Positions 1-64,000 of a stretch of 64,000 nucleotides of DNA are shown one piece after another (positions within the stretch are counted from its first letter, which is position 1; every line of letters begins with the position of its first letter). The stretch covers positions 62,001 through 126,000 of the IMG/VR virus record IMGVR_UViG_3300025012_000027. One strand, given 5' to 3'. The position numbers and the translations under genes are program-made. A model generated the notes under the pieces. The model was not told the DNA's origin. It saw only the letters and a program-made list of their open reading frames with translations, and ran no database searches.

Positions 1-799
1 ATACTCGGTCCGATTGCCCACGAGCTATAACTTGGCGTTTTGAGTGATCTATGTTCAACGTCAATTTTCGAGGCAATATAAACTCTCGCTCTGCAGGTAT
101 AGAACTATATTCTGGAACATATAACCCAGCATGATTTTTTGGGATATGTAATGCAACTACATCACCTCCTCTAGACTGAGCAAATCCCGTCGCCAGTCGC
201 AGGCTAAGCGAAGATGATAGAAACGCTGGATGATATACTTTATCATTGTGTCGAAGAAGGTTTGAGTGTCTGCTGCTAGTACCGCTATACACTACAAGGT
301 CGGCTGGAGTTTTTCCTCTAGATATAGCTGTGTCTAGATGACTTACGGTTTCAGCATGCTCGGAATCAACGGTGTTTGCTAATAGGTGTTGGTTGATTCC
401 AGAGGTGAATGTGTATTTTGCTATAGCTTTAGCTTCGGGCATGTTCAGAGCAGTGTGCTGCCGATAATGACCAACTAGTTCATCGTTTAACGCAATGACA
501 CCATCTCGTTGACGATTCCCCAGTTCGAAGTCGTGATTCGCAGCATCATTTAGAGTATCAAATTGCTTGGGTGTAGATGTTCCGGAAAAGTGAAAGAATT
601 TCCCTGGGTGGGCTGGATGTTCCCATACATTTGGTTCTCCGGGATATAGATTGAACCCACGATTCTCTGGAGAGTGTTCTTCTGGACCAACATATCCTAG
701 AAAATGTTCGACTTTGCGTTCTTCTTCCAGCACATCATCGCGGATGCTAAGATGAACGCTTGGAATATGATTCTTAGCGTATTCGGTAAACCTAAGCAT
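1..799 (-). CDS. VIP2/Alt-like ADP-ribosyltransferase (3' end runs off the window; not in ORF track)
   Basis: Manual translation from ATG at 799: MLRFTEY...AIAKYT...INQHL...LDTAI...DLVVYSG...HPAFLSSSLS...AEREFILPR, the R/STS/ExE scaffold of C2/C3-type ARTs with S at the R position; open to the window edge. Confidence 0.85.
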   Translation of the reverse strand, partial: MLRFTEYAKNHIPSVHLSIRDDVLEEERKVEHFLGYVGPEEHSPENRGFNLYPGEPNVWEHPAHPGKFFHFSGTSTPKQFDTLNDAANHDFELGNRQRDGVIALNDELVGHYRQHTALNMPEAKAIAKYTFTSGINQHLLANTVDSEHAETVSHLDTAISRGKTPADLVVYSGTSSRHSNLLRHNDKVYHPAFLSSSLSLRLATGFAQSRGGDVVALHIPKNHAGLYVPEYSSIPAEREFILPRKLTLNIDHSKRQVIARGQSDRV

Positions 800-2060
800 T
801 GTTTGGTCCTTTATGCAACGAGTCTTTGTTTATCTGCAGACTAACAGTATGACGTTTTCGATCAAATACATGCTTTATAGACGTTACTAGGTATCGACCA
901 CTCAACGTTTGATCTAATAACGACCCCATATCCTTTTCGGCGGTGTCTGATGTTGGAATATGAGACACTGGGACAACTAAGTTAATCACATTCCCAGCAT
1001 AGATGTTCATGCGACCAGCAACTTCGAGGAACACGGTCTGACTATTTATAGACGCCATTTCAGTTAACCTCTGAGCAAACCATTCATGATTCATTTCAGT
1101 CGGCATACTTGGATGACTATTCGACTCAAACGTCCTAACTCGAAATACTGAATTTATGCGTCGAACAGCTTTTTCTGATCCTAAAGGTACTGGATTCAGT
1201 CTGGCAAACTTTCCATATGAATCGAGAAAGTCGTAGTATCTATATGCATATCGCTTGTTTGTTGTATTGACCGACAGGGTTCTGTTACCATAAGTGCCAG
1301 TCATAATACGGTCTATATAATCAAAGTTATCATCAACATATAGCTTATGGACAATCCCCTGCTCCGTCTCGTTCAATACATCTCCAGCATGAGTATTAAC
1401 TGAGTATAGATAGTCGAACGATGCTGGTTGAGCAATCAGAATATCTATAGGAGAGAATATAAACGATTTCTTGGTCTCATAAAACACATATGATGGAGAT
1501 AACGAATCGGCACTAACGGATCTATCACACAGATATTTTATGTTCTGCATAGGCGACCAGTAGTTCGAGATGTATGATACCGCATTCTTGGTTGGATGGC
1601 AGTATAGCTCTTTCTTTACAGATAGATTTTCTTTACAGATATGCTCTCGAACAATATCCGATGGCTGCCCACTAAATGCCTTGGACAATTTGATGTTCAT
1701 ATCTATGATAGCTTCGCCTGATATACAGTGCAAAGTATAAGTAGCAGCTCTGTCAGATACATTTATACGATCAGACATCTTATACACATAGAATCCCTGT
1801 TGCCGCATTCCAACTTCACCATCTGGACCAACAATATCTATTTCGAGGTATTCTTCACCCATCAACGGTAGAAGACTGTTCAAAGACATAGCATCGAGTA
1901 TGTTCACCTTCATCGTTATGAATGGAGAATACATCGACTCATATACCTCGACGTAGTTTATTAGCTTAGTTATATCAATCGGCGTGTCTGATCGACTAGA
2001 CAGCAACGTAGCATAGTTTATATTAAAACTAGATGGAGATTGTGATATAGTAGTATCCAT
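792..2060 (-). CDS. Baseplate hub protein (gp27-like)
   Basis: Position after gp48-gp53; motifs VYESMYSP, PSYVFYET, LSGRYLVTSIKH typical of T4-like hub proteins. Confidence 0.65.
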   Translation of the reverse strand: MDTTISQSPSSFNINYATLLSSRSDTPIDITKLINYVEVYESMYSPFITMKVNILDAMSLNSLLPLMGEEYLEIDIVGPDGEVGMRQQGFYVYKMSDRINVSDRAATYTLHCISGEAIIDMNIKLSKAFSGQPSDIVREHICKENLSVKKELYCHPTKNAVSYISNYWSPMQNIKYLCDRSVSADSLSPSYVFYETKKSFIFSPIDILIAQPASFDYLYSVNTHAGDVLNETEQGIVHKLYVDDNFDYIDRIMTGTYGNRTLSVNTTNKRYAYRYYDFLDSYGKFARLNPVPLGSEKAVRRINSVFRVRTFESNSHPSMPTEMNHEWFAQRLTEMASINSQTVFLEVAGRMNIYAGNVINLVVPVSHIPTSDTAEKDMGSLLDQTLSGRYLVTSIKHVFDRKRHTVSLQINKDSLHKGPNNA

Positions 2061-2545
2061 TACACCGATATCAAGTTTTTATATTGTTGAACGAATTCAG
2101 ATAACAACTCTCGTTTTAATATCTTGATTGGTCGAGTTGCTTCGTTTAGTTCTCGAACGTATTCTAAGTTAGTAATGGGTATTCCTGTAGTATTAATGTT
2201 ATCTACCCAATTCATATTCGCATCTTCGTAGTGATGAACGTCGTTTATATTGGTATACTGAGTTTTTGCAAATTCGATAAGTATCTCATCGCTTTTAGGA
2301 AAATCTCGATATGGATCAAACTTTTCATTGACGAGCATTATAACCCAATGATACTGAGTACTCTTGTAGAACTTATGAGATATCATCTCAGGGGTTTCGT
2401 TATCCTTAATTTCATAGACGTCATACATCAATGAATTGTCTTTGAGTACCGGATCTATCTTAATGGCTCGTAAGAAATCCGTAACGACAACAAGCGTACT
2501 GTCGTCTACTCTGAAATACGTGGAAGGAAAGTTTTCGAAGAACAT
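2060..2545 (-). CDS. 53: Baseplate wedge subunit gp53
   Basis: MFFENFP, YEIKDNETPEMISHKFY, HWVIMLVN, VHHYED, NEATRPIKIL. Confidence 0.9.
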   Translation of the reverse strand: MFFENFPSTYFRVDDSTLVVVTDFLRAIKIDPVLKDNSLMYDVYEIKDNETPEMISHKFYKSTQYHWVIMLVNEKFDPYRDFPKSDEILIEFAKTQYTNINDVHHYEDANMNWVDNINTTGIPITNLEYVRELNEATRPIKILKRELLSEFVQQYKNLISV

Positions 2546-2547
2546 GA

Positions 2548-3750
2548 TCAGTACCCTTGTTGGATTCTACCTTGATGTAGAATCTCGATTTCTTTAAACG
2601 ATAAACTAAGTTCTGTCACGACAGGTTCGCCGTTCATCAGAGACTGATATGACCCATTAGGAGCATAGTTTATGGCTATAGATTCAAGTACGCAACTTGA
2701 AATTTTGTTTAAACTATCATTCTCAACAGATTCACCATCCTCATTTATATACATGTACTTTATATCAAACTCCGCGGGATATAAGTAGAGGAAGTTTCCA
2801 TATCCGGGTAATACTTCAGGGTGTGCGAAGAACTTAAACATATAGATTATGTCTGCGACTTCCTTTGCCTCGGCTGCTGACCTAGGAGCAAAAGTATAGT
2901 TGAAGTTGAACTGTCTATTACCCACATGACTAAACATGATATCCTTCTTAGGATTCACAGCGGTTTTACTCAACAAACTAACGGTTTTAACTTTACTAGC
3001 AATGATTCTAGCAACCGACGATATACTCTTAGTAGCATCTCCAGCCGAAGATAGGGCATCTTTGATAGCTCCGGATTGATCTTGTTGAGCTAGATCCGTC
3101 AGTAAATCTTCAGTAACATCATATCGCATATTGTATTCAGTACGAATGTCTGCTGGTGAATATAGAGTAATAGATGCTTTTAGTTTTTGTAGTTTATTCG
3201 TTAGATGAAATTCTTCCGATGCTACTTTTCCAGCACCATACCCCGCACCAGCCGCTACTGCTGTTCCTATCGCAGCAAAACCTAATGCAGTTCCTACCGC
3301 ACCTGCTTGATATGCAGCACTAGTAGGAGCACCACTACCAAAAACTGATTTCAACCACTTAGCGCTCCATTTAGCACCTGCTTGAGCACCCACGATGCCA
3401 CCAACTACAGCACCACCTTCGGCAATAGTATCTGTTGTTTGTAATCCTCTAGATACTCTAGCTTGTTGAGAATTATCTACTGGACCACTCGTTCCTATTT
3501 GACTGCGCTTAACAATTCTAGATTCATCATTCACGTTGATCGAAAAGACTACATAGTGAGAGTTCCCTCCAGCGAGAGGATATTCTAGAAAACGAATCTT
3601 ATCATCTCCTTGAGTATATGAAACCATTCGTTGATCAGTTGCGGCAAAGTTCTTTCGAGCATCTTGAGCAGACAGTACTGAAAGATTATGTTCTCGTTGT
3701 AATGCTAGATTCTCTTCAGTCGCTCTATCTTGTTGACCAGTTACACCCAT
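2548..3750 (-). CDS. 48: Baseplate tail-tube cap gp48
   Basis: NPKKDIMF, RQFNFNYTFAPRSAAEA, YPAEFDI, CVLESIAINYAPNG, LSLSFKEIE. Confidence 0.9.
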   Translation of the reverse strand: MGVTGQQDRATEENLALQREHNLSVLSAQDARKNFAATDQRMVSYTQGDDKIRFLEYPLAGGNSHYVVFSINVNDESRIVKRSQIGTSGPVDNSQQARVSRGLQTTDTIAEGGAVVGGIVGAQAGAKWSAKWLKSVFGSGAPTSAAYQAGAVGTALGFAAIGTAVAAGAGYGAGKVASEEFHLTNKLQKLKASITLYSPADIRTEYNMRYDVTEDLLTDLAQQDQSGAIKDALSSAGDATKSISSVARIIASKVKTVSLLSKTAVNPKKDIMFSHVGNRQFNFNYTFAPRSAAEAKEVADIIYMFKFFAHPEVLPGYGNFLYLYPAEFDIKYMYINEDGESVENDSLNKISSCVLESIAINYAPNGSYQSLMNGEPVVTELSLSFKEIEILHQGRIQQGY

Positions 3751-3777
3751 TTGAATACCCTCGTATCGTAATTATCT

Positions 3778-3797
3778 TATTTACAGTAGGTTAAATA
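3778..3797. promoter_or_regulatory. Divergent T4-type late promoters (TAAATA on - at 3778-3783, on + at 3792-3797)
   Basis: TAAATA motifs directly upstream of gp48 (-) and gp4 (+). Other intergenic copies at 5618, 12113, 17747, 20911(-), 25729, 35772, 42431, 45747, 47964, 54860, 60294, 63309(-). Confidence 0.75.
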
Positions 3798-3802
3798 GTT
3801 CA

Positions 3803-4252
3803 ATGAAGACATATCCTAAACCTAGAAAGTGGTTTCCAAAACATCCTGAAAAGTATGTAGGAAACTTCAATAACATCATCTCTAGAAGTTCTTGGGAACT
3901 ACGATTCATGAACTACTGCGATATAAGTTCTAACGTAGTAAAATGGAATAGTGAAGATACTATCATTCCTTACATATCACCTGTTGATGGAAAGCCGCAT
4001 AGATACTTTGTAGACTTTACTGCGACTATACGACAGAAAGATGGTACAACAAAAACTTTCTTGATAGAAATCAAGCCATTTACTCAAACCATCCCGCCAA
4101 AGAGTACTCGTAACAAGAGAGTGCTTATGGAATCTGTTGCTACGTATCAGATCAATCAAGCAAAGTGGGAAGCCGCTCGTGAGTTCTGTCAAAGAAGAGG
4201 ATTCGAGTTTATGATAGTCACGGAGTACCAGTTGGGCATCAAAACCAAATAG
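3803..4252 (+). CDS. 4: Head completion nuclease gp4 (TnsA-like)
   Basis: PKHPEKYVG, RSSWE, WNSE, IPYISPVDGKPHRYFVDF, LIEIKP, NQAKWEAA. Confidence 0.95.
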   Translation: MKTYPKPRKWFPKHPEKYVGNFNNIISRSSWELRFMNYCDISSNVVKWNSEDTIIPYISPVDGKPHRYFVDFTATIRQKDGTTKTFLIEIKPFTQTIPPKSTRNKRVLMESVATYQINQAKWEAAREFCQRRGFEFMIVTEYQLGIKTK

Positions 4253-4408
4253 TCCTCCTTCCGTACCGTTGGTTGGAAGTTTTTATTGTTGCGCAGCAAC
4301 TGGTTGTTTCATATTGGTATTTGGATGTTTTCTTGGTCGCTACGCGACTGCGCTTCGCGCATGGTTGTTTCTTTTGGTATTGGTATTCTTTAATACCCAC
4401 TACGTGGT

Positions 4409-4436
4409 ATTATACAACAACAAATTAACTTGTCAA
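4409..4436 (-). promoter_or_regulatory. Consensus sigma70 promoter firing leftward into non-coding palindromic DNA
   Basis: Minus strand reads TTGACA-16 nt-TATAAT. Confidence 0.65.
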
Positions 4437-4469
4437 GCATTTCTTAAGCTTCTCGGCAGAAATATTTTC

Positions 4470-4499
4470 TTGACACGGTGGGCTGATTCATGTTACACT
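4470..4499 (+). promoter_or_regulatory. sigma70-type early promoter of RNA ligase 1
   Basis: TTGACA-18 nt-TACACT with TG extension. Confidence 0.6.
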
Positions 4500-4522
4500 A
4501 GTGCTACACCGAGACTTATACA

Positions 4523-5620
4523 ATGATTACACTCAAAGACTTTGACCATCTACGCAACGATCCAAGGGTTCGTTTTATGGAGACCGAACTGTACGGCCAT
4601 CGACTAACGACCATCTGCTATATGATTGCTGATTCGGACTTCTGGTCTCTTCCACTCGCACTAGAATGTCGAGGGATTGTATTTGATAACGAAACTGGTC
4701 ATTGTGTATGTCGCCCACTAGAAAAGTTCTTCAACGTAGGCGAACGAGCAGATACTCAAAAGCATCTATTAGATTTTGATAACTGTCAAATCTTTGAGAA
4801 GCGTGATGGGTCGATGGTCACCCCAGTATTCTTGGATGGTAAGCTTTTCTGGAAGTCTAAAAAGTCGTTCTCATCAGACGTTGCTATCAAAGCAGCTAAT
4901 ACTGCTACTGAAGGGGTCGAGACATTGAGTCATCTATTCTATAGTATGGGTTATACGGCTATATTTGAATATACACATCCCGAACATCAAATCGTGATTG
5001 ATTATGGAAGCGACCCAAGATTTACTTTACTAGCAGCTAGGCATAACGATACTGGAGAATACCTGCCATACACCGCTCTAAAAACGTTTGCAACCTTCTA
5101 TAAGGAGAACTGTATCCAGTGTTATACTCACACCCTTTCAGTTGACGCTATGTTTGAACAGATGGAAACTATCAAAGACTTTGAGGGATATGTTGTTCAA
5201 CTAGCAAACGGTATTCGTGTAAAGCAGAAGAGCAGCTGGTACTTAAAAATGCACGTTATAATGACTGCATTGCGAGAACGTGATATTGCTAAAGCGGTTA
5301 TCGACGAAACTCTGGACGACATCAAAAGTATGATTTCAGCTGAAGGTAAAGACCTAGCTCCAGTAATCGAAATTGAGAATCGAGTTGTTCTTGGAATTGA
5401 GAATATGCGCATCGAGACTGAGCAATTGGTTAAACAGTTCGAGTCACTTGAAACTAGAAAAGATATAGCAATGACGTATCGAGATCATTCGATGTTCAGT
5501 TTGGCTATGAAACTATATGACGGTAAAGAACCAGATTACAAGAAAACTTGGGTCGATCGGTATCTTCAAGACTTCAATCTTAGAACCATCTATAACACTT
5601 CCTTCAATCAAGAAGGGTAA
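4523..5620 (+). CDS. rnlA: RNA ligase 1 (T4 RnlA/gp63-like)
   Basis: ECRGIVF, RPLEKFFNVGE, motif I EKRDGS, FEY, QIVIDY, EGYVV, KQKSSWY. Confidence 0.92.
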   Translation: MITLKDFDHLRNDPRVRFMETELYGHRLTTICYMIADSDFWSLPLALECRGIVFDNETGHCVCRPLEKFFNVGERADTQKHLLDFDNCQIFEKRDGSMVTPVFLDGKLFWKSKKSFSSDVAIKAANTATEGVETLSHLFYSMGYTAIFEYTHPEHQIVIDYGSDPRFTLLAARHNDTGEYLPYTALKTFATFYKENCIQCYTHTLSVDAMFEQMETIKDFEGYVVQLANGIRVKQKSSWYLKMHVIMTALRERDIAKAVIDETLDDIKSMISAEGKDLAPVIEIENRVVLGIENMRIETEQLVKQFESLETRKDIAMTYRDHSMFSLAMKLYDGKEPDYKKTWVDRYLQDFNLRTIYNTSFNQEG

Positions 5621-5683
5621 ATACAAGACGCGAGTGGTTCTCGCGTAATCAATCAACCATTATTTTTAACTTTAAGGACAATT

Positions 5684-6610
5684 ATGAGCAATATAGACGC
5701 TATAAGTCGACTGCTGCCTGATGATCGTGAACTTATATTGGATGAATATGCGGAGTTCACTAGGACCAGAATCCGTAAAGGCGTGAAGAATCGATATTAT
5801 GTATACGCATTAACCCACCCAGACGGAATACCGTTCTACATCGGGAAAGGGTCTGGTAAACGAGCGTGGGATCACTTGTTATCATATAATCGAGCTCCGC
5901 CAAGTTCGACCAAGATGGCGTGTATCCACGATCTAATCGATAACATTAAAGAATATCCGATCATTAGTATATACTCAGATGGGTTATCTGAGACTGACGC
6001 CTTAGCACAAGAAGCGTTTTGGATATCGCATTTTGGCAGACTCGTCAACGATACTGGAATATTGACTAATATTATGCTTGACGGTGCGGTTAGTGATGTG
6101 CCAATCATTTCGGCACAGATGGCCATCGGCGGAGCAAAAGGTGGGCGAACCACTAAAGATAGCCGAGTCGGTATATTTTCACCGACATATGATCGATCTG
6201 CACAGTCTAAGAAGAATTGGGAAATGGGGCTTCTCGATCATATAAATTTTAGAGCGGCTGGGCATAAAGCTGGGACAGCCACTAGAGCTAACGCATCTGG
6301 AATATTCGATCCAGCAAAACAGCACTTGCGGTCTGAATGGAGTAGTAACGCCGCAAACGCATTAACTGCCGCTGGGACACGGAAGGGGTGTTGCACTGTG
6401 GAGTGGTGGTTAGACCCCGTAAATCGACAAGCAGCCGCTGATCGCAAAAAGAAACGAGATGCCGCCGCTGCTGAAACTATTCGGATTAATGGCCCGAAAT
6501 TTATCTGGTCTGATGGTAATGTTAATATACGATCGTATGTATGTCCAGGTGGGTCGTTTGTCAGAGGAACGACCCGCACAGTTAAATCAACAAACCAAAA
6601 AGGAATCTAA
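5684..6610 (+). CDS. Free-standing GIY-YIG homing endonuclease
   Basis: YYVYAL...PFYIGKGSGKRAWDH...ALAQEAFWI...GILTNI; C-terminal GG(K/R)...GIF repeats. Confidence 0.8.
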   Translation: MSNIDAISRLLPDDRELILDEYAEFTRTRIRKGVKNRYYVYALTHPDGIPFYIGKGSGKRAWDHLLSYNRAPPSSTKMACIHDLIDNIKEYPIISIYSDGLSETDALAQEAFWISHFGRLVNDTGILTNIMLDGAVSDVPIISAQMAIGGAKGGRTTKDSRVGIFSPTYDRSAQSKKNWEMGLLDHINFRAAGHKAGTATRANASGIFDPAKQHLRSEWSSNAANALTAAGTRKGCCTVEWWLDPVNRQAAADRKKKRDAAAAETIRINGPKFIWSDGNVNIRSYVCPGGSFVRGTTRTVKSTNQKGI

Positions 6611-6612
6611 CA

Positions 6613-7680
6613 ATGTCTTCACTTATGTCCCGAATGCTAAAAGCTGGGTCGACTTCAGGGGCCGCGATCTTAACAGAATCTTCGATCTTTAAGACGAAAG
6701 ATCCTGTTATCACACAAATCCCAATCATTAACATCGCGTTTTCTGGGGATGTTAATGGTGGGTTAGTATCGGGGTTAACTATCATAGCAGGTGATTCAAA
6801 AACTTTTAAATCAGCGTTTAGTTTGTATTGTATGAAAGCATATCTTGATAAGTATCCAGAAGCTATATCAATTTTTTATGATACTGAGTTTGGTATTACT
6901 GAATCTTATATCCGGTCGTTTGATATCGATCCTGCTAGAGTCGTCCATATTCCAGTCGAGCACATTGAGATGCTGAAATTTGATATGACCAAGAAATTGG
7001 CTGAATTGAAGAAGGGCGACCGCGTATTCTTTTTTGTGGACTCTATTGGTCAGATCTCAAGTCGTAAAGAAGTAGATGACGCCGTAGATGAAAAATCGGT
7101 CGCTGATATGACTAGGGCGAAGGCTATGCGCTCACTTCTTCGATTGGTCACTATTCAATTGTCGACAAAAGATTTACCATGTATAATGGTAAATCACGTT
7201 TATCGAACCCAAGAACTTTATGCAAAAACCGTAATCCCAGGAGGCACAGCTGTTACATATTCAGCCAATCAAATTTTCGTGCTATCGAAATCTCAAGAAA
7301 AAGGTGCTGATGGCGAATTGGATGGGTGGAACTTCACTATCAATGTCGAGAAATCTAGGTATGTTCGAGAGAAGTCTAAGCTACCGTTGTTAGTGCTGTT
7401 TGATAGTGGTATTCAGAAATATTCTGGATTGCTAGACATCGCGCTGGAATCAAAGAGAGTCATCAAACCATCTAATGGTTGGTACTCTAGAGTCGATGAT
7501 GATGGGGTTGTAGAAGATCGTAAGTGGAGAGCTAAAGACACACACACATCCGAGTTCTGGGATAAGCTGTTAGCGTCGAAATCGTTTAATGAATGGATCG
7601 GAAATCGGTATAAATTAGCAAACACATCTTTCTCGACGTTTGAAGACGAAGAAGATCTTGACACAGAGTCTCAAAGCTAA
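6613..7680 (+). CDS. uvsX: UvsX RecA-like recombinase
   Basis: INIAFSG, AGDSKTFKS, FYDTEFG, DSIG, ADMTRAK, EKSRYVREKSK. Confidence 0.97.
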   Translation: MSSLMSRMLKAGSTSGAAILTESSIFKTKDPVITQIPIINIAFSGDVNGGLVSGLTIIAGDSKTFKSAFSLYCMKAYLDKYPEAISIFYDTEFGITESYIRSFDIDPARVVHIPVEHIEMLKFDMTKKLAELKKGDRVFFFVDSIGQISSRKEVDDAVDEKSVADMTRAKAMRSLLRLVTIQLSTKDLPCIMVNHVYRTQELYAKTVIPGGTAVTYSANQIFVLSKSQEKGADGELDGWNFTINVEKSRYVREKSKLPLLVLFDSGIQKYSGLLDIALESKRVIKPSNGWYSRVDDDGVVEDRKWRAKDTHTSEFWDKLLASKSFNEWIGNRYKLANTSFSTFEDEEDLDTESQS

Positions 7681-7686
7681 TACAAT

Positions 7687-7992
7687 ATGTTTTTCTTCAA
7701 GCGACCCACTAAAACGGTTAGTGACTCTGAGTATGAATTGGTCGAACACCCGCTGGATGACGGCGGGGCTGTACCTGGTGTTCGACTACTCAAAGAACCA
7801 TACGCTGGCGTAATCGTTACAATTTCCCCTAAAGTTTCTGTAAAAGTCGTTGACGAAGAACTACGAGTGTCTTTTGACTATAATGTCGTATTCATGCCGA
7901 CAGGTATGGGTCCGATAGATCACTCAACATTCAAACCTATAATTGGCGACATTGTCGTCGACATAATGCAAAAGGATTACGATGCGACGTGA
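7687..7992 (+). CDS. 40: Head vertex assembly chaperone gp40-like
   Basis: Synteny uvsX-40-41; PYAGVIV, SFDYNVV, IGDIVVDI. Confidence 0.65.
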   Translation: MFFFKRPTKTVSDSEYELVEHPLDDGGAVPGVRLLKEPYAGVIVTISPKVSVKVVDEELRVSFDYNVVFMPTGMGPIDHSTFKPIIGDIVVDIMQKDYDAT

Positions 7993-9388
7993 AGAGCTAA
8001 TTCTGTCAGCGTTGACGCATAACTTTGAATTCACTAAAAAGGCAATCCCGCACATTCAGCCAGACTTTTTCACAGACCCGTCAGAGAAACTAGTATTCAA
8101 GCTGATCGATAGTTTCTATACCAAGTATAGTAAGCTACCGACGAAGGATGTTCTTTCGGTTGAGTTGGAACAGAGTAAGGATATCCCGGAGAGTGTCTTT
8201 GATGAGGTTAAGTCGACACTCAAAAGTGCGTTCACCGATGAGTACGAATATGACCATCAGTGGATGCTAGACGAGACTGAAAAGTTCTGTAAAGAAAAAG
8301 CAGTCTATAATGCGATCATGACATCAGTTAAGATCATCAATGGTGATGACAAGAAGCACACTGAAGGTCAGATACCGTCTCTACTACAAGATGCTCTAAG
8401 TATATCATTCGATCACAATATCGGACACAATTACTTCAATGATGCGCAAGCACGGTTCGAGTTCTACTCGCAGAAAGAATCGAAGATTGCTTGTGGGATT
8501 GATCTGCTCAATACCGTGACTAACGGCGGCGTTAATCGCAAGACGTTGAATATGTTCGTTGCACCGCCAAAAGCGGGTAAGAGTTTAGCGCTATGCTCTA
8601 TTGGGTCTGACTATCTTAAGAGTGGGTACAATGTATTGTACATCACAAATGAGCTAGCTGAGTTTAGAGTCGGTGAGCGGATTGATGCGAACTTGTTGAA
8701 TGTCAATGTTAATGAGGTAAAGGCATTACAGCAAGATGCATTCTTATCAAAGATAACTGCTTTGAAGAAAAAAACTCACGGGCAATTAGTTATCAAAGAG
8801 TATCCAATGAAAACTGCGAGTACACAGCATTTCAGAGTTCTTATAGATGACCTTATCCTCAAAGAATCATTTAAGCCAGACGTCATCATCATTGACTACT
8901 TGGGCATTACAGCGAGTAGCCAATACGGTACTGCTAGCTCAGTAAACTCATATACATATCAGAAAGCTGTGTCAGAGGAAATGCGCGCAATGGCATCGGA
9001 ATATGATGTAGCGCTATGGACTGCGGTACAGACTAACCGAAATGGTATGAACGCATCGGATTTTGATGTAGAAGATATTTCAGATTCTACAGGCCCGATT
9101 ATGTCATGCGACTTGGCTATTGGGTTGATTGCAACTCCGGAGTTGGCAGCTCTAAACCAAATGATATTCAAGCAATTGGCTAGTCGATATGGCGACCCTA
9201 GTTACTATAAGAGATTTGTTGTAGGGGTTGACAAGACTAGAATGCGGTTGTATAATGTGGAACAGAGCGCTCAGTCCCTGTCAACCGAAGTTGGAACGAC
9301 AACTCAAGAATCATCTGACAGGTATAAACCTAAGTCAAAGACCAAGAAGAAAGAAGTTGCTGCTGTAGCATGGGATTTCGATGAATAA
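7982..9388 (+). CDS. 41: Replicative DnaB-like helicase gp41
   Basis: IGHNY, Walker A APPKAGKS, ERIDANL, IKEYP, IIIDYL, TAVQTNR, RYGDP. Confidence 0.97.
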   Translation: MRREELILSALTHNFEFTKKAIPHIQPDFFTDPSEKLVFKLIDSFYTKYSKLPTKDVLSVELEQSKDIPESVFDEVKSTLKSAFTDEYEYDHQWMLDETEKFCKEKAVYNAIMTSVKIINGDDKKHTEGQIPSLLQDALSISFDHNIGHNYFNDAQARFEFYSQKESKIACGIDLLNTVTNGGVNRKTLNMFVAPPKAGKSLALCSIGSDYLKSGYNVLYITNELAEFRVGERIDANLLNVNVNEVKALQQDAFLSKITALKKKTHGQLVIKEYPMKTASTQHFRVLIDDLILKESFKPDVIIIDYLGITASSQYGTASSVNSYTYQKAVSEEMRAMASEYDVALWTAVQTNRNGMNASDFDVEDISDSTGPIMSCDLAIGLIATPELAALNQMIFKQLASRYGDPSYYKRFVVGVDKTRMRLYNVEQSAQSLSTEVGTTTQESSDRYKPKSKTKKKEVAAVAWDFDE

Positions 9389-9692
9389 TGATCAATACAT
9401 TCTCGTAGGTTGCATTGGTAGATCTCAGATCATATCAATGATTCGAGTGTTCGACGCATGTCAACCAGATTTTTGGAGATTTGTTGGTCAGGATGTTCTT
9501 ATTCCTGGATGCTTATCTGATGAATCTATGAATGTTGATATAGTCAAGAATATCCAAAGCATGTTCTGGTACTCGAACCAAGGTACTTGGATAGAAAATA
9601 ATGGCTTGCGGTTAGAATACGATATACGCGGCGACGTGATCTATTCATTGATCATATCGACTATTGATGGAGAGGTGCTCGTGAAATGTTAA
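9381..9692 (+). CDS. Hypothetical protein
   Basis: Overlap-coupled ORF in operon. Confidence 0.5.
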   Translation: MNNDQYILVGCIGRSQIISMIRVFDACQPDFWRFVGQDVLIPGCLSDESMNVDIVKNIQSMFWYSNQGTWIENNGLRLEYDIRGDVIYSLIISTIDGEVLVKC

Positions 9693-10282
9693 CATATCGA
9701 GGATATCTAGAAGAGATGGCAAAGCAATTGCCTAGCCCATTTTCAATGCTTGAGTTTAGGGGTGATTCGTTCAAACGAGTTTCATATGTTAATAGTGCAT
9801 CGTATCCTGTGGTGTCGAGAAGTGGGGACCTAGTAGTCCAATCAATTCACAATCCCAGTACCAATAGCACCTTGTATATAACGAATAACACTAAGCTAGG
9901 ACATACAGTTCATGTGAGTGATATTCATCGGAAATCTCCCACGAAACAACTACCATTTGATCATCTAGAACAAGTGAGCGTGGATCGAGTCAAATCCTCT
10001 GAACATTTGCCTAAAGGCTATGTGACAGATTTCGTGTATAATACATGGGACAAGCAATCATTGCCTTTGAAATCGAGTAATGAACAGCATGTTCAAGGAC
10101 ATGCAATGTGGAAGCGACTATCAACTCGAGCACTCGATGCTGGTAAGCACGTATATGTATCAACTCCAGAAAGCATGACTAAACTGGACGCGTCGACAAT
10201 AGACTCTGGTATATCCGGAGCATTTGGGCCAGATGATCATATGTTATCTAAACACATTATTTTATCACACACTGAACTATGA
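9686..10282 (+). CDS. Hypothetical protein, possible internal head protein
   Basis: N-terminus MLTYRGYLEE resembles T4 capsid-targeting propeptides. Confidence 0.55.
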   Translation: MLTYRGYLEEMAKQLPSPFSMLEFRGDSFKRVSYVNSASYPVVSRSGDLVVQSIHNPSTNSTLYITNNTKLGHTVHVSDIHRKSPTKQLPFDHLEQVSVDRVKSSEHLPKGYVTDFVYNTWDKQSLPLKSSNEQHVQGHAMWKRLSTRALDAGKHVYVSTPESMTKLDASTIDSGISGAFGPDDHMLSKHIILSHTEL

Positions 10283-10563
10283 ACGACATTAGAACCGAAT
10301 ACAATCACTATCACAAACCTTGTCCGTACGATTACGTTGATGTGTACAGGGTGCTAGAACTTTTTAGTGTAACTGACCCATGCCTCCAACACGCGATCAA
10401 GAAGATGTTGGTGGCTGGTGGACGTGGAGCAAAAAACATCGACAAGGATGTAGCTGAAGCCATCGTCACTCTTACTAGATGGCAGCAGATGCGAGCAGAA
10501 GAGAAGCAATCAGTGTTATCGCCTAATGGCGCAGACACTCTTTCATTAACCATTGAACCATGA
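10279..10563 (+). CDS. DUF3310-like phage protein
   Basis: NHY...DVYRVL...HAIKKML.AG.RG.K...D..EA. Confidence 0.6.
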   Translation: MNDIRTEYNHYHKPCPYDYVDVYRVLELFSVTDPCLQHAIKKMLVAGGRGAKNIDKDVAEAIVTLTRWQQMRAEEKQSVLSPNGADTLSLTIEP

Positions 10564-10569
10564 TGTGAT

Positions 10570-11427
10570 ATGAGTAAACTAAAAATATCAGAACTATTCT
10601 ATTCGATTCAAGGAGAAGGACGCTATATGGGGGTTCCTAGCGTATTCTTAAGAACCTTTGGTTGCAATTTCAAGTGTGCTGGATTTGGGATGCCTAAAGG
10701 CGAATTGAGTTCGGACGCCGACGAGGTAGCGCATACTCATACCGCGATTGAAGCGTTTCAAACGTATAACGATTTGCCGTTAGTGAAAACCGGTTGCGAT
10801 TCATTTGCATCTTGGCATCCTGCATTCAAAGATCTTTCCCCTATGCTGACTGTGGATGCTATCGTTGATAGAGCCGTCGATCTACTACCACATAAAGAAT
10901 GGCGAGACGAGCATCTTGTTATCACAGGTGGCGAACCTTTGTTGGGGTGGCAGCGGTCTTACCCAGAACTTCTAGCACATCCTAAAATGCGTTCTTTGAA
11001 GGAACTCACATTCGAGACTAATGGCACTCAGCCGTTGAATGGTTTTTTCAAAACCGTGTTATACAGTTGGACAGAAGCCCGTACATATGACTCACTGACG
11101 TTTTCAGTTAGTCCAAAGTTAAGTTGCTCTGGAGAACCTCGTAGTGTAGCAATCAATCCCGAAGTGGTGGTTGATTATGAATTGTATGGCTACACTTACT
11201 TGAAGTTTGTAGTCGCAACTGAAGATGATATAGCAGAAGCGCTTGAAGTGACTGATATTTATCGAAAAGCTGGGTTCAAAGGCCCTGTTTATTTGATGCC
11301 AGTTGGTGGCGTGGAATCCGTATACACGCTAAATAACAGAACTGTTGCCCAGGCAGCAATCAAACATGGGCTTAGGTATAGCGATAGGCTACAAGTTCCT
11401 TTATTCAAGAATGCCTGGGCAACATGA
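10570..11427 (+). CDS. queE: 7-carboxy-7-deazaguanine synthase (radical SAM)
   Basis: ELFYSIQGEG, FLRTFGCNFKC...CDS, VITGGEPLL, FETNGT, SVSPKL, RYSDRLQ. Confidence 0.95.
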   Translation: MSKLKISELFYSIQGEGRYMGVPSVFLRTFGCNFKCAGFGMPKGELSSDADEVAHTHTAIEAFQTYNDLPLVKTGCDSFASWHPAFKDLSPMLTVDAIVDRAVDLLPHKEWRDEHLVITGGEPLLGWQRSYPELLAHPKMRSLKELTFETNGTQPLNGFFKTVLYSWTEARTYDSLTFSVSPKLSCSGEPRSVAINPEVVVDYELYGYTYLKFVVATEDDIAEALEVTDIYRKAGFKGPVYLMPVGGVESVYTLNNRTVAQAAIKHGLRYSDRLQVPLFKNAWAT

Positions 11428-11618
11428 TGAAAACTCGTGACGAAATTATCACGGACATGTGTTATGCTTGGCGACATGACTATGGCTTGGATAAATGGCC
11501 TGACGAGTTTAGTTTTAGGTCTGGTATGACCCCGGCTGAGAGAACTATCCTTTGGAACCAGATGGCTCGCCTATTTGATGATAATATATCCCCTTTTATG
11601 GAGTTTAATCAAGAATGA
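11424..11618 (+). CDS. Hypothetical protein
   Basis: ATGA-coupled on both sides. Confidence 0.55.
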   Translation: MMKTRDEIITDMCYAWRHDYGLDKWPDEFSFRSGMTPAERTILWNQMARLFDDNISPFMEFNQE

Positions 11619-12115
11619 ATCAACCAGTATCGTATAAGTATACATCAACTAAAGAATACATCGACGCATTCCCATGTGCGTATCGACAATGGCGAGCAGA
11701 CAGTCATTGCAATTCGATCCACGGATACAGTTTTTCCATGAAATTTTACTTTGGGACCAATGATCTCGACGTGCGAAATTGGGCCGCTGATTATGGTGGG
11801 TTGTCAGACCTTAAGAAAATTCTGGAGAGTCAGTTCGATCATACGTTGCTAGTGAGTTCAGATGATCCCGAGTTGGAAACTTACAAACTTCTTCAGGAAA
11901 AGAAGATGGCAAAGCTCACAATTCTACCTAAACTTGGGTGCGAAGCTCTCGCGGATATGCTGTATAAATACGTCAATGGCGTTTACATTCCAGATTTGTG
12001 GGGTCCTGGAGAATCCAACCGACTTTGGTGTCATCGAGTCGATGTGCGAGAAACTCGGAGCAACATGGCATTTCGAGAAGGCCATCGCGAATGGAACGAA
12101 GATCTGTTCGCGTAA
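11615..12115 (+). CDS. queD: 6-carboxy-5,6,7,8-tetrahydropterin synthase
   Basis: HCNSIHGY, DYGGL, FDHTLL, GCE, VRET. Confidence 0.92.
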   Translation: MNQPVSYKYTSTKEYIDAFPCAYRQWRADSHCNSIHGYSFSMKFYFGTNDLDVRNWAADYGGLSDLKKILESQFDHTLLVSSDDPELETYKLLQEKKMAKLTILPKLGCEALADMLYKYVNGVYIPDLWGPGESNRLWCHRVDVRETRSNMAFREGHREWNEDLFA

Positions 12116-12142
12116 ATATACATTCAGACAATAAAGGAACAT

Positions 12143-12457
12143 ATGAATACTAGACTATTAACCCCGCCAGAATACTGTCCGGATGCTCTAGCAACGGACG
12201 TTGGTTGGATCAACCCAAAGAATGGTGAGATCTTAGTGATCGTAAAGGATTTGCGGAATCGTCTCACATTACAGGCAGCCGAACTCGCAAAGGCGTTGGC
12301 GACAATGGAAGCCGTTCCAGAACTTGAGCCAACCACGGTTGATGATGTTGAAGTCGTCAATCAGCCCGAGACCTCATCTAGTGATGCAGTAGAAACCACC
12401 AACAAACCAGGGCGTCGCGGGCGTCCTCGTAAAATGACTTCAAAGGAGACAATTTAA
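12143..12457 (+). CDS. Hypothetical protein with C-terminal AT-hook-like RRGRPRK
   Basis: AAGGA RBS and TAAATA at 12113; GWINPKNGEILV motif. Confidence 0.6.
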   Translation: MNTRLLTPPEYCPDALATDVGWINPKNGEILVIVKDLRNRLTLQAAELAKALATMEAVPELEPTTVDDVEVVNQPETSSSDAVETTNKPGRRGRPRKMTSKETI

Positions 12458-13137
12458 TGAATTATGGTAAGTGTGACCCAGAATTGGGTAAGCGAGTTCG
12501 AGCGTATTTGATGTTGCAGGGGGTCGAGTCTCCAATCGACTATTCTGTGTATGACAGTACGACCGCTGCATCTAAAATTGAGGTGGTAGAACATCACATG
12601 AAAGCTGCTCTTGAAATCATGGGGTTCGACCTCACAAACGACTCTGTTCAAAACACCCCCAAGCGAATCGCGAAGATGTGGGTATCCGAGATCATGAGTG
12701 GCCTCGACTACAACAACTTTCCAAAGATTATGACGTTTGAGAACAAGTTCAAAGCATCTGGGATGGTTGTTGAGCGTGATGTTAAGTCAATGAGCCTGTG
12801 CAGCCATCACCTAGTTACTATTGACGGCGTTGCTACTGTTGCATACATTCCTAAAGAGCGGGTTATTGGTCTTAGTAAGATCAATCGTGTAGTTGACTAT
12901 TTTTCCAGACGCCCTCAAGAAGCCGAGCGTTTGACGTTGCAGATCTTCCATGCTCTTGAGTATTTGTTGGGAACTGAAGATATCGCCGTGTTCTTGACAG
13001 GCACGCACTTCTGCGTTCGTTCACGTGGCGTGCAGGATATCAATTCAAGCACATCAACCGTTAAGTTGGGTGGCGGATTCTTGAACGATCCAATGCTGCG
13101 CAAAGAATTCTACGACGTGGTGCATTCAAAGGCGTAA
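12457..13137 (+). CDS. folE: GTP cyclohydrolase I
   Basis: TPKRIAKM, SLCSHHL, IGLSKINR, RRPQEAERLT, HFCVRSRGV. Confidence 0.97.
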   Translation: MNYGKCDPELGKRVRAYLMLQGVESPIDYSVYDSTTAASKIEVVEHHMKAALEIMGFDLTNDSVQNTPKRIAKMWVSEIMSGLDYNNFPKIMTFENKFKASGMVVERDVKSMSLCSHHLVTIDGVATVAYIPKERVIGLSKINRVVDYFSRRPQEAERLTLQIFHALEYLLGTEDIAVFLTGTHFCVRSRGVQDINSSTSTVKLGGGFLNDPMLRKEFYDVVHSKA

Positions 13138-13149
13138 TTAAGCCACCTT

Positions 13150-13175
13150 GATCGGCAGAAATGCCGATCTTTTTT
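13150..13175 (+). terminator. Rho-independent terminator after folE
   Basis: GATCGGCA-GAAA-TGCCGATC followed by T6. Confidence 0.85.
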
Positions 13176-13186
13176 GACTATTCATA

Positions 13187-14515
13187 ATGAAAACTTTCAA
13201 TAAGCGTATTGGCTTCATCATCTCGGCTCAGCATCTTATTCCTCACGGCGGCATCGGACAATTCGCCAAGGGGTTGATTGAGATGCTAGACGAGTATCAA
13301 ATAGATATCATCCTTGATAAGGCTCCAGCATCATCTGAGTTCGTTGAATTATTGGCCGGTAAAGACAACGTTAAGCTAATATACCCCCCACAGCCGCTTT
13401 CGAGCCAAAAACATACTAAGGTACATGCCTTCAGCGAAACGTTGAATCTAGAGCGGATCATTAACTTTCGCGATAGTTTGATGCTTGCTCTGCAGACGCA
13501 GATCTACGATACTATCATTATCAACACGCCTGAAGCACTATTTTCTACATATGCTCTAGGCATTCAAAAGTTCGTTCAAATCGTATTCTATACGCATAAT
13601 GAGAATCTAGTGTTCAAAGATGCTTCATTCGCGGGGGTGTTCAATGACAGCTATGACGAGATCATAGGACAGAGTATGCGATCTGATGGGATCACCGTGG
13701 GAACTCAGACACCCAGAAACCTCGATGAGTTGGTAGGCATCAAAAGTAAGGCATGGTTACCTATGCCCATCCCTGAAAGGGATCTACTCACTCCAAGCAT
13801 TATCGAAAAATCTGGGGTGCTGTTCATCGGTCGATGGGAAGAACGAAAGAACCCCAAAGAGTTCCTGCGGCTGATTGAAGAAACTGGATTGCCTGCAAAG
13901 GTTATGACGAACGAAAACGGTGCTAAGAGTTTTGAAGCAGCTCTTAGTAAGTTGGGCGTGCCGTATGAGATCAAAGCATCTATCATCGGTAAAGAAAAGG
14001 TAGATTTCATTAAGTCAGCGAAAGTGTTCTATATGCCATCAAAGAGCGAGAGCTATGGGTTTGCTCTGATGGAAGCAATTGGACACACGCATTCAATCGT
14101 TCTCGAAGAATATCCGTGGCATAAGAACTTTGACCCGACGTTTATTAACGTATCGGCCAAGAAAGATGTTGCATCTTTGACAAAACGATTGTATAATACG
14201 CCGGTACATACGGCGAATATTGATTATGTACGATCACTAGACGATCAGTGTAAGTCTATCTGGGTTGACTTCATTGAGTCGTTTAACCCAAAGCAATCAA
14301 CCTCAAATTCGGCTAACATTACCAAACATGATGAAGTGCTATATGCAGACTTCATATCATCGTTGGGTCGGTTTGCTAGTATCGAGGATGTAATTTCTGT
14401 GCTAAGCAATCGGCATAAATTCACAGTGTCACATTCCAAAGAAGGAACCTTTCTCTCAAAGAGTGGAAAGACGATTCAAAAGTCTGAAGGCATTTCATTC
14501 GACGACATATTCTAA
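13187..14515 (+). CDS. GT-B glycosyltransferase (GT4-like)
   Basis: HGGIG, VLFIGRWEERKNP, MPSKSESYGFALMEA (E-x7-E). Confidence 0.88.
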   Translation: MKTFNKRIGFIISAQHLIPHGGIGQFAKGLIEMLDEYQIDIILDKAPASSEFVELLAGKDNVKLIYPPQPLSSQKHTKVHAFSETLNLERIINFRDSLMLALQTQIYDTIIINTPEALFSTYALGIQKFVQIVFYTHNENLVFKDASFAGVFNDSYDEIIGQSMRSDGITVGTQTPRNLDELVGIKSKAWLPMPIPERDLLTPSIIEKSGVLFIGRWEERKNPKEFLRLIEETGLPAKVMTNENGAKSFEAALSKLGVPYEIKASIIGKEKVDFIKSAKVFYMPSKSESYGFALMEAIGHTHSIVLEEYPWHKNFDPTFINVSAKKDVASLTKRLYNTPVHTANIDYVRSLDDQCKSIWVDFIESFNPKQSTSNSANITKHDEVLYADFISSLGRFASIEDVISVLSNRHKFTVSHSKEGTFLSKSGKTIQKSEGISFDDIF

Positions 14516-15763
14516 ATGATAAAAGATATACATTACATCGCGTCCGGAATGTCCTACACGAGAATCAATTCTCCGAGGAACTACGAGAACCCAGAAAATT
14601 TGCAGTTCATTAATGATACTTTCAGAAAGATCAGTGATAGTGCAACCAGACATGACTTCGGCATACTGTTCAACGCATTCACTGAATCTGCTTTTGGCGA
14701 ACGGTTCTCGAAGTATAATGGGCACAAATTTACACACGCCGACTCAGGTGGCTTGCAAGTAATTACTCAAGGTAAGACGATCACGCCGGCATTGAAAGAC
14801 GCCGTATATGCTGTTCAAGCTAAGTGGTCTGATCTGGGGATGTGCTTCGATGAGATTCCAATCGGAATGACTGGAACAACTTCGGGTAGAAATGACGTAA
14901 CGAATCGTTGGTATAAGTCAGACGATCTGGAACACTATGCTAGGCTGACTGGTCGAAACATTGCTAGACAGATTGAAGTTTACCATAAACTAGATTCAAA
15001 GTGTAAGCCAATTCTCATTGCTCAAGGAAACTGTTATGACAGTTACATGCGCTGGGTAGATTATATTATGGATGAGATTCCTGCATCCGACCGTCAATAT
15101 GTCGGCGGTGTTGCTATGGGAGCTGCTGCTCTTGGCACAGGCACCCTCGAAGACATCGAGCGAGCATTTATCTTCTCACAATTGCAGATCGACGTCAAGC
15201 ATCTACACGTGCTGGGAGTTGGTTCTGTAAAACGACTATATCCGTATTTGGTGTTCCAAGATTCGGGTCTGTATAAAGACATCACATTATCATATGACAG
15301 CACTAGCCATACTTCTGGAGGCGAACTTGCAAACTATTACACCGAAGATTTCAAACGTCTTTCGTTTACTCGTCAGTATTCGAGACACTATGAAAAGATT
15401 TTTAATGAGATTGCTGGGTTCATTGACGTTTCTGATTTGACGCCTCGAGACTTTCATGAGATCATGAACAGTGGATACACAAAGTATGTCGAGGAATTGA
15501 ATAAAAAAGACTTTGACTTTTTGCGTTGTCGTTTAGGTATTATTTTCAGAATGATCCATAATTTTATCAACCACGTTGAACACGTTATGGCAAGTAAAGA
15601 GAACATGATTGAAGATGCGATGCAGCATAACCTGCATGGTCAGATTAAGTTCTTGTATGGAGTGAAAGATAAGAATGACTTCGATGCTTGGAACTCGCAT
15701 TTCAAACGTACCGTTAAGTCAAATCGTGTGCAATCTGGACAATCTTTAGAATTGGAGTTTTAA
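14516..15763 (+). CDS. dpdA: DNA 7-deazaguanine transglycosylase (TGT fold, DpdA2-like)
   Basis: ADSGGLQ, CFDEIP, IAQG, HLHVLGVG, SYDSTSH; no C-terminal CxCxxC; clustered with queE/queD/folE. Confidence 0.85.
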   Translation: MIKDIHYIASGMSYTRINSPRNYENPENLQFINDTFRKISDSATRHDFGILFNAFTESAFGERFSKYNGHKFTHADSGGLQVITQGKTITPALKDAVYAVQAKWSDLGMCFDEIPIGMTGTTSGRNDVTNRWYKSDDLEHYARLTGRNIARQIEVYHKLDSKCKPILIAQGNCYDSYMRWVDYIMDEIPASDRQYVGGVAMGAAALGTGTLEDIERAFIFSQLQIDVKHLHVLGVGSVKRLYPYLVFQDSGLYKDITLSYDSTSHTSGGELANYYTEDFKRLSFTRQYSRHYEKIFNEIAGFIDVSDLTPRDFHEIMNSGYTKYVEELNKKDFDFLRCRLGIIFRMIHNFINHVEHVMASKENMIEDAMQHNLHGQIKFLYGVKDKNDFDAWNSHFKRTVKSNRVQSGQSLELEF

Positions 15764-15764
15764 T

Positions 15765-16124
15765 ATGGGAATCAAAACATACATCAAAGTTAGAACTGAG
15801 TTTGAAGGGTTTCATAGCTACCCAGGAGCCGGTAGCATAAGCCCAGCTATCAAATTCCTGGAAGATCGGCATCGCCACATGTTCAAAGTCGAGGTTAAGA
15901 TCTCTGTGACACATGATGACCGAGAGTTAGAGTTTTTCTTGACCAAGTGGGCGCTCGAAGATTTCCTGAATAGAAGAGAACTCAATAACAAGAGTTGCGA
16001 GATGATTGGGCGTGATATCTTGAACGATCATCTGCTGATAGCGTATGGCGGTGATCGATATTATGAAGTCATTGTGTCTGAAGACGGCGAGTCTGATGGT
16101 ATTGTAGAATATACTCCGGAATAA
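15765..16124 (+). CDS. dpdL: QueD-like T-fold protein, DpdL type (proposed CDG decarboxylase)
   Basis: FEGFH, LEDRHRHMF (LxxxHRHxF signature as recalled for DpdL), DRELEF, SCEM, VSEDGE. Confidence 0.7.
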   Translation: MGIKTYIKVRTEFEGFHSYPGAGSISPAIKFLEDRHRHMFKVEVKISVTHDDRELEFFLTKWALEDFLNRRELNNKSCEMIGRDILNDHLLIAYGGDRYYEVIVSEDGESDGIVEYTPE

Positions 16125-16128
16125 TACT

Positions 16129-17220
16129 ATGTCAAAACTTATCATTGTCCCCATTGAACCGATCGAATCTCGGTATACCTCTCAGTGGTATAAGTTCCTG
16201 CCAGGTTTTATTAAAGAAAATACGTCGTTTGATTCAATCGTCCATCTAGAGATTGACAAAGAAGTTCCTGAAAACACTTCTGGTGGGTTCTTTAACTTCA
16301 ATTTCACGTGCGAGTATAAGGCCGCGCAATTCATCTCATTATCTGAGATGGTTAAACGTGGTGAGATACAAGACGGTGATGTGATCTTCTATACAGATTA
16401 CTGGAACCCAACGGTTCATATGACTCGATACATTCTCGATCTAAATGGAATTCGTGCAAAGATCGTTGGATTTGCTCACGCAGGAGACTGGGACCCAGCT
16501 GATATTCTACATCAAAAGCTAGTTAATAAACACTGGTCTTGGACTACTGAGATGTCATTGCATCAGGCATATGATCAGATTTATTTCTCGACGTACTTTG
16601 CTCGACAGTTGTATGCTAATAATCTTGGGGCAGATCTAGTATATGCTGCAGGTGCAGACCTCATCGTAACAGGGTTCCCGATGGAATATTATGATGAAGT
16701 TCTCCCATCATACTGGGATCTTGAATCACCTGTTAATAAAGAAGACTTGATAGTATTCCCTCATCGAATCTCAGATGAGAAAAACTATAAACTATTCAAG
16801 ATACTTGAGCGTAGGTTGCCGCAATACAAATTCGTTGTGGCGATGGAAGTGTGTAAAACGAAAGATGCGTATCACGATCTATTGTACCGAAGCAAAGTAG
16901 CATTCTCGGCTGCATTGCAAGAAACAGGCGGCATAAGTATGGGCATCGAGTCTCTACGAGCAGGCTGTATGACTATAGTTCCTGATCGACTATCATATGC
17001 TGAAATCTTTGACCAGTGGGATTTGAAGTTTGCCGGTGATGTTGCGGATTACGTCGTCACGGAAGATAATGATCCATGTGTCGATATCCTAGTCGATACT
17101 ATAGTGAAGGCATTCGAAACCTGGAACATCGAGGTTATCAAGAAACAACATGATTTGAATTACGCAAAGTATTTCACTGGCACAATTCTTTATGCTGCAT
17201 TGGATACGTTCAATGAATAA
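16129..17220 (+). CDS. GT-B glycosyltransferase, GTDC1/QTMAN-like
   Basis: HAGDWDP, IVFPHRISDEK, KDAYHDLL, SAALQETGGISMGIE, VPDRLSYAEIF. Confidence 0.8.
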   Translation: MSKLIIVPIEPIESRYTSQWYKFLPGFIKENTSFDSIVHLEIDKEVPENTSGGFFNFNFTCEYKAAQFISLSEMVKRGEIQDGDVIFYTDYWNPTVHMTRYILDLNGIRAKIVGFAHAGDWDPADILHQKLVNKHWSWTTEMSLHQAYDQIYFSTYFARQLYANNLGADLVYAAGADLIVTGFPMEYYDEVLPSYWDLESPVNKEDLIVFPHRISDEKNYKLFKILERRLPQYKFVVAMEVCKTKDAYHDLLYRSKVAFSAALQETGGISMGIESLRAGCMTIVPDRLSYAEIFDQWDLKFAGDVADYVVTEDNDPCVDILVDTIVKAFETWNIEVIKKQHDLNYAKYFTGTILYAALDTFNE

Positions 17221-17728
17221 TATAATGCTGGACATTGAAACTTTAGGCACGTCTTCTAATAGCATCATCGTATCTATAGCCGCAGTGGCGTTCAACTTCA
17301 AAGATGATATTACCGAAGATTTGTTGCTAAACTGTTCTCCAAAGAGTAGCAAAGCCCTTGGTATGGTGTCTGATGCTGATACAGTACAATGGTGGGCTGA
17401 GCAACCCGCAGAAGTTCGCAATGCATGGATGGTAGATCAACGACCTATCACAGACGCGCTAACCACATTATCCGAGTTTGCCGGTACTCAATGGAAGAAT
17501 GTTGTTTGGTGGTCTAATGGGATGAACTTCGATTTCCCAGTATTGGAATGGAGTTATAAGGCTGCAACCATTCCAGTTCCATGGAAGTATTGGAATCTGC
17601 GAGATGTTAGAACGGTGTATTCTGTGTTTGATTTAAACTTTCGAGAATTCCCGAGGGTCGGTAAGTATCACAATGCTATTGATGACTGCAAAACTCAAAT
17701 CGCTGCCCTGAAATCCGTACTAATCTAG
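17213..17728 (+). CDS. dexA: DEDDh 3'-5' exonuclease (DexA/Rv2179c-like)
   Basis: MLDIETLG, WSNGMNFD, RDVRT, HNAIDDC; ATG 17213 preferred. Confidence 0.85.
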   Translation: MNNIMLDIETLGTSSNSIIVSIAAVAFNFKDDITEDLLLNCSPKSSKALGMVSDADTVQWWAEQPAEVRNAWMVDQRPITDALTTLSEFAGTQWKNVVWWSNGMNFDFPVLEWSYKAATIPVPWKYWNLRDVRTVYSVFDLNFREFPRVGKYHNAIDDCKTQIAALKSVLI

Positions 17729-17732
17729 TCGG

Positions 17733-17768
17733 TTAGTTCTCTTTCTTAAATAATAGAAAGAGAACTAA
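17733..17768 (+). promoter_or_regulatory. 14-bp hairpin with a late promoter in its loop, occluding the holin translation start region
   Basis: TTAGTTCTCTTTCT-TAAATAAT-AGAAAGAGAACTAA; ATG at 17770. Confidence 0.8.
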
Positions 17769-17769
17769 A

Positions 17770-18129
17770 ATGTCCAATAATGTATCTGAAGAATCTTGGT
17801 TTAAACACCAATGGAGACCCACGACTGCTTGGGTCTATCTTGCCATCTGTCTTTTCGACTTCCTGATAGCACCCATTCTAACCGCTGTATATTTTGCAAA
17901 ATATGGTGGTGACTATGTTGCTTGGAAGCCGATATCATTGTCTGAAGGTGGATTGTTCCACATGGCAATGGGCGCAATCTTAGGTATCACTAGCTGGACT
18001 CGTGGTCAAGAGCGAATCTCATCAGCTAGATATCGATCAGAACATTCGTATAGGTCAGACGACCGTGCCCCATATCGTTCTACCACGGAGACTGATTTCA
18101 GGGATAACCTGATCAATGATGACAGATGA
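17770..18129 (+). CDS. Putative holin (GTA 3TM-holin-like)
   Basis: WRP motif, hydrophobic helices, GAILG.TSWTRGQE; ATGA-coupled to endolysin. Confidence 0.65.
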   Translation: MSNNVSEESWFKHQWRPTTAWVYLAICLFDFLIAPILTAVYFAKYGGDYVAWKPISLSEGGLFHMAMGAILGITSWTRGQERISSARYRSEHSYRSDDRAPYRSTTETDFRDNLINDDR

Positions 18130-18740
18130 TCACAGTTGAACAACTACTAGAGATTTTTCCTAGAATAGAAGATGCTGACTTTTGGGTCGAGGCAATGGAG
18201 TATAATCTACCAGCTCATGATATCATAGAAGGGCCGCGTCTTTGGATGTTTTTAGCACAGTGCGGGCATGAGTCTGCTGGGTTCACAGTTTTTCAAGAAA
18301 ACTTGAACTACTCAAGCACCGGTCTGTTAAAAACTTTTCCGAAGTATTTTAACACAAAACTTGCAGCTCAATGCGCGAGACAGCCAGAACTTATAGCAAA
18401 TATTGTGTATGCTAACCGAATGGGTAATGGTCCATCAGAAAGTGGCGATGGTTATAGGTTTAGAGGTAGAGGACCAATCCAAATCACGGGTCGCAGAAAC
18501 TACACTGCTATGTCACACGATCTATGGGGTGATGATCGAGCCGTTGAAGAACCTGAGATGATTCTTTCGCCCGACAATGCAATTGCTAGTGCTGGATGGT
18601 ATTGGGACATCGCAAAACTAAATCAATATTGTGATCGAGAAGACGTCGTTACTGTTACCCGACGCATCAATGGTGGTACTAATGGATTGGCCGATCGCAA
18701 ACATCTTTACGCACAAATCAAAGAAATGTTGAACCAGTAG
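18126..18740 (+). CDS. GH19 chitinase-like endolysin
   Basis: FLAQCGHES, ENLNYS, YANRMGNG, FRGRGPIQITG, RRINGGTNGL. Confidence 0.93.
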   Translation: MITVEQLLEIFPRIEDADFWVEAMEYNLPAHDIIEGPRLWMFLAQCGHESAGFTVFQENLNYSSTGLLKTFPKYFNTKLAAQCARQPELIANIVYANRMGNGPSESGDGYRFRGRGPIQITGRRNYTAMSHDLWGDDRAVEEPEMILSPDNAIASAGWYWDIAKLNQYCDREDVVTVTRRINGGTNGLADRKHLYAQIKEMLNQ

Positions 18741-18745
18741 GATCT

Positions 18746-18756
18746 GGTGTTATAAT
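18746..18756 (+). promoter_or_regulatory. First of about 20 extended -10 promoters TGTTATAAT
   Basis: TATAAT starts at 18751, 19035, 25155, 26589, 31193, 33935, 35999, 36637, 37987, 38275, 38678, 42796, 43070, 50008, 50598, 52680 (TGG variant), 53785, 57955, 59477, 63543; all + strand and just upstream of genes. Confidence 0.8.
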
Positions 18757-18780
18757 ACACATACTTTATTGGAGTGTATT

Positions 18781-18987
18781 ATGAAAATGTTGACTAAGCA
18801 GGTGTTTGTTGAGTTTGATCCTAAAGACCCATCACATCGCAAATCGTTCGAACGTTTCTTAGCCACATCGTCGTGGAAACACACTACGTCGAGGTTTGTT
18901 CTCGAAGATAAGTTTGCCGACGTACCTAGCATGGTATCTCGAAAGCTGCTAGATTTTTATATGACACGTGATTCTGATCTGAAATAA
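18781..18987 (+). CDS. Hypothetical protein
   Basis: GGAG RBS, promoter upstream; VEFDPKDPSHR motif. Confidence 0.65.
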   Translation: MKMLTKQVFVEFDPKDPSHRKSFERFLATSSWKHTTSRFVLEDKFADVPSMVSRKLLDFYMTRDSDLK

Positions 18988-19061
18988 TATCCACTTGAAA
19001 TACTTGGTCTCTCCTTGTAACTGCAAAATTGTGTTATAATAGCGGCACACAAGGAGTTCCA

Positions 19062-19784
19062 ATGTTTGACTTTGTATCTGATGATGCCAAAACAACCCAT
19101 TTGTCAATGTTTGGATTGATGAAGACCAACCAAGGTCTGTTCAAAACAGCAAAGCAGGCAAACTATTTGTTTCCTATGTATTGTAAAGCACGCAGTTTCG
19201 ATACAATAGAGTCGGTGAAAACAAACTTTGGTATTGATCTAACCCCCGGGCAATGTATCGTAAACGTCGATGCAACTACGTCATGGGCTAGTTATGGCAC
19301 TAACAGCATTCGTCCAGTTTCATGGATGTATGTTGTTGATAAATATGGGGTTGTCGCAGAATACAAACTCGGATATAAAGGCACTATGCGAGAAGGCACT
19401 TACGTCGATCCAACAAAAACGAAACTTGTTTGGAATCGAACATGCGCAGTTAAGGAACTTGAACCAGTTGCCGTTGCTGAAAAAGTTCCCAGCAAACACG
19501 TTAGCTACGTTGGGCGTCGCATCGAAATGGAATGTACGGTTAAAAAGATTCGTACATATAACAAACCAAAGTTCCACTATTACGATTCTTCAGTCGGTTA
19601 TATGACCGTCATGGAGAATGCCGGTAACGTTGTTATCTACTGGGGCGCATTCGATGATGTATATGAAGGCGATACGATTAAGATTCGCGCAACAATCAAA
19701 GAACACTCTGTGCGAGATGGTGTTGCTCAAACGATCGTAAATCGACCAACACTAATTAAAGAAAAACAAGAAATCACAGCATAA
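19062..19784 (+). CDS. Hypothetical protein with C-terminal OB-fold-like domain
   Basis: AAGGAG RBS; SKHVSYVG.R...EGDTIKIRATIKEH...QTIVNRP. Confidence 0.65.
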   Translation: MFDFVSDDAKTTHLSMFGLMKTNQGLFKTAKQANYLFPMYCKARSFDTIESVKTNFGIDLTPGQCIVNVDATTSWASYGTNSIRPVSWMYVVDKYGVVAEYKLGYKGTMREGTYVDPTKTKLVWNRTCAVKELEPVAVAEKVPSKHVSYVGRRIEMECTVKKIRTYNKPKFHYYDSSVGYMTVMENAGNVVIYWGAFDDVYEGDTIKIRATIKEHSVRDGVAQTIVNRPTLIKEKQEITA

Positions 19785-19786
19785 CC

Positions 19787-20956
19787 AAGGATGTAAATGG
19801 CAGATGAATTTAAAGTATTGAGTGACCGCCATGCGCATTACTGTTGAGTGATTTGCAGTTGTCGTAGTGAAATCTTTTAAAATTCCATGTGGTGCCGATT
19901 CGATTACAGTGCGGACATTCAAACCTATTAGGTACCCTCCCTAACACATATCCTGCAGGAACACTAGATGATTGTGGTAATCTTAAGTTGTCGACGCCGT
20001 TATTATACCATCTAGTGCTAGTAACCGCATGCTTATATAGGTGATTGTTCTTCCAGAATTCAGCGGTGGTTATAGTAATCCGTTTATCGGTGGTCAACTC
20101 GATGACTGGTATGCGACCGGAGCATCCCTTATTGCCTTTACCAGTATGGTCATATAAGTCTTTATTAGCCGCATACTCTTCGCTAGTCAGTCTTACTTTT
20201 TCAGTCGTCCCTTTAGTATGAACGGTTAGTTTTCCGGATGGAAGTTTTAGCCCAGAATTCCAAGATGGGGTCCCTTCCGCGAAATGTTTGTATAACCCTC
20301 GATTTGCACGATATTCGGCTACAGTTACCCAGACAGTTTCATCAGTTGCTACTAATTTACACGACAGATGCGCTGGATGAGTAGCACAATGTCGGGTTCG
20401 ACTGTCAGAAATCTTCTTGCGCGTTTCTGGGCTGACATATTTTCCGGTATGCCTTTTCGATACTTGTTTGGCATGTGCTATACACGCCTCGCCGTATAAC
20501 AAAGCCGCGTTTATCATATTGTCGTCGTCAAACTTAGATATGTTTTGGGTCGAACACATCAACAGCAAAGGTGATGCGTTTTGCGCAACTCGCCATGATT
20601 TCCATAATAAGAAATGTGCGACGAGGTGATCTGAGTGTGTTAGAATAACCCGATTCCACGGAAATCTTGCAAAATTTGAATATTGGCCAAATGCCCATCT
20701 AGGAAGTATGTGGTGAGCTGCGGTTTTAAATTTTATGCGTTTTGGCAGACGCGCAGATTCTATGAATGTAAAATATTCAACTAGATCTATCGTAGGATAT
20801 TCTTGACGAAACGCGTCAACATAAGTATAATTACTGAACATTGTTATTTCCTTAGTACCGTTTTAACGTGTTTAGAGTCCTTGGGTGCGTAATACCGCGA
20901 AGGACACTTTTATTTAAAGGGTGTAAATGGCAGATGAATTTAAAGTATTGAGTGAC
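19787..20956. repeat. 40-bp direct repeat (19787-19826 / 20917-20956) of the topoisomerase RBS and first 10 codons, bracketing the HNH gene
   Basis: aagg(a/g)tgtaaATGgcagatgaatttaaagtattgagtgac, 39/40 identical. Confidence 0.95.
19810..20841 (-). CDS. Free-standing HNH homing endonuclease
   Basis: HHILPR...NRVILTHSDHLVAHFLLWK; NUMOD3-like SPETRKKIS; three internal repeats; WYNNG; C-terminal CPHC finger. Confidence 0.85.
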   Translation of the reverse strand: MFSNYTYVDAFRQEYPTIDLVEYFTFIESARLPKRIKFKTAAHHILPRWAFGQYSNFARFPWNRVILTHSDHLVAHFLLWKSWRVAQNASPLLLMCSTQNISKFDDDNMINAALLYGEACIAHAKQVSKRHTGKYVSPETRKKISDSRTRHCATHPAHLSCKLVATDETVWVTVAEYRANRGLYKHFAEGTPSWNSGLKLPSGKLTVHTKGTTEKVRLTSEEYAANKDLYDHTGKGNKGCSGRIPVIELTTDKRITITTAEFWKNNHLYKHAVTSTRWYNNGVDNLRLPQSSSVPAGYVLGRVPNRFECPHCNRIGTTWNFKRFHYDNCKSLNSNAHGGHSIL

Positions 20957-22732
20957 AGGGACCACATAATGTTGCGACCGGGCATGTATGCGGGATCGGT
21001 AGTTGAAGAGCCCATCTCAGGTATCATTGATTACAAATATCAATCGAAGAAGATTGTCCCAGCACTTATCAAGTGCATCGAAGAGATTCTGCAGAATTCT
21101 ATTGACGAGCATATTCGCACTGATGGAAAGTTTGCTACTGAAATATCGTTGACGATCGACCAAACGATCAATGGAACAGAAATTACAATCGCGGATAACG
21201 GCCGCGGAATTCCTGTTGAAAAGATCGGCGATTCTTATCGACCAGTATTAGCATGGACTGAGTTGAGAGCAGGGTCTAACTTCGATGACTCTGCTGGTCG
21301 AGTGACCGCTGGCACAAACGGAATGGGGGCAGCTATCACCAACGTTCTTTCAAAACAGTTCATCGGAACAAGTTGCGACGGGAAGAAACGTATCGTAGTA
21401 TCGTCATATGACAATATGTCTACTGTCGACTTTGAGATATCAAAGACCAACGCTAAAGGTGTTACTGTACAGTTTATCCCCGATCTAGAACGATTTGGTT
21501 TGAGTGGGTTTACGTTAGACCACGAAGACGTCATCAATGACCGAATTCGTAATCTAGCTATCCAGTATCCTAAGATAACGTTCAGCGTCAACCGTGAGAA
21601 GATCAAGTTTAAAAACATCAAACAAGTCGCAAAACTGTTTCATGAAGATGCTATATCGGTCGAAGATGGGTTGGCTGCTATCGTTATTGCTCCTTCGGGT
21701 GACGACGAAGAGTTTCGTTGTTTGAGTTACGTTAACGGCATATACATCAAGAACGGCGGGGCGCACATCGATTTTGTGGTCGATCGTATCATTGTAATTC
21801 TTCGAGAGTATGTGAAGAAGAAGCATAAGATCGACGTGCTACCGAATCAAATCCGCCAGCACTTGTTGATTGCTAGTTGGATCAATGGATTCCCGAATTT
21901 GAAGTTTGACTCACAGACAAAGGAACGCATTACTAACTCGCAGTCAGAAGTGAATGTGGTATTGGGCAGTATCGACTTCGATCGAGTGGCAAAACAGATT
22001 CTAGGAACTCCGAGTATAATTGATCCAATGATCGCTGCTATTCTTTTCAAGAAAGAAATGGCTGAAAAATTAGCCCTGGCAAAGAAGCAGAAATCTGCGG
22101 CAAAACTTAGAGTCGTCAATCACATCGTAGCAACAGACCCCAATCCAGAAAACAAGATGTTGTTGCTGTGCGAGGGATTGTCTGCAATTGGATCATTGAT
22201 CTCAGTACGAAATCCTAAGACTGTTGGCGGATATCCTCTGCGAGGTAAGCCACTCAACATTTGTGGGATGAAACCAGTAGACATCGTTAAGAACAAGGAG
22301 ATGTTTGAGTTAATGAACATCATTGGTCTTGAGTTTGGTAAACCAAACCCAGAGTTGAACTATGGTAAGATTGCTGTGTTCAGCGACTTAGACATTGACG
22401 GTGCGCACATATTTGGCTTGTTGTTGAACTTTTTCAGTCTTTGGCCATCATTGTTTGCTGAGCGAAGAATATTTCGTATGCTGGCTCCTTTGTACCATTG
22501 TACTAAAGGAAAAGATGTTAAAATCTTTTACACAAAAGAAGAGTTTGATAAAGCAAATCTTAAGGGATATGCTGTAGACTACTTCAAGGGATTGGGTAGC
22601 ATGCCCGAAGATGTGTATCGCGAGTGTGTAAACAATCCTAGATTGATTGAAGTATGTGCGGACGATCTGAATAAACTCGACATGGCATTTGGCGATAGTG
22701 CTGATGCTCGTAAACAATGGCTAATGGCTTGA
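20927..22732 (+). CDS. 39: DNA topoisomerase II large subunit (fused gp39+gp60)
   Basis: RPGMY, EILQNSIDE, DNGRGIP, GTNGMG, FDSQTKE, EGLSA, PLRGK, DLDIDG, YFKGLGS. Confidence 0.97.
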   Translation: MADEFKVLSDRDHIMLRPGMYAGSVVEEPISGIIDYKYQSKKIVPALIKCIEEILQNSIDEHIRTDGKFATEISLTIDQTINGTEITIADNGRGIPVEKIGDSYRPVLAWTELRAGSNFDDSAGRVTAGTNGMGAAITNVLSKQFIGTSCDGKKRIVVSSYDNMSTVDFEISKTNAKGVTVQFIPDLERFGLSGFTLDHEDVINDRIRNLAIQYPKITFSVNREKIKFKNIKQVAKLFHEDAISVEDGLAAIVIAPSGDDEEFRCLSYVNGIYIKNGGAHIDFVVDRIIVILREYVKKKHKIDVLPNQIRQHLLIASWINGFPNLKFDSQTKERITNSQSEVNVVLGSIDFDRVAKQILGTPSIIDPMIAAILFKKEMAEKLALAKKQKSAAKLRVVNHIVATDPNPENKMLLLCEGLSAIGSLISVRNPKTVGGYPLRGKPLNICGMKPVDIVKNKEMFELMNIIGLEFGKPNPELNYGKIAVFSDLDIDGAHIFGLLLNFFSLWPSLFAERRIFRMLAPLYHCTKGKDVKIFYTKEEFDKANLKGYAVDYFKGLGSMPEDVYRECVNNPRLIEVCADDLNKLDMAFGDSADARKQWLMA

Positions 22733-22735
22733 TAC

Positions 22736-24052
22736 ATGAAAATTGAACAACGAACACTAACTGATATCATTGACACCGAGTTTCGTGCATTCTCGATGTA
22801 CACGATCGAGAATCGAGCAATTCCATCTGCAATTGATGGATTGAAGCCTGTTATGCGCAAATTGCTGTATGCAATGATCGTGGAACATAAGGGAAAAAAG
22901 GTTAAGCTCTCTGATTTGGGCGGGATCTCGAAGTACTCATACCATCACGGAGAAACATCTGCTATAGGTGCAGCTATTGGATTATCACAGGCGTGGAGCA
23001 ACAATGCGACACTGTTTGATGGTCACGGGAACTTTGGATCGAGACTTGTTCAAGAATCTGCGGCTCCTCGATACATATATGCTTCGTTGTCTGATAACTA
23101 TAAGAAATACTTCAGGGATACCGAGGTATCACCTGTGGCGTTCGACAAAGAAAACCCAGAACCAGCATTCTATCTCCCAATCATTCCGTGGGTGTTGGTA
23201 AACGGAATCAGTGGTATTGCTGTTGGATTCAAAACAGATATCTTACCTAGACAAATATCAGATCTAGTTGCCGCTACAAAAGCATGTGTAAAAAATCCCG
23301 ATGAATTTTTGAAAGCGGATGCTCCTATTAAGCCATCGTTCCCAGACTTCAAAGGAACGGTCACTCAATTGTCTAGTAATCAGTGGAAAACTTCTGGTAT
23401 CATTAGTTACGTTGGTAAGAACTATTTTTCAATCACCGAAGTACCTATTGGTTATGATCGAGCATCTTATGTAGAGTTGTTGAACTCGATGATCGACAAA
23501 GATCTGATTCGAGATTATGAAGACTGCTGCTCCAAAGCAGGTTTTGGATTCAACGTAAAGGTCAGTTTGAATCAGAAGATGGATGCCGAGAAAGATCTTT
23601 TGAAGTATTTCAAACTTGAACGAACACATACCGAGATTCTAACGACTCTTGGGCATGACGGCAAGTTGAAGATCTTCAATTCAGTTGCAGAGCTAATCTA
23701 CTACTTCGTTAACTATCGATTGACTAAGTTCGGTGATAAGATTCTGTACGACAAAACCAAGTTGTCTGAAGAACTTGATATAATTGAGCACAAGATTAAG
23801 TTCGTGAAAGATGTGATCGACGATAAGATCGACTTTAGGCATACTACGAAAAGTGCATTGCTGTCATGGATTAACAGCAATATATCGACATGTGATTGGG
23901 CTAAGTCATTCATTAACATTCCATTGTATGAATGTACCAGCGATCAAGTAGCAGAATTACAACAATCGTTTGACGATAAAACCGAAAAGATGCAGCAGTT
24001 GAACCTACAAACTCCTAATGGCATGTACCTAGCTGCTCTAAAAGGCGTATAG
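22736..24052 (+). CDS. 52: DNA topoisomerase II medium subunit gp52
   Basis: RAIPSAIDGLKP, YHHGE, GNFGSR, AAPRY (catalytic Tyr), LVNGISGIAVG. Confidence 0.97.
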   Translation: MKIEQRTLTDIIDTEFRAFSMYTIENRAIPSAIDGLKPVMRKLLYAMIVEHKGKKVKLSDLGGISKYSYHHGETSAIGAAIGLSQAWSNNATLFDGHGNFGSRLVQESAAPRYIYASLSDNYKKYFRDTEVSPVAFDKENPEPAFYLPIIPWVLVNGISGIAVGFKTDILPRQISDLVAATKACVKNPDEFLKADAPIKPSFPDFKGTVTQLSSNQWKTSGIISYVGKNYFSITEVPIGYDRASYVELLNSMIDKDLIRDYEDCCSKAGFGFNVKVSLNQKMDAEKDLLKYFKLERTHTEILTTLGHDGKLKIFNSVAELIYYFVNYRLTKFGDKILYDKTKLSEELDIIEHKIKFVKDVIDDKIDFRHTTKSALLSWINSNISTCDWAKSFINIPLYECTSDQVAELQQSFDDKTEKMQQLNLQTPNGMYLAALKGV

Positions 24053-24138
24053 GGCCTAATAGATCGTGCTGTATTCAATTACTTGAGATTGCATATGTGT
24101 AGCAGTTGGTTGACTGAAAAAAGACGCTCAAAGACTTG

Positions 24139-24167
24139 TTGACGTGATCGTAGTTTAGTCATATAAT
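24139..24167 (+). promoter_or_regulatory. sigma70 early promoter
   Basis: TTGACG-17 nt-TATAAT. Confidence 0.8.
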
Positions 24168-24173
24168 ACACAT

Positions 24174-24317
24174 ATGAAACTAATAATCGCACTTCTCGAA
24201 ATCATTGGTAGAGTACTCGGTGCTATCATAGGCACTGTGTTTATTTGGTTGATTGTCGATCAGTTCAGACTCGGTAAAAAAGTTACAGACCTGTTTAACC
24301 CAAAGGATTATGAATGA
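24174..24317 (+). CDS. Small membrane protein (47 aa, not in track)
   Basis: MKLIIALLEIIGRVLGAIIGTVFIWLIV...; ATG 6 nt after -10; ATGA-coupled to next gene. Confidence 0.6.
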   Translation: MKLIIALLEIIGRVLGAIIGTVFIWLIVDQFRLGKKVTDLFNPKDYE

Positions 24318-24730
24318 CATTCATTGTTACTGTGCAAGAGACTCCCGACGGCGAGCTGTTCATAGAACTCCCGCCAGAGATCGTAACATCTCTCAAACTC
24401 AAGGTCGGCGACACTATGTACTGGGCAGTCGGTGATCGAGAAGCGACGCTGTCTAAATCTCCCACAAGTCTTGTTAAGATTGAAACGGCATCGACGTTTA
24501 AGATGACCTATCTGGTTGAGGTCCCGTTGGGACATACGATCGAGTCTATTACAGAGTTACCTGAACCAACCGAACTTAACCAAGAACATTCGGGTGAATT
24601 CATTGTGTCTCAAGAACCAATTAGTCGAAAAGAATGTGATGCACTATTGCACGCCTATTGTCCTGGAGTTGGTGCGGGGGTGAGATTTAATGCATTCATC
24701 AACCGAATCGTTGATACGAAAGATGAATAG
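24314..24730 (+). CDS. AbrB/MazE/SpoVT-like DNA-binding domain protein
   Basis: DGELFIELPPEIVTSLKLKVGDTMYW. Confidence 0.65.
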   Translation: MTFIVTVQETPDGELFIELPPEIVTSLKLKVGDTMYWAVGDREATLSKSPTSLVKIETASTFKMTYLVEVPLGHTIESITELPEPTELNQEHSGEFIVSQEPISRKECDALLHAYCPGVGAGVRFNAFINRIVDTKDE

Positions 24731-24815
24731 AATATACGCTGATATTATCATGTATGTGGTTTGTGTGATACTAGGTATTGTGCTAGTAGCGATACAGGTT
24801 TTATAAAGGATTGAT

Positions 24816-25151
24816 ATGGAATTTATGTCATGTGATACGTATTGGGTAAAAATTTACATCGCTGGGCCAATTGAAGTTGCAAAGCAAATTATCAGACTTC
24901 ATACAGCGTCTGTCGGCCTGTGTGTGACGATCGACCCAACTACCTACATCTATACCGGTGGTGAAGAAGCTGGGTATGTCGTTGGGTTGATCAACTATCC
25001 TCGCTTCCCAAGCACACCAGACGAACTAGATGTGAAAGCTGCGGTTCTAGCAAGTGCGTTGCGCGCAGGGACCGGTCAGTCGTCTTATACGATAATGACA
25101 CCGACGACAACAAAATTCTTTTCATATCGAGCTGAGATGGGATCAGAATAG
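24816..25151 (+). CDS. Conserved phage hypothetical protein
   Basis: AAGGA RBS; GLCVT...YIYTGGEE.G...GLINYPRFP. Confidence 0.7.
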   Translation: MEFMSCDTYWVKIYIAGPIEVAKQIIRLHTASVGLCVTIDPTTYIYTGGEEAGYVVGLINYPRFPSTPDELDVKAAVLASALRAGTGQSSYTIMTPTTTKFFSYRAEMGSE

Positions 25152-25182
25152 TGTTATAATGTAGGCTTACTAGGAGTATATT

Positions 25183-25476
25183 ATGCGCGGAGATTATAGC
25201 CCAACAGTTACGGCAGCTTATGTAAAAGACCAAAACTGGTTTAGGAAATATGCTAATCTTGCTCCTCATGGTGATGTAGTGTATAGTCCATATGATCCAG
25301 ATGGTTTCGATTCTTATGGATACGACAAGGATGATATTGATCGGGCAGGATATACTGCGGATGCATATTACCATAATGATGCGGACTGGGACAGTGATGA
25401 AAACTACAATAATACGTATGACGCGATTCTTGGATCTTGGACATTTGACGGGATCAAACCAGTCCAAATTAAATGA
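25183..25476 (+). CDS. Hypothetical protein (YDxxG repeats)
   Basis: Promoter plus AGGAG RBS. Confidence 0.7.
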   Translation: MRGDYSPTVTAAYVKDQNWFRKYANLAPHGDVVYSPYDPDGFDSYGYDKDDIDRAGYTADAYYHNDADWDSDENYNNTYDAILGSWTFDGIKPVQIK

Positions 25477-25488
25477 GGGGATGCGAGT

Positions 25489-25731
25489 ATGATGGAATTT
25501 TTAATATTAGCCTGGTTATTCTGTGTAGCTGTCATCGGTTACTTCTTTATACGAAACAAAAATGTGTTCGCTGTTCGAATCGAATTTATAGAAATGGATA
25601 GCTCTTGTAGCATGTATGATAAGTTGCCGGGGTATGAATCCATGCTTTATGGTTGGAGATATCAATGTTTGTGGACTACTGACCAATGGATCGATTGGTG
25701 CAATCATAGATTCTCAGAAATCACTGACTAA
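25489..25731 (+). CDS. Small membrane protein
   Basis: N-terminal TM helix; YDKLP.Y.SML. Confidence 0.6.
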   Translation: MMEFLILAWLFCVAVIGYFFIRNKNVFAVRIEFIEMDSSCSMYDKLPGYESMLYGWRYQCLWTTDQWIDWCNHRFSEITD

Positions 25732-25812
25732 ATAATTTTGTAGTGGGTGCTACAACTAACCCTCTTTTAAAAGTTTATGGTCTTAGAGGGTGACCAGTAG
25801 AAAGGAAACATC

Positions 25813-26544
25813 ATGATGTTTAATAACAAGCTAGTTGCAAGTCTAAAAGCTAACGGTAAAATTCTCCGCGAATTCAAAGATACCGTTTACATCCCATTTG
25901 GTTCGGAATACTCATTCCTCATTAAGAACCTCAATATCTCCCGTGCGGTTGTTAATATCTTCATCGACGGGGATGATGTCGTTGAAGGAGGACTCGTTCT
26001 CAATGCTGGGCAATCCGTAGACCTTGAACGATATGTTCGAGCAAACAATCTAACCTCGGGTAATAAGTTCAAGTTCATTGAGCGAACCTCTAAGATCGAG
26101 GATCATCGAGGTGTCAAGTTAGAAGATGGTTTGATTAGGATCGAGTTCCAATTCGAGGCACCTCTGTATCAATATACTGCCTTGCGCGGTGGGTCGCTCC
26201 CATTTAGGAATGAGACATATTCGTTATTGGGTAGCGCAGTCGCACAAAACTGTAGTCAGTCTCAAATATCAGCGTCGGCTTCTGCGGCCGTTCCGGTAAA
26301 TGATATTGGCATCACTGTTCCGGGTAGCAAAAGCGATCAGGCGTTCACATCAACATATCTTGGCCAACTTGATCCAGAAAAGCATTCTATTGTGTTTCGT
26401 TTGCTGGGTGAAACCGAAGATAACAAAGTTGTTACGCGACCAGTGACGGTAAACACGAAACCTAGATGTGTTACGTGCGATACACGCAATAACTCGACGG
26501 CTAAATTTTGTTCCAACTGTGGAACGTCATTAGTGTTGTTTTAA
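25813..26544 (+). CDS. Conserved hypothetical protein with C-terminal zinc ribbon
   Basis: AAGGA RBS; PFGSEY, FKFIER, CxxC...CxxCG. Confidence 0.75.
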   Translation: MMFNNKLVASLKANGKILREFKDTVYIPFGSEYSFLIKNLNISRAVVNIFIDGDDVVEGGLVLNAGQSVDLERYVRANNLTSGNKFKFIERTSKIEDHRGVKLEDGLIRIEFQFEAPLYQYTALRGGSLPFRNETYSLLGSAVAQNCSQSQISASASAAVPVNDIGITVPGSKSDQAFTSTYLGQLDPEKHSIVFRLLGETEDNKVVTRPVTVNTKPRCVTCDTRNNSTAKFCSNCGTSLVLF

Positions 26545-26553
26545 TGTAACAAT

Positions 26554-26571
26554 GCCCGTGGATCCACGGGC
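26554..26571. terminator. GC-rich perfect palindrome, probable terminator
   Basis: GCCCGTGGATCCACGGGC right after stop; lacks a U-tract. Confidence 0.45.
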
Positions 26572-26617
26572 TCCGCTCAATATTATGTTATAATACCAGT
26601 ATCAAAAAGGAATCTAT

Positions 26618-26998
26618 ATGATGAAACGTTTAATGCTAGCTGCTATTGTGGCAGGATCGTTAGTTGGATGCTCTGATGCAGATGTAGCATCTGCTAACTT
26701 GTCTAAAGCAGCTGATCAGTTTGAAGTTACTCGCCGAGTAGTATTCTATAATGGAATTACTGGTGAATACATGCTTACGATTGAGGGACTATGCTCTTTA
26801 GGTAATGCGGACCCGGCTCGATCGCTGTCAATCACATGTAAAACTGGTCCGGACGCATACAAGAAACATTTTCTGGGATTGTCTGATAATGTGACATACT
26901 TTGTTGAGCAGCTTGATGCTAGCAAGGTTAATGTGTTCCATTATCGGGTTGTATTCAAACCAGCAGCTATCGTTCCAAATATTGATGTTGTGAACTGA
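26618..26998 (+). CDS. Conserved phage lipoprotein
   Basis: Lipobox LVGC; RRVVFYNGIT, YKKHFLGLSDNV. Confidence 0.75.
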   Translation: MMKRLMLAAIVAGSLVGCSDADVASANLSKAADQFEVTRRVVFYNGITGEYMLTIEGLCSLGNADPARSLSITCKTGPDAYKKHFLGLSDNVTYFVEQLDASKVNVFHYRVVFKPAAIVPNIDVVN

Positions 26999-27005
26999 TG
27001 TTACT

Positions 27006-27263
27006 ATGATTGCCGAAGCTCGAACCACTCTGATAGCGAAATCCCCCGGTAGGTATGCGCAAATTTTTGAGATCGGCGAAGAGGACAACGAAAATCTAGT
27101 CACTGGATATAAGATTGAGGTCGATCTTATCAGACGCGAATATACATCGTTCATTCAAAAGGGTGATGATGTATGGATAGTTCATAGCGTAAATCGTCCT
27201 ATTGCTAATATGCTATCATTCTGGTCTGAAATAGCGTATGGACAGCTAATACCTGTAGTATAA
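27006..27263 (+). CDS. Hypothetical protein
   Basis: Tiled ORF in operon. Confidence 0.5.
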   Translation: MIAEARTTLIAKSPGRYAQIFEIGEEDNENLVTGYKIEVDLIRREYTSFIQKGDDVWIVHSVNRPIANMLSFWSEIAYGQLIPVV

Positions 27264-27283
27264 TATCACATTAAAGGAATAAT

Positions 27284-27706
27284 ATGAATGTTGAGTTTGA
27301 ATTAGGTAAGCTCATTGCTGCTATGACAACATCATATGCTACCAAGATCGAAGAACTGACGGCTGCTCACGCAGAAGCTGTGTATCGTTTGAAGATCTTG
27401 CTCAACGCATCATTGGTTATGCCTACTGGTGATAGGGGTGAGTTGGTGGCGCGATTGCGAGTGGGTGTTACTCATGACACCCGAGATGATTTAGAAGCAT
27501 CTAGTTGCTATAACTTAGAGACGGCGGCAGATGATGCAGCTGACATGCTGGAGGCTGACGGCAAACTCCTAGCAGTCGCAAAACTTGCTCTGGATGCACT
27601 AGAATCGATACCTGAAGATTTGGAAGGATACTTGCCCGAATCATGTACGGATGCTGTGATTGCACTCCATTCTGTCATTGATAAAGTCGGGGAGAATGTG
27701 AAATGA
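27284..27706 (+). CDS. Hypothetical protein
   Basis: AAGGA RBS, upstream TATAAT. Confidence 0.6.
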   Translation: MNVEFELGKLIAAMTTSYATKIEELTAAHAEAVYRLKILLNASLVMPTGDRGELVARLRVGVTHDTRDDLEASSCYNLETAADDAADMLEADGKLLAVAKLALDALESIPEDLEGYLPESCTDAVIALHSVIDKVGENVK

Positions 27707-27903
27707 GTTATGCGTGCAAAGATCGATCGCCGTTCAAGGAACACCTTCAAGTGCAGGATGGTTATTTCATGGATGGAGTGACTCGCATTCAGAAAATGAT
27801 TTCTATTCCGTTTCGTATGGCGCTGGAATGTGTCTATCAAGCAGATGATCGATACAATGATCCGCAGTGTCGGGGATGCAAACACAAAGTGGATCATAAA
27901 TGA
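27703..27903 (+). CDS. Hypothetical Cys-containing protein
   Basis: ATGA coupling. Confidence 0.55.
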   Translation: MSYACKDRSPFKEHLQVQDGYFMDGVTRIQKMISIPFRMALECVYQADDRYNDPQCRGCKHKVDHK

Positions 27904-28163
27904 CTGAATTTTCAAAAGCACTGCGCAAAGCACGGCCATTGATTGAGTCTGGTGAAGCGCGATTTATGTGTCACGCATTAGGAATTACGGGAGGCGGCAA
28001 TTTCGCCAGTCGGATTTCGAGGCATCTCAAAAAATGCTTAACTTACGAAATTTGGCTTGATAAACACCACCGCGAGGTGTTCCTCAAGATGACCAAAAAC
28101 GACTTCCGTGATGGCCGCCTGCAATGGATCGACCACATGATCAAGATGGAGGAATCGAAATGA
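27900..28163 (+). CDS. Hypothetical protein, GRLQWIDHMI family paralog 1
   Basis: Homologous to 37710 and 37998 ORFs. Confidence 0.7.
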   Translation: MTEFSKALRKARPLIESGEARFMCHALGITGGGNFASRISRHLKKCLTYEIWLDKHHREVFLKMTKNDFRDGRLQWIDHMIKMEESK

Positions 28164-28405
28164 AAAAAGAAGAAGTGCTTGAGATTGCCAGGATGTCTGA
28201 TGCGGGGTTTGGCAGCGACATCGAAAATTGTGACCCTCTATCAGATTGTCTTATTGGGTATGAGGCAATAGCCGCGTTTGCTGGCGAAGTCGAACGTCGA
28301 ACGCTTGAACGTGCTATCACACAGACCATCGGTAAAGGGTTCGTCTCCGAGTATTACTCCTATGATTTTATCGATGCCATCAGAGCATTAAAGGAATCGA
28401 AATGA
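28160..28405 (+). CDS. Hypothetical protein
   Basis: GGAGG RBS, ATGA coupling. Confidence 0.6.
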   Translation: MKKEEVLEIARMSDAGFGSDIENCDPLSDCLIGYEAIAAFAGEVERRTLERAITQTIGKGFVSEYYSYDFIDAIRALKESK

Positions 28406-28581
28406 AATTCAACTTACGGAAATTCAACGATGTTGCTTTTTGTACATTGGAAGAATCCGGGACAATTATTGATTTCGGTGTGCTAGATGTGAATGATGCC
28501 AAGAAGCTACTGCGAGAAATCGAAGATGCTGCTGATGAACTTAAATGGTATCTTGAAAAACAGAACAAGGAACCGAAATGA
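28402..28581 (+). CDS. Hypothetical protein (59 aa, not in track)
   Basis: AAGGA RBS; ATGA-coupled on both sides. Confidence 0.55.
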   Translation: MKFNLRKFNDVAFCTLEESGTIIDFGVLDVNDAKKLLREIEDAADELKWYLEKQNKEPK

Positions 28582-29153
28582 ACACAACACTAAAACAAAT
28601 CCGCGAGAAATCACCATGTATTAGTGGCTGGGGAAATCTACTCGCCCACCTCGGGAAAACGAAAGCAGATGATGAGCCGCTGAGCATCTTAACGATCCTG
28701 GACAGCAATGGATTGAATGATGCCCTTTGGTGCCTACGCGCGGTGAAAGGCCGCGATAAGGAAATCCGCCTATACGCCGTTTGGTGCGCTCGCCAAGTGC
28801 AACACCTGATGACAGACCAGCTTAGCTTGGATGCACTAGATGTAGCAGAGAGGTTCGCAAAGGGCGAAGCCACAGATGATGAATTGGCTGCTGCGTGGGC
28901 TGCTGCGCGGACTGCTGCGTGGACTGCTGCGGAGGCTGCTGCGCGGACTGCTGCGGAGGCTGCTGCATGGACTGCTGCTGCATGGACTGCTGCGGAGGCT
29001 GCTGCATGGACTGCTGCTGCATGGACTGCTGCTGCGCGGACTGCTGCGGAGGCTGCTGCATGGACTGCTGCGGAGGCTGCTGCGAAGGTTGCGCAAGAAA
29101 AACGACTACGTGAAGTATGTATTGAATGCGAAAACAAATGGGAATCAAAATGA
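28578..29153 (+). CDS. Phage protein with Ala-rich (AAAW/AAAE) repeats
   Basis: SPCISGW...LGKTKADDEPL...ILDSNGLNDALW followed by repeats. Confidence 0.75.
   Translation: MNTTLKQIREKSPCISGWGNLLAHLGKTKADDEPLSILTILDSNGLNDALWCLRAVKGRDKEIRLYAVWCARQVQHLMTDQLSLDALDVAERFAKGEATDDELAAAWAAARTAAWTAAEAAARTAAEAAAWTAAAWTAAEAAAWTAAAWTAAARTAAEAAAWTAAEAAAKVAQEKRLREVCIECENKWESK
28887..29084 (+). repeat. Coding tandem array of 12/15-bp units ((g/a)ctgctgcN-NNN)
   Basis: gctgctgcgtgg, gctgctgcgcgg, actgctgcggag, gctgctgcatgg repeated over ~200 bp. Confidence 0.9.
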
Positions 29154-29575
29154 CAGCATTCCCAACCCACTATCGCATTAAAGACGTACTTGACGAATCA
29201 GGTGTCCACATCATCATGGAAAAGTGGCACCCACTGAGCGAGACGCCCGAAGGCTACTGGGTGTTGCTTGACGGTGGACCTAGCTGGCACGGTATTGACA
29301 AAAAATACCAGCGTAAATGTGGCGCCCTGAAGTGGGTGAGCAAGACCTCCGTCAGGCGCTACTGCTACCCCACCATGACCGAGGCGATGGCGTCATTCAA
29401 GCGACGCAAGGAAGTGCAGGTGAGCAAGCTGGCCATCCAACTGGAGCAGGCGCAACTGGCGCTGGCCAAGTTTGATGACTACAAGGACGCAACACCAAAC
29501 AGTTTCCCTTCGCGCTACGAGGGAATTTGCCTTGGCGAGATTGAGGCGGCAGCAAATTTAATTTGGGATTATTGA
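29150..29575 (+). CDS. Hypothetical protein
   Basis: ETPEGYWV...RRYCYPT..EAMASF..RK; ATGA coupling. Confidence 0.65.
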   Translation: MTAFPTHYRIKDVLDESGVHIIMEKWHPLSETPEGYWVLLDGGPSWHGIDKKYQRKCGALKWVSKTSVRRYCYPTMTEAMASFKRRKEVQVSKLAIQLEQAQLALAKFDDYKDATPNSFPSRYEGICLGEIEAAANLIWDY

Positions 29576-29576
29576 C

Positions 29577-30056
29577 ATGAACACAGAACAGATCATGGCA
29601 CTGGCGACGGCTTGGCGAACAGCCAGCTACGCAGACCGAGACACCCACAAAGCAGCCCTACAAGCCGCCATCGAAGCACTGGTGCAGGAGCGGGATGCGC
29701 TACAAAAGGAGCAGCCCGCAGGAACCTCAACAGCACTTGAGTTAGCGAACGATCTTTTAAACAACGTGACCCATATTCGTCAAGCCGATGCAGCAGCAGC
29801 GCTGCGCAGACTAGATGCCGAAAATGGCGCGATGAAATCCAGCATCGAGGCTCTTGAGCAAGCGCGGGACGAATATCGGGAAAAAATGTTTAGTTGGGTA
29901 CATGCAAATTCCGCAGGAGGGTGGATTGATGGTCTGCGCTTGGAGTGCGACAAGCTGGCAGCAGAGAACAAGGTGCTTCGGGATGCGCTCGCTAGGATTA
30001 AAGCGAGAGAAAGCAACGACTGGAATTCCAGCCCAGACAACCCCGAAAACTACTAA
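29577..30056 (+). CDS. Hypothetical coiled-coil protein
   Basis: Tiled ORF; LRRLDAEN module. Confidence 0.6.
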   Translation: MNTEQIMALATAWRTASYADRDTHKAALQAAIEALVQERDALQKEQPAGTSTALELANDLLNNVTHIRQADAAAALRRLDAENGAMKSSIEALEQARDEYREKMFSWVHANSAGGWIDGLRLECDKLAAENKVLRDALARIKARESNDWNSSPDNPENY

Positions 30057-30070
30057 ACAAGGAAACAATC

Positions 30071-30424
30071 GTGAGTAAAGCACTTGAATTGGCTAGCTGG
30101 TTAGAGTCCAACTACAGCCGCAACTCCACCCCGCTAAGAGCCGCAGACGAGCTTCGCCGCTTGGACGCAGAAAACAAGGCGCTGCGGGATGCGCTACCCG
30201 ATATGTTCTGGAATCATGACGATGCCGAAACTTTGTATCACAGCATAGGCGAATTCTTGAATGATGAAATTTGCAATGGATCACTTGAAGTTGGTGATGT
30301 TCGCACCATCCAACAAGCAAAACGACTGCCAAACGTCACCATACAAATCACTTCCATTGACGAAAATGAGAGTGATGCGGATTGGGTAATTGTTTTGGAC
30401 ACAGACACACGGAAACAATCATGA
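30071..30424 (+). CDS. Hypothetical protein
   Basis: AAGGA RBS, GTG start; AADELRRLDAEN module. Confidence 0.6.
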   Translation: MSKALELASWLESNYSRNSTPLRAADELRRLDAENKALRDALPDMFWNHDDAETLYHSIGEFLNDEICNGSLEVGDVRTIQQAKRLPNVTIQITSIDENESDADWVIVLDTDTRKQS

Positions 30425-30966
30425 ACCGAATTGACGCGATGAAACAGGCGCTTAGTCTGCTTGAGAATGGTGTGTATGAGTTCGCCTCGTCGTGGGACGA
30501 TAAAGCACCAACGATTATCAGCAACCTGCGCCAAGCCATCGAGCGGGTTGAACAGCAGCGCATAGGATGGTTGAAACCTTGCAGGGAAGGCTGGGTCGCT
30601 GACATTGACAACGCACCAATGCAAACTGGCGAAAGCCTGCCACTCTACCTGCACCCAGCACCACCACCATCTGCCTGGAACCGGAGCATCCGTGACTCCG
30701 TGGACAGCTTGCTACGGCAAGCAGGCTACGCCGAAGACAGCAGCGTGAGGCACCAACTTGCTTGTATGGACTTCGATGTACCAACAGCACCAGCGCAGCA
30801 GCCACTAACTGAAGAGCAGATATTTGATACCATCCCTGGTGGTATAATCGATTGTCTTTTAGATCCTTATGATGAAGGTGTCGGGGATAGAGACGAATCT
30901 CGTAGCGTACGATCCGACATCGTACGCATTGTTAGATCAATTGAAGCAAAACATGGCATTGAATGA
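30421..30966 (+). CDS. Hypothetical protein (temperate-phage-like mosaic)
   Basis: MKQAL..LE...LRQAIE...PLYLHPAP...QPLTEEQI...IEAKHGI. Confidence 0.6.
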   Translation: MNRIDAMKQALSLLENGVYEFASSWDDKAPTIISNLRQAIERVEQQRIGWLKPCREGWVADIDNAPMQTGESLPLYLHPAPPPSAWNRSIRDSVDSLLRQAGYAEDSSVRHQLACMDFDVPTAPAQQPLTEEQIFDTIPGGIIDCLLDPYDEGVGDRDESRSVRSDIVRIVRSIEAKHGIE

Positions 30967-31187
30967 AATTTATGGCGAATAACACTATTGGATACGGAAC
31001 TACTTATTCTAGTGATAATGGAATCACCATTTCACTCACCCCGCAACGCATTGTTGACCTAGAGCCTAAGACATATAGACTGCTCAAGAAACCATCAGGT
31101 GAACTCGTTCTCCAAGGTGCTTATCGTTGGTATGAAGGAGTGGAAGGAGGATTTGTGTGGAAAGATATCCCAACTGTGATCGAATAA
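30963..31187 (+). CDS. Hypothetical protein
   Basis: ATGA coupling; VLQGAY...WKDIPTV. Confidence 0.55.
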   Translation: MKFMANNTIGYGTTYSSDNGITISLTPQRIVDLEPKTYRLLKKPSGELVLQGAYRWYEGVEGGFVWKDIPTVIE

Positions 31188-31203
31188 TGTGTTATAATGT
31201 GAT

Positions 31204-31494
31204 ATGCACCGAAGGCTAATTATGACAAACGCTTATATTATTTTACCGGCAACGACGGTATATCAGGCATGCTCTGAGTATCTCGACGATCGGAACACTC
31301 TAATTGATGCGCATCGAGAAGAGATGATCCAGAGACTTATGGACAATAAACCTTGGTTTGGACACCCGCATACTCGAAAATCTGCTATCAAGAAGTTGCA
31401 ACGAGAGAATGGAGCGTGGTATCGGGCTGCGGGACGATCGAGGCGTTGGGCCATGGCACCAAAACTACGGCATTCAGGTGGAGTGGTAAGATGA
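31204..31494 (+). CDS. Hypothetical protein (start 31204 or 31222)
   Basis: Follows extended -10 promoter. Confidence 0.5.
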   Translation: MHRRLIMTNAYIILPATTVYQACSEYLDDRNTLIDAHREEMIQRLMDNKPWFGHPHTRKSAIKKLQRENGAWYRAAGRSRRWAMAPKLRHSGGVVR

Positions 31495-31682
31495 ACGAAC
31501 GGATCAAAGAACTTATGCTAGAAGCCGGGTATGCTGCCCCTGAGATTGCTGGTAGAGCTCAGAAACTTGCCGAATTGCTTATCTTGGATAGTGCATCTTT
31601 CATAGAAGATAAATTCGATTTTTGCGGCGATGAATTGGAAGTGTCGAATGCGCTGCGAGAACGCTATGGAGTAAATGAATGA
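31491..31682 (+). CDS. Hypothetical protein, MNERIKEL family
   Basis: GGAG RBS, ATGA coupling. Confidence 0.6.
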   Translation: MNERIKELMLEAGYAAPEIAGRAQKLAELLILDSASFIEDKFDFCGDELEVSNALRERYGVNE

Positions 31683-31903
31683 TTTGGACTAACATGAAAG
31701 TTCCTGTAGGCACCGTGCGGGTGATTAAACGGTTTGCATGGTTTGTGACGCCGTTGGATTTCCCAAAAAACCATCGCGTTTGGTTTAGCTACTACTATGA
31801 GAAGCAATACTATGGGCAATACTATACCGAGTTCAAGTGGTATGTGTTATCTCGGCATGCCGAGTGCCCTATCATTTCAGGTGATGAGGTAGATATAGTA
31901 TGA
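31679..31903 (+). CDS. Hypothetical protein
   Basis: GGAG RBS, ATGA coupling. Confidence 0.55.
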   Translation: MIWTNMKVPVGTVRVIKRFAWFVTPLDFPKNHRVWFSYYYEKQYYGQYYTEFKWYVLSRHAECPIISGDEVDIV

Positions 31904-32085
31904 ATCAGTTAAATGTGAAGTTTTTAAAAGATCTTGCGGCTAAGCAGTGCTACTACGATAGCGACCCCAACGATTGTGTTGAAGATTGGGTGGGTGGTAA
32001 TGTAGATGACGCCTTTACATTGGGCGAGCGAGCAGGTGAGGTTATGTTGGCCAGACAACTTCTAGAAGTATTGGGGATCGAGTAG
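31900..32085 (+). CDS. Hypothetical protein
   Basis: GAGG RBS; GGNVDDAF.LG. Confidence 0.6.
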   Translation: MNQLNVKFLKDLAAKQCYYDSDPNDCVEDWVGGNVDDAFTLGERAGEVMLARQLLEVLGIE

Positions 32086-32087
32086 AC

Positions 32088-32447
32088 ATGACACCAAAAA
32101 TTTTACACTATTATGAGTGGGACGATATCCAAGTAGAACTGTGCAAGAACTTGAATATCCCAGAAACACAGTTTAGATCTATGAGCCGCGACGACTGTTT
32201 TCGGGGAGATTGCTGGCACGTTTGGCTATCACTGTGGGGTGATCGAGTTCGCAATGACTTATTCGATTCGGTTTGGTTCTTTCCATCGGACGAAAAGGGC
32301 GACAAAGACGGCGAATGGGGATACTTGGAAGAACAAGCGGTGAAAGAATATGGCGAATGGGCCCGAGCATTTGTGAAAGCTGTTGAGAAGTTGGTGATTG
32401 ATCATCTTCTAGCCAACAAAGAAACTATAATTCACTATAGTTGGTAA
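32088..32447 (+). CDS. Hypothetical protein
   Basis: Tiled ORF. Confidence 0.6.
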   Translation: MTPKILHYYEWDDIQVELCKNLNIPETQFRSMSRDDCFRGDCWHVWLSLWGDRVRNDLFDSVWFFPSDEKGDKDGEWGYLEEQAVKEYGEWARAFVKAVEKLVIDHLLANKETIIHYSW

Positions 32448-32448
32448 T

Positions 32449-32814
32449 ATGAATGAAACACTGATGTTATTGACGTGGTTGATCATCAAGCACTTCATTA
32501 TAGATTTTCCGCTACAGACTAGATACCAGTACAGCAACAAAGGCACGTATGGCCATTTAGGAGGCTTACTACACGCCGGTCTGCACTCCCTGGGGACATA
32601 TGCAGTGTTTGTTATGTGGTATCCTGGTATTGCGGTTATATTAGCCCTCATAGACGGGGCGGTTCACTATCACATCGACTGGGCTAAAGTGAATATCAAC
32701 AAGCGTCTAGGTTGGGGGCCTACTACTCACGAAGAGTTTTGGTGGTTGTTAGGGTTAGATCAATTTATACATTCTCTGACATATATTTTACTTGTTTGGA
32801 TAGTTACACAATGA
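32449..32814 (+). CDS. DUF3307-like membrane protein
   Basis: KHFIIDFPLQ, GGLLHAGLH, HYHIDW.K, LGLDQFIH. Confidence 0.8.
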   Translation: MNETLMLLTWLIIKHFIIDFPLQTRYQYSNKGTYGHLGGLLHAGLHSLGTYAVFVMWYPGIAVILALIDGAVHYHIDWAKVNINKRLGWGPTTHEEFWWLLGLDQFIHSLTYILLVWIVTQ

Positions 32815-33290
32815 TACACCACGTTACTGGCGATCTAGTTGCTCTCGCCGATGCTGGGGAATTCGATATCGTCGTTCATGGATGCAATTGCTTCAACACA
32901 ATGGGGGCTGGTATAGCTAAACAGTTGAGAACTAGGTGGCCAGATATTGCCAAAGCAGATGCCGCTACTATAAAAGGCAACTATAATAAACTGGGAACAT
33001 TCAGCTTTGCATACATACCCGACGCCGACAAAGATTTCTTGGCCATAAACGCATATACGCAGTATAAGATTCGCCGAGAGTTTCAGGAAGATGTGTTTGA
33101 ATACACATCGTTTAAGATGATTCTGCAGAAACTATACTATCTGCATGGCTGTGAAAATTTTGGATTCCCTAAGATTGGTATGGGGCTCGCTGGCGGAGAT
33201 GAAAATCGTATCATGAGCATGTTAAATTATTTTTCAGAAGCAGTTGACAAACGCGGTGGATCTGTTACACTAGTGACACTAGGAGAGTAA
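32811..33290 (+). CDS. Macrodomain ADP-ribose hydrolase (T4 Tk.4-like)
   Basis: GDL, HGCNCFNTMGAGIA, NAYTQY, FPKIGMGLAGGD; ATG at 32811. Confidence 0.9.
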   Translation: MIHHVTGDLVALADAGEFDIVVHGCNCFNTMGAGIAKQLRTRWPDIAKADAATIKGNYNKLGTFSFAYIPDADKDFLAINAYTQYKIRREFQEDVFEYTSFKMILQKLYYLHGCENFGFPKIGMGLAGGDENRIMSMLNYFSEAVDKRGGSVTLVTLGE

Positions 33291-33439
33291 GATGAAAATT
33301 AAACAAGCCTTGATTTTTGTGTTTGAACAGGTCGCGTGTAGGTTGATTCTCGTAGCGTTGGGTATTGGTATATCAGTGTTTGGTCTGATAGCACCAACAA
33401 AGACACTTGATGCGCTAGCAAGGACTAAATGGTAATGTT

Positions 33440-33634
33440 ATGACTATATCAAAGAATCTTGTGGTTAGGGCTGCGGTGTGGGCAGCGTCGGTTATCGGGT
33501 TTGTTACAGCGTCGATCATCAATTATGACGCATATGTTTACGTGCTTCATTTTATAGGACTGTGCACGTGTTTCTACCAAATACTGCAATGGTCTAAGCG
33601 ATTGTGGCCTTTAGCAGGAAATCAAAATGACTGA
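33440..33634 (+). CDS. Small membrane protein
   Basis: Two hydrophobic segments. Confidence 0.45.
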   Translation: MTISKNLVVRAAVWAASVIGFVTASIINYDAYVYVLHFIGLCTCFYQILQWSKRLWPLAGNQND

Positions 33635-33914
33635 CTGGTACGACGATTGGAAAAAGAAATCTGAAGCGTATAAGCCGAATGAACCCGACCAAGGAGTCTT
33701 GTGGATGAAACAGATGGCGTTAATGTCGCCTCACTTTAAAGAGCTACGAGATCGAGAAAACAAGATTTCAGTTAACGAACATTGGATGAACGCATTTGGT
33801 CAGATGTGCTATGATATGGGTACTCAACGGATCGACGATCGGTCTTATGAAATGGGGTATGCAAAGGCCAGAAAAGATATCGCAGATTTGTTAGGATTTT
33901 CTGAAGAAGATTGA
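33627..33914 (+). CDS. Hypothetical protein
   Basis: AGGA RBS. Confidence 0.55.
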   Translation: MTDWYDDWKKKSEAYKPNEPDQGVLWMKQMALMSPHFKELRDRENKISVNEHWMNAFGQMCYDMGTQRIDDRSYEMGYAKARKDIADLLGFSEED

Positions 33915-33946
33915 TATGCGTTCTTAAAACGTGTTATAATCTTAAC

Positions 33947-34420
33947 ATGAACACTTTTACATCATACATCAAATCACTGTTTGCTACAAAGAAGATTCGG
34001 CGCATCGCGTTTCTTGATGGCGACCAACCTCTCCCAGGAGTGTTATCGGCATATCACAAATATGTCGTCGGGACCGGTACAGACACACATCTAATTCGAT
34101 ATAAACGAGATGATCATAAAGAGCCTAAGATCCTCAAGAACCTCGACGAGGTAAACAAAGTTTATCTGACTGGGTATCGAACTGGAAAAGAGATTGTTGA
34201 CAAGTTTATCGCGGGGTCTATCCAACAAGCGGTCAGTGATGGGTATCAACATATCACGGTCATCTCATCGGATTATGATTTCATCGATATTTTCAAGATG
34301 GCTGTGCAAATCAACCCATCAGCGAGTAACGTTTCATTTCACATTATTGTGCCGCACGCGCAAGGTATGATGGTTGATACGCCGGCGCAGATCGCAAACA
34401 TTGAAATTATCAAGATGTGA
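33947..34420 (+). CDS. NYN/PIN-fold nuclease-like protein
   Basis: AFLDGDQ, GKEIVDKFI, VISSDYDF acidic motifs. Confidence 0.7.
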   Translation: MNTFTSYIKSLFATKKIRRIAFLDGDQPLPGVLSAYHKYVVGTGTDTHLIRYKRDDHKEPKILKNLDEVNKVYLTGYRTGKEIVDKFIAGSIQQAVSDGYQHITVISSDYDFIDIFKMAVQINPSASNVSFHIIVPHAQGMMVDTPAQIANIEIIKM

Positions 34421-34435
34421 GAATACGGAACTAAT

Positions 34436-34711
34436 ATGAATATAATCGCAGCTCATAAACAATGTGTGTTTGACGTATACGTTGAAGATTATTACGTCGA
34501 TGTGTTTGAATCAGCGGTGGGCAGGCTCAACCAGCGGCTGGGTACAAGTTTCACCACCGATACTATTTCGGACCTAGTTAATGCAGAAGATATTGTAACG
34601 CTGTGGAACAATTTTTGGATCATATTGCCCGATTCGCCGTCCATACATCGGCCACCGTTCGATTTGGTGTGTGAGATTTGCGAATACGATTACAGAGAGG
34701 ATGACGAATGA
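34436..34711 (+). CDS. Hypothetical protein
   Basis: FW..LPDSPSIHRPPF...CE. Confidence 0.6.
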   Translation: MNIIAAHKQCVFDVYVEDYYVDVFESAVGRLNQRLGTSFTTDTISDLVNAEDIVTLWNNFWIILPDSPSIHRPPFDLVCEICEYDYREDDE

Positions 34712-34917
34712 CCGACCATGAAAAATCCATTGTATCAAGTGCGGTGCAAGCAGAACGAGATCGTATCACTAAAATCTTGCGGGGAATTGATGCATGTGAG
34801 CTAGACGACCCATTCGGTTGGTGGGAAACAAGCACAGGCGCAGACTTCGGTAACAATATATTGTATCAAATAAACAACTCGTTCATTGATGTATGTGACA
34901 CTTTTGGATTGAGTTGA
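34708..34917 (+). CDS. Hypothetical protein
   Basis: GWWETSTGA.FG motif; ATGA coupling. Confidence 0.6.
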   Translation: MTDHEKSIVSSAVQAERDRITKILRGIDACELDDPFGWWETSTGADFGNNILYQINNSFIDVCDTFGLS

Positions 34918-35282
34918 TGCGAGTTGTTTTATACGCACATGACTTTGAGCCAATCACAGTCATTGAACTGTCAACTTTCGTGACAGACTATCTCGAACGA
35001 TATGGGCGATGTTCTATTGCGGTTCCTATGCCGCTGTTGTTAGACGCTATGCCATCGACGACTATACGTCAAACATATCCGCGAGTAGATATAATTGCAG
35101 AACGATTGAGGTTTCATCGTGGAGACCACTTGATGCTATTCACAGCCGATGAAGAATCTGCATTGCTGTTGAAGTCTGTGTTTTTGCCTGGACAGTATAG
35201 GCAGTTGCACTCCGAGACTCGTGACGCATATGCCAGAGGGTTCCTTGCAGCAATCACCGCATTGGGTCATAATGGCAGTTAA
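34917..35282 (+). CDS. Hypothetical protein
   Basis: VVLY..DFEPITVIEL...ALLLKS.FLPGQ. Confidence 0.6.
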   Translation: MRVVLYAHDFEPITVIELSTFVTDYLERYGRCSIAVPMPLLLDAMPSTTIRQTYPRVDIIAERLRFHRGDHLMLFTADEESALLLKSVFLPGQYRQLHSETRDAYARGFLAAITALGHNGS

Positions 35283-35514
35283 GTTTAGACTGGGTAATAG
35301 ATTCTACTCAAAGCAACGTGATATGATCGAATGGTGCGTCGATCACGCGGGTGATGGTGGCTGGATAGCAGATGATATATCACTTTCGCTGGATAAATCG
35401 TGGGGAGTGGTATCAATGTTCGGCATATCATTCTTCATGTTTGCCGATATGGCAACAGCATTACAGTTTGCTGAGAAGTTTGAATGTAGGGATTGTTTAA
35501 CGAAAGATTATTGA
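35272..35514 (+). CDS. Hypothetical protein
   Basis: Tiled ORF; MIEWC. Confidence 0.5.
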   Translation: MAVKFRLGNRFYSKQRDMIEWCVDHAGDGGWIADDISLSLDKSWGVVSMFGISFFMFADMATALQFAEKFECRDCLTKDY

Positions 35515-35516
35515 CT

Positions 35517-35768
35517 ATGAACAAACACATTGCGGGTATTATCAAATCATCCGGCATACATGATGACATGCTTGAACAATGTATGTTCGGCGATGCGCAT
35601 ACATATGAAATGATCGATGATGATCTATCAAAATTTGCCGAGACTATCGTGCAAGAATGTATTAGGCAGATACAAATGGGTATTGCTAGAGACGGATATG
35701 ATACACCAGAATACCGACGATCTATCAAACACATAACCGACATCAAACGGTATTTTAGTTTGATCTAA
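35517..35768 (+). CDS. Hypothetical protein, KFAE.IV.EC family
   Basis: Paralogous motif with 31491, 50959, 53907, 54619. Confidence 0.6.
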   Translation: MNKHIAGIIKSSGIHDDMLEQCMFGDAHTYEMIDDDLSKFAETIVQECIRQIQMGIARDGYDTPEYRRSIKHITDIKRYFSLI

Positions 35769-36024
35769 TCTTAAATAACGAGTATCTATCAATTTCAACC
35801 GCTGGTTGATTAGGTGCAAGGGAGAACTTTATGTTGGTAATCATACCGATATTTTTGTGTTGCGTTTTTGCTATTCTAGGGATCGTAGAGTCCAGATTCT
35901 CCACGCGCCTTGCTTGGCTGTGTGCGTCGTTAGTTGCTCTTAATTGGGAAATCGCTCAATTAAGGTTGTCTGGATGGCTTTGGTAGTCGTTTCTGTGTTA
36001 TAATACGTGTAGCAGGAGTACATT

Positions 36025-36243
36025 ATGAGCGAACCGTTAGTTGGTCAAAATGATCTCGCGACTCTCGAGACTATGTTGGCGAATCATAACTGGCAGTATG
36101 GTCAGTCTGACGATCCAGCTGATTGGATACGATCCAGGGATGAACTCGCGGCCATCATTAATTTGATGGAGATTCTAGCAAAGGCTGGTGCTGGCGTAGA
36201 AGCTAGGGCGCTATATACCAAATACTGTGAATATGCTGTATGA
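36025..36243 (+). CDS. Hypothetical protein
   Basis: Promoter plus AGGAG; HNWQYGQSDD. Confidence 0.65.
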   Translation: MSEPLVGQNDLATLETMLANHNWQYGQSDDPADWIRSRDELAAIINLMEILAKAGAGVEARALYTKYCEYAV

Positions 36244-36434
36244 AACGAATAATTAACGATACGTCGATCATTTTAGATAAATACTGGCTGGCAGGTATCG
36301 GCGGGGTATCTGTGGTATTCTGTTTGATTACGGGGGATTACCTCACTTCTATATGGGCGTTAGCATTCACGATCAGTCGTTTGCATGTCATTAGCTTGCA
36401 AGACTTGGTAGAACAACTCGAAGAAACACAATAA
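36240..36434 (+). CDS. Small membrane protein
   Basis: Hydrophobic; ATGA coupling. Confidence 0.5.
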   Translation: MKRIINDTSIILDKYWLAGIGGVSVVFCLITGDYLTSIWALAFTISRLHVISLQDLVEQLEETQ

Positions 36435-36667
36435 GGAACTATCATGACAATCAGTAATGTCATAGCACTCGCAAGTTTCATCGTCATAATGGGACTCATC
36501 ATGTTCGAGGTGATCGGAAGCAGAAAGCGTCGAGCATTGCGGCTACAGATGATCGATGTATGTGCAGATTGTGAAAAAGCTAGACTTTTGCGCGAAAAAT
36601 TTGATAGTGAATGTGGTTAAACTAGAAAATCTGTGTTATAATACCTCTACAAACAGTAAAGGTGTAT

Positions 36668-37201
36668 ATGCAAACAAAGATCGATCAAGTTAAGGCAAAA
36701 GTCGCGCACTGCATTCAACTAGCCCAGCAAAAGTTAGGCATCAATCTTCCCACTATTGACGTTCGATTCGATCTTCGTGGTCGGGCTGCCGGCCAAGCCG
36801 GTCGTATTACTCACATCAACGGATTTCGAGAGTTTTACGTTCGATTCAATGTACATCATATTTCTAGTGACGCAGACTTCGAGCATCTCTTGAACTCAAC
36901 TGTCCCGCATGAAATTGCGCATAGCGTATGTCAAGCTTTCCCACATCTAGGTGATAACCATGATGCTGGGTGGAAGCGTATTTGTATTATGCTGGGTGGC
37001 AATGGCTCTCGTTGTTATTCAGCTGAAGACGCGCCAGATGCAACTGCTCGGCTTAAGCCAATCATCTATACTGCAACGAACGGCAAACAAGTACGTGTTA
37101 CTAAAGTAATCCACGGCAAGATTCAACGCGGTAAAAACTATATTGAACCTACAGGCGGTCGGCTTACACGCGATTGCCAATACAGTTTGGCAGTAAAATG
37201 A
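36668..37201 (+). CDS. SprT-like zinc metalloprotease
   Basis: LRGRAAGQA, TVPHEIAH, HDAGWK. Confidence 0.88.
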   Translation: MQTKIDQVKAKVAHCIQLAQQKLGINLPTIDVRFDLRGRAAGQAGRITHINGFREFYVRFNVHHISSDADFEHLLNSTVPHEIAHSVCQAFPHLGDNHDAGWKRICIMLGGNGSRCYSAEDAPDATARLKPIIYTATNGKQVRVTKVIHGKIQRGKNYIEPTGGRLTRDCQYSLAVK

Positions 37202-37707
37202 AACTGGTGTATAACGACACTGGGGCGACCCCATTTTGGTATTGGGTAAATCCAAAGTTTCCACGTGATATGATGAGCCAAAAGTTCTATTCAGAACCAC
37301 TTGCATTGCAATGGCGAGGTAGAGTTGGACATGAGAACTTTGGCGATATTGAAGAATTGACTGCTGAAATTACAGAACTACGCGCCAAGCTCGCTGCGCT
37401 AGAGGGGGCAGAGTTGGTACTGACGTTTAACTTTGGGACGCTTGTTAAAGTTGTTTTTCAAGACCACGCGTTATTCGAGGTTGACTTGTCACCACAACCG
37501 TATTTCCAGGTTTGCTGGGCGAGTGGTTGGGGCGGAGCATACGAAAGCGAAGAAGATGCTATCGATGAATCCCGCAGTCTATGTGGGTACGGCCGCAGCA
37601 TTCGCGAAGTCAAACCCGGCGATGATGAATACAAAAATCCACGCTATTTGAGCCTCACGGAACAACGCATTCCACTACAAGCAGCACTCAACTTTTTGAA
37701 AGATTAA
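37198..37707 (+). CDS. Hypothetical protein
   Basis: ATGA coupling. Confidence 0.55.
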   Translation: MKLVYNDTGATPFWYWVNPKFPRDMMSQKFYSEPLALQWRGRVGHENFGDIEELTAEITELRAKLAALEGAELVLTFNFGTLVKVVFQDHALFEVDLSPQPYFQVCWASGWGGAYESEEDAIDESRSLCGYGRSIREVKPGDDEYKNPRYLSLTEQRIPLQAALNFLKD

Positions 37708-37709
37708 TC

Positions 37710-37991
37710 ATGTTAAAAACCTTTAAAGCTGCGTTGAAAAGAATCCGCCCCCTCATCGAGAGTGGTAGAGAGTGCTTTATTTGCACGGCGCTGTTCAAGA
37801 CAGGCAATGGTAGATTCATCCATCGTATCACAGAACAGTTGACTGGTCTAAATGGGAGTCGATGTCCAACATACGATAGTTGGTTATATCAGTATCATCG
37901 CGAGACATATATTAAAATGACAGATGCTGATGTTGTAGAAGGTCGACTTCAATGGATCGACCATATGATTGCTCAAGAAACTGTGTTATAA
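37710..37991 (+). CDS. Hypothetical protein, GRLQWIDHMI family paralog 2
   Basis: Tandem paralog of 37998. Confidence 0.7.
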   Translation: MLKTFKAALKRIRPLIESGRECFICTALFKTGNGRFIHRITEQLTGLNGSRCPTYDSWLYQYHRETYIKMTDADVVEGRLQWIDHMIAQETVL

Positions 37992-38282
37992 TATACTATG
38001 AGTACAACATTCAAACAAGCATTGATCAAGATTCGCCCACTTATAAAGAGTGGCGAAGCAAGTTACATCTGTGTTGCATTATACATGACCGATAACTTCA
38101 AGTTCGATGGCCGCATCCACCGTCAGCTGGTTGATGCTATGGGTAACTCATGTAGTTCATATGAACAATGGATGTATATGACACATCGAGCAGTGAGTCG
38201 TAAAATGACTGCTCGCGATTACAGAGAAGGTCGACTTCAATGGATCGACCATATGATTGCTCAAGAAACTGTGTTATAATAT
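37937..38282 (+). repeat. 58-bp perfect direct repeat (37937-37994 / 38225-38282)
   Basis: agaaggtcgacttcaatggatcgaccatatgattgctcaagaaactgtgttataatat; contains the stop codon and the promoter motif. Confidence 0.95.
37998..38279 (+). CDS. Hypothetical protein, GRLQWIDHMI family paralog 3
   Basis: Tandem paralog of 37710. Confidence 0.7.
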   Translation: MSTTFKQALIKIRPLIKSGEASYICVALYMTDNFKFDGRIHRQLVDAMGNSCSSYEQWMYMTHRAVSRKMTARDYREGRLQWIDHMIAQETVL

Positions 38283-38299
38283 TTTAAAAGGAGTTTGAC

Positions 38300-38566
38300 A
38301 TGACAATGACCGCAGAAGAATTTTCCAGTCAATTTGTTGACGAATATGGCGACGTAAACGATCCGAGTATACCGCTAGTGTATGTGGGTGATGAACAGAT
38401 TGAAATGAAGATGGTTTACACTTCAAACGTATACCAGTGCGGGGAGCAGTTCTTTGAGGTGATGCTTGCAAGGTCTAACTCCGGGTATTGGGGTGATGCA
38501 GAATACGAGGATCCACAGGTCTCGGAAGTATTCCCATATACCTTTACCGAGACTCGATACAAATAG
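38300..38566 (+). CDS. Hypothetical protein
   Basis: AAGGAG RBS. Confidence 0.65.
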   Translation: MTMTAEEFSSQFVDEYGDVNDPSIPLVYVGDEQIEMKMVYTSNVYQCGEQFFEVMLARSNSGYWGDAEYEDPQVSEVFPYTFTETRYK

Positions 38567-38688
38567 GAACTATCATGAAAAAGAAATTTTATCGCATTGG
38601 ATATGAGATTGGCAAAACTGTTTCTCATATTGCGTTGTTTGTAAACTACATGATGTTCCCCTTCAAGTAATTTGTGTTATAATTCGGT

Positions 38689-38940
38689 ATGATCACAAAA
38701 TTTAACTCCTTTGTAGCAGGTATCCCATGTATCATCCAAGTCGATGATTATGAGCCTACTATCCCAGGACATCGTAGAGGACATCCCGATAATTGGGAAG
38801 ATGACATCGTTGGATACTTCGACTATACGATTTGTGATCGAACCGGCCGCCCAGCACCTTGGTTGGATAAAAAAGAAACTGAAGCTGATCAGGCCCAAAT
38901 TTTGGAAGACTTTCTCGAGGCCTTGAAAAATGATCAATAA
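38689..38940 (+). CDS. Conserved phage hypothetical protein
   Basis: VAGIPC...DRTGRPAPWL.KK. Confidence 0.7.
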   Translation: MITKFNSFVAGIPCIIQVDDYEPTIPGHRRGHPDNWEDDIVGYFDYTICDRTGRPAPWLDKKETEADQAQILEDFLEALKNDQ

Positions 38941-39160
38941 ACATTACGAATGGCGAAAGATCAACGACGACGGATCCTTAGCATATACTGACGAACTCGG
39001 ACCATACTTCGATCGAGATCGAACGCTGCGAGATGGAGCGTGGAATACCGAGGCCGAGGCCGTTGCAGCGCTTGAAGCGTGCGCGACCAAATATACTATA
39101 TACGGATCGAATCGACTATTAGTATTGCTAACTGTATATGAGGCTCCCTGTGAAATTTAA
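38930..39160 (+). CDS. Hypothetical protein
   Basis: Tiled ORF. Confidence 0.5.
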   Translation: MINKHYEWRKINDDGSLAYTDELGPYFDRDRTLRDGAWNTEAEAVAALEACATKYTIYGSNRLLVLLTVYEAPCEI

Positions 39161-39404
39161 CGGATATAACGTTGTCGTAACGAGAGACATTCCTAAAATG
39201 ACGTTGTCTCCTGGGGATTATGTTACGCTCGAATTTCGTAAAGAAATGGACGCCTGGTTGCTACAATTCTTTGGATCAACCAATCTTCTAAAAGATGGTG
39301 AATCGATGGTGACTGAATTAGATAAGAAGATCTTTATGAATCCTCGCACATACCATATTCTTAAAAAACAAGCATATAACTATGGCGTTAACGATTATGT
39401 TTGA
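39138..39404 (+). CDS. Hypothetical protein
   Basis: EFRKEMDAWLLQFFG...MNPRTY. Confidence 0.55.
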   Translation: MRLPVKFNGYNVVVTRDIPKMTLSPGDYVTLEFRKEMDAWLLQFFGSTNLLKDGESMVTELDKKIFMNPRTYHILKKQAYNYGVNDYV

Positions 39405-39810
39405 TAAATATACACAATTTCATAATACGCCTGTCAACACGACTGTCACCATCACCGAGAAACGAGCGCCTACAGACGAAAGCGTAAAATTGCTTCGTGA
39501 AATGGAAGCATCTGCCGCAGCATCGGTGTTGAACAGTGTACGCCTCGAAAACTGCGAACTTGACATTGTGTTGCATCACATGCGAGACCAATTTGCATTA
39601 GATTTGCTCATTGCTATTAACTATCGATTGGGTGGTACTCGAGTGACCCTCTACCATACTGTCCGAGATTTAGGTGAACCGAGAACTGTGCTCAATGAGC
39701 GAATATCGCGAGAACTGGTCGCAATTCTCTCTAACAGCATTGCCGTTAACATGCTAAAGTCTGTATCGCCGACCACTATGAAGCAACTTTTTCAATCAAA
39801 TACACTATGA
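39397..39810 (+). CDS. Hypothetical protein
   Basis: EKRAPTDESVKLLREME. Confidence 0.6.
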   Translation: MFDKYTQFHNTPVNTTVTITEKRAPTDESVKLLREMEASAAASVLNSVRLENCELDIVLHHMRDQFALDLLIAINYRLGGTRVTLYHTVRDLGEPRTVLNERISRELVAILSNSIAVNMLKSVSPTTMKQLFQSNTL

Positions 39811-40157
39811 CTACCCGAACACTCGATGAGCTATATGCAGAACAAACCGCCCTGAAAGAGCGTCTGCGCGAAAATAATGAATCAATCTCAGCTGCATTGA
39901 AAAAGACGCTGGTAAAGTGTACTACCAGCGTCTTGGGCAAGGGGTGTGGACAAGCTCTAGAAATTGGAGATCTCGAATACATGCAAACACACTATTATGT
40001 TCGGCCAACCGGCTGTACCGGTGGTGATTATTGGAATGAGTCTGAAGGTCTATTCGTGTGTCCAGAATGTGGGACAACCAACCGATTGTATGATCGACCT
40101 GACATCACTCGGCTGAAACACTTGTTCAAAACAGTGATTAATGTTCACAATGATTGA
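39807..40157 (+). CDS. Zinc-ribbon hypothetical protein
   Basis: QTHYY..P.GCTGGDYW...CPECG. Confidence 0.65.
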   Translation: MTTRTLDELYAEQTALKERLRENNESISAALKKTLVKCTTSVLGKGCGQALEIGDLEYMQTHYYVRPTGCTGGDYWNESEGLFVCPECGTTNRLYDRPDITRLKHLFKTVINVHND

Positions 40158-40166
40158 AAGACTGCT

Positions 40167-40373
40167 ATGAAACACCTTATTTGGAAATATCGCTTTGCAA
40201 TGTATCTCGTACAATATGGGGCATTGTTCGACGATGGTTGGGACGCTGCTGAGAATTGGGTTAATGCCGATCTACCACTTGGCGTTCCGGAAACTGCGGC
40301 ACTCGTCGAACGGGTGTTTATGCTAGGTCCAGACTTGGCAGACTCACTAATTATTAATTTTGAAAGACCTTGA
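40167..40373 (+). CDS. Hypothetical protein
   Basis: Tiled ORF. Confidence 0.45.
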   Translation: MKHLIWKYRFAMYLVQYGALFDDGWDAAENWVNADLPLGVPETAALVERVFMLGPDLADSLIINFERP

Positions 40374-40768
40374 ACATGCACATGCCAATTGTCAAACTAG
40401 AAGTTGAGGGGATGAAGTATGCTATGTATACTGCACTTTCCGAACATGCGGCTCAAATTGACGAGAATATCAAGCAATCCGTCGATGCATATTGTACTTC
40501 GGGTAACATCGCAAGCGTAATTGACCAAGAAGTTCGAATCGTATTAGACGCGGCAATCAAGGAAGAGATTCGAAATTTCTTCAGGTATTCGACGCCTGGA
40601 AGACTAGCAATTCGAGAGGCGATCGAGCATCATCTTAACGAAGTGTATCCAGTTTCGAGTGAGTCTGAGTTGGTGAAATGTGTATACTGCGGGTGTTCGG
40701 ATGGAGAGTTGGCCCCGTATGGTCCAAAAGGCGAAATGGTTTGTTTAGCATGTTTGGAGATATCATGA
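40370..40768 (+). CDS. Hypothetical protein with C-terminal CxxC...CxxC finger
   Basis: Ends KCVYCGCSDGELAPYGPKGEMVCLAC. Confidence 0.55.
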   Translation: MNMHMPIVKLEVEGMKYAMYTALSEHAAQIDENIKQSVDAYCTSGNIASVIDQEVRIVLDAAIKEEIRNFFRYSTPGRLAIREAIEHHLNEVYPVSSESELVKCVYCGCSDGELAPYGPKGEMVCLACLEIS

Positions 40769-41034
40769 AATGTGTATATTGCGGCTGCTCGGACGACGAA
40801 TTGCGGCCATATGGTCCGAATGGCAGTATGGTGTGTTTTGCCTGTGCGATGTTGACTCCTGATCGAGAAGAAGAAACAAAGAAAAACTTCATATCGCAAT
40901 TGGAAACCATTTCAGGAGTAGCTGTAATTGGGTCAGACGCTGGGCCATACCCGCTTGAACACAATCCCGTTATGGCTAGTATTGTCAAAGACCTTCTAGA
41001 ATTCGATTCTAGTGCCAAGCACAGTGTCCAATGA
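40765..41034 (+). CDS. Hypothetical protein with N-terminal CxxC...CxxC finger
   Basis: GGAG RBS, ATG 40765; MKCVYCGCSDDELRPYGPNGSMVCFAC. Confidence 0.65.
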   Translation: MKCVYCGCSDDELRPYGPNGSMVCFACAMLTPDREEETKKNFISQLETISGVAVIGSDAGPYPLEHNPVMASIVKDLLEFDSSAKHSVQ

Positions 41035-41072
41035 AACAGACGCTCATAGACGGTTATATTGGAGAATAGAGT

Positions 41073-41288
41073 ATGTGGTACAGTATAAAGAAGTTATTTA
41101 ATACTAGTGGTGTCAAAGCTGATCGCAAACGTATCAAAGATGTGATCCTTAGTTTGCGCACTAGGGCTAGCATCCGTAGGCAGATCGCCACTCGCAAAAG
41201 CGTACAGGAAGGTAAGCCGGACAGAATCTGCGACTTGCTTGAAGAAGCAGCAAACGAACTTGATCGGTTACTTAAAATTCATTATTGA
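41073..41288 (+). CDS. Conserved phage hypothetical protein
   Basis: RASIRRQIATRKSVQEGKPDRI.DLLEEAA. Confidence 0.65.
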   Translation: MWYSIKKLFNTSGVKADRKRIKDVILSLRTRASIRRQIATRKSVQEGKPDRICDLLEEAANELDRLLKIHY

Positions 41289-41293
41289 TAGTG

Positions 41294-41323
41294 CTTGACT
41301 GGTTGTCAAGATGGTTGTATAAT
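41294..41323 (+). promoter_or_regulatory. sigma70 promoter with an inverted repeat over the -35
   Basis: TTGACT(41295)-17 nt-TATAAT(41318); CTTGAC-N5-GTCAAG at 41294-41310. Confidence 0.75.
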
Positions 41324-41359
41324 ACGATTTTAGCGAACATTTACAAAGAAGGATATATC

Positions 41360-41995
41360 ATGGAACAGATGTCGGTTACTCGTGGATTAGTTGAATTGAA
41401 ACGTTTGGATGCCCGGATCAAGTCCGCGGTGTTGTCCGGCCAATTCGTTGGTCGAACTGTTGGTAAAAATAACTTTCGCAAGGTTGTTGGGGTGGCCGAT
41501 TCAGTTGAGGCAGTTTCTGCAAAGATTCAATCATCGTTCGATTCCGTCGATTCGTTGATCGCAAATCGTGAGCGGATCAAGTCAGCTATTGTGTTGTCTA
41601 ATGCAACCACACAGGTCACGGTTCTCGGTCGTGGTATGACTGTCGCTGAAGCGATTGAGTTGAAATCATCGGTTGATTATCGTCAAGCATACTTGAATCA
41701 GTTGCGCCAACAGCTAACTCGTGAATCAGTCGAGGTCGAGAAGGCAAATGCCGCATTGGATGCGACGATCGAGGTGTCGTTAAATAACATTTATGGGGCT
41801 GAGAAATCCAAGATTGCTGAAGATACATATGCTTCCGTAGCTAATCCTCAGAAAAATCAAAAGGAGGCTGCGTTGCTGGACCCGATGGGTATCTCGGCTC
41901 GTATCCAAAAGCTGACAGAGGACATCTCGAACATTGAATCTGAATTGGACTTCACTCTGTCTGAGTCAAACGCTCGGACAATGATCTCCGTTTAA
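41360..41995 (+). CDS. Coiled-coil protein (DUF6847/DIP1984-like)
   Basis: AAGGA RBS; MSVTRGLVELK, SNATT.V, MTVAEAIELK, LLDP, ELDFTLSESNART. Confidence 0.7.
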   Translation: MEQMSVTRGLVELKRLDARIKSAVLSGQFVGRTVGKNNFRKVVGVADSVEAVSAKIQSSFDSVDSLIANRERIKSAIVLSNATTQVTVLGRGMTVAEAIELKSSVDYRQAYLNQLRQQLTRESVEVEKANAALDATIEVSLNNIYGAEKSKIAEDTYASVANPQKNQKEAALLDPMGISARIQKLTEDISNIESELDFTLSESNARTMISV

Positions 41996-42000
41996 ATTTT

Positions 42001-42255
42001 GTTGCTTGTCATAGTCGAACGAACGAAATATGACTGTTCTTTGGGGGCGAGAACTAAAAGCACCCCCGCCATAACTTTATATGTTAAGAACGGAAACTTA
42101 ACGGTCAACGTTTAACGGTCAAGAGTTATCGGTCAGAGGTCAACGATTTTTATATCAACCTTGAAAGTTTAAACTCCAAAGGTCTTTTAAATCCTGAATC
42201 TGGTTCTTGGTTAGTCAGCCACCGTGAGTACCCCAGGCTGACTATGATGAGCAAC
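42001..42255 (+). ncRNA. Candidate structured non-coding RNA with phased heptamer repeats
   Basis: 16-bp end-closing stem 42001-16/42240-55 (two G-U pairs) then U-tract; internal pseudoknot; 11 heptamers; no ORF in track. Confidence 0.7.
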
Positions 42256-42451
42256 TTTTTCTTTTTATAATATGTTTTTAGCTTACGTGACACTGCTAGT
42301 TAAAGGTGAACAAACTGTGTTCGCCATCATCGGTAAAGATGAATCACAAATCTTGGAACGATCATTGAAGTATGGAACAGATCCAACGATCGTTTCTGAA
42401 TTGTATTGTTTGGGGGATGACTGGCGATACTAAATATAGTAAAGGATCTAT

Positions 42452-42715
42452 ATGACATATCAAAACCACTCTATCACCGATGCATACAAGCGTATGCGAA
42501 CACCAATCTTTGAATCGGCGGTTATGCCATATAACGGTGATCGCGTTGCTCGAAATCTGCGCAATCCACGATATTTAGCTGCTATCCATGGATTTCATGA
42601 TGTGGATGTTAGTTCACTCCCAGACGACCACCAGCATAAACAGATTTATGATCAGTTCACTGACGCCGACAAAGCCGAATACGCTGAGTGGAAACCAAAG
42701 TTCGACCAGCGGTAA
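42452..42715 (+). CDS. Late hypothetical protein, possible internal head protein
   Basis: TAAATA at 42431, AAGGA RBS; SITDAYKRM...IFE leader. Confidence 0.6.
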   Translation: MTYQNHSITDAYKRMRTPIFESAVMPYNGDRVARNLRNPRYLAAIHGFHDVDVSSLPDDHQHKQIYDQFTDADKAEYAEWKPKFDQR

Positions 42716-42732
42716 CATTTTACGCAATCAAC

Positions 42733-42752
42733 AATCCCGGTTTCCCGGGATT
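42733..42752 (+). terminator. Hairpin, probable terminator
   Basis: AATCCCGG-TTTC-CCGGGATT after stop; weak U-tract. Confidence 0.45.
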
Positions 42753-42806
42753 CGTCATCTGTGAAAGATATTGTTGCATTCTCGTCCAAGCATGTTATAA
42801 TACGGC

Positions 42807-43058
42807 ATGTCTTACAAAATGCACGTTACTGGAAATCGAGTCACATTCGCCTTGGCAAAGCAATTCGCAAAGGATCATGGCTTCATATTGATGCCAGCGT
42901 ATGTTCATGGAACTTGGTTTTGTTTTGACATTGGTCGCAAGCCACACTATCCAGATGCCGCAAAAGCAGCAAAGGCATTCTTCGTAGATGTCATTGTCGA
43001 GACTACCAAAGAACGTGGGTTGCGGGTTGAAAGATTTGTTATGGACTTTCATTCTTAG
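42807..43058 (+). CDS. Hypothetical protein
   Basis: ATG 5 nt after TATAAT. Confidence 0.55.
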   Translation: MSYKMHVTGNRVTFALAKQFAKDHGFILMPAYVHGTWFCFDIGRKPHYPDAAKAAKAFFVDVIVETTKERGLRVERFVMDFHS

Positions 43059-43098
43059 AACTTTTATGTTATAATACTGTTAACAAGGAAACTATATT

Positions 43099-43395
43099 AT
43101 GTCAAAGATTACGCGAGCAACAGTCAAATCTTTTGTTAAGAAAAATGCCGATAAGCTGTTGATCAGCACGGTATCAGATTTTGACGGTCAGGTGGATGGA
43201 TTAGTTCGATGCGCAGACCAATCATTTGGGTCGGCCGTAAAAGCAGATTACTTTCACGATAACAATCTCGGAATACATGGTATTTGGTTGGTCAGTGGTA
43301 GTCGAAATTATTTCACCGAATACTCAAAGCAAGGATTGATCGGGATTGAGGTTAGTAATTGCTGTGGTAGCTTTATTGTCGCTATCAAGGAGTGA
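43099..43395 (+). CDS. Conserved phage hypothetical protein
   Basis: KITRATVKSFVKKN...FDGQVD...GIWLV..SR...NCCG. Confidence 0.7.
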   Translation: MSKITRATVKSFVKKNADKLLISTVSDFDGQVDGLVRCADQSFGSAVKADYFHDNNLGIHGIWLVSGSRNYFTEYSKQGLIGIEVSNCCGSFIVAIKE

Positions 43396-43589
43396 CCATG
43401 CAGCAGATTGTATTGACTCGGGAGCAGATTTTTAAGTTAACTGTGTTCGCATCACAGCTTCCAGAGGTTAACGAGTTCACGATCGAGTCGGATTGCGCGT
43501 CTGGGATAGGTGAGCGAATTCTTGCTAAATGCGATCTATTCGCAAAAAACGACGCGACACTCGATATCAGCGAATATGATAAATTTTAA
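43392..43589 (+). CDS. Hypothetical protein
   Basis: SGIG...DISEY; AAGGAG RBS. Confidence 0.6.
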   Translation: MTMQQIVLTREQIFKLTVFASQLPEVNEFTIESDCASGIGERILAKCDLFAKNDATLDISEYDKF

Positions 43590-43608
43590 GTTTTTATAAG
43601 GGGTTATT

Positions 43609-44457
43609 ATGTTTTTAGTTATTGTTAGTTTGTTGGGGTCGTTGGTCCTGGCGGTTGGATTATACGCAGTTCTTGACTTTCGAGCGTTGTATTCTGGAAT
43701 TGCGGGGATTGCTGTGTTCGTGATTGCTTTGTTGGTGGGCAGCTTTACCGTTATCAGCGCTGGTCACACTGGAGTACAGGTTACTCTGGGAGAAGTTAAT
43801 ATCGTTCCGTTGACTGAGGGGGTTCATTTAGTTAACCCGATTAGCTCGGTGAAAGATGTCGATGTAAGGCTGCAGAAAGCAGAGCTGAAAGGAGCCAATG
43901 CTGGGACCAAAGATTTGCAGGTGGTGCATACTGATATCGTGGTGAATTACCGATTGAATGCACCAAAAGTTCCTCATATCTACAAAGAATTTGGACTCAA
44001 CGTTGATGAGAAAGTTCTTGGCCCGGGCATCAATGAAGCGTTCAAGAGCGTCACTGGACACTTTACCAGTGAAGAATTGATCACGAAACGAGATATCGTG
44101 AGTCAAGAAATTCTCGAGCATTTGAAGACTAAGATGGCTCCGTTTAATATCGATGTTAGTGGGATCAGTTTGGTAAACTTTGGATTCAGTCCGGAGTATC
44201 AGAAAGCCATCGAAGCCAAGGTTATTGCTACACAATCAAAGTTGAAAGCTGAACAGGATCTTGCACGTATTGAAGTTGAGGCGCGTAGTCGAATTGCTCA
44301 AGCTAAGGGCGAAGCTGAAGCGATCAGTATCCAAGCTCAGGCGATTCAATCAAATGGCGGGGCTCAGTACGTGCAACTTCAAGCCATCGAAAAGTGGAAT
44401 GGGCAGCTTCCAACGACTGTCTTGAGCGGTAGTGTCCCGTTTGTAAATATCAAATAA
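43609..44457 (+). CDS. SPFH/band 7 (prohibitin-like) membrane protein
   Basis: Two TM helices, TKDLQVV, AIEAKV, AKGEAEA, IEKWNGQLP. Confidence 0.92.
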   Translation: MFLVIVSLLGSLVLAVGLYAVLDFRALYSGIAGIAVFVIALLVGSFTVISAGHTGVQVTLGEVNIVPLTEGVHLVNPISSVKDVDVRLQKAELKGANAGTKDLQVVHTDIVVNYRLNAPKVPHIYKEFGLNVDEKVLGPGINEAFKSVTGHFTSEELITKRDIVSQEILEHLKTKMAPFNIDVSGISLVNFGFSPEYQKAIEAKVIATQSKLKAEQDLARIEVEARSRIAQAKGEAEAISIQAQAIQSNGGAQYVQLQAIEKWNGQLPTTVLSGSVPFVNIK

Positions 44458-44476
44458 CACATAACCTAGGTCTATC

Positions 44477-44869
44477 ATGAAGCTCTTCTACGCTTGTATT
44501 TTAACTCTGGTAAGCATGACATCATATGCTCAGGAGTGGGTACCGTTATCGCAATCAGGTGATATCTCCTACGAGATCCTCGCTGGGTCTATTAGAGTTA
44601 TCAAGGCGGAAAAAGACTCCGTGGTGGTTGGTACTGGACGCGTCGTAACCCTAACTGATAATACTATTACCGCCGAACTGTGGGCAGTGCCAATCGCCCA
44701 TTGTAGGGTTAAGCGGGGCGTACTAGTAGTGCTTGATGTCTTGGGCGAGGTCAAAAGTCGACATAGCTTTGTATATGGCCTAGGAACTGTTGCTGCAGAT
44801 GTAGCAGAAATCATGTGTCGCGTCGCGTTGGACGCTCAAACTAGCAAACCCCCGAAAGTGAATGTATGA
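44477..44869 (+). CDS. Secreted hypothetical protein
   Basis: Signal peptide ending SYA; two Cys. Confidence 0.6.
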   Translation: MKLFYACILTLVSMTSYAQEWVPLSQSGDISYEILAGSIRVIKAEKDSVVVGTGRVVTLTDNTITAELWAVPIAHCRVKRGVLVVLDVLGEVKSRHSFVYGLGTVAADVAEIMCRVALDAQTSKPPKVNV

Positions 44870-45420
44870 CCACTGTATATGATTATTTTAGTTCTATTGG
44901 CCGGGCGATGACCGCATCTGAATACTACGGTTGGGATTGTTATGGTCCGACTGCAAGGGTTGTAGACCACTGGCGACAAGGTGATAATGAGTTAACGGCA
45001 TGCTGTGTTTTTGATTCTGTTACATCGGTAGTGTATGAACTTGATCTATGTATGGTTGCAGAAAGGACTGCTCTTCGCTGGATAAATCCAGAGTATGAAA
45101 ATACATATCTAGCAGAGGCTGAGAATCGACAAATCTCTGATGTTGCTTGGGACGACGTCGAGTTTCAACGAGTTTCGTCTGCGGATACCATGCTGTCTCT
45201 TATACGCAAAGTAGTCGATGATCCATCAGTCACGTTGTCAGATGCGGCATCTGCATTGGATAACCCAGTCGACACATCTGAGATTCGGCTTGAACTTACA
45301 GAAGATGAGATGTTCAAATTGATGAAGATGGCCCATGAACATGACGTCAGTTTAAATCTGTTTGTTAGTTTGATCTTGCAGAAATATGTTGATGAATATC
45401 AGGAGAACAATAATGGCTAG
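44866..45420 (+). CDS. Conserved phage hypothetical protein
   Basis: SEYYGWDCYG...RWINPEY...AWDDV...LMKMAHE.D.SLN. Confidence 0.7.
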   Translation: MTTVYDYFSSIGRAMTASEYYGWDCYGPTARVVDHWRQGDNELTACCVFDSVTSVVYELDLCMVAERTALRWINPEYENTYLAEAENRQISDVAWDDVEFQRVSSADTMLSLIRKVVDDPSVTLSDAASALDNPVDTSEIRLELTEDEMFKLMKMAHEHDVSLNLFVSLILQKYVDEYQENNNG

Positions 45421-45730
45421 GTCGGTGATTATGATGACGGATGGTGTTGAAGTTAAGAAAGTCCCGATCGGATATTCTTGGACGGTGCTTTTCTTCAGCG
45501 GATTTCCGTGCTTGTTTAGGCAAGATTGGGTGTGGGGAGCAGTTCTAATCCTGTGCAATCTCTTTAGTTATGGTATTGTGGGCATCGTATGCTCGTTCTT
45601 CTATAACAAAGTTTATGCTAAGACCCTAGTGGATCGAGGATTCTATATCCACCATTTGCCGCCAACTGAATCAAACGAGTCAATCCTCGCATACTTAGGT
45701 TACTTGAAATTTCCGCATTCGAAAGTTTGA
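45413..45730 (+). CDS. DUF2628-like membrane protein
   Basis: VPIGYSWT..FF..FP.LFR.DW...FYNK.Y. Confidence 0.65.
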   Translation: MARSVIMMTDGVEVKKVPIGYSWTVLFFSGFPCLFRQDWVWGAVLILCNLFSYGIVGIVCSFFYNKVYAKTLVDRGFYIHHLPPTESNESILAYLGYLKFPHSKV

Positions 45731-45832
45731 TGGTTGGTTGGGCTCTTAAATAGGCTCTACGGAATAACGTGTTGAATTCATGATTTAGGTTTATACTCAT
45801 AAAACGGATTAACGTGTAGAAAAGGATTCGAT

Positions 45833-46480
45833 ATGACAAAAGAACGCTTCGGGGTGGCTGAACTCATCCTTCGGGAGGTTTGCGAGATGGACCCCGATGA
45901 CCCGGAGAAGAGCGACACCATTTGTATTGATGTGTCCACCTTGAAGCGGGTTATTGACGCCCACATTAGTGAGACGGACGAGCGCCACGGGCTGGACAGC
46001 GACACTCGCGTCTGCTTCTATGAGCAGGATTTTTACGTCCTGTCGAACTTCAGCTCGTTCAATCTTGTTGGCGGGTTCTATGGAAGCCCCCAGTCTGATG
46101 GCATCACATTCGCTACCAGTGAGCACGCCTATCACTGGCATAAGTTCCAGCCGACCGACAGCGATTTGGCCGATGCCATTCTGTTCGCGCCGTCTGCTCA
46201 CGACGCCTTTAAGCTTGCCGAGCGCAACAAGGTAAATCGTTGGGACCGATGGGACGAATTCAAGGTGGAAATCATGCGCGACATCCTGCGAGCCAAAGTG
46301 ACCCAGCACGAATACGTGCGCCGAAAGCTCCTGGCGACAGGCGACCGCGAACTGGTTGAGAACTCGTGGCGCGATGACTTTTGGGGGTGGGGACCAACCC
46401 AGGATGGCGCAAACATGCTGGGCAAGCTTTGGATGGAAATCAGAGCCGAAATCCGCGCAAAGGATACCCCTGACAATTGA
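45833..46480 (+). CDS. NADAR (YbiA-family) hydrolase
   Basis: LSNF, TSEHAYHWHKF, AKVTQH, LLATG, LVENS..D.FWG, GANMLGKLWMEIR. Confidence 0.92.
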   Translation: MTKERFGVAELILREVCEMDPDDPEKSDTICIDVSTLKRVIDAHISETDERHGLDSDTRVCFYEQDFYVLSNFSSFNLVGGFYGSPQSDGITFATSEHAYHWHKFQPTDSDLADAILFAPSAHDAFKLAERNKVNRWDRWDEFKVEIMRDILRAKVTQHEYVRRKLLATGDRELVENSWRDDFWGWGPTQDGANMLGKLWMEIRAEIRAKDTPDN

Positions 46481-46483
46481 TGG

Positions 46484-47950
46484 ATGACTGACATCCTCGA
46501 CCTTAAAGGCTGGACGGTGCTCTCCAAGTCTCAATCCGATGGTGAATACGTGATTGAGGCCGAGTACACCATTCAGCCCGCCAACTGCCCAAAATGCGGG
46601 GTTGTTGACACTCCATACAAGCATGGCGTAAAGCCCATCAGGTATCGCGACAGCCCCATCAGGGGTTCCGCTGTGGTCATCCTGGCCAACGTCCAGAGGT
46701 ACAGGTGCAAGCACTGCAAGGAGACGTTCCTTCAGCCATTGGAAGGCATTTACCCTGATATGAGGATGACACAGCGCTGTGTTGAGTACATTGAAACCCA
46801 GTGCCTTCGGGACACCTTTGTTCGGATTGCCGAGCATATTGGCTGTGATGACAAGACTGTAAGGACCGTTGCTGGCACTTACATTGACTCCATGAATGCC
46901 AAGTTCAAACCCTGGCTTCCTGAGTGGCTGGGCATTGATGAAACACAGATTGACGGCGAACTCCGATGCATCATCACTGATGTGGTCAACCGTAAGCCGG
47001 TGGATATGCTGCCCAATCGTGACAAGGTGTCGGTCACGGCATGGCTGTACCAGTTCAAAGACCGGCGCACCGTCAAGGGATTGGCCATTGACATGTGGCG
47101 TCCATATAAGGATGCAGCCCAAGCAGTGTTCCCCGGCCTGCCTGTAGTCATTGACAAGTTCCATGTAGTCAAGATGGCCAACAAGGCTTTGGAGGACATT
47201 CGCATTGCCCTTGCCAAAGACCAGCCCAAGGCAGTCGGCAAGGACTGGATGAGGCGCAAGGCACTGCTGCGGATGCGGTACAAGAATCTGGATGAAAAGG
47301 GCCGGTTTGCCCTCAGCATGTGGCTGGACAACGAACTGGCTCTCAAAGTCGCTTACGACCTCAAAGAAGCCTTCTATGACATCTACGATGCCCCTACCAA
47401 GGCAGAAGCTGGAACCCGGCTGGATGCTTGGCGCAACTCCATTCCCGCAACCATGAAGAAGGGGAAAAAGAGCTTTGCGCCCCTCATTACCGCCACGAAG
47501 AACTGGCGAGAAGAGATTCTTGCCTTCTTTGACCACCCCATCAGCAACGGGTACACAGAGGCTCTGAACGGCGTTGCCAAGGTAACCAATAGGCAAGGCA
47601 GGGGCTACAGCTTTGAAGTCCTCAGAGCCCGCGTTTTGTTCTCCAAGATTTCCAGAGTCCCTGTTACTGAAGAGGATGAGGTAACGGAAGTAGAGATGCC
47701 AGAACCCGAACAGGTTGAGGTAGTCATCCATAACCCAGCCCGTACCGTGCGCCACATGCTGCTTTACAAGTACAAGAACAGGTGTCAGTCCTGTCTTGGA
47801 GTGTTTCCCCCATCCGAGCTTTATGTCGCTCGAATGGGTGTCTTCCTTGAGGATGAACCAATGAAAAACAGGACGTTGATGTGTGCCCCTTGCAAAGAGC
47901 GTTTCCACACAGATGGAATTAAGCATGTTCATTCAACTTCCACACCTTAA
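46484..47950 (+). CDS. ISL3-family transposase with C-terminal Cys-rich extension
   Basis: CPKCG...RYRCKHC, LGIDE, IDMWRPY, VIDKFHVV, SNGYTEALN, GRGYSFEVLRARVL. Confidence 0.95.
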   Translation: MTDILDLKGWTVLSKSQSDGEYVIEAEYTIQPANCPKCGVVDTPYKHGVKPIRYRDSPIRGSAVVILANVQRYRCKHCKETFLQPLEGIYPDMRMTQRCVEYIETQCLRDTFVRIAEHIGCDDKTVRTVAGTYIDSMNAKFKPWLPEWLGIDETQIDGELRCIITDVVNRKPVDMLPNRDKVSVTAWLYQFKDRRTVKGLAIDMWRPYKDAAQAVFPGLPVVIDKFHVVKMANKALEDIRIALAKDQPKAVGKDWMRRKALLRMRYKNLDEKGRFALSMWLDNELALKVAYDLKEAFYDIYDAPTKAEAGTRLDAWRNSIPATMKKGKKSFAPLITATKNWREEILAFFDHPISNGYTEALNGVAKVTNRQGRGYSFEVLRARVLFSKISRVPVTEEDEVTEVEMPEPEQVEVVIHNPARTVRHMLLYKYKNRCQSCLGVFPPSELYVARMGVFLEDEPMKNRTLMCAPCKERFHTDGIKHVHSTSTP

Positions 47951-47995
47951 TCCGCAGAGCCCTTAAATAAAAGAGAATACTTCAGGGACCATACT

Positions 47996-48772
47996 ATGTC
48001 ACAAGATACACTCGTAACCGAATCCGCCATTGCATATATTATGATGCAAGAATCAATTTTGCTTGAATCTCGATTAGATTACCTAAAGGCAAATACTCCT
48101 CCATTGTCTACGGATCATGATACTACGGCTATTCATAAAGATACACCAAGCATCATCCAGCACTTTGCGGATAATGCTGATCCAACCCCAAACAAGCAAC
48201 GCACGCAATACATCGTTGGATTGTATCGCGCTAAGAAGATTCGACAAGAAGATGCGCCTAGAATTAAAGAAGCTTTGTCGTCATTTGAAAAATACAAACA
48301 CAAATTAGATCCATCAGAGAAACAACTCACCGTGTCTGCATATCCAACGGTTGCTAGTATTGAAGATAAAATGGTCCCGCATGTGGGCACCATGGCAACA
48401 AAACGTGAAGCTGAGCGCAATCTAAATCAACCCGGCCACGAGTTGAAGTACGATGATGAGAACATCTCGATATATCATTTGAAAGACAAAGAGACTTCCC
48501 AGAATTTGTATGGTGGCGGTCATCAACGTGGCGGTACCGGTACATCATGGTGCACTGCTGCTAGATCCAAAGATTGTATGTTTGATCAATATGCAAAAGA
48601 TGGACGATTACACGTATTGCATGATAAAAAGACTGGTAGTGTGTATCAATACCACACTAAATCTGCGTCGTTTATGGATGCTAAAGACAACGAGATTTCA
48701 CCGGAAGATTTCAAAGCAATTGCTCCAAGTTTTCATAAGGCCATTCTTTCTAATCCCGATCTGTTAAAATAA
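47996..48772 (+). CDS. Late hypothetical protein with GTSWCTA motif (PcfJ-like), possible internal head protein
   Basis: TAAATA at 47964; ILLE leader; ADPTPNK, EDAPRIK, WCTA, YQYH...FMDAKD. Confidence 0.65.
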   Translation: MSQDTLVTESAIAYIMMQESILLESRLDYLKANTPPLSTDHDTTAIHKDTPSIIQHFADNADPTPNKQRTQYIVGLYRAKKIRQEDAPRIKEALSSFEKYKHKLDPSEKQLTVSAYPTVASIEDKMVPHVGTMATKREAERNLNQPGHELKYDDENISIYHLKDKETSQNLYGGGHQRGGTGTSWCTAARSKDCMFDQYAKDGRLHVLHDKKTGSVYQYHTKSASFMDAKDNEISPEDFKAIAPSFHKAILSNPDLLK

Positions 48773-49365
48773 TGAATGTACGCAAACTTTTTCTAGCCAA
48801 GTACGGGGCTAAAGACCATCTCGATGAATTGGTTAATGATACTGATTTGGTTGTTAGGGATGCTGTAGCTAAAAATCCATCCGCAACGAAAGAACATCTA
48901 GATACGCTCGTTAATGATAAATCCGAGTATGTTAGAGAATCTGTAGCCAGTAACCCAAATGCCTCGAAAGAGCATCTAGATAAACTAGCGGCGGATAATC
49001 ACTTCTATGTTAGAGCGGCAGTAGCTCAGAATCCAAACGCCTCGAAAGAGCATCTAGATAAACTTGTTAACGATATAGACTGGCATGTTAGACGCGATGT
49101 AGCTCGGCATCTAAACGCCTCGACCGAACATCTAGATAAGCTGGTTAGTGATGCAGCCGAGTATGTTAGACACGCTGTAGCTAAGAATCCAACTGCCTCG
49201 AAAGAGCATCTAGATAAACTTGTTAACGATGATGATTGGCATGTTAGAGTCGCTGTAGGTCGGCATCCTAATGCTACTAAAGATCATCTAGATAAGCTGG
49301 TTAGTGATGATAACAGTGATGTTAGACGTGACGCGAAAGAAAATCTAACGAAAAGAAAACTATGA
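48772..49365 (+). CDS. HEAT/LRV-type repeat protein 1 (7 x 24 aa)
   Basis: Repeat HLDKLVxDxxxxVRxxVAxNPNAxKE. Confidence 0.85.
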   Translation: MNVRKLFLAKYGAKDHLDELVNDTDLVVRDAVAKNPSATKEHLDTLVNDKSEYVRESVASNPNASKEHLDKLAADNHFYVRAAVAQNPNASKEHLDKLVNDIDWHVRRDVARHLNASTEHLDKLVSDAAEYVRHAVAKNPTASKEHLDKLVNDDDWHVRVAVGRHPNATKDHLDKLVSDDNSDVRRDAKENLTKRKL

Positions 49366-49958
49366 CCGATCAACGACACGAATTTCTGGCTAAGTATGGT
49401 GCTAAAGAGCATCTAGATAAGTTGGTTACTGATAAAAGCGAGTATGTTAGAGAATCTCTGGTATCAAATCCCAGCATAACTAACGATCATCTAGATAAGT
49501 TGGTTACTGATGAACACCCGGGTGTTAGACACGCTGTAGCTAGAAACCGAACTGCTTCGAAAGAACATCTAGATAAACTGGTTACTGATAAAAACGAGTA
49601 TATTAGACGTAGTGTAGCTCGGAATCCAAATGCAACTAAAGATCATCTAGATAAACTGGTTACTGATAAAAGCGAGTATGTTAGAGAAGCTGTAACCAAG
49701 AGTCCAAATGCTTCGAAAGAACATCTAGATAAACTAGTTAACGATAGAGATTGGCATGTTAGAGAATCTGTAGCTAGTCATCCAAATGCAACTAAAGATC
49801 ATCTAGATAAGTTGGTTACTGATGAACACTGGGGTGTTAGACGTGCGGTAGCTAGTAGTCCAAATGCTTCAAAAGAACATCTGGATAAGTTGGTTACTGA
49901 TGAACACGTATATGTTAGCCGTGTCGCGAAAGAGAATCTAGCGAGTAGAAAACTTTAA
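49362..49958 (+). CDS. HEAT/LRV-type repeat protein 2 (7 x 24 aa)
   Basis: Same repeat; shared FLAKYGAK start and AKENL..RKL end. Confidence 0.85.
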   Translation: MTDQRHEFLAKYGAKEHLDKLVTDKSEYVRESLVSNPSITNDHLDKLVTDEHPGVRHAVARNRTASKEHLDKLVTDKNEYIRRSVARNPNATKDHLDKLVTDKSEYVREAVTKSPNASKEHLDKLVNDRDWHVRESVASHPNATKDHLDKLVTDEHWGVRRAVASSPNASKEHLDKLVTDEHVYVSRVAKENLASRKL

Positions 49959-50036
49959 AAAAATGTTGTAATTCTACAACAGTCATAATTCAGGTAAATT
50001 ATCGTGTTATAATATACTCACACCAGGAGTTATATT

Positions 50037-50258
50037 ATGCGAATCGAAACATTTAATGGCCGACAGCTAGTTCGCGATCACATCTTTCCAGCTGAATATA
50101 TCAAAGTGGGGTCGAAATGGGCTGCCGCTGATGGTAGCGATCACGTTGTCACAATCGACCACTTTGAAGACGGTGAAGTATACTACTCATGGGATGGCGG
50201 CTCACACTCCAAAGATAGGTTTAGCTTTCAAACCCGCTATTGCTTGATTGTTGGGTGA
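50037..50258 (+). CDS. Hypothetical protein
   Basis: Promoter plus AGGAG; HSKD.FSFQ.RY. Confidence 0.65.
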   Translation: MRIETFNGRQLVRDHIFPAEYIKVGSKWAAADGSDHVVTIDHFEDGEVYYSWDGGSHSKDRFSFQTRYCLIVG

Positions 50259-50365
50259 ACTATGTTGCTCGACGTCTGGATCTTAATAGTTTGGGTGGCT
50301 GTGCTGTACATCTTGATTTCCGATGCCATTACGCCTCCCAAACCACCTACTAGAAAGTTTCGACC

Positions 50366-50584
50366 ATGACAACAGTTGCTCAGCTGATCGCTAAACTCAA
50401 AGAATATCCAGCAGATGCCGAGGTAGAGTGTCTCCAAGAGGTGACTTGCAGCTATGATAAATGGGTAGAGTTCTTTCCAGTGGACTTGGACGACTTCGAT
50501 GTGCTCGATTATTCGTCTATTGTAGATCGAACAAAATATCCGCAAATGGCTGGAAAAATTATTATCCGATTGAACGCAGAGTGA
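50366..50584 (+). CDS. Hypothetical protein
   Basis: MTTVAQLIAKLKEYPADAEV. Confidence 0.65.
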   Translation: MTTVAQLIAKLKEYPADAEVECLQEVTCSYDKWVEFFPVDLDDFDVLDYSSIVDRTKYPQMAGKIIIRLNAE

Positions 50585-50630
50585 CACAAAACGGTGTTAT
50601 AATTAACTTCTACACTTAAAGGACTATATT

Positions 50631-50804
50631 ATGGCTGGCAAAGCAAAATCGGTTTACTTGACGATCAACCCACGTGGAACGTTGAAGACAGTGTTTCACA
50701 AAGTGTTCTTTGATGCAAAGTCGTATGCTGAATATGTGAAGACTGACGAGTTCAAGGCAAAATGGCCAGTTGAAGAATACTTGTTGGTCAAGGAGATCTA
50801 CTAA
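50631..50804 (+). CDS. Hypothetical protein (57 aa, not in track)
   Basis: MAGKAKSVYLTINP...; promoter and AAGGA RBS. Confidence 0.65.
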   Translation: MAGKAKSVYLTINPRGTLKTVFHKVFFDAKSYAEYVKTDEFKAKWPVEEYLLVKEIY

Positions 50805-50958
50805 TCATGGAACAACTATCGTTTTGGGTCCAAATCGCAGCGGCTGTGTATTTGGGATTTATGGCTACCGTGCTTGACACAAAAGGTTTGAGTAGCGGGT
50901 TTGTGTTTAGGTTTATCCCGCTCGTACTGTGCGTTCTAATTGCTCTGGATGTTATTCG

Positions 50959-51192
50959 ATGAATGATACATACAAACGATTAGCTAACGAAGCCGCAGAC
51001 TATTGTTCTGAACAAGCAGACGGATCTGCGTGGACATGGGAGCGGAAGTTTGCTGAACTGCTTATCGAAGACTGCTTGAAAGTCTTGGAAAGTCACAACC
51101 CACCCCCAACCATCGATTTCACAGTTGGTTGGAACGCGGCTGTAGAAATGAAATTGATCGCTATGAGGGCGCACTTTGGGATGCTTGAATGA
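50959..51192 (+). CDS. Hypothetical protein, KFAEL.I.EC family
   Basis: KFAELLIEDC...AHFG. Confidence 0.6.
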   Translation: MNDTYKRLANEAADYCSEQADGSAWTWERKFAELLIEDCLKVLESHNPPPTIDFTVGWNAAVEMKLIAMRAHFGMLE

Positions 51193-51548
51193 ACTTTACA
51201 ACATATGCTCGTGAATGCCGTAAGATGGGCAGCCTGGTCGCTCACGCTCAGGAGAACGGTCGGATGGATACCGTTGAAGAGATTACTACTGCTAATGTAG
51301 AACTTCAAGAAAGGTATCTTAAAGCTCGCAGAGATGCGACCGTTGCTGAAAATGCAACTGCATTGCTCGACAAGATGAAGCGCAAAGCTGAAGGTCGTAT
51401 AACTGCAAAATGGCAAACTCTAGCAGATGTTGATTGGGATGATCTCGAACATCACATTGATGTATGCAAAACTCGACCATCGGAGGCGACATTCGATACG
51501 GTTATCAGAATCGTCGAAGCTTTGAAGAATCAGGTCATGACACGGTGA
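51189..51548 (+). CDS. Hypothetical protein
   Basis: ATGA coupling. Confidence 0.55.
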   Translation: MNFTTYARECRKMGSLVAHAQENGRMDTVEEITTANVELQERYLKARRDATVAENATALLDKMKRKAEGRITAKWQTLADVDWDDLEHHIDVCKTRPSEATFDTVIRIVEALKNQVMTR

Positions 51549-51584
51549 AAATTGTGTTAAATTAACTTTTATGGAAGATATATT

Positions 51585-52145
51585 ATGAAAAAATTGATTG
51601 TGAGTTGTATGTTAGCAGTGGCGATGTGTTCTGTGTATGCACAGACCATTGATGTTAGTAAGTTAACGCAAGAACAAGTGACTGCACTGTCGAAGCAGGT
51701 TCAAGAACTGGCTGGAAATCCAGTGACAGTCTCGGCTCAGGTTCGATCTGAGGCATCCGCCTGGGGTGAGCTTGGTGCGAATATGGGAAAGGCGATGGTT
51801 GGTGCTGCTAAGGAAATTGGGGTGGCAGCAAATGAATTCAGCCAAACGTCCTTAGGTAAAGTTGTTGTCTTTATGACCGTCTACAAAATAATGGGGCGAG
51901 AACTTCTAGGAGTTATCGTCGGTAGTGGTATTATGCTATTCACATATAGCCTAGCGTTATGGTTATTGGCAACCAAGCGATGGAGCACCGTGACGTATAC
52001 ATATGTTCCCGTATTGTTTGGAGCATTTACGTTGAAGAAAATTTTAGACTCTAAAATCAGCGACGATGTTTTGTTTGCTAAAGTCATGACATCGGCGTTG
52101 CTCTTAGTGTTTAGTACGCTTATTGGATTGAACGTTATATTCTAA
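51585..52145 (+). CDS. Membrane protein with signal peptide
   Basis: AAKEIGVAANEF..T.LG; TM segments. Confidence 0.7.
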   Translation: MKKLIVSCMLAVAMCSVYAQTIDVSKLTQEQVTALSKQVQELAGNPVTVSAQVRSEASAWGELGANMGKAMVGAAKEIGVAANEFSQTSLGKVVVFMTVYKIMGRELLGVIVGSGIMLFTYSLALWLLATKRWSTVTYTYVPVLFGAFTLKKILDSKISDDVLFAKVMTSALLLVFSTLIGLNVIF

Positions 52146-52149
52146 AGGT

Positions 52150-52389
52150 GTGAGCATGAGTCCATCTAGTAATATGAAATTTTGTAAAGACTGTAGGCAC
52201 AGCGCCGCTAATCGGTATTCCGAGATCTCAGACTGGGATGCTATCCGATGCGAGAAGTTTGTCGAAACTCACCCAGTGTCTGGCCACGAAGTATGGCAAC
52301 ATACTTGCATACATGCCAGAACTCAGATCAGTTTGTGTGGCACTGACGCAAAGTATTTTGTAGAACGTGATGAGAACAAAATGACATGA
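52150..52389 (+). CDS. Cys-rich hypothetical protein
   Basis: FCKDCRH...C...C..AR....CG..AKYF. Confidence 0.6.
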   Translation: MSMSPSSNMKFCKDCRHSAANRYSEISDWDAIRCEKFVETHPVSGHEVWQHTCIHARTQISLCGTDAKYFVERDENKMT

Positions 52390-52646
52390 AAATTACTCTA
52401 GAAACTAAAGTATGGCAGGACGTCGAATTGTCTGAGAGAAGCGTAGATGATATCGTGAGACGCAAGCTAGATGATCTCATTTACCCAGGAGAATTCATCA
52501 AACAGCGGGACACCGGTCAATTGGTATTGATGAGAGCAGACCCGAATTGGCGACATGGTAATCCAGATGATGAGTTTGTGCGACTCGCAACTGAGTTAGA
52601 TGTGGCTGTGATCGCAGTGAAAGATGCTCTTAAACTTAAGAAATAA
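52386..52646 (+). CDS. Hypothetical protein
   Basis: ATGA coupling. Confidence 0.55.
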   Translation: MKITLETKVWQDVELSERSVDDIVRRKLDDLIYPGEFIKQRDTGQLVLMRADPNWRHGNPDDEFVRLATELDVAVIAVKDALKLKK

Positions 52647-52712
52647 TCACGACGCGTTGATTCACGACTAACCCAGTGGTATAATTAACTCATACACTTA
52701 AAGGACTATATT

Positions 52713-53771
52713 ATGGCAGAACGTAAGATGGCAACTATTCGGATGATCGATTCCATTGACCCAATCGAGGGGGCCGATGCAATCGAGGTAGCAACCGTCG
52801 GTGGATGGAAAGTGGTTGTGAAGAAGGGAGAATTCTCGCCCAATGATGTAGCAATCTTCTTGGAAATCGATAGCTGGGTGCCCCATGAACTCGCCCCATT
52901 CCTATCCAAAGGCAAAGAACCGCGTGAATATAACGGGGTTAAGGGTGAAAAGCTTCGCACTATTCGCTTGAAGAAGCAGCTGTCTCAGGGTCTGTTGCTG
53001 CCGATGTCTATTTTTGGCTGTGGCTCTGGATATGACGAGCCGGTGGATTTGAGGCCCGATTATAAAGTTGGAGATGATGTATCTGAAGTGCTCGGCATCC
53101 AAAAGTGGGAAGCTCCGATCAACGCTCAACTAGCCGGGGTTGCTCGGGGGAATTTTCCATCAGTAGTCCCCAAGACCGACCAAGAAAGATGTCAAAATTT
53201 GAAGAAAGAACTTCAAACATGGATTGAGAAAGGATACACTTGGGAAGTGACTGAAAAACTAGATGGATCATCCTGTACAATATATCTCGATCTGGATGGC
53301 GAGTTCCATGTATGTTCTCGCAATCTCGATTTGGTCCGTGATGAAAATAACAGTTTCTGGAAAGCTGCTATCAACTACAATGTTGAAGCGGTTATGCGAG
53401 ATAATCAATTGACCGGATTGGCAATTCAAGGCGAATTGATCGGCGAAGGTATCCAAGGCAATCCTTATGGTATCAAAGGGCATCGGTTCTGTGTGTTTGA
53501 CATCTACGATACCCAAATCGGGGCGTATCTTAGCCGATCGGCACGACACAATGTTGCCAATCTGTGCTATCTGGATAGTGTTCCTGTATTGAATCGATCG
53601 GTTAAATTGACTGAGACAGAGTCGATTGACTCACTGCTTAAAATGGCTGAAGGAATCTCAGTTATGGGAACAACAAACACTGAGCGAGAAGGCCTAGTAT
53701 TTGCATGTAATGAACACCCAGGTCTGTCATTCAAAGCGATTTCAAATAATTTCCTTCTTGGTCAGAAATGA
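52713..53771 (+). CDS. RNA ligase, DRB0094 (Rnl2/Rnl5-like) family
   Basis: PIEGADAIE, EIDSW, SQGL, PKTDQER, TEKLDGSS, QGELIG, EREGLV, SFKAISN. Confidence 0.92.
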   Translation: MAERKMATIRMIDSIDPIEGADAIEVATVGGWKVVVKKGEFSPNDVAIFLEIDSWVPHELAPFLSKGKEPREYNGVKGEKLRTIRLKKQLSQGLLLPMSIFGCGSGYDEPVDLRPDYKVGDDVSEVLGIQKWEAPINAQLAGVARGNFPSVVPKTDQERCQNLKKELQTWIEKGYTWEVTEKLDGSSCTIYLDLDGEFHVCSRNLDLVRDENNSFWKAAINYNVEAVMRDNQLTGLAIQGELIGEGIQGNPYGIKGHRFCVFDIYDTQIGAYLSRSARHNVANLCYLDSVPVLNRSVKLTETESIDSLLKMAEGISVMGTTNTEREGLVFACNEHPGLSFKAISNNFLLGQK

Positions 53772-53906
53772 TCTCGTTCCGTGTTATAATACACTATCAG
53801 GAGAAGTTAAATGGTTCACCCATATACTAGCGATGTTCAAATGTTGATGAAATTCGCAGCCGATTACAGCATTCCAGATGATGAATCGCCGGCAGAGTAA
53901 TTCAAT

Positions 53907-54158
53907 ATGAATACGCGAATAGAAGAACTAGTAACTAGAGCAGGTGGATACGTATCATGTTCATATGAACATGATGGGAATCTTATATTGAGTGGAAAAG
54001 ACGACATTGATCGGTTTGCAACTCTTATCATCGACGAGTGCGTTAACATTGTGTTGAAAGGTGAGCTGGTGGAAAAGACAACGGAAGATACTGCTTACAA
54101 TCTCGCACTCTTGGTTAGTGTAAGAAACATATGCAAAGAACTCGAGGCGGTGCTATGA
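53907..54158 (+). CDS. Hypothetical protein, MNxRIxEL family
   Basis: RFATLIIDEC. Confidence 0.6.
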   Translation: MNTRIEELVTRAGGYVSCSYEHDGNLILSGKDDIDRFATLIIDECVNIVLKGELVEKTTEDTAYNLALLVSVRNICKELEAVL

Positions 54159-54397
54159 CTACCGAACTAGCAATTTTTCTATTCGGCCTTCCTCCTATAC
54201 TGTATTGTGCGTCACTTTGGGTGCTGTGGTTTGGTGGTGAAGACTTGACCGTCGGTTTGTTCATGAGTATGTTCATCGCCTCGATCATTCCAATTCTAAA
54301 CATAATAATCTTTATTTGTATTGGCACTGTTACCTTAGCGATGAATGGTTCTACGATTATCATTCCTGGACGGAACATCAACAAAAAAGGCAAATAG
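54155..54397 (+). CDS. Small membrane protein
   Basis: IIPILNII; paralog of next ORF. Confidence 0.55.
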   Translation: MTTELAIFLFGLPPILYCASLWVLWFGGEDLTVGLFMSMFIASIIPILNIIIFICIGTVTLAMNGSTIIIPGRNINKKGK

Positions 54398-54398
54398 A

Positions 54399-54629
54399 AT
54401 GCTCAATACATATTATCTATACGGTTCTCCCGTATTATTTCTAGCACTGTTTTTGTATACGCTATGGAGAGAAAACGATGAGCTGCTCGTCTGTGACGTG
54501 TTCTGGGGGTTAGTTGTGGCATGCATCCCAGTACTCAATTTATTTTTCGCTGTGATGTGTCTAAGTCAACTGAGTAACGGTGTATGGTTGCAGGTTATTA
54601 TTAAAAGGAGCAACTCTAATGAAAACTAG
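54399..54629 (+). CDS. Small membrane protein
   Basis: CIPVLNLF. Confidence 0.55.
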   Translation: MLNTYYLYGSPVLFLALFLYTLWRENDELLVCDVFWGLVVACIPVLNLFFAVMCLSQLSNGVWLQVIIKRSNSNEN

Positions 54630-54849
54630 AATCACAGATTTATTGCAACAGTCTGGGTTTGTTCTATGGGAAAACGAAGCATGGGGACCAGGCCCACATA
54701 TGGTTGATTGGTCGAGTGACTATGCCGTCGAAATGGAACGATTCATTGCAGCACTGGTATCCGAATGTGCTTTGATCGCAGACAGCGATACATGTAAGCC
54801 ATATGCGACATATGGAGAACGGATCAAAGCACATTTTGGCATCAAGTAG
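54619..54849 (+). CDS. Hypothetical protein, MNxRIxEL family
   Basis: AAGGAG RBS; RFIAALVSEC...IKAHFGI. Confidence 0.65.
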   Translation: MKTRITDLLQQSGFVLWENEAWGPGPHMVDWSSDYAVEMERFIAALVSECALIADSDTCKPYATYGERIKAHFGIK

Positions 54850-54913
54850 TTTTTAAACGTAAATATACATAGTTGGGAATAGATCCCGACCAAACACTAT
54901 AAGAGGATTTCTT

Positions 54914-55939
54914 ATGCCAAAGCAATACAATACCCTAGTCTATATCGGTCGGTTTCAACCAGTGCACCTGGCACATTTGGAAATTATTCGTCGCGCCACT
55001 GAAATGGCAAACCAAGTGATTATTATCATTGGTAGCGCAGACCAACCGCGAACATACAAAAACCCATTTACTCGTCAAGAACGAGCGGCTATGCTGCATC
55101 CCGTGTATAATATGGGGGATATGGAATCTGCTATTCGGATTGAAGACGTAACCGATTCAACGTACAATAATCTTGCATGGGCTACCAAAGTACAAGCAAT
55201 CGTTGCAAAACATAGCTATGCAGGTGATTCTATTGGCATCATAGGACACGAAAAAGATGAATCAACATTCTATTTGAGAATGTTCCCTCAATGGAAGTTT
55301 GAAGATGTTGATCTGATCGAACCACTAAATGCAACGGACATTCGAAATTTGTACTTCAAACGATCTGGGAACATGAACTTCATTAAGAGCGTGGTCCATC
55401 ATTCAACGTTTGACTTCTTATCGCAGTTTGCCCATACCCCTGCATTTGAACAGATCATTCGTGAGCGTGAGTTCATTGACTCATATAAAATGCAATATGC
55501 ATCGCTGGCTTACCCGCCTATATTCGTAACCACCGATGCCGTCGTGCTGTGTTCCGGCCACGTACTGATGGTTAAGCGTAAAGCAGAACCTGGCAGGGGA
55601 TTGTGGGCGCTCCCAGGGGGCTTCTTGAATGCCTATACCGATGCAAGCATTCAAGCTGCTGCGATTAGAGAGCTTAGAGAAGAAACTGGCATCAAAGTTC
55701 CTGCCCCTGTATTGGTGGGTAGTATCGTAGACTGTAAAGTGTTTGATGCTGTTGACCGAAGTGCTAGAGGTAGAACAATAACCCATGCTTTCAAGATAGT
55801 GTTGCTTGATGGCATGCTACCAAAGGTGCGTGGGGCGGATGATGCCGAGAAGGCAAAGTGGGTCCCATTGGCAGACGTGAAACGATCTGAATGCTTCGAC
55901 GATCATTATGAAATTATTGCGACAATGATTGGCGCGTAA
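54914..55939 (+). CDS. nadM: Bifunctional NMN adenylyltransferase / Nudix ADP-ribose pyrophosphatase (NadM-Nudix, NatV-like)
   Basis: IGRFQPVHLAH, KNPF, Nudix box LPGGF...AAIRELREETG, GADDA, DHYEII. Confidence 0.95.
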   Translation: MPKQYNTLVYIGRFQPVHLAHLEIIRRATEMANQVIIIIGSADQPRTYKNPFTRQERAAMLHPVYNMGDMESAIRIEDVTDSTYNNLAWATKVQAIVAKHSYAGDSIGIIGHEKDESTFYLRMFPQWKFEDVDLIEPLNATDIRNLYFKRSGNMNFIKSVVHHSTFDFLSQFAHTPAFEQIIREREFIDSYKMQYASLAYPPIFVTTDAVVLCSGHVLMVKRKAEPGRGLWALPGGFLNAYTDASIQAAAIRELREETGIKVPAPVLVGSIVDCKVFDAVDRSARGRTITHAFKIVLLDGMLPKVRGADDAEKAKWVPLADVKRSECFDDHYEIIATMIGA

Positions 55940-55991
55940 CAAGTCTAGGGGATAGACTCCTAGCAATTTTAACTTTAAAGGAACTTTAAAA

Positions 55992-57425
55992 ATGAAAAAC
56001 TCAATTCTATTGAACACAGACAGCTACAAAGTGAGCATGTGGCAGCAGTACCCACAAGGCACCGAATATGTGTATTCATACATCGAATCTCGAGGCGGCG
56101 AATACGCTGAAACTGAATTCTTGGGCGTCCAAGCACTTGCGAAATATCTATCAATCCCCATCACGCTAGATGACATTGACCTCGCCGACAGATTATGGAC
56201 TGCTCACGGCGAACCATTCAACCGAGCTGGATGGGAATACATACTCAACACATATCAAGGTCGACTGCCAATTCGTATTCGGGCGGCAAAAGAGGGGCTC
56301 ATTATCCCAACTAAAAACGTTCTGTGTACCATTGAGAACACAGATCCGAAATGCTATTGGCTCACTACGTGGGTTGAGACTGCCGCCCTTCGAGCGATCT
56401 GGTATCCAACTACCGTTGGCACTATTTCGTGGAACATCAAACAGTTCATTCTAAAATACTTGGATAAATCTGGCGACCCGTCTACTATTGCTTTTAAACT
56501 GCATGACTTTGGTGCTCGCGGTGTTTCTTCTGAAGAATCTGCTGGTATTGGCGGTGCAGCACACCTGGTCAATTTCATGGGTACGGACACTATGTCTGGC
56601 ATTCTTCATGCTATGTCTGTTTATGGTGGAGACGTATGTGGCTATTCTATCCCAGCAGCAGAACACTCTACCATAACGAGCTGGGGGCGAGACAACGAAG
56701 TGAACGCATATCGTAATATGCTTACGCAATTCGCAAAGCCTGGATCGGTCGTCGCAGTTGTTTCTGACTCTTACGACATCTACAACGCATGTAATCTGTG
56801 GGGAACAGAACTCAAGCAACAAGTGATCGACAGTGGAGCGACGGTTGTTATTCGCCCGGATTCAGGTGATCCGATCGAAGTGTTATCAAAGATGCTGCGT
56901 ATTCTTGAAGAACGATTTGGTGCACCGAAGAACGCCAAGGGGTACAAAGTTCTTAACAATGTACGAGTGATTTGGGGCGACGGGATCAACATCCAAAGTC
57001 TCGAAGCAATTCTTACGCATATGGTCGACTTCCTCGGGTACAGCGCAGACAACTTCGCATTCGGCATGGGTGGCGGACTATTGCAACAATGCAATCGAGA
57101 CACCTTGAAGTTCGCTATGAAGGCGTCCGCAATTGGGGTTCGCGAGACTAGACTCGATGAGTTCTGCGGGGATGAAGATTACACGAGCTCGGTGGTGTGG
57201 CGTGATGTGTTCAAAGATCCAATCACTGATCCCGGCAAATCGTCCAAGAAAGGTCGAGTAACACTTTGGGAATCTGGCGGACACTATGAGTCCAGCGTAA
57301 CTCAGCCGACTAAATGGACCGATCGTGGATTTGAATGGAAAGAAGCTATGGAAACATACTTTGAAGACGGCGAAGTAACGTTCACGCAAACGTTTGAGCA
57401 AGTGCGATCAAACCAACATATCTAA
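55992..57425 (+). CDS. nadV: Nicotinamide phosphoribosyltransferase (NAMPT)
   Basis: TDSYK, LHDFGARG, SIPAAEHS, VSDSYD, IRPDSGDP, WGDGI, RDTLKFAMK. Confidence 0.97.
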   Translation: MKNSILLNTDSYKVSMWQQYPQGTEYVYSYIESRGGEYAETEFLGVQALAKYLSIPITLDDIDLADRLWTAHGEPFNRAGWEYILNTYQGRLPIRIRAAKEGLIIPTKNVLCTIENTDPKCYWLTTWVETAALRAIWYPTTVGTISWNIKQFILKYLDKSGDPSTIAFKLHDFGARGVSSEESAGIGGAAHLVNFMGTDTMSGILHAMSVYGGDVCGYSIPAAEHSTITSWGRDNEVNAYRNMLTQFAKPGSVVAVVSDSYDIYNACNLWGTELKQQVIDSGATVVIRPDSGDPIEVLSKMLRILEERFGAPKNAKGYKVLNNVRVIWGDGINIQSLEAILTHMVDFLGYSADNFAFGMGGGLLQQCNRDTLKFAMKASAIGVRETRLDEFCGDEDYTSSVVWRDVFKDPITDPGKSSKKGRVTLWESGGHYESSVTQPTKWTDRGFEWKEAMETYFEDGEVTFTQTFEQVRSNQHI

Positions 57426-57433
57426 GGAATTAT

Positions 57434-57649
57434 ATGTCCGACCATCATCTCCCTAAACTACCTACCCCAACAATCATCGATGGTCGGATGGTGTTCACAT
57501 CTGGTCAAATGAGAGAGTATGGCGAACTGTGCTTTGAGCAAGGTAAACTGTTTGACGCTGAAAATATTCCAGTTGAAGATACTACCAAGGTAGGGACTGA
57601 CTCAACATTCGTCGACGAACTAATGTCTATTTTTAACATGAAGAAGTGA
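57434..57649 (+). CDS. Hypothetical protein
   Basis: AAGGA RBS. Confidence 0.6.
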   Translation: MSDHHLPKLPTPTIIDGRMVFTSGQMREYGELCFEQGKLFDAENIPVEDTTKVGTDSTFVDELMSIFNMKK

Positions 57650-57655
57650 GGTTAT

Positions 57656-57940
57656 ATGGGTATTTATTATGCTGCACGTTTGGTTGTTGGGTTGCCTGCC
57701 AGCCAGGTCGACATTGAAGTTGATTCAGCTGATGGATTGGGGCTAGATATCATTTCTCCGTATTACGATGATCCATACGATCAATCATTGATTGGAATTG
57801 TTGTTGCAACCTCGGACGATTACTCATTCCAAGAGATCGACATGACAGCGGTACTTGAGAAGATTTCGTTGGCTAGGATCAAATTCGCTCGAATGACCGG
57901 CCTCGAAGGCAAAGTTTTTATTTCCACTTATGGAATGTGA
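57656..57940 (+). CDS. Hypothetical protein
   Basis: GAGG RBS. Confidence 0.6.
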   Translation: MGIYYAARLVVGLPASQVDIEVDSADGLGLDIISPYYDDPYDQSLIGIVVATSDDYSFQEIDMTAVLEKISLARIKFARMTGLEGKVFISTYGM

Positions 57941-58125
57941 CGGTATAACCATGTTATAATTTAGGTTTACAGCAAAGGAATATATTATGAGAATTTTGAA
58001 CTTCATTGCAATCTGCGTGGCGTATGCTATTATTGGATATGTGTACTTGCCAGCAGCTCTTGTATTATTAGTTATCGATTTGGGGCTGCTGTCGTATTTT
58101 CATCGGAAGCAACCGCGTACATCAA

Positions 58126-58344
58126 ATGGCGAGACCGATTGAGAACATGACCATGACACAAACATCTGTAGTTAATCACTCTCAGACATATACCCCGGAC
58201 AATGAACCGTTGAGTTGTGCTAAGTATGCCCGCATGGAGTCGGTAGTGGAAGCGATGTTCTTACCAACACCGTCACGTGAGCAACACATGGCGCTCCTGA
58301 ATCACATCATTGACTCTTGGATCTTTCCAGCAACTATCAACTAA
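58126..58344 (+). CDS. Hypothetical protein
   Basis: Tiled ORF only. Confidence 0.35.
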   Translation: MARPIENMTMTQTSVVNHSQTYTPDNEPLSCAKYARMESVVEAMFLPTPSREQHMALLNHIIDSWIFPATIN

Positions 58345-58352
58345 CTTATATT

Positions 58353-59456
58353 ATGTCATATTTCATTCGAAACGGAATCAATTTCAACGTATCTCCCGAT
58401 GGGGCGATCGATATGTATACCAAGCTGCCTGCTGGTAACTACATCATCAAACAAGACCCATACGAAAATCTTTTTCTGCAGAAGGTTGACGACTTCGTGC
58501 CAGTGAAGAAAGTTTATGGTAACATCAACCGGTATGCTGATCGCATCCTCGAGACATATAGCAAACGCAACACGTCTACAGGCGTTTTACTGACCGGCGA
58601 AAAGGGCAGTGGCAAAACTCTGCTAGCAAAACAGTTGAGCATCGACCTCGCTAAACGAGATGTTCCTACGATCATCATCAACTCTCCGTGGACGGGTGAT
58701 AAGTTCAACAAGTTCTTGCAGGACATCGACCAAGAGTGCGTGGTTATGTTCGATGAGTTTGAAAAGGTGTACAATACAGAGGCCCAGGAAGTTATTTTAA
58801 CTCTGTTGGATGGTGTATTTCCATCATCGAAACTGTTCCTATTGACGTGTAATGATAAGTGGCGTGTAGATTCACATATGCGAAACCGCCCAGGTCGCAT
58901 CTTTTATATGATCGACTTTGCTGGGCTCGACTCGGAATTCATCCGAGAATACTGCAATGATGCTTTGGACGACAAGCATCACATTGACAAGATCTGCGAG
59001 ATTGCTTTGTTGTTCAAGGAGTTCAACTTCGACATGCTGAAGTCTTTAGTCGAAGAGATGAATCGGTACAACGAATCGCCACAAGATTCAATGCTCATGT
59101 TGAACGCCAAACCAGAGTTCGGTGGAGATAACAGATACACCATCAATATCGTTAAAAACGGCGTATCCTTCGGTAAAAATGTGTCTCCATCAGTATACGA
59201 AGGAAATCCATTGAACGATGATTCGATCAATGTCCACTATAAGGCTATTGCCAAGAAACCTTCTAATGATACGGATTGCGTTCCAGTGTCTAGTGGCGAT
59301 GATGATGACGACGGCGGTTGGGGGTCAATTGTTGTGACGCAAGCAAACCTCATCAAAATACTGCCACAAGAAGGTCGATTCGTCTTTGTTAAAGATGACT
59401 TTGAAATTACGCTCACAAAGGTCGTTGAATATCGTTGCGATTGGCGAGCATTCTAA
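58353..59456 (+). CDS. AAA+ ATPase
   Basis: GEKGSGKT, VMFDEFEK, RNRPGRI; ATG 58353 preferred. Confidence 0.88.
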   Translation: MSYFIRNGINFNVSPDGAIDMYTKLPAGNYIIKQDPYENLFLQKVDDFVPVKKVYGNINRYADRILETYSKRNTSTGVLLTGEKGSGKTLLAKQLSIDLAKRDVPTIIINSPWTGDKFNKFLQDIDQECVVMFDEFEKVYNTEAQEVILTLLDGVFPSSKLFLLTCNDKWRVDSHMRNRPGRIFYMIDFAGLDSEFIREYCNDALDDKHHIDKICEIALLFKEFNFDMLKSLVEEMNRYNESPQDSMLMLNAKPEFGGDNRYTINIVKNGVSFGKNVSPSVYEGNPLNDDSINVHYKAIAKKPSNDTDCVPVSSGDDDDDGGWGSIVVTQANLIKILPQEGRFVFVKDDFEITLTKVVEYRCDWRAF

Positions 59457-59518
59457 CAAGCTGGTGCCAAGTGTGTTATAATTGCACACTTGGTTAAATA
59501 ATGTTGACTAAGAGGTGA

Positions 59519-59701
59519 TTGGTGCTTTTAGAGTTTAAAGACGATATAGATCGCAGGATTGCCGAGTATGCTAGATCAAAATGTTCAACTGATGAACAAA
59601 TAGAATTAGCACAATGGGTCACTTCTCTAATAAACCATAACTGGCGAGATCGTTTTGAGATCTTAACGTATATTGAGATGCGTATGCCAACTTTGCAATA
59701 G
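59519..59701 (+). CDS. Hypothetical protein
   Basis: GAGG RBS with TTG start after promoter. Confidence 0.35.
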   Translation: MVLLEFKDDIDRRIAEYARSKCSTDEQIELAQWVTSLINHNWRDRFEILTYIEMRMPTLQ

Positions 59702-59710
59702 GAATTTATT

Positions 59711-60280
59711 ATGCCTTCAGTTTTCTTGTATTCAGATCCACACTTTGGACACTTTGGCGTCTGTCGCTTCACGCAAGGTGATGGTATAACACCGCTGCGC
59801 CCATGGGATCATCCGGATGAGATGGATGAAGCAATGGTAAAGCTGTACAATGAAACTGTCAAGCCAAATGATAAAGTCTACTTTCTCGGCGATGTTGTTA
59901 TCAATCGGCGAGCATTGCCTACATTGGGTAGGTTGAACGGCGAGAAGATTTTGCTGAAAGGCAATCACGACGTGTTCAGACTCGAAGAATATACACCATA
60001 CTTCCGAGATATCAGATCATACCATGTAATGAACGGCGCAATCTTGAGCCACATCCCAGTGCATGAGTCTCAAATGGGGCGATTCGGCACTAACATTCAC
60101 GGACATCTACATTCTGGTAGAGTGATGACCACTAATCAGTATCATCAATCTGTCGTTGATACTAGATATCACTGCGTATGCGTTGAGCAAACTGACTTCA
60201 AACCTATTCTCGTAGAAGATGTATTCAAACGAATCCTAGCAGAAGGTGGATCGGTCGGTAAGACTCAAGGCAATCGCTGA
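59711..60280 (+). CDS. Calcineurin-like metallophosphoesterase
   Basis: SDPHFGH, LGDV, KGNHD, SHIP, HGHLH. Confidence 0.92.
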   Translation: MPSVFLYSDPHFGHFGVCRFTQGDGITPLRPWDHPDEMDEAMVKLYNETVKPNDKVYFLGDVVINRRALPTLGRLNGEKILLKGNHDVFRLEEYTPYFRDIRSYHVMNGAILSHIPVHESQMGRFGTNIHGHLHSGRVMTTNQYHQSVVDTRYHCVCVEQTDFKPILVEDVFKRILAEGGSVGKTQGNR

Positions 60281-60327
60281 ATTGATACTGTCTTAAATAA
60301 TACTAGTATTATTACAAGGATTATGAC

Positions 60328-62163
60328 ATGGCTTCAATCACCGAGATGGACCGTAACATCACAGCGGCATATCAGAAAATTAACTTTCGCAAAATGGTCT
60401 TCGAGAGTGTCGTGAATTCGGTGTTCTTGGAAACCGCCGATGAAGAAGAAACCACAAAGTTTCTAAGCTGGAAACAAGAAGTTCAAAAGGCAAATCCCGG
60501 AAAACGCCTGTTGTTCAAAGGCCGTATCGAGAAGGGCGCTAAAGGCGACCTAAACACAGTATCAGCCGAAGAAAGCGGTAAAGATCGTTCGTATGGTGTT
60601 TGGGATCACGATGAGAAAAAAGGCCATTTGTTTACGGAATCTGACGAATCTGGGTATTCTTCATTCCTACAAACAAAGCAGGGTGATGCACCGGTACCCA
60701 TCGAGCCAGAAAATGTGGCCTCTGATCCAGTTGATACAATCTCCATGGAAGTTCCATTCCTCATTCGAGCTATGGAGTATGCCAGAGAAGATGCAAAAAC
60801 TGATGAGTCGTTGCATGTAGCAACTGAGAAGATGATTAAGTTTAGCAAAGCAGGTCCTTTAACGATGGCAGCGTACGATGAAATCTTTGGGGTTGATCAT
60901 GCAGGGCCAGATGGGGATGGCGATGCTGACGATAAAACAGAAATGTCAGAAGCTACAAGAGAGCACCAAAATTGGGAAGTTAAAAGTGCTGTATGGAAAG
61001 ACGAGGGTGGGTATAGAAAACCTACCGACGTAAAAACGCACAGCGTCCGATCAGACCGTGCATATAGAGCAGTGCAAAAAGCCGAAAAACAATATGAGCC
61101 TGGCCGTGAAACTTGGTCTGTCCATGCGTTAGGAAATGTCGCGGAAGGCGTTGGCGATAAAGAAGAGGTGGCTGAAGGCTTTAGCGATACCGATACTGTA
61201 TTTTTAACCCCGCCGACCGGTAAGTTGGCGCATCTTCGGTATAATCTTTTCAGCGAAGGTTCGCCAGAAGATCATGCAGCCGCTATCAAATACCATTCCA
61301 AAGATGCAGATAGAGCTACCTCGCAAAAGTCAGCATTCCATGATATGCGCGCAAAGATGCATTCCGACTGGTTAGATGGGCGTCAAGTGACATCTGAAGG
61401 CTATGGCGAAGACGATGGAATTTTTATGGGTGCTAAGGTGTATCACCGAGACCATCAGTCAGGCGAACCGTTCAAAGTTGTAAAAATCGTCGATGATCAA
61501 CGAGTTGGAGTAGTTGACGACCACGGCAATACTACAGATTTGTTTATTAATCAATTAGTTCCAGCGAAAACAGCCGGCGATAAAGAACTTGAAGAAGCAT
61601 ATTCATATCCGGATGCTAAAGTTAGTCTGATCGCAGACCCAGAAGAACGAGCCAGAATCAATGATCTGAAATCGTTGTATTCGACGTTCGGCGGTGTAAA
61701 GGGTATTAAACGTGCTCGACACTTCGACAAAACTGGACTGTTAAAGGCAACGGCTAAACAAAAGGATCTATTGTTTCGGATGACAGATGAGACGGGCAAC
61801 GTTAAACCCAAACAAGATACGGTTACTGAATCTAAGGGGTCCACCGAGCCGTTGTCGGTCGGGGATAATGTGACACTACGAAATCCAAATTCTTCATTGT
61901 ATGGAGCATCCGGAAAGGTTGATCGGATAGATGGTGATCAGGTGTACGTTTCGGGAAAAAACATGATGACATTACCCCACGATCGGAAGCATGTCCAACT
62001 TGTTTCCAAGCCATTGGCAGTAGTTGAATCACTAACTGCTAACGATAGTATCGACAAATGGATCGGTGATTTCATTGCGTCCAAAGATCCAAAGTTCGAA
62101 GGTAAGTCTAAAGAAGACCGTCGCAAAATGGCAGTTGGTGCGTTCTATGGAGCAAAGAAATAA
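60328..62163 (+). CDS. Large late multi-module protein, probable protease-processed internal head protein
   Basis: TAAATA at 60294; repeated hydrophobic-x-E junctions; C-terminal WIGDF..SKDPKFEGKSKEDRRKMA.GA. Confidence 0.6.
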   Translation: MASITEMDRNITAAYQKINFRKMVFESVVNSVFLETADEEETTKFLSWKQEVQKANPGKRLLFKGRIEKGAKGDLNTVSAEESGKDRSYGVWDHDEKKGHLFTESDESGYSSFLQTKQGDAPVPIEPENVASDPVDTISMEVPFLIRAMEYAREDAKTDESLHVATEKMIKFSKAGPLTMAAYDEIFGVDHAGPDGDGDADDKTEMSEATREHQNWEVKSAVWKDEGGYRKPTDVKTHSVRSDRAYRAVQKAEKQYEPGRETWSVHALGNVAEGVGDKEEVAEGFSDTDTVFLTPPTGKLAHLRYNLFSEGSPEDHAAAIKYHSKDADRATSQKSAFHDMRAKMHSDWLDGRQVTSEGYGEDDGIFMGAKVYHRDHQSGEPFKVVKIVDDQRVGVVDDHGNTTDLFINQLVPAKTAGDKELEEAYSYPDAKVSLIADPEERARINDLKSLYSTFGGVKGIKRARHFDKTGLLKATAKQKDLLFRMTDETGNVKPKQDTVTESKGSTEPLSVGDNVTLRNPNSSLYGASGKVDRIDGDQVYVSGKNMMTLPHDRKHVQLVSKPLAVVESLTANDSIDKWIGDFIASKDPKFEGKSKEDRRKMAVGAFYGAKK

Positions 62164-62477
62164 TGTCCGAATACCAAGACATGTTCGATGCCAATCGGGC
62201 GATCATAGCAGCATATGGGCATGTCGTAGAGGCGGCTGCTCTTAGGCTAACCCCTATGGGGAAACAACACGACATTGGTATGTATTCGATTGACTTGTTC
62301 AAGCATCCACTACCAAACGGAGAAACTAACTTCGTTGGGCATATCTTTCACGGAAATAAACGATTGAAAGAAGTGCAAATCTTTAAGGGGGCTGATGATC
62401 AAGCATCCGCGGATCATCTCAAACAAGAATCTGCAGACGCATTAGCAGAATTTGTTAAAACTGAAAAGAGGGTTTGA
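62163..62477 (+). CDS. Hypothetical protein, possible internal head protein
   Basis: TAATG coupling; AIIAAYGHVVE leader. Confidence 0.55.
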   Translation: MSEYQDMFDANRAIIAAYGHVVEAAALRLTPMGKQHDIGMYSIDLFKHPLPNGETNFVGHIFHGNKRLKEVQIFKGADDQASADHLKQESADALAEFVKTEKRV

Positions 62478-62502
62478 CATCTCTTGGCAGTGATGTTAAA
62501 AT
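62474..62502 (+). promoter_or_regulatory. sigma70 promoter
   Basis: TTGACA-17 nt-TAAAAT with TG extension. Confidence 0.75.
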
Positions 62503-62514
62503 ACAGTTTTAGGA

Positions 62515-62823
62515 GTGATGATGGAAGATATCATGTTGGCGATTGTTATTGGGCTCACCGCCGGTTTCATACTCAGGACATTGTATGACCGCTTTTCAAA
62601 TAATGACGAAGCCGAAGATGACGGCCCCATGCCGCGTATCTTTGATGTAGATAAGATTGATGCATCATATTTCGCATATGATGAGTCCGAGACATTTGTA
62701 GCACAAGAACCTACACTGCAAGCTCTTGTTGATCGTCTAGTAGAACTCCATACATTCATCGCGCTCGCCACTGCTAACGAAGAAGTTAAAACAGAACTAC
62801 TTTCAATGGCTAAGCAGGCGTAG
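62515..62823 (+). CDS. Membrane-anchored hypothetical protein
   Basis: N-terminal TM; FAYD....FVAQ; start may be 62521. Confidence 0.6.
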   Translation: MMMEDIMLAIVIGLTAGFILRTLYDRFSNNDEAEDDGPMPRIFDVDKIDASYFAYDESETFVAQEPTLQALVDRLVELHTFIALATANEEVKTELLSMAKQA

Positions 62824-63283
62824 TAGTTTTCCCTGAAATTTTGTTATACTGTTCTTCTGTCCAGCCCATTGCATCGAGCAATACGTTGAACGTGATCGTC
62901 GGAAGAACGGTATGTAACGTTTGATCTTTGATATGAATCATCCATATAGCATCCTCGGCGGACATATCTTCCATCCACTGAACTAGGATTTGTTCCTTTT
63001 GGAACTGTTTTAGATCTTTACTGAACATAATGTAGTATTTGTTAGATAGATTCAAAATCTCTAGCGGAGCCACCCCCACTGGATGCAGACTGGGAATGTA
63101 TGGTGGGATTCCAGCTGGTAACGGAGATTTAAACTTTGGGTTTAGCGCATAGCCGAACATCACGTTCAATCTCGAATCTTTTTTCATGATGTTGCGCAAA
63201 TACTGTGCTGGATCTTCGGACTTGCCAGCAAGTGTCATGATTTCGTGGAAAGTGATGTTTTTATCATTCAGTTTTTCGTTCAT
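62810..63283 (-). CDS. Conserved T4-like hypothetical protein (DUF6433-like)
   Basis: TAAATA(-) at 63309, GGAGA RBS; LP.G.PPY...KE....QW.E...EDA.....IKDQ. Confidence 0.6.
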   Translation of the reverse strand: MNEKLNDKNITFHEIMTLAGKSEDPAQYLRNIMKKDSRLNVMFGYALNPKFKSPLPAGIPPYIPSLHPVGVAPLEILNLSNKYYIMFSKDLKQFQKEQILVQWMEDMSAEDAIWMIHIKDQTLHTVLPTITFNVLLDAMGWTEEQYNKISGKTTTPA

Positions 63284-63313
63284 TGTATTCTCCATATTAA
63301 CTACCATATATTT

Positions 63314-63535
63314 ATGCATCAATATAAACTCAAGATTGTAGATTGTCACGACTCGCTGATGTGGTATGCCAAGCATATCGGCGAATGCTTTCCGTTTGTT
63401 CGTATGGTTGAAGAGGGGTTCATGAGCCGAGAACCAGCTGGCTATCTGAACATCGTTCGATATTATGATGCTATTCTGTTGGATGAAAACGACAACGAAG
63501 TTATTTTTGATAATCGCCCTGCTGATATGCGCTAA
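63314..63535 (+). CDS. Hypothetical protein
   Basis: C.D...WY...IG...SREPAGY.NIV...D. Confidence 0.5.
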   Translation: MHQYKLKIVDCHDSLMWYAKHIGECFPFVRMVEEGFMSREPAGYLNIVRYYDAILLDENDNEVIFDNRPADMR

Positions 63536-63573
63536 ATGGTGTTATAATAGTGACACTAACAAGGAACTTTATT

Positions 63574-63789
63574 ATGTACGCTACTCTGTTTAATCGCTCT
63601 TCTGGCAGCACTGTAGTGCAAACTACGGTTGCAGAACTGTTGCAGTTCATCAAAGCATTTGCTCATACCGTTACGGATGTTGATGATCGCACCGAGCTCG
63701 AAGACTTGCTCGAATACGATGTTGAATTTTACGAACGAGTTGGTAAAGTTGAAGGGTCTACCTTCGTAGTTCAAGTTTGGAAGCCGTGA
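63574..63789 (+). CDS. Hypothetical protein
   Basis: Promoter plus AAGGA RBS. Confidence 0.55.
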   Translation: MYATLFNRSSGSTVVQTTVAELLQFIKAFAHTVTDVDDRTELEDLLEYDVEFYERVGKVEGSTFVVQVWKP

Positions 63790-63790
63790 T

Positions 63791-64000
63791 ATGGGTGGGA
63801 ATGCACTTAAGAATATCGAAACTCGTCGATACGTTCGAGACGAGTATGAACGAATTGCGAAGGCGGTTCTCGAAAAACTGAACCCAGTTCGTTGTATAGA
63901 TAGAGCAATTGATATCCCGGCATATCGCACAAAGGAAACTTTCGGCGATTTGGATATCCTATACTCTACCAATACAGATACCCCGCTGTCAGTCGAACAG
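63791..64000 (+). CDS. Pol-beta-superfamily nucleotidyltransferase (truncated by window end; not in track)
   Basis: MGGNALK...IPAYRTKETFGDLDIL (DxD). Confidence 0.7.
   Translation, partial: MGGNALKNIETRRYVRDEYERIAKAVLEKLNPVRCIDRAIDIPAYRTKETFGDLDILYSTNTDTPLSVEQ

What the first reader, a model, noticed from the sequence alone, without database searches (positions are those of the whole stretch)
41294..42265. Candidate undescribed RNP: coiled-coil protein plus ~255-nt RNA with 11 phased heptamer repeats
Seen: a dedicated sigma70 promoter, a 211-aa coiled-coil gene, then 5 nt after its stop a non-coding unit closed by a 16-bp stem (GTTGCTTGTCATAGTC / GACTATGATGAGCAAC) and a U-tract. The two non-Watson-Crick positions are G-U on this strand, as expected for an RNA. 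Inside is an H-type pseudoknot (GTTCTT/GAGAAC, with loop GGGGG pairing to CCCCC at 42063-67). A phased run follows from 42100: AACGGTC AACGTTT AACGGTC AAGAGTT ATCGGTC AGAGGTC AACGATT, an 8-nt unit, then AACCTTG AAAGTTT AAACTCC AAAGGTC. Known: ring proteins such as TRAP wrap RNA by binding one short repeat per subunit. The protein resembles the DUF6847/DIP1984 family as I recall it, function unknown. Inference: an 11-12-subunit ring binds the repeats of its cis-encoded RNA; possible roles include decoy, scaffold or RNA-repair partner.
Basis: partly seen in the sequence, partly recalled or inferred. Interest (0 to 1): 0.9.

Follow-up and report, generated by a model that had tools for sequence, protein, structure and literature searches.

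The report
New protein-RNA module near tRNA arrays
A small helical protein gene is always followed by its own 250-400-base folded RNA in many large phages (including the model phage T5) and in some bacteria, usually among tRNA genes. Neither part has a described function, so this looks like an undescribed RNA-protein pair connected with translation.

Summary
In the window, a sigma-70-type promoter, a 211-aa gene (41360-41995) and a 255-nt unit (42001-42255) lie as described. The unit is closed by a 17-bp helix and holds an H-type pseudoknot and phased heptamers.

The same gene-plus-RNA pair occurs in T5-like, Otagovirus, Bastille-like, PVP-SE1-like, Lactococcus 949-like, Clostridium and jumbo phages. 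It also occurs in chromosomes of Bacillus, Lysinibacillus, Brevibacillus, Paenibacillus and filamentous cyanobacteria.

The closing helix, the pseudoknot and a 3' helix keep their pairing while their sequences change. G-U pairs outnumber A-C by 56 to 6, so the element is an RNA made from the gene's strand. Arrays of 5-11 UYAAAGU heptamers in 7-nt phase are found across the family.

Every genuine RNA found by a DNA pattern alone had the gene upstream. The module is tied to tRNA arrays: tRNAs start 4-17 nt after it, or sit inside it.

The protein is a remote structural relative of DIP1984/DUF6847 (PDB 3kdq), whose function is unknown. Rfam 15 has no match, and no paper was found.

The RNP reading is plausible but unproven. 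The proposed 11-12-subunit ring is untested.

The parts
41295..41323 (+). sigma-70-type promoter-like site, TTGACT-17 nt-TATAAT
   Evidence: 11 of 12 matches, the best site in 40500-43500. Consensus match only; transcription was not shown.
41360..41995 (+). gene for a 211-aa helical protein (phrog_1491; T5.085 family; remote DIP1984/DUF6847-like fold)
   Evidence: phrog_1491, E 4e-59, full length; invariant SNAxTxVxIxGxxMTVAEAIERK block; AF2 pLDDT 92; 3kdq is the best PDB fold match
42001..42255 (+). the whole structured RNA unit, 255 nt, the shortest of the 36 compared
   Evidence: 3'-domain model hit at 42172-42253, the only hit in the 64-kb window
42001..42017 (+). P1 closing helix, 5' arm, followed by the GAAC/GAAAAC-type junction
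42036..42067 (+). H-type pseudoknot: S1 42036-42041 / 42049-42054; S2 42043-42047 / 42063-42067
   Evidence: A pseudoknot at the same place, 15-20 nt after P1, with at least 10 bp in 28/36 relatives against 10% of shuffles.
42098..42185 (+). array of phased heptamers (family consensus U-Y-A-A-A-G-U; here mostly UUAACGG / UCAACGU types)
42186..42238 (+). conserved 3' domain: the UUUUAAAUCC motif and helix P3a (42193-42196 with 42234-42237), ending in GGCUG
   Evidence: P3a 98% paired in 88 distinct sequences, strong covariation
42239..42255 (+). P1 closing helix, 3' arm
42256..42266 (+). T-run after P1, a possible intrinsic termination signal together with P1 or the local hairpin 42212-42220 / 42236-42244
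   Evidence: It was not called by the terminator scan, because the P1 loop is too long for that scan.

Best explanation
This is a conserved two-part module. A roughly 210-aa helical protein (T5.085 / phrog_1491 family, DIP1984-like fold) is encoded next to a 255-400-nt structured RNA. The RNA is transcribed with the gene from its own promoter and starts a few bases after the stop codon.

Shown here: the RNA has a fixed architecture. It has a 13-21-bp closing helix P1, an A-rich junction, an H-type pseudoknot and a variable region that tolerates whole tRNA inserts. It then has two runs of UYAAAGU heptamers in 7-nt phase and a conserved 3' domain. The RNA and the gene are found only together.

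Inferred: the RNA is a stable RNA. Its 3' end, and the ends of any internal tRNA, are cut by the tRNA-processing enzymes. The protein is its dedicated partner, so the two form an RNP that probably assembles in cis as the protein leaves the ribosome next to P1. The heptamer array would be the multi-site platform for several protein copies.

Inferred from context: the RNP serves the translation apparatus under attack or stress, that is during phage takeover, against tRNA-targeting defences, or in the cyanobacterial translational-stress response. Its biochemical activity is unknown.

The confidence given (0.5) is for the RNP statement as a whole. That a real, conserved structured RNA is genetically coupled to this gene I hold at about 0.95.
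For: Coupling, gene to RNA:
- About 50 non-identical phage loci all carry the RNA.
- A 3'-domain covariance model trained on 32 phage sequences hits the expected position on the + strand in 56 of 82 other sources at E <= 0.01. It hits 18 of 22 of the remainder with filters off. There are no comparable hits elsewhere.

Coupling, RNA to gene:
- A DNA-only pattern gave 56 stretches. 31 look like the real RNA: 28 have the full gene 230-354 nt upstream, 2 have its C-terminus at the cut end of the locus, and 1 is too short to judge. The other 25 lack both the helices and the gene.

RNA nature and strand:
- In P1, 91.6% of 463 cells are paired, against 29-51% when slid. There are 4-6 pair types per position, and 56 G-U against 6 A-C.
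- In P3a, 98% are paired, 0 of 500 shuffles reach the observed score, and 51 and 47 double changes occur at two pairs.
- The pseudoknot is conserved in position with unrelated sequences.

Repeats:
- The best autocorrelation lag is 7 or 14 in 29/36, and lag 3 is negative, so the region is not coding.
- 276 heptamer sites were found, with spacing of exactly 7 nt in 113 cases.

tRNA link:
- 34 of 52 loci have same-strand tRNAs within 2 kb.
- tRNAs begin 4-17 nt after P1 in six loci and sit inside the RNA in L011, L057, L065 and L212.
- The module lies inside a 28-tRNA array beside an RNA ligase, an EF-Tu paralog, a PARG-like protein, an HNH nuclease and Dps in Dulcicalothrix. It heads the tRNA array in PVP-SE1.

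Protein:
- A confident model and a conserved block at the hairpin joining helices 2 and 3, with conserved R70, K74 and K102.
Against: - No direct evidence that the protein touches the RNA.
- The protein is mildly acidic (median pI 5.7, net charge -2) and has no known RNA-binding domain.
- Heptamer sites are only slightly less paired than the rest of the RNA in thermodynamic folding (0.44 against 0.38).
- In Bacillus, Lysinibacillus, Brevibacillus and Limnospira the module sits alone among housekeeping genes with no tRNAs nearby. The tRNA link is therefore frequent but not obligatory.
- One locus has two RNAs for one gene, and one has 380 nt between gene and RNA.
- Transcription and RNA ends have not been measured anywhere.
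Confidence: 0.5

Rival explanations
1. The RNA works on its own, as a self-assembling or catalytic RNA like the large phage- and tRNA-associated RNAs GOLLD and ROOL. The protein is only a co-transcribed, separately acting member of the same toolkit, or a folding chaperone.
For: The RNA has a complex conserved fold and the protein has no recognisable RNA-binding domain. The protein is acidic. One locus has two RNAs per gene. tRNAs embedded in a variable region are also a feature recalled for GOLLD (from my own knowledge).
Against: The linkage is strict in both directions and the spacing is fixed: P1 usually starts 5-35 nt after the stop. This holds across phages and bacteria whose proteins are only 30-40% identical, which is hard to explain without a physical or regulatory interaction.
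Confidence: 0.2
2. It is a cis-acting 3' UTR. The structured region stabilises the gene's mRNA against 3' exonucleases, or the protein binds the heptamers to autoregulate its own mRNA. There is no trans function.
For: The RNA begins a few bases after the stop codon and shares the gene's promoter. Terminators or T-runs follow P1.
Against: 250-400 nt with a pseudoknot, a conserved 3' domain and tolerated internal tRNAs is far more than protection needs. Internal tRNAs would cut the UTR off the mRNA. Inserts of 50-380 nt between gene and RNA are tolerated.
Confidence: 0.1
3. It is a selfish or immunity two-gene cassette, like a type III toxin-antitoxin pair or a defence or anti-defence pair. A harmful protein is held in check by a repeat-containing RNA.
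For: It is a compact autonomous cassette with its own promoter. It is found in phages, in tRNA-array islands and as isolated inserts between unrelated chromosomal genes. The RNA has repeats and a pseudoknot, as ToxI RNAs do (from my own knowledge). DIP1984-type genes are labelled 'septicolysin' on Acinetobacter plasmids; this is a label only.
Against: There is no PADLOC hit. The fold is unlike ToxN/AbiQ-type nucleases. The gene order is the reverse of type III systems and the repeat unit is 7 nt, not about 35. Cyanobacterial proteins are 70-100% identical across genera, which looks like housekeeping-type constraint. Pore-forming-toxin fold hits are not significant (probability 0.3 or less).
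Confidence: 0.1
4. It is a DNA-level element, such as iterons of a replication origin or a centromere-like site made of 7-bp heptads, bound by the adjacent protein.
For: Contiguous 7-bp heptad arrays are DNA sites for some ribbon-helix-helix regulators (from my own knowledge). The module lies in early or replication regions of several phages.
Against: 56 G-U pairs against 6 A-C in P1 and the covarying pseudoknot and P3a helix are selection on one RNA strand, not on duplex DNA. The tRNAs inside and abutting the element are all on the same strand.
Confidence: 0.02

Closest known systems
GOLLD and ROOL RNAs (large ornate RNAs of phages and prophages, often next to tRNA genes)
   Same: A large, intricately folded non-coding RNA carried by phages and by bacteria. 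It is associated with tRNA genes, has a variable region that can hold tRNAs, and its function is unknown.
   Different: There is no match to their Rfam models, or to any other, even at E <= 1-10. This RNA is smaller (255-400 nt). It has an obligatory adjacent protein gene and a 7-nt repeat array. GOLLD and ROOL have no known dedicated protein.
TRAP-trp leader, HutP-hut mRNA, CsrA-CsrB: oligomeric proteins that read arrays of short RNA repeats
   Same: It has an array of short, phased, A-rich repeats in an RNA. HutP sites also recur every 7 nt (from my own knowledge). This is the working model for how the protein could bind.
   Different: The protein fold is a helical hairpin bundle, not a TRAP, HutP or CsrA fold. 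The repeats are embedded in a large, closed, pseudoknotted RNA. Binding has not been shown.
DIP1984 / DUF6847 proteins (PDB 3kdq, Pfam PF20935; sometimes labelled 'septicolysin')
   Same: It is the best structural match (Foldseek probability 1.0, TM 0.65 on the target) and shares an N-x-T-N-x-V-T ... G-M-T-x-A-x-A block.
   Different: The phage-type protein is about 60 residues longer. It scores below Pfam and NCBIfam thresholds. DIP1984 itself has no known function and no reported RNA partner. Whether DUF6847 genes have a downstream RNA was not tested.
Type III toxin-antitoxin systems (ToxIN, AbiQ/antiQ)
   Same: A protein plus a repeat-containing, pseudoknot-forming RNA forms a compact mobile cassette, also carried or mimicked by phages.
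   Different: The gene order, repeat length (7 against about 35 nt), protein fold and single closed RNA architecture all differ. There is no PADLOC hit.
Long tRNA arrays ('L-arrays', trn operon) of cyanobacteria and phage tRNA clusters
   Same: The module is embedded in or abuts such arrays. It shares their neighbours (HNH nuclease, RNA ligase, Dps, ADP-ribose-processing enzymes), as described for L-arrays in PMC8421152.
   Different: That paper mentions unnamed hypothetical genes embedded in the arrays but no structured RNA. The module also exists away from any tRNA gene.

Membership tests
PHROG phrog_1491 (annotated 'tail fiber protein') | Full-length match to the family HMM | tested here: met
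   E 4.3e-59, residues 1-211 on profile positions 2-209 of 211
PHROG phrog_1491 (annotated 'tail fiber protein') | Tail-fibre role, meaning a structural-module context | tested here: not met
   In T5 the gene lies in the early region between an exonuclease gene and the tRNA region. In PVP-SE1 and cyanobacteria it lies inside tRNA arrays. In Bacillus and Lysinibacillus chromosomes it lies between a permease, an MFS transporter and two-component system genes. The fold has no fibre features. The label looks like a propagated annotation error.
Pfam DUF6847 (PF20935) / NCBIfam DIP1984 family | Score above the curated HMM threshold | tested here: not met
   There is no hit for the window protein. 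Only 3 of 33 relatives hit PF20935, and weakly (best E 0.0032).
Pfam DUF6847 (PF20935) / NCBIfam DIP1984 family | Same fold as the solved member 3kdq | tested here: met
   3kdq_C is the top PDB hit, E 6.2e-3, probability 1.00, TM 0.49 on the query and 0.65 on the target.: family profile against 3kdq, E 0.026, over the conserved block.
Any Rfam 15 family (including GOLLD, ROOL, tmRNA, RNase P, 6S, SRP, Y RNA-like) | Covariance-model score at or near the gathering threshold | tested here: not met
   There is no hit in the window, in T5, phiPsa374 or Bobbio, or in 10 bacterial copies. The only matches were tRNAs and sub-threshold noise. ARAGORN finds no tmRNA.
TRAP-like ring protein with repeat RNA | Beta-sandwich subunit forming an 11- or 12-mer | tested here: not met
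   The predicted fold is helical and there is no TRAP-like PDB match. The oligomeric state was not testable with the monomer-only prediction available.
TRAP-like ring protein with repeat RNA | Phased short repeats in the bound RNA | tested here: met
   7-nt phase, 5-11 sites per RNA. Binding itself was not tested.
Type III toxin-antitoxin | Tandem RNA repeats of about 35 nt upstream of an endoribonuclease toxin gene | tested here: not met
   The RNA is downstream of the gene, the repeat unit is 7 nt, and the fold is not ToxN-like. There is no PADLOC model hit.
MITE / insertion-sequence remnant (terminal inverted repeats) | Multiple copies with the same inverted repeats, and target-site duplication | tested here: not met
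   The window has a single copy. The arms differ completely between relatives while staying complementary, with G-U pairs. That is RNA-helix behaviour, not transposase-site behaviour.

The most novel reading that the evidence does not exclude
The RNP is a tRNA-docking scaffold. Each heptamer carries a codon-like A-N-N core: AAA or AAG in most relatives, AAC in this window, where UUAAC is the exact complement of the GUUAA of a tRNA-Asn anticodon loop. These cores would pair with anticodon loops, so one particle holds several tRNAs. It could shield them from anticodon nucleases, or present cleaved or modified tRNAs to the RNA ligase, ADP-ribose-removing enzymes and EF-Tu paralog encoded around it. 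That would make it a new component of the translation apparatus shared by phages and bacteria.
Probability: 0.07. Interest if true: 0.95.

Novelty: categorically new. Interest (0 to 1): 0.86.

Why it matters
If the RNP reading holds, a widespread RNA-protein pair has gone unnoticed. The protein family has 1,726 clusters at 50% identity with E <= 1e-30 and appears in at least 740 deposited phage genomes. One of those is T5, among the best-studied phages, where the gene has been mislabelled 'tail fiber'.

The module sits at the centre of tRNA arrays. The purpose of these arrays (codon supply, counter-defence against tRNA-cleaving immunity, survival of translational stress) is under active debate. 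The finding supplies a concrete, genetically tractable new player in E. coli/T5, Bacillus and cyanobacteria.

For RNA biology, it adds a new large structured RNA class with a dedicated protein, a clean pseudoknot and an unusual 7-nt repeat array. It is well suited to cryo-EM.

Caveat: unnamed fragments of this RNA may already sit in bulk catalogues of predicted phage RNA structures (PMC10690425). I could not check this.

Tried and rejected
- MITE or IS remnant: rejected. There is a single copy, and the arms covary with G-U pairs.
- tmRNA, tRNA-like or any Rfam family: nothing found.
- DNA similarity of the window region to deposited phages: none. The family is visible only at protein and RNA-structure level.
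- Pfam, NCBIfam and PADLOC gave no usable annotation for the protein.
- An unconstrained pseudoknot finder did not separate real from shuffled sequence. Only the position- and loop-constrained version did.
- RNAalifold on the 3' domain recovers only helix P3a. An inner helix P3b is only 68% paired in the model-fitted alignment, and the hairpin P3c could not be put in one register. I leave both as tentative.
- Single-sequence folding energy is only marginally better than shuffles (z = -2.26).
- Predicted accessibility of the heptamers is only slightly raised.
- Link to Anabaena all4315 (chloramphenicol-induced, with homologs linked to tRNA arrays, PMC8421152): it could not be established. No Nostoc or Anabaena 7120 protein appears among close relatives, and two papers give no sequence detail.
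- Literature searches for T5.085, DUF6847, phrog_1491, DIP1984 and septicolysin, plus several topic searches, found no description of the module.
Full report
**What is in the window**

A strong sigma-70-type promoter match (TTGACT, 17 nt, TATAAT; 41295-41323) precedes an AAGGA ribosome-binding site. A 211-codon ORF follows (ATG 41360, stop 41993-41995). Five bases after the stop, a 16-nt arm (42001-42016) pairs with 42240-42255. The two non-Watson-Crick positions are G-U on the + strand. With the flanking pairs, the helix is 17 bp. A T-run follows (42256-42266).

Inside the unit, GUUCUU (42036-42041) pairs with GAGAAC (42049-42054). The GGGGG in its loop (42043-42047) pairs with CCCCC (42063-42067), giving an H-type pseudoknot.

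From 42098 there are phased heptamers. Tandem Repeats Finder sees only 3.1 copies. Autocorrelation peaks at lags 7 and 14 (z = 4.4 and 4.6), and a family-derived matrix marks 8 sites.

The arm sequence is not repeated elsewhere in the window beyond chance. Folding energy alone is unremarkable (z = -2.26). The window is part of a 216-kb IMG/VR phage contig.

**The protein family**

The protein matches phrog_1491 over its full length (E 4e-59). It matches nothing in Pfam, NCBIfam or PADLOC above threshold.

tblastn finds it in 740 deposited phage genomes:
- T5 and relatives (T5.085)
- Otagovirus, such as phiPsa374
- Bastille-like Bacillus phages
- PVP-SE1-like phages
- Vibrio T5-like phages
- Lactococcus 949-like phages
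- Clostridium phiCD211
- Erwinia and Ralstonia jumbo phages

A profile search finds 1,726 clusters (at 50% identity) with E <= 1e-30, almost all 200-215 aa.

The alignment shows an invariant SNAxTxVxIxGxxMTVAEAIERK block and a C-terminal VDFxLSESNAxT motif.

AlphaFold2 gives a confident model (pLDDT 92) of long helical hairpins with short strands at residues 3-5, 85-94 and 208-210. Its best PDB neighbour is 3kdq, the Corynebacterium diphtheriae protein of unknown function (probability 1.0, E 6e-3). The family profile also hits 3kdq (E 0.026). Three of 33 members weakly hit Pfam DUF6847.

The 'tail fiber' label is contradicted by every genomic context examined.

**The RNA is conserved with the gene**

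In T5, phiPsa374, Bobbio, Bcp1, AM4, PVP-SE1 and phiCD211, the gene is followed by 360-640 nt without an annotated gene.

In 36 non-identical loci from IMG/VR, a simple stem finder recovers a 13-21-bp helix closing 255-403 nt. The helix starts 0-84 nt (typically 5-35) after the stop codon. The 14 loci it missed also carry the element when read by eye: they have a bulged P1, an insert, or an upstream terminator.

All share the following features, in order:
- A P1 5' arm ending in CG, followed by AAAAC
- A pseudoknot
- A variable stretch
- A-rich heptamers
- A ..UCGAUAAAAUCC.. motif
- A helix whose 3' strand ends in GGCUG, running straight into the P1 3' arm

**Evidence for structure and strand**

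- P1: 91.6% of 463 cells pair, against 29-51% when the partner is slid by 1-3 positions. Nearly every position shows 4-6 different pair types. G-U pairs outnumber A-C by 56 to 6. This is the signature of an RNA read from the gene's strand.
- P3a: in 88 distinct sequences, 98% are paired. The two central pairs show AU/UA/GC/CG in 34/31/11/8 and 15/18/40/14 sequences. None of 500 shuffles reaches the observed covariation, and slid controls collapse.
- Pseudoknot: it lies at a fixed distance (15-20 nt) after P1. One with at least 10 bp is found in 28/36 elements against 10% of shuffles, with unrelated sequences in different phages.
- Heptamers: the 7-nt period is family-wide. The best lag is 7 or 14 in 29/36, with mean z = 3.1, and lags 3-5 are negative, so the region is not coding. 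The unit consensus is U-Y-A-A-A-G-U, with 5-11 sites per RNA. Of the adjacent site pairs, 113 are spaced exactly 7 nt, 36 are spaced 14 and 10 are spaced 21.

**How tight is the linkage**

A covariance model of the 3' domain was built from 32 phage sequences. Among 82 sources not used for training, it finds one hit in each of 55 sources and two in one (L207) at E <= 0.01. All are on the + strand at the expected distance after the gene. The 64-kb window has a single hit, at 42172-42253. With filters off it finds 18 of 22 further loci.

Conversely, a DNA pattern that knows nothing about the protein gave 56 stretches in IMG/VR. Of these, 31 have the P1, P3a and junction signatures:
- 28 have the complete gene 230-354 nt upstream.
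- 2 have its C-terminus at the cut end of the locus.
- 1 is too short to tell.

The other 25 lack both the helices and the gene and are chance matches. I found no RNA without the gene.

**Beyond phages**

The gene and the RNA also occur in bacterial assemblies: the Bacillus pumilus group, B. paralicheniformis and B. haynesii, Lysinibacillus, Solibacillus, Brevibacillus, Paenibacillus, and many filamentous cyanobacteria. Cyanobacterial proteins are 70-100% identical across genera.

In Bacillus, Lysinibacillus, Brevibacillus, Paenibacillus and Limnospira, the flanking genes are ordinary cell genes: an amino-acid permease, an MFS transporter, a two-component system, a GyrI-like protein and PadR/RND efflux genes. 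They are not phage genes. Rfam has no match for these copies either.

**The tRNA connection**

Same-strand tRNA genes lie within 2 kb in 34 of 52 phage loci. In L017, L019, L024, L035, L038 and L057 a tRNA starts 4-17 nt after the P1 3' arm. In L011, L057, L065 and Lyngbya PCC 8106 (L212), a tRNA sits inside the RNA's variable region.

In PVP-SE1 the module heads the tRNA array. In Dulcicalothrix desertica it lies in the middle of a 28-tRNA array. Its neighbours there are an HNH nuclease, an Alr0857-family protein, a PARG-like protein, an RNA ligase, an EF-Tu paralog and a ferritin/Dps. This is the 'L-array' neighbourhood that Santamaria-Gomez et al. linked to survival of translational stress (PMC8421152).

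In the window itself, an SPFH protein and a NADAR (ADP-ribose-processing) protein lie 1.4 and 3.6 kb downstream.

Internal tRNAs imply one of two things. Either the RNA is cut by RNase P and RNase Z and works as two pieces held together by P1, or the variable region is a neutral landing site. This is inference.

**Interpretation**

Shown: there is a new, deeply conserved structured RNA, genetically inseparable from a DIP1984-like protein and enriched in tRNA arrays.

Inferred: the two form an RNP, with the heptamer array as a multi-site platform. My estimate is about 0.5 for the RNP and about 0.3 for heptamers as the protein sites. For an 11-12-subunit ring it is at most 0.1, since site numbers vary from 5 to 11 and the fold is not TRAP-like.

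The start of P1 within a ribosome footprint of the stop codon suggests cis assembly, or competition between translation and folding. This is also inference.

Against the RNP reading: the protein is mildly acidic (median pI 5.7), although conserved R70, K74 and K102 flank the invariant hairpin. The heptamers are only slightly less paired than the rest in silico.

Rivals are an RNA-only function, a cis 3' UTR, a toxin-antitoxin-like cassette and a DNA-level repeat element. They are weighed in their own sections. The DNA-level reading is essentially excluded by the G-U asymmetry.

**Novelty**

No Rfam 15 family matches. Ten literature searches found no description of the gene family or the RNA. 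Two genome-language-model preprints and the 10,006-csRNA phage catalogue do not discuss it. Unnamed fragments of it may be in that catalogue.

I rate it as a new RNA class with a dedicated protein. It deserves a direct test in T5.

Noticed in passing
window 46484-47950 (+), with GC 0.53 in 46001-48000: There is an ISL3-family transposase, 63% identical to the insertion sequence annotated in Burkholderia phage Bcep22. It sits in a GC-rich patch of an otherwise roughly 43% GC phage genome, so it is an IS inside a phage. The 707-aa ORF on the opposite strand (45809-47932) is probably its antisense shadow.
   Followed up: partly
window 45833-46480 (+) and 43609-44457 (+): A NADAR-domain protein (ADP-ribose processing) and an SPFH/Band-7 protein lie just downstream of the module. 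The cyanobacterial copy has a PARG-like gene next to the RNA, and a slipin gene is in the Anabaena TrcR regulon (PMC10272220). This may be coincidence.
   Followed up: partly
window 40370-40768 and 40678-41034 (+): Two neighbouring, partly overlapping ORFs both contain a CVYCGCSDxELxPYGPxGxMVCxAC motif. This is a duplicated zinc-ribbon-like module with no family match.
   Followed up: no
L011 2738-2814; L057 2713-2787; L065 2697-2770; L212 2230-2301: Whole tRNA genes are inserted inside the variable region of the RNA, on the same strand. L083 and L027 carry tRNA-like remnants there that ARAGORN does not call.
   Followed up: partly
L207 2120-2421 and 2450-2779 (Parabacteroides MAG): One gene is followed by two tandem, divergent copies of the RNA, each with its own closing helix.
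   Followed up: partly
L006/L007 about 2640-3010; L162 2130-2714: In L006 and L007, about 380 nt (with a small ORF) separate the gene from the RNA. In L162 (Desulfogranum) the RNA appears interrupted before its 3' domain, possibly by an insertion at the contig end.
   Followed up: no
L224 (Dulcicalothrix desertica PCC 7102) 4088-16781: A 28-tRNA array carries embedded genes: an HNH nuclease, an Alr0857-family protein, this module, a PARG-like protein, an RNA ligase, an EF-Tu paralog and a ferritin/Dps. It looks like a translation back-up or repair island.
   Followed up: partly
about 740 GenBank/RefSeq phage records, e.g. NC_005859.1 43505-44143: Homologs are widely annotated as 'tail fiber protein', including T5.085. 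Nothing in their context or predicted fold supports this, so it looks like a propagated annotation error.
   Followed up: yes
NC_005859.1 43140-43496, minus strand (L001 3139-3495): Phage T5 carries an unannotated 357-nt copy of the RNA between T5.085 and the promoter of T5.084. It has a 21-bp closing helix containing five G-U pairs.
   Followed up: yes

What the first reader, a model, noticed from the sequence alone, without database searches (positions are those of the whole stretch)
45745..47969. Intact ISL3 element in a lytic phage, carrying NADAR cargo and inserted into a late promoter
Seen: IRs, a perfect 8-bp TSD (CTTAAATA), and a sub-terminal IR copy near 45804-45820. The TSD contains the TAAATA late promoter, so the downstream late gene keeps its promoter and the cargo gains one; the left flank also begins GGCTCT like the IR. 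Known: IS elements are uncommon in virulent phages, and NADAR enzymes remove DarT1-type guanine ADP-ribosylation from DNA. Inference: a transposon-delivered anti-DarT gene, notable in a phage that itself modifies guanines.
Basis: partly seen in the sequence, partly recalled or inferred. Interest (0 to 1): 0.7.

Follow-up and report, generated by a model that had tools for sequence, protein, structure and literature searches.

The report
Cargo-swapping transposon carrying NADAR in phage
A complete 2.2-kb ISL3-type jumping gene carrying a NADAR enzyme gene has landed exactly on a late-gene promoter of a 216-kb T4-like groundwater phage, and it belongs to a little-known transposon lineage that lives largely in phages and rapidly swaps a single passenger gene, usually one that modifies or repairs DNA.

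Summary
Window 45753-47961 is an intact 2,209-bp ISL3-family element. It has 24-nt inverted repeats, a subterminal repeat, a perfect 8-bp target duplication (CTTAAATA), a NADAR gene and a full transposase gene.

The duplicated 8-mer is a real phage promoter motif. It is intergenic in 15 of 18 genome copies and sits 24-38 nt upstream of virion genes. The insertion is not an assembly artefact: three assemblers agree, and both junctions recur in other samples.

New findings:
- The same NADAR element (98-99% identical) also sits in an inovirus and, in truncated form, in a family of temperate phages.
- The element belongs to an ISRso21-like ISL3 subgroup in which one slot, between the left end and the transposase gene, holds a different gene in almost every member. 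Cargoes include DNA methyltransferases, DpdA, a PAPS-reductase-like protein and an HNH endonuclease.
- Transposases up to 98.9% identical carry unrelated cargo.

The NADAR is YbiA-like with its catalytic residues conserved. An anti-ADP-ribosylation (anti-DarT-like) role is plausible but untested. The phage also has a second, native NADAR. The claim that the phage modifies guanines is only partly supported: FolE, QueD-like and radical-SAM genes are present, but no transglycosylase was found.

The parts
45386..45730 (+). Upstream phage gene (114 aa, small membrane-like protein). The element lies 22 nt after its stop codon.
   Evidence: ORF list; phrog_4915, function unknown.
45745..45752 (+). 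Left copy of the 8-bp target duplication CTTAAATA, which is a copy of the phage's late-type promoter motif. It now faces into the element.
   Evidence: Sequence; motif enrichment and spacing; the genes behind the motif are virion genes.
45753..45776 (+). Left terminal inverted repeat (IRL), GGCTCTACGGAATAACGTGTTGAA.
   Evidence: I1. The same end is found in 37 viral and 46 metagenome contigs. In run X10 the element's sequence ends exactly at 45753.
45804..45821 (+). Subterminal direct copy of the inner part of the IRL, probably a second transposase-binding site. Homology between family members ends just after it, so it marks the left edge of the cargo slot.
   Evidence: D9, I5; conserved in all 24 aligned members; homology break-points.
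45833..46480 (+). Passenger gene: a YbiA-like NADAR protein of 215 aa, with a roughly 55-aa N-terminal extension. E97, K104 and E176 are at the catalytic positions.
   Evidence: PF08719 E 1.4e-30; PDB 2b3w E 1e-15 and 8bau E 2e-8, with alignments; conservation across 34 homologues.
46472..46483 (+). Short conserved motif before the transposase gene (GACAATTGATGG). It is the remnant of an inverted copy of the subterminal repeat (TTCCACACGACAATCCGG in other members) and marks the right edge of the cargo slot.
   Evidence: 9 of 24 members; joints at 46472 and 46482 in run X10, where other cargo replaces NADAR.
46484..47950 (+). ISL3-family transposase, 488 aa: Zn ribbon, HTH, DDE domain, and a C-terminal extension of about 100 aa with two CxxC pairs. 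The frame is intact.
   Evidence: Pfam. Against the inovirus copy there are 7 synonymous and 0 non-synonymous differences in 167 codons. The extension is shared by L002, L003 and ISRso21.
47938..47961 (+). Right terminal inverted repeat (IRR). It overlaps the end of the transposase gene.
   Evidence: I1. In run X10 the element's sequence ends exactly at 47961.
47962..47969 (+). Right copy of the target duplication CTTAAATA. This promoter-motif copy stays 26 nt upstream of the next gene.
47996..48772 (+). Downstream phage gene (258 aa, function unknown) that keeps the promoter motif at the usual distance.
   Evidence: no Pfam or PHROG match.

Best explanation
SHOWN:
- Window 45753-47961 is a recently inserted, structurally complete and probably autonomous ISL3-family insertion sequence of the ISRso21-like subgroup, in a 216-kb T4-like, apparently virulent groundwater phage.
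- It inserted into an AT-rich 8-mer that is also the phage's late-type promoter motif. The 8-bp duplication leaves one motif copy in front of the downstream phage gene and places another at the left end, pointing into the element.
- The element has a fixed architecture: IRL, spacer, subterminal repeat with a ribosome-binding site, one passenger ORF, transposase, IRR.
- In this subgroup the passenger is exchanged far faster than the transposase diverges. Cargoes are mostly DNA-modification genes typical of phage accessory regions.
- The NADAR-carrying version has entered at least three unrelated phage types.

INFERRED:
- The NADAR is an ADP-ribosyl-nucleobase glycohydrolase that removes guanine ADP-ribosylation made by DarT1-like or other ADP-ribosyltransferase defences. 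It would act as an orphan antitoxin-like counter-defence for whichever phage carries it.
- In this phage it is transcribed by read-through from upstream genes and, late in infection, from the duplicated promoter motif.
- Cargo exchange happens by recombination in the two conserved flanks: about 70 nt at the left end, and the transposase gene on the right. How a new gene is first captured is unknown.
For: Anatomy and family:
-.
- Relatives have the same ends and perfect 8-bp duplications: L002, L003 and 24 further insertions, and ISRso21 in Ralstonia with a SAM methyltransferase passenger and the duplication GGAATAGT.

Promoter:
-.
- The genes behind the motif are a virion structural protein, scaffold, tail sheath, head closure and a baseplate-like protein.

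Real insertion:
- The IMG, ENA-MEGAHIT and Logan assemblies of SRR1658465 agree.
- The left junction recurs in a second groundwater sample and the right junction in a sediment metagenome (records 21 and 17; L138).

Spread of the NADAR element:
- Inovirus L051/L053: 98.4% nt identity, flanked by rolling-circle Rep and Zot genes.
- Temperate phages L140-L149 with a diversity-generating retroelement (DGR), from at least 10 samples.
- An isolate-like run, X10.

Cargo turnover:
- Transposases 98.9%, 95.5% and 91-95% identical carry unrelated cargo.
- Flanks of the viral-contig copies encode terminase, portal, capsid, tail, integrase and Zot proteins.

NADAR function:
- Catalytic E/K/E are conserved.
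- All NADAR classes tested hydrolyse guanine-ADPr in vitro (PMC11125620, PMC11543638).
- Divergent orphan phage NADARs neutralise DarTG1 (PMC11257639).
- Close homologues sit in prophage accessory regions beside an Acb2/Tad1-type gene, and some are fused to a Lar restriction-alleviation domain.
- DarT genes occur in 18 of 301 sampled Burkholderiales, the order of the element's closest bacterial carriers.
- The transposase is under purifying selection: 7 synonymous and 0 non-synonymous changes.
Against: - No activity, expression or transposition data exist.
- The NADAR is YbiA-like, and E. coli YbiA and T4 gp30.3 failed to rescue DarT1 toxicity in cells (PMC11125620).
- No DarT or other ADP-ribosyltransferase is linked to the element.
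- The phage already has its own NADAR, 29% identical, so the new copy may be redundant.
- A late promoter is the wrong timing for a defence that acts on replicating DNA.
- No sigma-70-type promoter was detected in the left end.
- About half of the cargoes have no recognisable function.
- The sample of family members came from a search seeded with one IRL pattern, mostly in viral collections. The phage association and the DNA-modification theme are therefore not unbiased estimates.
- No empty-site allele was found, so the age and frequency of the insertion are unknown.
Confidence: 0.6

Rival explanations
1. Selfish hitch-hiker. The element jumped into the phage during an infection of a host that carries it, and survived only because an intergenic AT-rich promoter site is one of the few harmless targets. 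On this reading the NADAR gives this phage no benefit, and the cargo matters, if at all, for the element or for prophages and bacteria elsewhere.
For: - The phage already has a native NADAR.
- ISL3 elements of this group prefer AT-rich 8-mers (68% A+T in 27 duplications). Intergenic DNA is only 8.5% of the genome, so survivorship alone predicts such a site.
- Related jumbo phages lack this gene neighbourhood, so the region is accessory.
- The NADAR shows 5 amino-acid changes in 10 nucleotide differences between copies, which looks like relaxed constraint, though the numbers are small.
Against: - The insertion is the only form seen in three samples from two studies.
- The same NADAR cassette is retained in three unrelated phage types. 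One is a truncated, immobile copy kept in at least 10 samples, which argues that the NADAR itself is selected in phages.
Confidence: 0.3
2. Metabolic NADAR. The cargo is a YbiA-type N-glycosidase acting on riboflavin-pathway intermediates or other small molecules, with no role on DNA.
For: The best solved relative is E. coli YbiA. Source annotations read 'ribA/ribD-fused uncharacterized protein' or 'N-glycosidase YbiA'.
Against: - YbiA itself hydrolyses guanine-ADPr in vitro (PMC11125620).
- This clade sits in prophage accessory regions next to anti-defence genes and is sometimes fused to Lar.
- Its sister cargoes in the same slot are DNA-modifying enzymes.
Confidence: 0.07
3. Assembly chimera. 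Bacterial transposon reads were wrongly joined into a phage contig.
For: The GC content jumps from about 42% to about 54%, and the source is a metagenome.
Against: - A perfect 8-bp duplication brackets a complete element with phage DNA on both sides.
- Three different assemblers give the same sequence.
- Contigs from two other samples cross each junction with no mismatch.
Confidence: 0.01

Closest known systems
ISRso21 (ISL3 family) of Ralstonia solanacearum, as annotated in CP052103
   Same: - The same left and right ends, the same subterminal repeat and an 8-bp duplication.
- One passenger ORF (a SAM-dependent methyltransferase) directly upstream of, and abutting, a transposase with the same C-terminal Zn-ribbon extension.
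- 73% nt identity over the transposase gene.
   Different: The cargo is different (a methyltransferase, not NADAR). It sits in a bacterial megaplasmid between housekeeping genes, not in a phage.
AdfN (T4 gp30.3) and the orphan phage NADARs of Bas32/Bas60 that neutralise DarTG1 (PMC11257639)
   Same: A stand-alone NADAR-superfamily gene in a phage, with no linked toxin. The proposed role is removal of guanine ADP-ribosylation from phage DNA.
   Different: - The gene here is YbiA-like, with Glu at the position where T4-type NADARs have His (PMC11543638).
- It is carried inside a transposon and is a second NADAR in this genome.
- Its activity is untested.
ISL3 elements with passenger genes, such as ISPpu12 (from my own knowledge of ISfinder; not checked here), and mobile insertion cassettes of IS231
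   Same: An insertion sequence whose inverted repeats also enclose non-transposition genes. Transposase-less derivatives carry only cargo (here L052, L042 and L048).
   Different: Here there is a single defined slot with very fast cargo replacement between nearly identical transposases. The cargo is dominated by DNA-modification genes, and many copies lie in phage genomes.
Integron gene cassettes
   Same: One defined position in which unrelated single genes replace each other, expressed from a shared upstream region.
   Different: There is no integrase and there are no attC sites. The slot is bounded by transposase-binding-like repeats, and the whole unit moves by DDE transposition.

Membership tests
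ISL3 family insertion sequence | DDE_Tnp_ISL3 transposase with an N-terminal Zn ribbon and HTH | tested here: met
   PF01610 E 5e-55 over 240/240 profile positions; PF14690 E 1e-11; PF13542 E 2e-4, which is below the gathering score.
ISL3 family insertion sequence | Terminal inverted repeats beginning GGCTCT and an 8-bp AT-rich target duplication | tested here: met
   24-nt IRs, 83% complementary. CTTAAATA is duplicated perfectly. In 27 independent insertions of relatives the duplications are perfect and 68% A+T.
ISL3 family insertion sequence | Ability to transpose | not testable with these tools
   Indirect evidence only. The frame is intact, and differences from another copy are all synonymous. 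Near-identical copies lie at different sites.
ISRso21-like subgroup (defined here) | IRL GGCTCTRCGGAATAACGTGT, a subterminal direct repeat about 45 nt inside, one passenger ORF abutting the transposase gene, and a C-terminal CxxC...CxxC extension of the transposase | tested here: met
NADAR superfamily, YbiA-like branch | NADAR domain with a conserved Glu, Lys and second Glu (P. nicotianae E43 and E125; E. coli C7 E88 and K95) | tested here: met
   PF08719 E 1.4e-30. E97, K104 and E176 align with these residues in 8bau and 2b3w. E97 and E176 are invariant and K104 is at least 90% conserved in 34 homologues. Residue roles are from PMC11543638.
NADAR superfamily, YbiA-like branch | Hydrolysis of guanine-ADP-ribose on DNA | not testable with these tools
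   All NADAR classes assayed were active in vitro (PMC11125620), but this protein has not been assayed. The ligand docking job was not folded.
DarG1-type antitoxin (DarT1-linked NADAR) | Encoded next to a DarT1 toxin; Asp at the E. coli C7 D171 position | tested here: not met
   There is no toxin gene in or beside the element. Glu is present at the equivalent position, the YbiA-type signature (PMC11543638).
AdfN (T4 gp30.3-type phage NADAR) | Clusters with T4-superfamily NADARs; His at the P. nicotianae E125 position | tested here: not met
   Glu176 is at that position. The closest relatives are bacterial and prophage YbiA-like proteins at 56-77% identity.
T4-type late promoter | A short AT-rich -10-like motif, without a -35 element, upstream of late (virion) genes | tested here: met
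   Of 39 TTAAATA copies, 27 are intergenic and mostly 24-38 nt before a start codon. Five of ten downstream ORFs tested are virion proteins and none is a replication gene.
T4-type late promoter | A gp55-type late sigma factor and mapped transcription starts | not tested
   No gp55 search was run and no RNA data are available.
7-deazaguanine DNA modification system in the host phage | FolE, QueD, QueE and QueC plus a DpdA/TGT-type transglycosylase | tested here: inconclusive
   FolE is present (E 7e-53), with a PTPS/QueD-like gene (4e-15) and a weak radical-SAM match (3e-6, below cut-off) at window 10570-13137. No QueC or TGT was found. The DpdA searches found nothing, but their controls were also silent. 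tblastn with a DpdA protein found nothing.

The most novel reading that the evidence does not exclude
The ISRso21-like ISL3 elements are a phage-adapted gene shuttle. A DDE transposon with one dedicated cassette slot, bounded by internal transposase-binding repeats, picks up and exchanges DNA-modification and counter-defence genes (NADAR, DpdA, orphan methyltransferases and others). It then spreads them between unrelated phages (myovirus, temperate siphovirus-like phage, inovirus) that meet in the same hosts. In this way a virulent phage can gain a counter-defence gene in a single transposition. The many cargoes of unknown function would then be a ready-made list of candidate anti-defence genes.
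Probability: 0.4. Interest if true: 0.85.

Novelty: new variant of a known kind. Interest (0 to 1): 0.72.

Why it matters
Virulent phages are thought to tolerate transposons poorly (PMC3429520), and they usually gain counter-defence genes by recombination with other phages.

Here a complete transposon brings a candidate anti-ADP-ribosylation gene into a T4-like phage at a site where the 8-bp duplication preserves the promoter it hits. The same cassette has reached an inovirus and a temperate phage.

The wider lineage swaps one passenger gene between nearly identical transposases, and that gene is often a DNA methyltransferase, DpdA or a similar enzyme. If this holds up, it is a new route for horizontal spread of phage counter-defence genes.

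It would also have two practical uses. The unknown cargoes are a source of candidate anti-defence genes. The element is also a marker that links uncultured phages to their hosts, because a phage can only acquire it inside a cell that carries it.

Tried and rejected
- Megablast of the region against phage and plasmid collections found nothing. Only distant blastn found ISRso21.
- The search for an empty-site allele failed. The downstream 258-aa gene has no relatives in IMG/VR. Of 61 related jumbo-phage loci found through the Band_7 gene, only one has the upstream gene and none has the same neighbourhood. No skipping joint was seen in contigs of three runs.
- A DNA search of 400 sampled Burkholderiales genomes found no close copy.
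- No sigma-70-type promoter was found in the left end.
- The orientation of insertions relative to flanking genes showed only a weak co-orientation trend: 10 against 4, p 0.09, with crude ORF calls in GC-rich DNA.
- The ADP-ribose docking job was not folded by the tool, so it gives no evidence.
- The idea that GGCTCT in the left flank reflects a target preference was rejected, because no other target shows it.
- DpdA, QueC and TGT searches in the phage were negative or uninformative.
- Literature searches found no description of this subgroup, of ISRso21, or of an ISL3 cargo slot in phages. The library is incomplete and ISfinder could not be consulted.
Full report
**1. What is in the sequence**

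- The window is bases 62001-126000 of a 216,115-bp IMG/VR virus record. The record was assembled from a groundwater metagenome, run SRR1658465 of PRJNA268031.
- Between a 114-aa gene ending at 45730 and a 258-aa gene starting at 47996 lies a 2,209-bp block, 45753-47961. Its GC content is 51-58%, against about 42% on either side.
- The block ends in 24-nt inverted repeats: GGCTCTACGGAATAACGTGTTGAA and its imperfect complement, 83% complementary.
- It carries a second, direct copy of the inner 18 nt of the left repeat at 45804-45821.
- It is bracketed by a perfect direct repeat, CTTAAATA, at 45745-45752 and 47962-47969.
- Inside are two + strand ORFs separated by 3 nt.
  - The first is a 215-aa NADAR protein (PF08719, E 1.4e-30).
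  - The second is a 488-aa transposase with the Zn-ribbon, HTH and complete DDE domains of the ISL3 family.
- The element is single-copy in the phage.

**2. The insertion is real**

- A Logan contig of 10,701 bp covers 44800-48900 with no difference.
- An ENA MEGAHIT contig of 213,375 bp from the same run has the same gene order.
- Contigs from another groundwater sample (X4, 45660-45997) cross the left junction without a mismatch. Contigs from a sediment metagenome of a different study (X3, 47409-47995; also L138 from SRR944699) cross the right junction without a mismatch.
- No contig joins 45752 to 47970. However, contigs drop rare variants, so the frequency of an empty site is unknown.

**3. 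The target is a late-type promoter**

- In the whole phage genome CTTAAATA occurs 18 times, 15 of them in the 8.5% of the genome that is intergenic (p 6e-14). TTAAATA occurs 39 times, 27 of them intergenic. These copies are nearly always on the strand of the next gene and 24-38 nt before its start codon.
- Ten ORFs behind such motifs were scanned against PHROGs. Five are virion proteins: a structural protein, head scaffold, tail sheath, head closure and a baseplate-wedge-like protein. None is a replication gene.
- The phage has a T4-like DNA polymerase, a topoisomerase II large subunit and ribonucleotide reductase. No tyrosine integrase was found.
- The motif resembles the T4 late promoter TATAAATA (established knowledge). 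Reading it as a late promoter is therefore well supported. No gp55 search and no transcript mapping were done.
- Because the 8-bp duplication equals the 8-bp motif, the downstream gene keeps a copy at the native 26-nt distance. A second copy abuts the left end and points into the NADAR and transposase genes.
- The family prefers AT-rich 8-mers (68% A+T in 27 duplications), and intergenic promoters are among the few harmless sites in a genome that is 91% coding. Target preference plus survivorship is therefore enough to explain the location.
- The GGCTCT in the left flank is not seen at any other target and is best taken as chance.

**4. The family**

- The closest transposases in bacterial genomes are in a freshwater betaproteobacterial MAG (75% identity) and in Paraburkholderia saeva (64%).
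- Both elements have the same ends, the same subterminal repeat and perfect 8-bp duplications (CAAAATAT, ATAGCTTT). Each has a different ORF where NADAR sits here.
- The named element ISRso21 of Ralstonia solanacearum has the same layout, with a SAM-dependent methyltransferase as passenger and the duplication GGAATAGT.
- A scan for the left-end sequence GGCTCTRCGGAATAACGTGT found 37 IMG/VR contigs and 46 metagenome contigs.
- Scripted analysis of these loci gave two classes of element:
  - full elements of 1,855-2,358 bp;
  - transposase-less derivatives of 370-1,114 bp.
- Together they amount to 27 distinct insertions with perfect 8-bp duplications.
- In all 24 aligned full elements the layout is the same:
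  - IRL;
  - a spacer of about 25 nt;
  - the subterminal repeat, ending in GGAAAGG-like ribosome-binding sequence;
  - a passenger ORF starting about 10 nt later;
  - the transposase start codon at, or within a few nt of, the passenger's stop.

**5. The cargo slot**

- The passenger differs in almost every element. An all-against-all comparison found almost no similarity between cargoes.
- Recognisable cargoes:
  - NADAR (this window, L053, L140-149);
  - DpdA (L061);
  - D12-class N6-adenine methyltransferase (L091);
  - C5-cytosine methyltransferase (L101/L118);
  - N6/N4 methyltransferases (L102, L103);
  - Dam (L076);
  - another DNA methyltransferase (L059);
  - a PAPS-reductase-like protein (L095);
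  - an HNH endonuclease (L109);
  - a sulfatase-modifying-factor-like protein (L087);
  - N4 gp49-family protein (L052);
  - two PHROG families of unknown function (L003, L044).
- The remaining cargoes, roughly half, match nothing.
- Transposase similarity does not predict cargo.
  - L091 and L102 have transposases 98.9% identical but different methyltransferases.
  - L038 and L046 (95.5%) differ completely in cargo.
  - L003, L045, L061, L066 and L103 (91-95%) carry five unrelated cargoes.
- DNA homology between such pairs covers element positions 1 to about 70, and then resumes at most 20 nt before the transposase start.
- In 9 of 24 elements the right edge of the slot is an inverted copy of the subterminal repeat (TTCCACACGACAATCCGG). 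In the window its remnant is GACAATTGATGG at 46472-46483.
- One isolate-like sequencing run (X10) holds the NADAR version together with two variants in which exactly 45822-46472 or 45826-46482 is replaced by other sequence. Cargo variants therefore co-exist in one organism.
- I infer that exchange occurs by recombination in the two conserved flanks. How a new gene is first captured is unknown.

**6. Association with phages**

- Large ORFs flanking the elements in the IMG/VR contigs match terminase large subunits, portal, major head, head-closure and tail proteins, integrases, replication initiators and Zot-like proteins. These copies lie in real phage genomes, mostly temperate or filamentous.
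- The subgroup is not confined to phages: ISRso21 lies between pdxH and trpC.
- The pattern hit 37 of 2.9 million viral contigs but only 46 of 241 million metagenome records, some of which are the same contigs. This suggests enrichment in viruses. It is not a controlled estimate.

**7. The NADAR cassette travels**

A copy 98.4% identical over 1,234 nt lies in IMGVR_UViG_3300014202 contigs L051/L053.
- The flanks encode a rolling-circle replication initiator, a Zot-like protein and minor coat-like proteins, so the host is an inovirus. They share nothing with the window's phage.
- In the transposase gene the two copies differ at 7 nucleotides and at none of 167 amino acids. In NADAR they differ at 10 nucleotides and 5 amino acids.

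A second context is a family of temperate phages with integrase, a Cox-like regulator, lysozyme and a diversity-generating retroelement, seen in at least 10 samples.
- Here the first 995 nt of the element (left end, NADAR and an 88-aa transposase stub) are kept.
- They are flanked by a TAAAAAAG repeat, with no right inverted repeat.
- The loose ends in run X10 match this prophage.
- An immobilised copy that retains NADAR argues that the gene, and not only the transposon, is maintained in phages.

**8. What the NADAR may do**

- The protein is closest to E. coli YbiA (PDB 2b3w, E 1e-15) and to the P. nicotianae NADAR (8bau).
- E97, K104 and E176 align with the residues shown to matter for guanine-ADP-ribose hydrolysis. 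The Glu at 176 marks the YbiA-type branch, where DarT1-linked NADARs have Asp and T4-type NADARs have His (PMC11543638).
- Published work relevant to function:
  - All NADAR classes tested remove ADP-ribose from guanine in vitro, but YbiA and T4 gp30.3 did not rescue DarT1 toxicity in cells (PMC11125620).
  - A YbiA-like protein is the antitoxin of the unrelated toxin YarT (PMC11125620).
  - T4 AdfN and divergent orphan NADARs of Bas32 and Bas60 do neutralise DarTG1 during infection (PMC11257639).
- Context supports a phage-accessory role.
  - Homologues 56-77% identical are abundant.
  - One in Variovorax sits in a Mu-like prophage between the portal and Mu-F genes, beside an Acb2/Tad1-family gene.
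  - Another sits in a prophage early region.
  - Some are fused to a Lar restriction-alleviation domain.
- DarT genes occur in 18 of 301 sampled Burkholderiales.
- An inovirus carrier fits this picture, because DarT enzymes act on single-stranded DNA (PMC11543638).
- Against a simple benefit here, the phage has its own 154-aa NADAR outside the window (G000 159420-159803, 29% identical). The duplicated motif would also give late, not early, expression. Read-through from the co-directional upstream genes is possible, since no terminator was predicted.

**9. The 'guanine-modifying phage' remark**

- The window encodes GTP cyclohydrolase I (12457-13137), a QueD-like PTPS (11615-12115) and a weak radical-SAM match (10570-11427). 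These are the first steps towards 7-deazaguanines.
- No QueC, TGT or DpdA could be found. The remark is plausible but not established.

**10. Verdict**

- The element is a new member of a catalogued IS family, and phage NADARs are a known counter-defence. Neither part is new in kind.
- Three things are new:
  - a complete transposon delivers such a gene into a virulent T4-like phage at a promoter that the duplication preserves;
  - the same cassette occurs in three unrelated phage types;
  - the lineage behaves as a one-slot cassette carrier whose cargo, often DNA-modification genes, turns over rapidly.
- I found no description of this in the searchable literature. ISfinder could not be consulted.
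- Function, expression and mobility remain to be tested.

Noticed in passing
outside the window: G000:C1:159420-160282 (locus L120:1480-2282, - strand): The phage has a second, native NADAR gene (154 aa, phrog_1017, 29% identical to the transposon copy). It overlaps by 4 nt with an upstream 113-aa ORF (phrog_4887, function unknown), so the two look like an operon.
   Followed up: partly
window 10570-14515: A cluster of a radical-SAM-like gene, a QueD-like PTPS gene and GTP cyclohydrolase I, followed by a 442-aa ORF with a weak glycosyltransferase match and two large ORFs with no match. This is a possible 7-deazaguanine or other purine-derived DNA modification pathway that lacks a recognisable QueC and transglycosylase.
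   Followed up: partly
L140:5921-6923 (also L141-L149, and run X10): A truncated NADAR element of 995 bp: left end, NADAR and an 88-aa transposase stub. It is flanked by the direct repeat TAAAAAAG but has no right inverted repeat. It lies between the integrase and cox-like genes of a temperate phage that carries a diversity-generating retroelement. How a deletion ended exactly at the old right boundary is unexplained.
   Followed up: partly
L051:1-6531 and L053: The inovirus contig has element sequence at both ends, which suggests a circular genome of about 8.6 kb that is one quarter transposon. Its first 127 nt join an internal transposase segment directly to the right end, which is either a deletion variant or an assembly-graph artefact.
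   Followed up: no
L091, L102, L095, L056, L076, L050: the 20 nt before the transposase start (window remnant 46472-46483): An inverted copy of the subterminal repeat (TTCCACACGACAATCCGG) lies just upstream of the transposase start codon in 9 of 24 elements. The cargo is therefore bracketed by an inverted pair of transposase-binding-like sites that lack the GGCTCT tips.
   Followed up: partly
outside the window: G000:C1:7111-7165, 7783-7837 and 15355-15410: Three copies of TTAAATA are followed by a nearly identical leader of about 45 nt (GTATGAGTAACTAATTGGATACCTTATGCAACTAACTCTAGAAGA). This is a repeated promoter plus gene start, probably of paralogous genes.
   Followed up: no
window 48772-49958: Two tandem paralogous genes (197 and 198 aa), made of leucine-rich-repeat-variant/HEAT-like repeats with a recurring 'KEHLDKLV' unit, lie directly downstream of the insertion.
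   Followed up: no
window 43609-44457: A Band_7/SPFH-family membrane protein is conserved at 60-77% identity in about 60 IMG/VR contigs, several of them 170-354 kb long. It is a useful marker for this group of large phages, but the genes downstream of it are not syntenic.
   Followed up: partly
L220:4485-6100 (Variovorax paradoxus Mu-like prophage): A NADAR homologue sits in a small cluster with an Acb2/Tad1-hairpin-family gene and a DUF4406 gene, between the Mu portal and Mu F genes. DUF4406 also lies near the truncated NADAR element in L140. This may be a recurrent accessory module.
   Followed up: no

Follow-up and report, generated by a model that had tools for sequence, protein, structure and literature searches.

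In a T4-like phage genome, two genes of NAD+ salvage, nadM-Nudix and nadV, are each preceded by a short hairpin with the same ATAGA loop but a different stem, which raises the question of whether the two genes share a regulatory element and, if so, at which level it acts. The DNA analysed (the window, a stretch of 64,000 nt) is positions 62,001 to 126,000 of the 216,115-bp single-contig virus record IMGVR_UViG_3300025012_000027, which carries T4-type genes, including a gp23-family capsid protein, both topoisomerase II subunits, a baseplate tail-tube cap, RNA ligase and RegA. A first-pass annotation of the window, made from the sequence alone, had noted the two hairpins and proposed that they form a shared RNA operator bound by a protein or sensing an NAD metabolite.

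The two hairpins upstream of nadM and nadV

To determine whether the two hairpins are present as described, their positions, pairing and downstream genes were re-examined. The results showed that the first hairpin, GTTGGGA-ATAGA-TCCCGAC, lies at 54872–54890 (+), 23 nt before the ATG at 54914, and that the second, CTAGGGG-ATAGA-CTCCTAG, lies at 55945–55963 (+), 28 nt before the ATG at 55992. Each has seven pairs including one G-U, and each folds as the minimum-free-energy structure (−9.5 and −8.9 kcal/mol, z −3.7 and −2.5). Pfam searches confirmed that the first gene (54914–55939, +; 341 aa) encodes an NMN adenylyltransferase fused to a Nudix domain (NadM-Nudix; CTP_transf_like, PF01467, plus NUDIX, PF00293) and that the second (55992–57425, +; 477 aa) encodes the nicotinamide phosphoribosyltransferase NadV (NAMPT_N, PF18127, plus NAPRTase, PF04095). 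In the whole genome only three of 526 ATAGA sites are flanked by seven or more pairs, against about 0.55 expected by our estimate, and two of the three are these. On its own this is only modestly unlikely, and related sequences were therefore examined.

NadM relatives in viral contigs (67% and 57% identical) carry an ATAGA-loop hairpin at the same distance from the start codon, and the same hairpin precedes their nadV, although the stem sequences are entirely different. Eighty nadV loci fetched by protein similarity alone gave 34 distinct exact-loop copies, of which all but four precede NadM or NadV at 15–30 nt. The alignment also showed a feature that the first-pass annotation had missed: each hairpin (H1) is followed by a short G-poor linker and a second, weak A/U-rich hairpin (H2) that holds the Shine–Dalgarno (SD) sequence in a 5-nt loop. 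In the nadM leader, H1 has a closing A-U pair, where most relatives have G-C, and is followed by the unpaired G-free linker CAAACAC (54891–54897) and by a 7-bp H2 (54898–54916) with the SD GGA in the loop GGAUU and the AUG (54914–54916) in its 3′ arm. In the nadV leader, H1 is closed by G-C and preceded by the conserved AAGU, the linker is CAAUUUUAAC (55964–55973), and H2 (55974–55990) reads UUUAAA-GGAAC-UUUAAA, with the AUG 1 nt after the stem. An SD-in-loop hairpin of this kind is rare in this genome, occurring at only 10 of 317 gene starts, two of which are these.

To test whether both helices are supported by covariation, RNAalifold was run on a plain MAFFT alignment that was not fitted to any structure. 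Both hairpins were predicted, and 13 of 14 pairs carry compensatory changes; because the sequences had been selected for H1 pairing only, the covariation of H2 is independent evidence. On the covariance model (CM)-fitted alignment, which leans towards the model, H1 and H2 are 91% and 95% paired, respectively, all 13 pairs change on both sides, 0 of 500 shuffles reach the observed score, and slid controls collapse. The first-pass annotation had also suggested that AGTCTA can alternatively pair with TAGACT in the nadV copy. This pairing is present in the window (55942–47 with 55953–58) but is not conserved, with 50.6% of cells paired and 498 of 500 shuffles doing as well.

Distribution of the leader among phage and cellular loci

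To determine where the leader occurs, a CM built from these copies was used to search 627 kb on both strands. The search gave 102 hits at E ≤ 1, all on the gene strand. The downstream gene is NadV in 59 cases and NadM in 31, the rest being small ORFs that head an operon ending in nadM, the C-terminal half of a split nadV, and a few others. Among viral nadV loci chosen only by protein similarity, the leader lies directly upstream in 57 of 76, comprising 33 of 35 at 60% or more identity, 17 of 20 at 55–59%, 7 of 14 at 50–54% and 0 of 7 below 50%. Whole-record scans of 21 phage records (about 4.7 Mb) gave 41 hits at E ≤ 1, of which 39 lie in NAD-salvage loci and the other two are weak (E 0.6 and 0.9). 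An unbiased scan of the viral collection for the loop plus an SD string, with no stem required, returned 121 matches; the 19 that can form both stems are all in NAD loci, against only 7 of the other 102. Thus the motif is present in homologous leaders and is confined, apart from the two weak hits, to NAD loci in the records scanned.

Within the window, searched with filters off, only the two sites rise above noise, at 55939–55993 (58.5 bits, E 3e-9) and 54866–54918 (28.3 bits, E 0.003), and they are the only such sites in the 216-kb genome, which excludes a genome-wide repeat. A third hit at 54561–54622 (12.7 bits, E 3.8), with AAGUC…GCA flanks but a 16-nt loop, lies inside the upstream coding region just before the 76-aa ORF that precedes nadM, and is probably due to chance or possibly a decayed copy.

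The leader is also found on other arrangements of the pathway. In a 519-kb T4-like phage, a variant copy with a longer loop that begins AUAGAGA heads an operon of a 50-aa ORF, pnuC (PF04973) and a nadR-like gene (AAA_28) (contig L095, 1500–3054, equal to ~189394–190950 of contig C1 of that phage record, G005), and relatives of that phage (L201–L203) have AGAGA-loop copies directly before pnuC. In contig L082 (3001–5685), nadV is split into two ORFs by an inserted 378-aa ORF with a weak SegE-type GIY-YIG homing endonuclease match (23.4 bits, just below the cut-off), and the C-terminal half carries its own near-identical copy of the leader; a second contig, L266 (~1490–2230), shows the same leader before a C-terminal nadV half. 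Small ORFs of unknown function (phrog_33851, phrog_12218 and a 155-aa ORF with no family) repeatedly sit between the leader and nadM (L008, 650–1361; L010, 1362–1682; L032, 756–1223; L327). They are presumably co-regulated and are candidate unrecognized members of the NAD module. In L012 (1854–2084), a strong hit (34.6 bits) precedes a 76-aa ORF made largely of a HSFI repeat, in a contig where nadM lies downstream of nadV and has its own leader. In L008, a 238-kb phage contig, a PrkA-type serine protein kinase gene (PF08298 and PF06798; 4513–6453) lies immediately downstream of nadV.

The leader is not universal, however. Some close nadV relatives (76–77% identity) have lost H1: in L006 and L013 (~2526–2566 and 2949–2989) an internal deletion leaves only CCTAGG, and in L007 (~2925–2977) an unrelated 7-bp hairpin with a UUA loop replaces it, although H2 is kept in all three. 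The cultured nadV phages RsoM2USA, VS1, RB16 and L9-6 lack the motif, RsoM2USA keeping only an H2-like hairpin. Of 80 cellular nadV loci only three carry the element, all top-identity MAG contigs (5.6 kb, 10 kb and 135 kb) that we infer to be phage-derived. Searches against Rfam 15 gave no hit in the window; at E ≤ 10 only snoZ247 and DUF2815 RNA appeared, both far below the gathering score, and twenty related loci gave only tRNAs. No paper describing the element was found in the literature library searched, and a search with the loop sequence gave nothing relevant. Taken together, these results indicate that a real, structured RNA element, specific to NAD salvage in a clade of uncultured T4-like phages, is very likely.

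Sequence features and inferred promoter context

The leader is about 55 nt long and recurs in about 90 distinct copies. It consists of H1 (7–9 bp), an unpaired G-poor linker of 8–15 nt and H2 (five to seven A/U-rich pairs, with GGA or GGAG in a 5-nt loop), with the AUG 0–5 nt after H2. The H1 loop is AUAGA in about 90% of distinct copies (78–81 of 89 distinct rows for the loop columns) and is usually closed by G-C. Divergent lineages have AGAGA, AAAGA, ACAGA, AGUGA, ACGGA or AGGGA, and a few copies have the six-base loops GAUAGA or AAUAGA, so that the fixed bases are A1, G4 and A5 (consensus A-N-R-G-A). In the four genomes where a non-AUAGA nadV loop could be compared with its nadM leader, the nadM loop is also non-AUAGA, though the two need not be identical, and where nadV has AUAGA, nadM does too. 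This fits one shared reader of the loop, although common descent could also produce it.

To examine where transcripts might begin, the sequences upstream of H1 were compared. Many relatives have near-consensus sigma-70-like promoters whose −10 element ends at a modal 10 nt before H1, and many also, or instead, have TAAATA ending at a modal 6–7 nt before H1 (3–9 nt before H1 in 29 of 91 related leaders). In this genome TAAATA is enriched 20–60 nt upstream of same-strand gene starts (52 of 131 sites against about 6% expected) and is probably the late-promoter core, whereas 0 of 10 sites of the classical TATAAATA lie upstream of genes. One TAAATA (54860–54865, +) lies 6 nt upstream of the nadM H1. 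From these promoter-like elements, H1 is inferred to begin within about 0–5 nt of the mRNA 5′ end. The nadV copy in the window has no promoter of its own and is probably internal to a nadM–nadV transcript, which weakens a purely 5′-end role. Elsewhere in this genome, two perfect palindromic hairpins with a CTAG centre and A/T runs on both sides lie between convergent genes (C1, 22843–22864 and 54412–54435 of the whole record, outside the window) and look like bidirectional terminators. A 488-aa ORF (window 46484–47950, +) matches a PHROG transposase family (phrog_5749, E 4e-136) and is overlapped by a 707-aa ORF on the opposite strand (45809–47932, −).

Possible mechanisms and comparison with known systems

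A short hairpin with an invariant loop, a freely varying stem and a pathway-specific distribution is the signature of a recognition site. The reading we prefer, held about as likely as not, is that one trans-acting factor, most likely a protein of phage or host, reads the H1 loop and, bound about ten bases from the weak SD hairpin, sets ribosome access and/or 5′-end-dependent decay, so that all NAD-salvage mRNAs are regulated together. The interpretation in the first-pass annotation is supported as far as computation can take it, but no partner was identified. In five complete motif-bearing phage genomes, host proteins not being included, no CsrA (PF02599) or ANTAR (PF03861) domain was found and RegA (PF01818) occurs in only two, and no conserved regulator gene lies beside the loci, the neighbouring small ORFs having no Pfam family and only PHROGs of unknown function. 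This leaves a host protein, an unrecognized phage protein, one of the salvage enzymes acting on its own mRNA, or a ligand.

A riboswitch, in which the bare leader binds an NAD-pathway small molecule (NAD+, NMN, nicotinamide, ADP-ribose, NR or PRPP) and changes SD access, is possible but unlikely. The association with one pathway on three kinds of transcription unit (nadV, nadM and pnuC–nadR), the conserved loop nucleotides on covarying stems, the SD in the adjacent helix and the absence of a co-occurring protein in the genomes searched favour it. However, only three to seven nucleotides are fixed (A1, G4 and A5, plus the closing pair), with no internal loop, junction or supported pseudoknot; pairing of the AUAGA loop with downstream UCUA(U) was seen, by eye, in only a subset of leaders (for example L002, L034 and L001). 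The H1 and H2 loops are not complementary, H1 and H2 do not compete for pairing, and no mutually exclusive fold is conserved. Comparably doubtful is a factor-independent expression module, with H1 as a 5′-terminal stabilizing hairpin, the linker as a ribosome standby site and H2 presenting the SD. The position of H1 immediately downstream of promoter-like elements, the unpaired G-poor linker and the leader copy acquired by the C-terminal half of a split nadV, which needs its own translation start, agree with this, but a generic stabilizer should also appear on other early or late genes, whereas the CM hits are confined, apart from the two weak ones, to NAD loci in the 4.7 Mb scanned, and needs no invariant loop, and the nadV copy in the window lacks its own promoter.

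Two further possibilities appear very unlikely. The hairpins follow stop codons closely (22 nt after the stop at 54847–49 and 5 nt after the nadM stop), and intergenic hairpins are common in this genome, so that they might be 3′-end elements of the upstream genes lying near the next start codon by coincidence. Yet neither was called by a terminator scan, neither has a U-tract (the tails are CAAACAC and CAAUUUUAAC), and in relatives the hairpin follows promoters, is tied to H2 and the start codon, and stays at a fixed distance from the downstream AUG whatever gene lies upstream. A DNA operator for a dimeric NrtR- or NadR-like regulator would fit an inverted repeat next to promoter-like sequences of NAD genes, and bacterial NAD regulons appear to use such operators. 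However, a palindromic operator would show conserved half-sites and a free centre, whereas here every stem position varies with compensation and only complementarity and the asymmetric centre are kept. Moreover, G-U or U-G occurs 44 times in H1 against 11 A-C or C-A, an asymmetry expected only for the sense-strand transcript, all 102 hits have one orientation, and cellular nadV loci, apart from the three contigs mentioned above, lack the element.

NadV plus an NMN adenylyltransferase form the phage pathway NARP2, which rebuilds NAD+ after NAD-depleting defence (bioRxiv 10.1101/2024.02.11.579819). Phages appear to regulate this pathway as a unit, including the pnuC–nadR uptake branch, and the leader is a candidate new RNA family and a marker for annotating NAD regulons in uncultured jumbo phages. 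A more speculative and unlikely possibility is that the leader is a new minimal sensor of NAD state, either a riboswitch or an RNA bound by a salvage enzyme in a substrate- or product-dependent way, letting T4-like phages raise synthesis of NadV, NadM and PnuC–NadR when NADase-type host immunity depletes NAD+. It would then be the first regulatory RNA dedicated to a phage counter-defence pathway.

In form, the nearest resemblance is to the ANTAR-regulated dual-hexaloop RNA (EutV, NasR and AmiR targets), with two short tandem hairpins in a leader, A1 and G4 in the loop, recognition by the loop rather than the stem, and some mycobacterial sites overlapping ribosome-binding sites (PMC8934654). 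Here, however, the H1 loop is mostly a pentaloop with a third fixed base (A5), the H2 loop is the SD (GGAGU or GGAAC) rather than A-x-x-G, no terminator is overlapped, and no ANTAR domain was found in the five phage genomes. H2 alone resembles a textbook CsrA/RsmA site, with A-GGA in the loop of a short hairpin over the SD, a second hairpin 10–20 nt upstream, and a few H1 variants reading ACGGA or AGGGA; GGA is nearly invariant in H2, but about 90% of H1 loops are AUAGA and have no GGA. The guanidine-II (mini-ykkC) riboswitch offers a probable precedent for ligand sensing by two very small hairpins, but its loops, probably ACGR on both hairpins and kissing each other, are absent here, and the genes are those of NAD salvage, not guanidine export. 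The class I (nadA motif) and class II (pnuC motif) NAD+ riboswitches are likewise cis-regulatory leaders of NAD-metabolism genes, but no Rfam match was obtained at the gathering score or at E ≤ 10, and the architecture here is two simple hairpins with no bulged-stem domains and no pseudoknot, confined to phages. Functionally the element is closest to loop-specific translational operators such as the MS2 and PP7 coat-protein hairpins, the T4 gp43 operator and the eukaryotic IRE–IRP system, in which a short hairpin with a sequence-specific loop on a variable stem, at or near the translation start or the 5′ end, is probably read by one protein, the IRE likewise coordinating several mRNAs of one pathway; the loop sequence and organisms, however, are unrelated, and the element is a member of none of these families.
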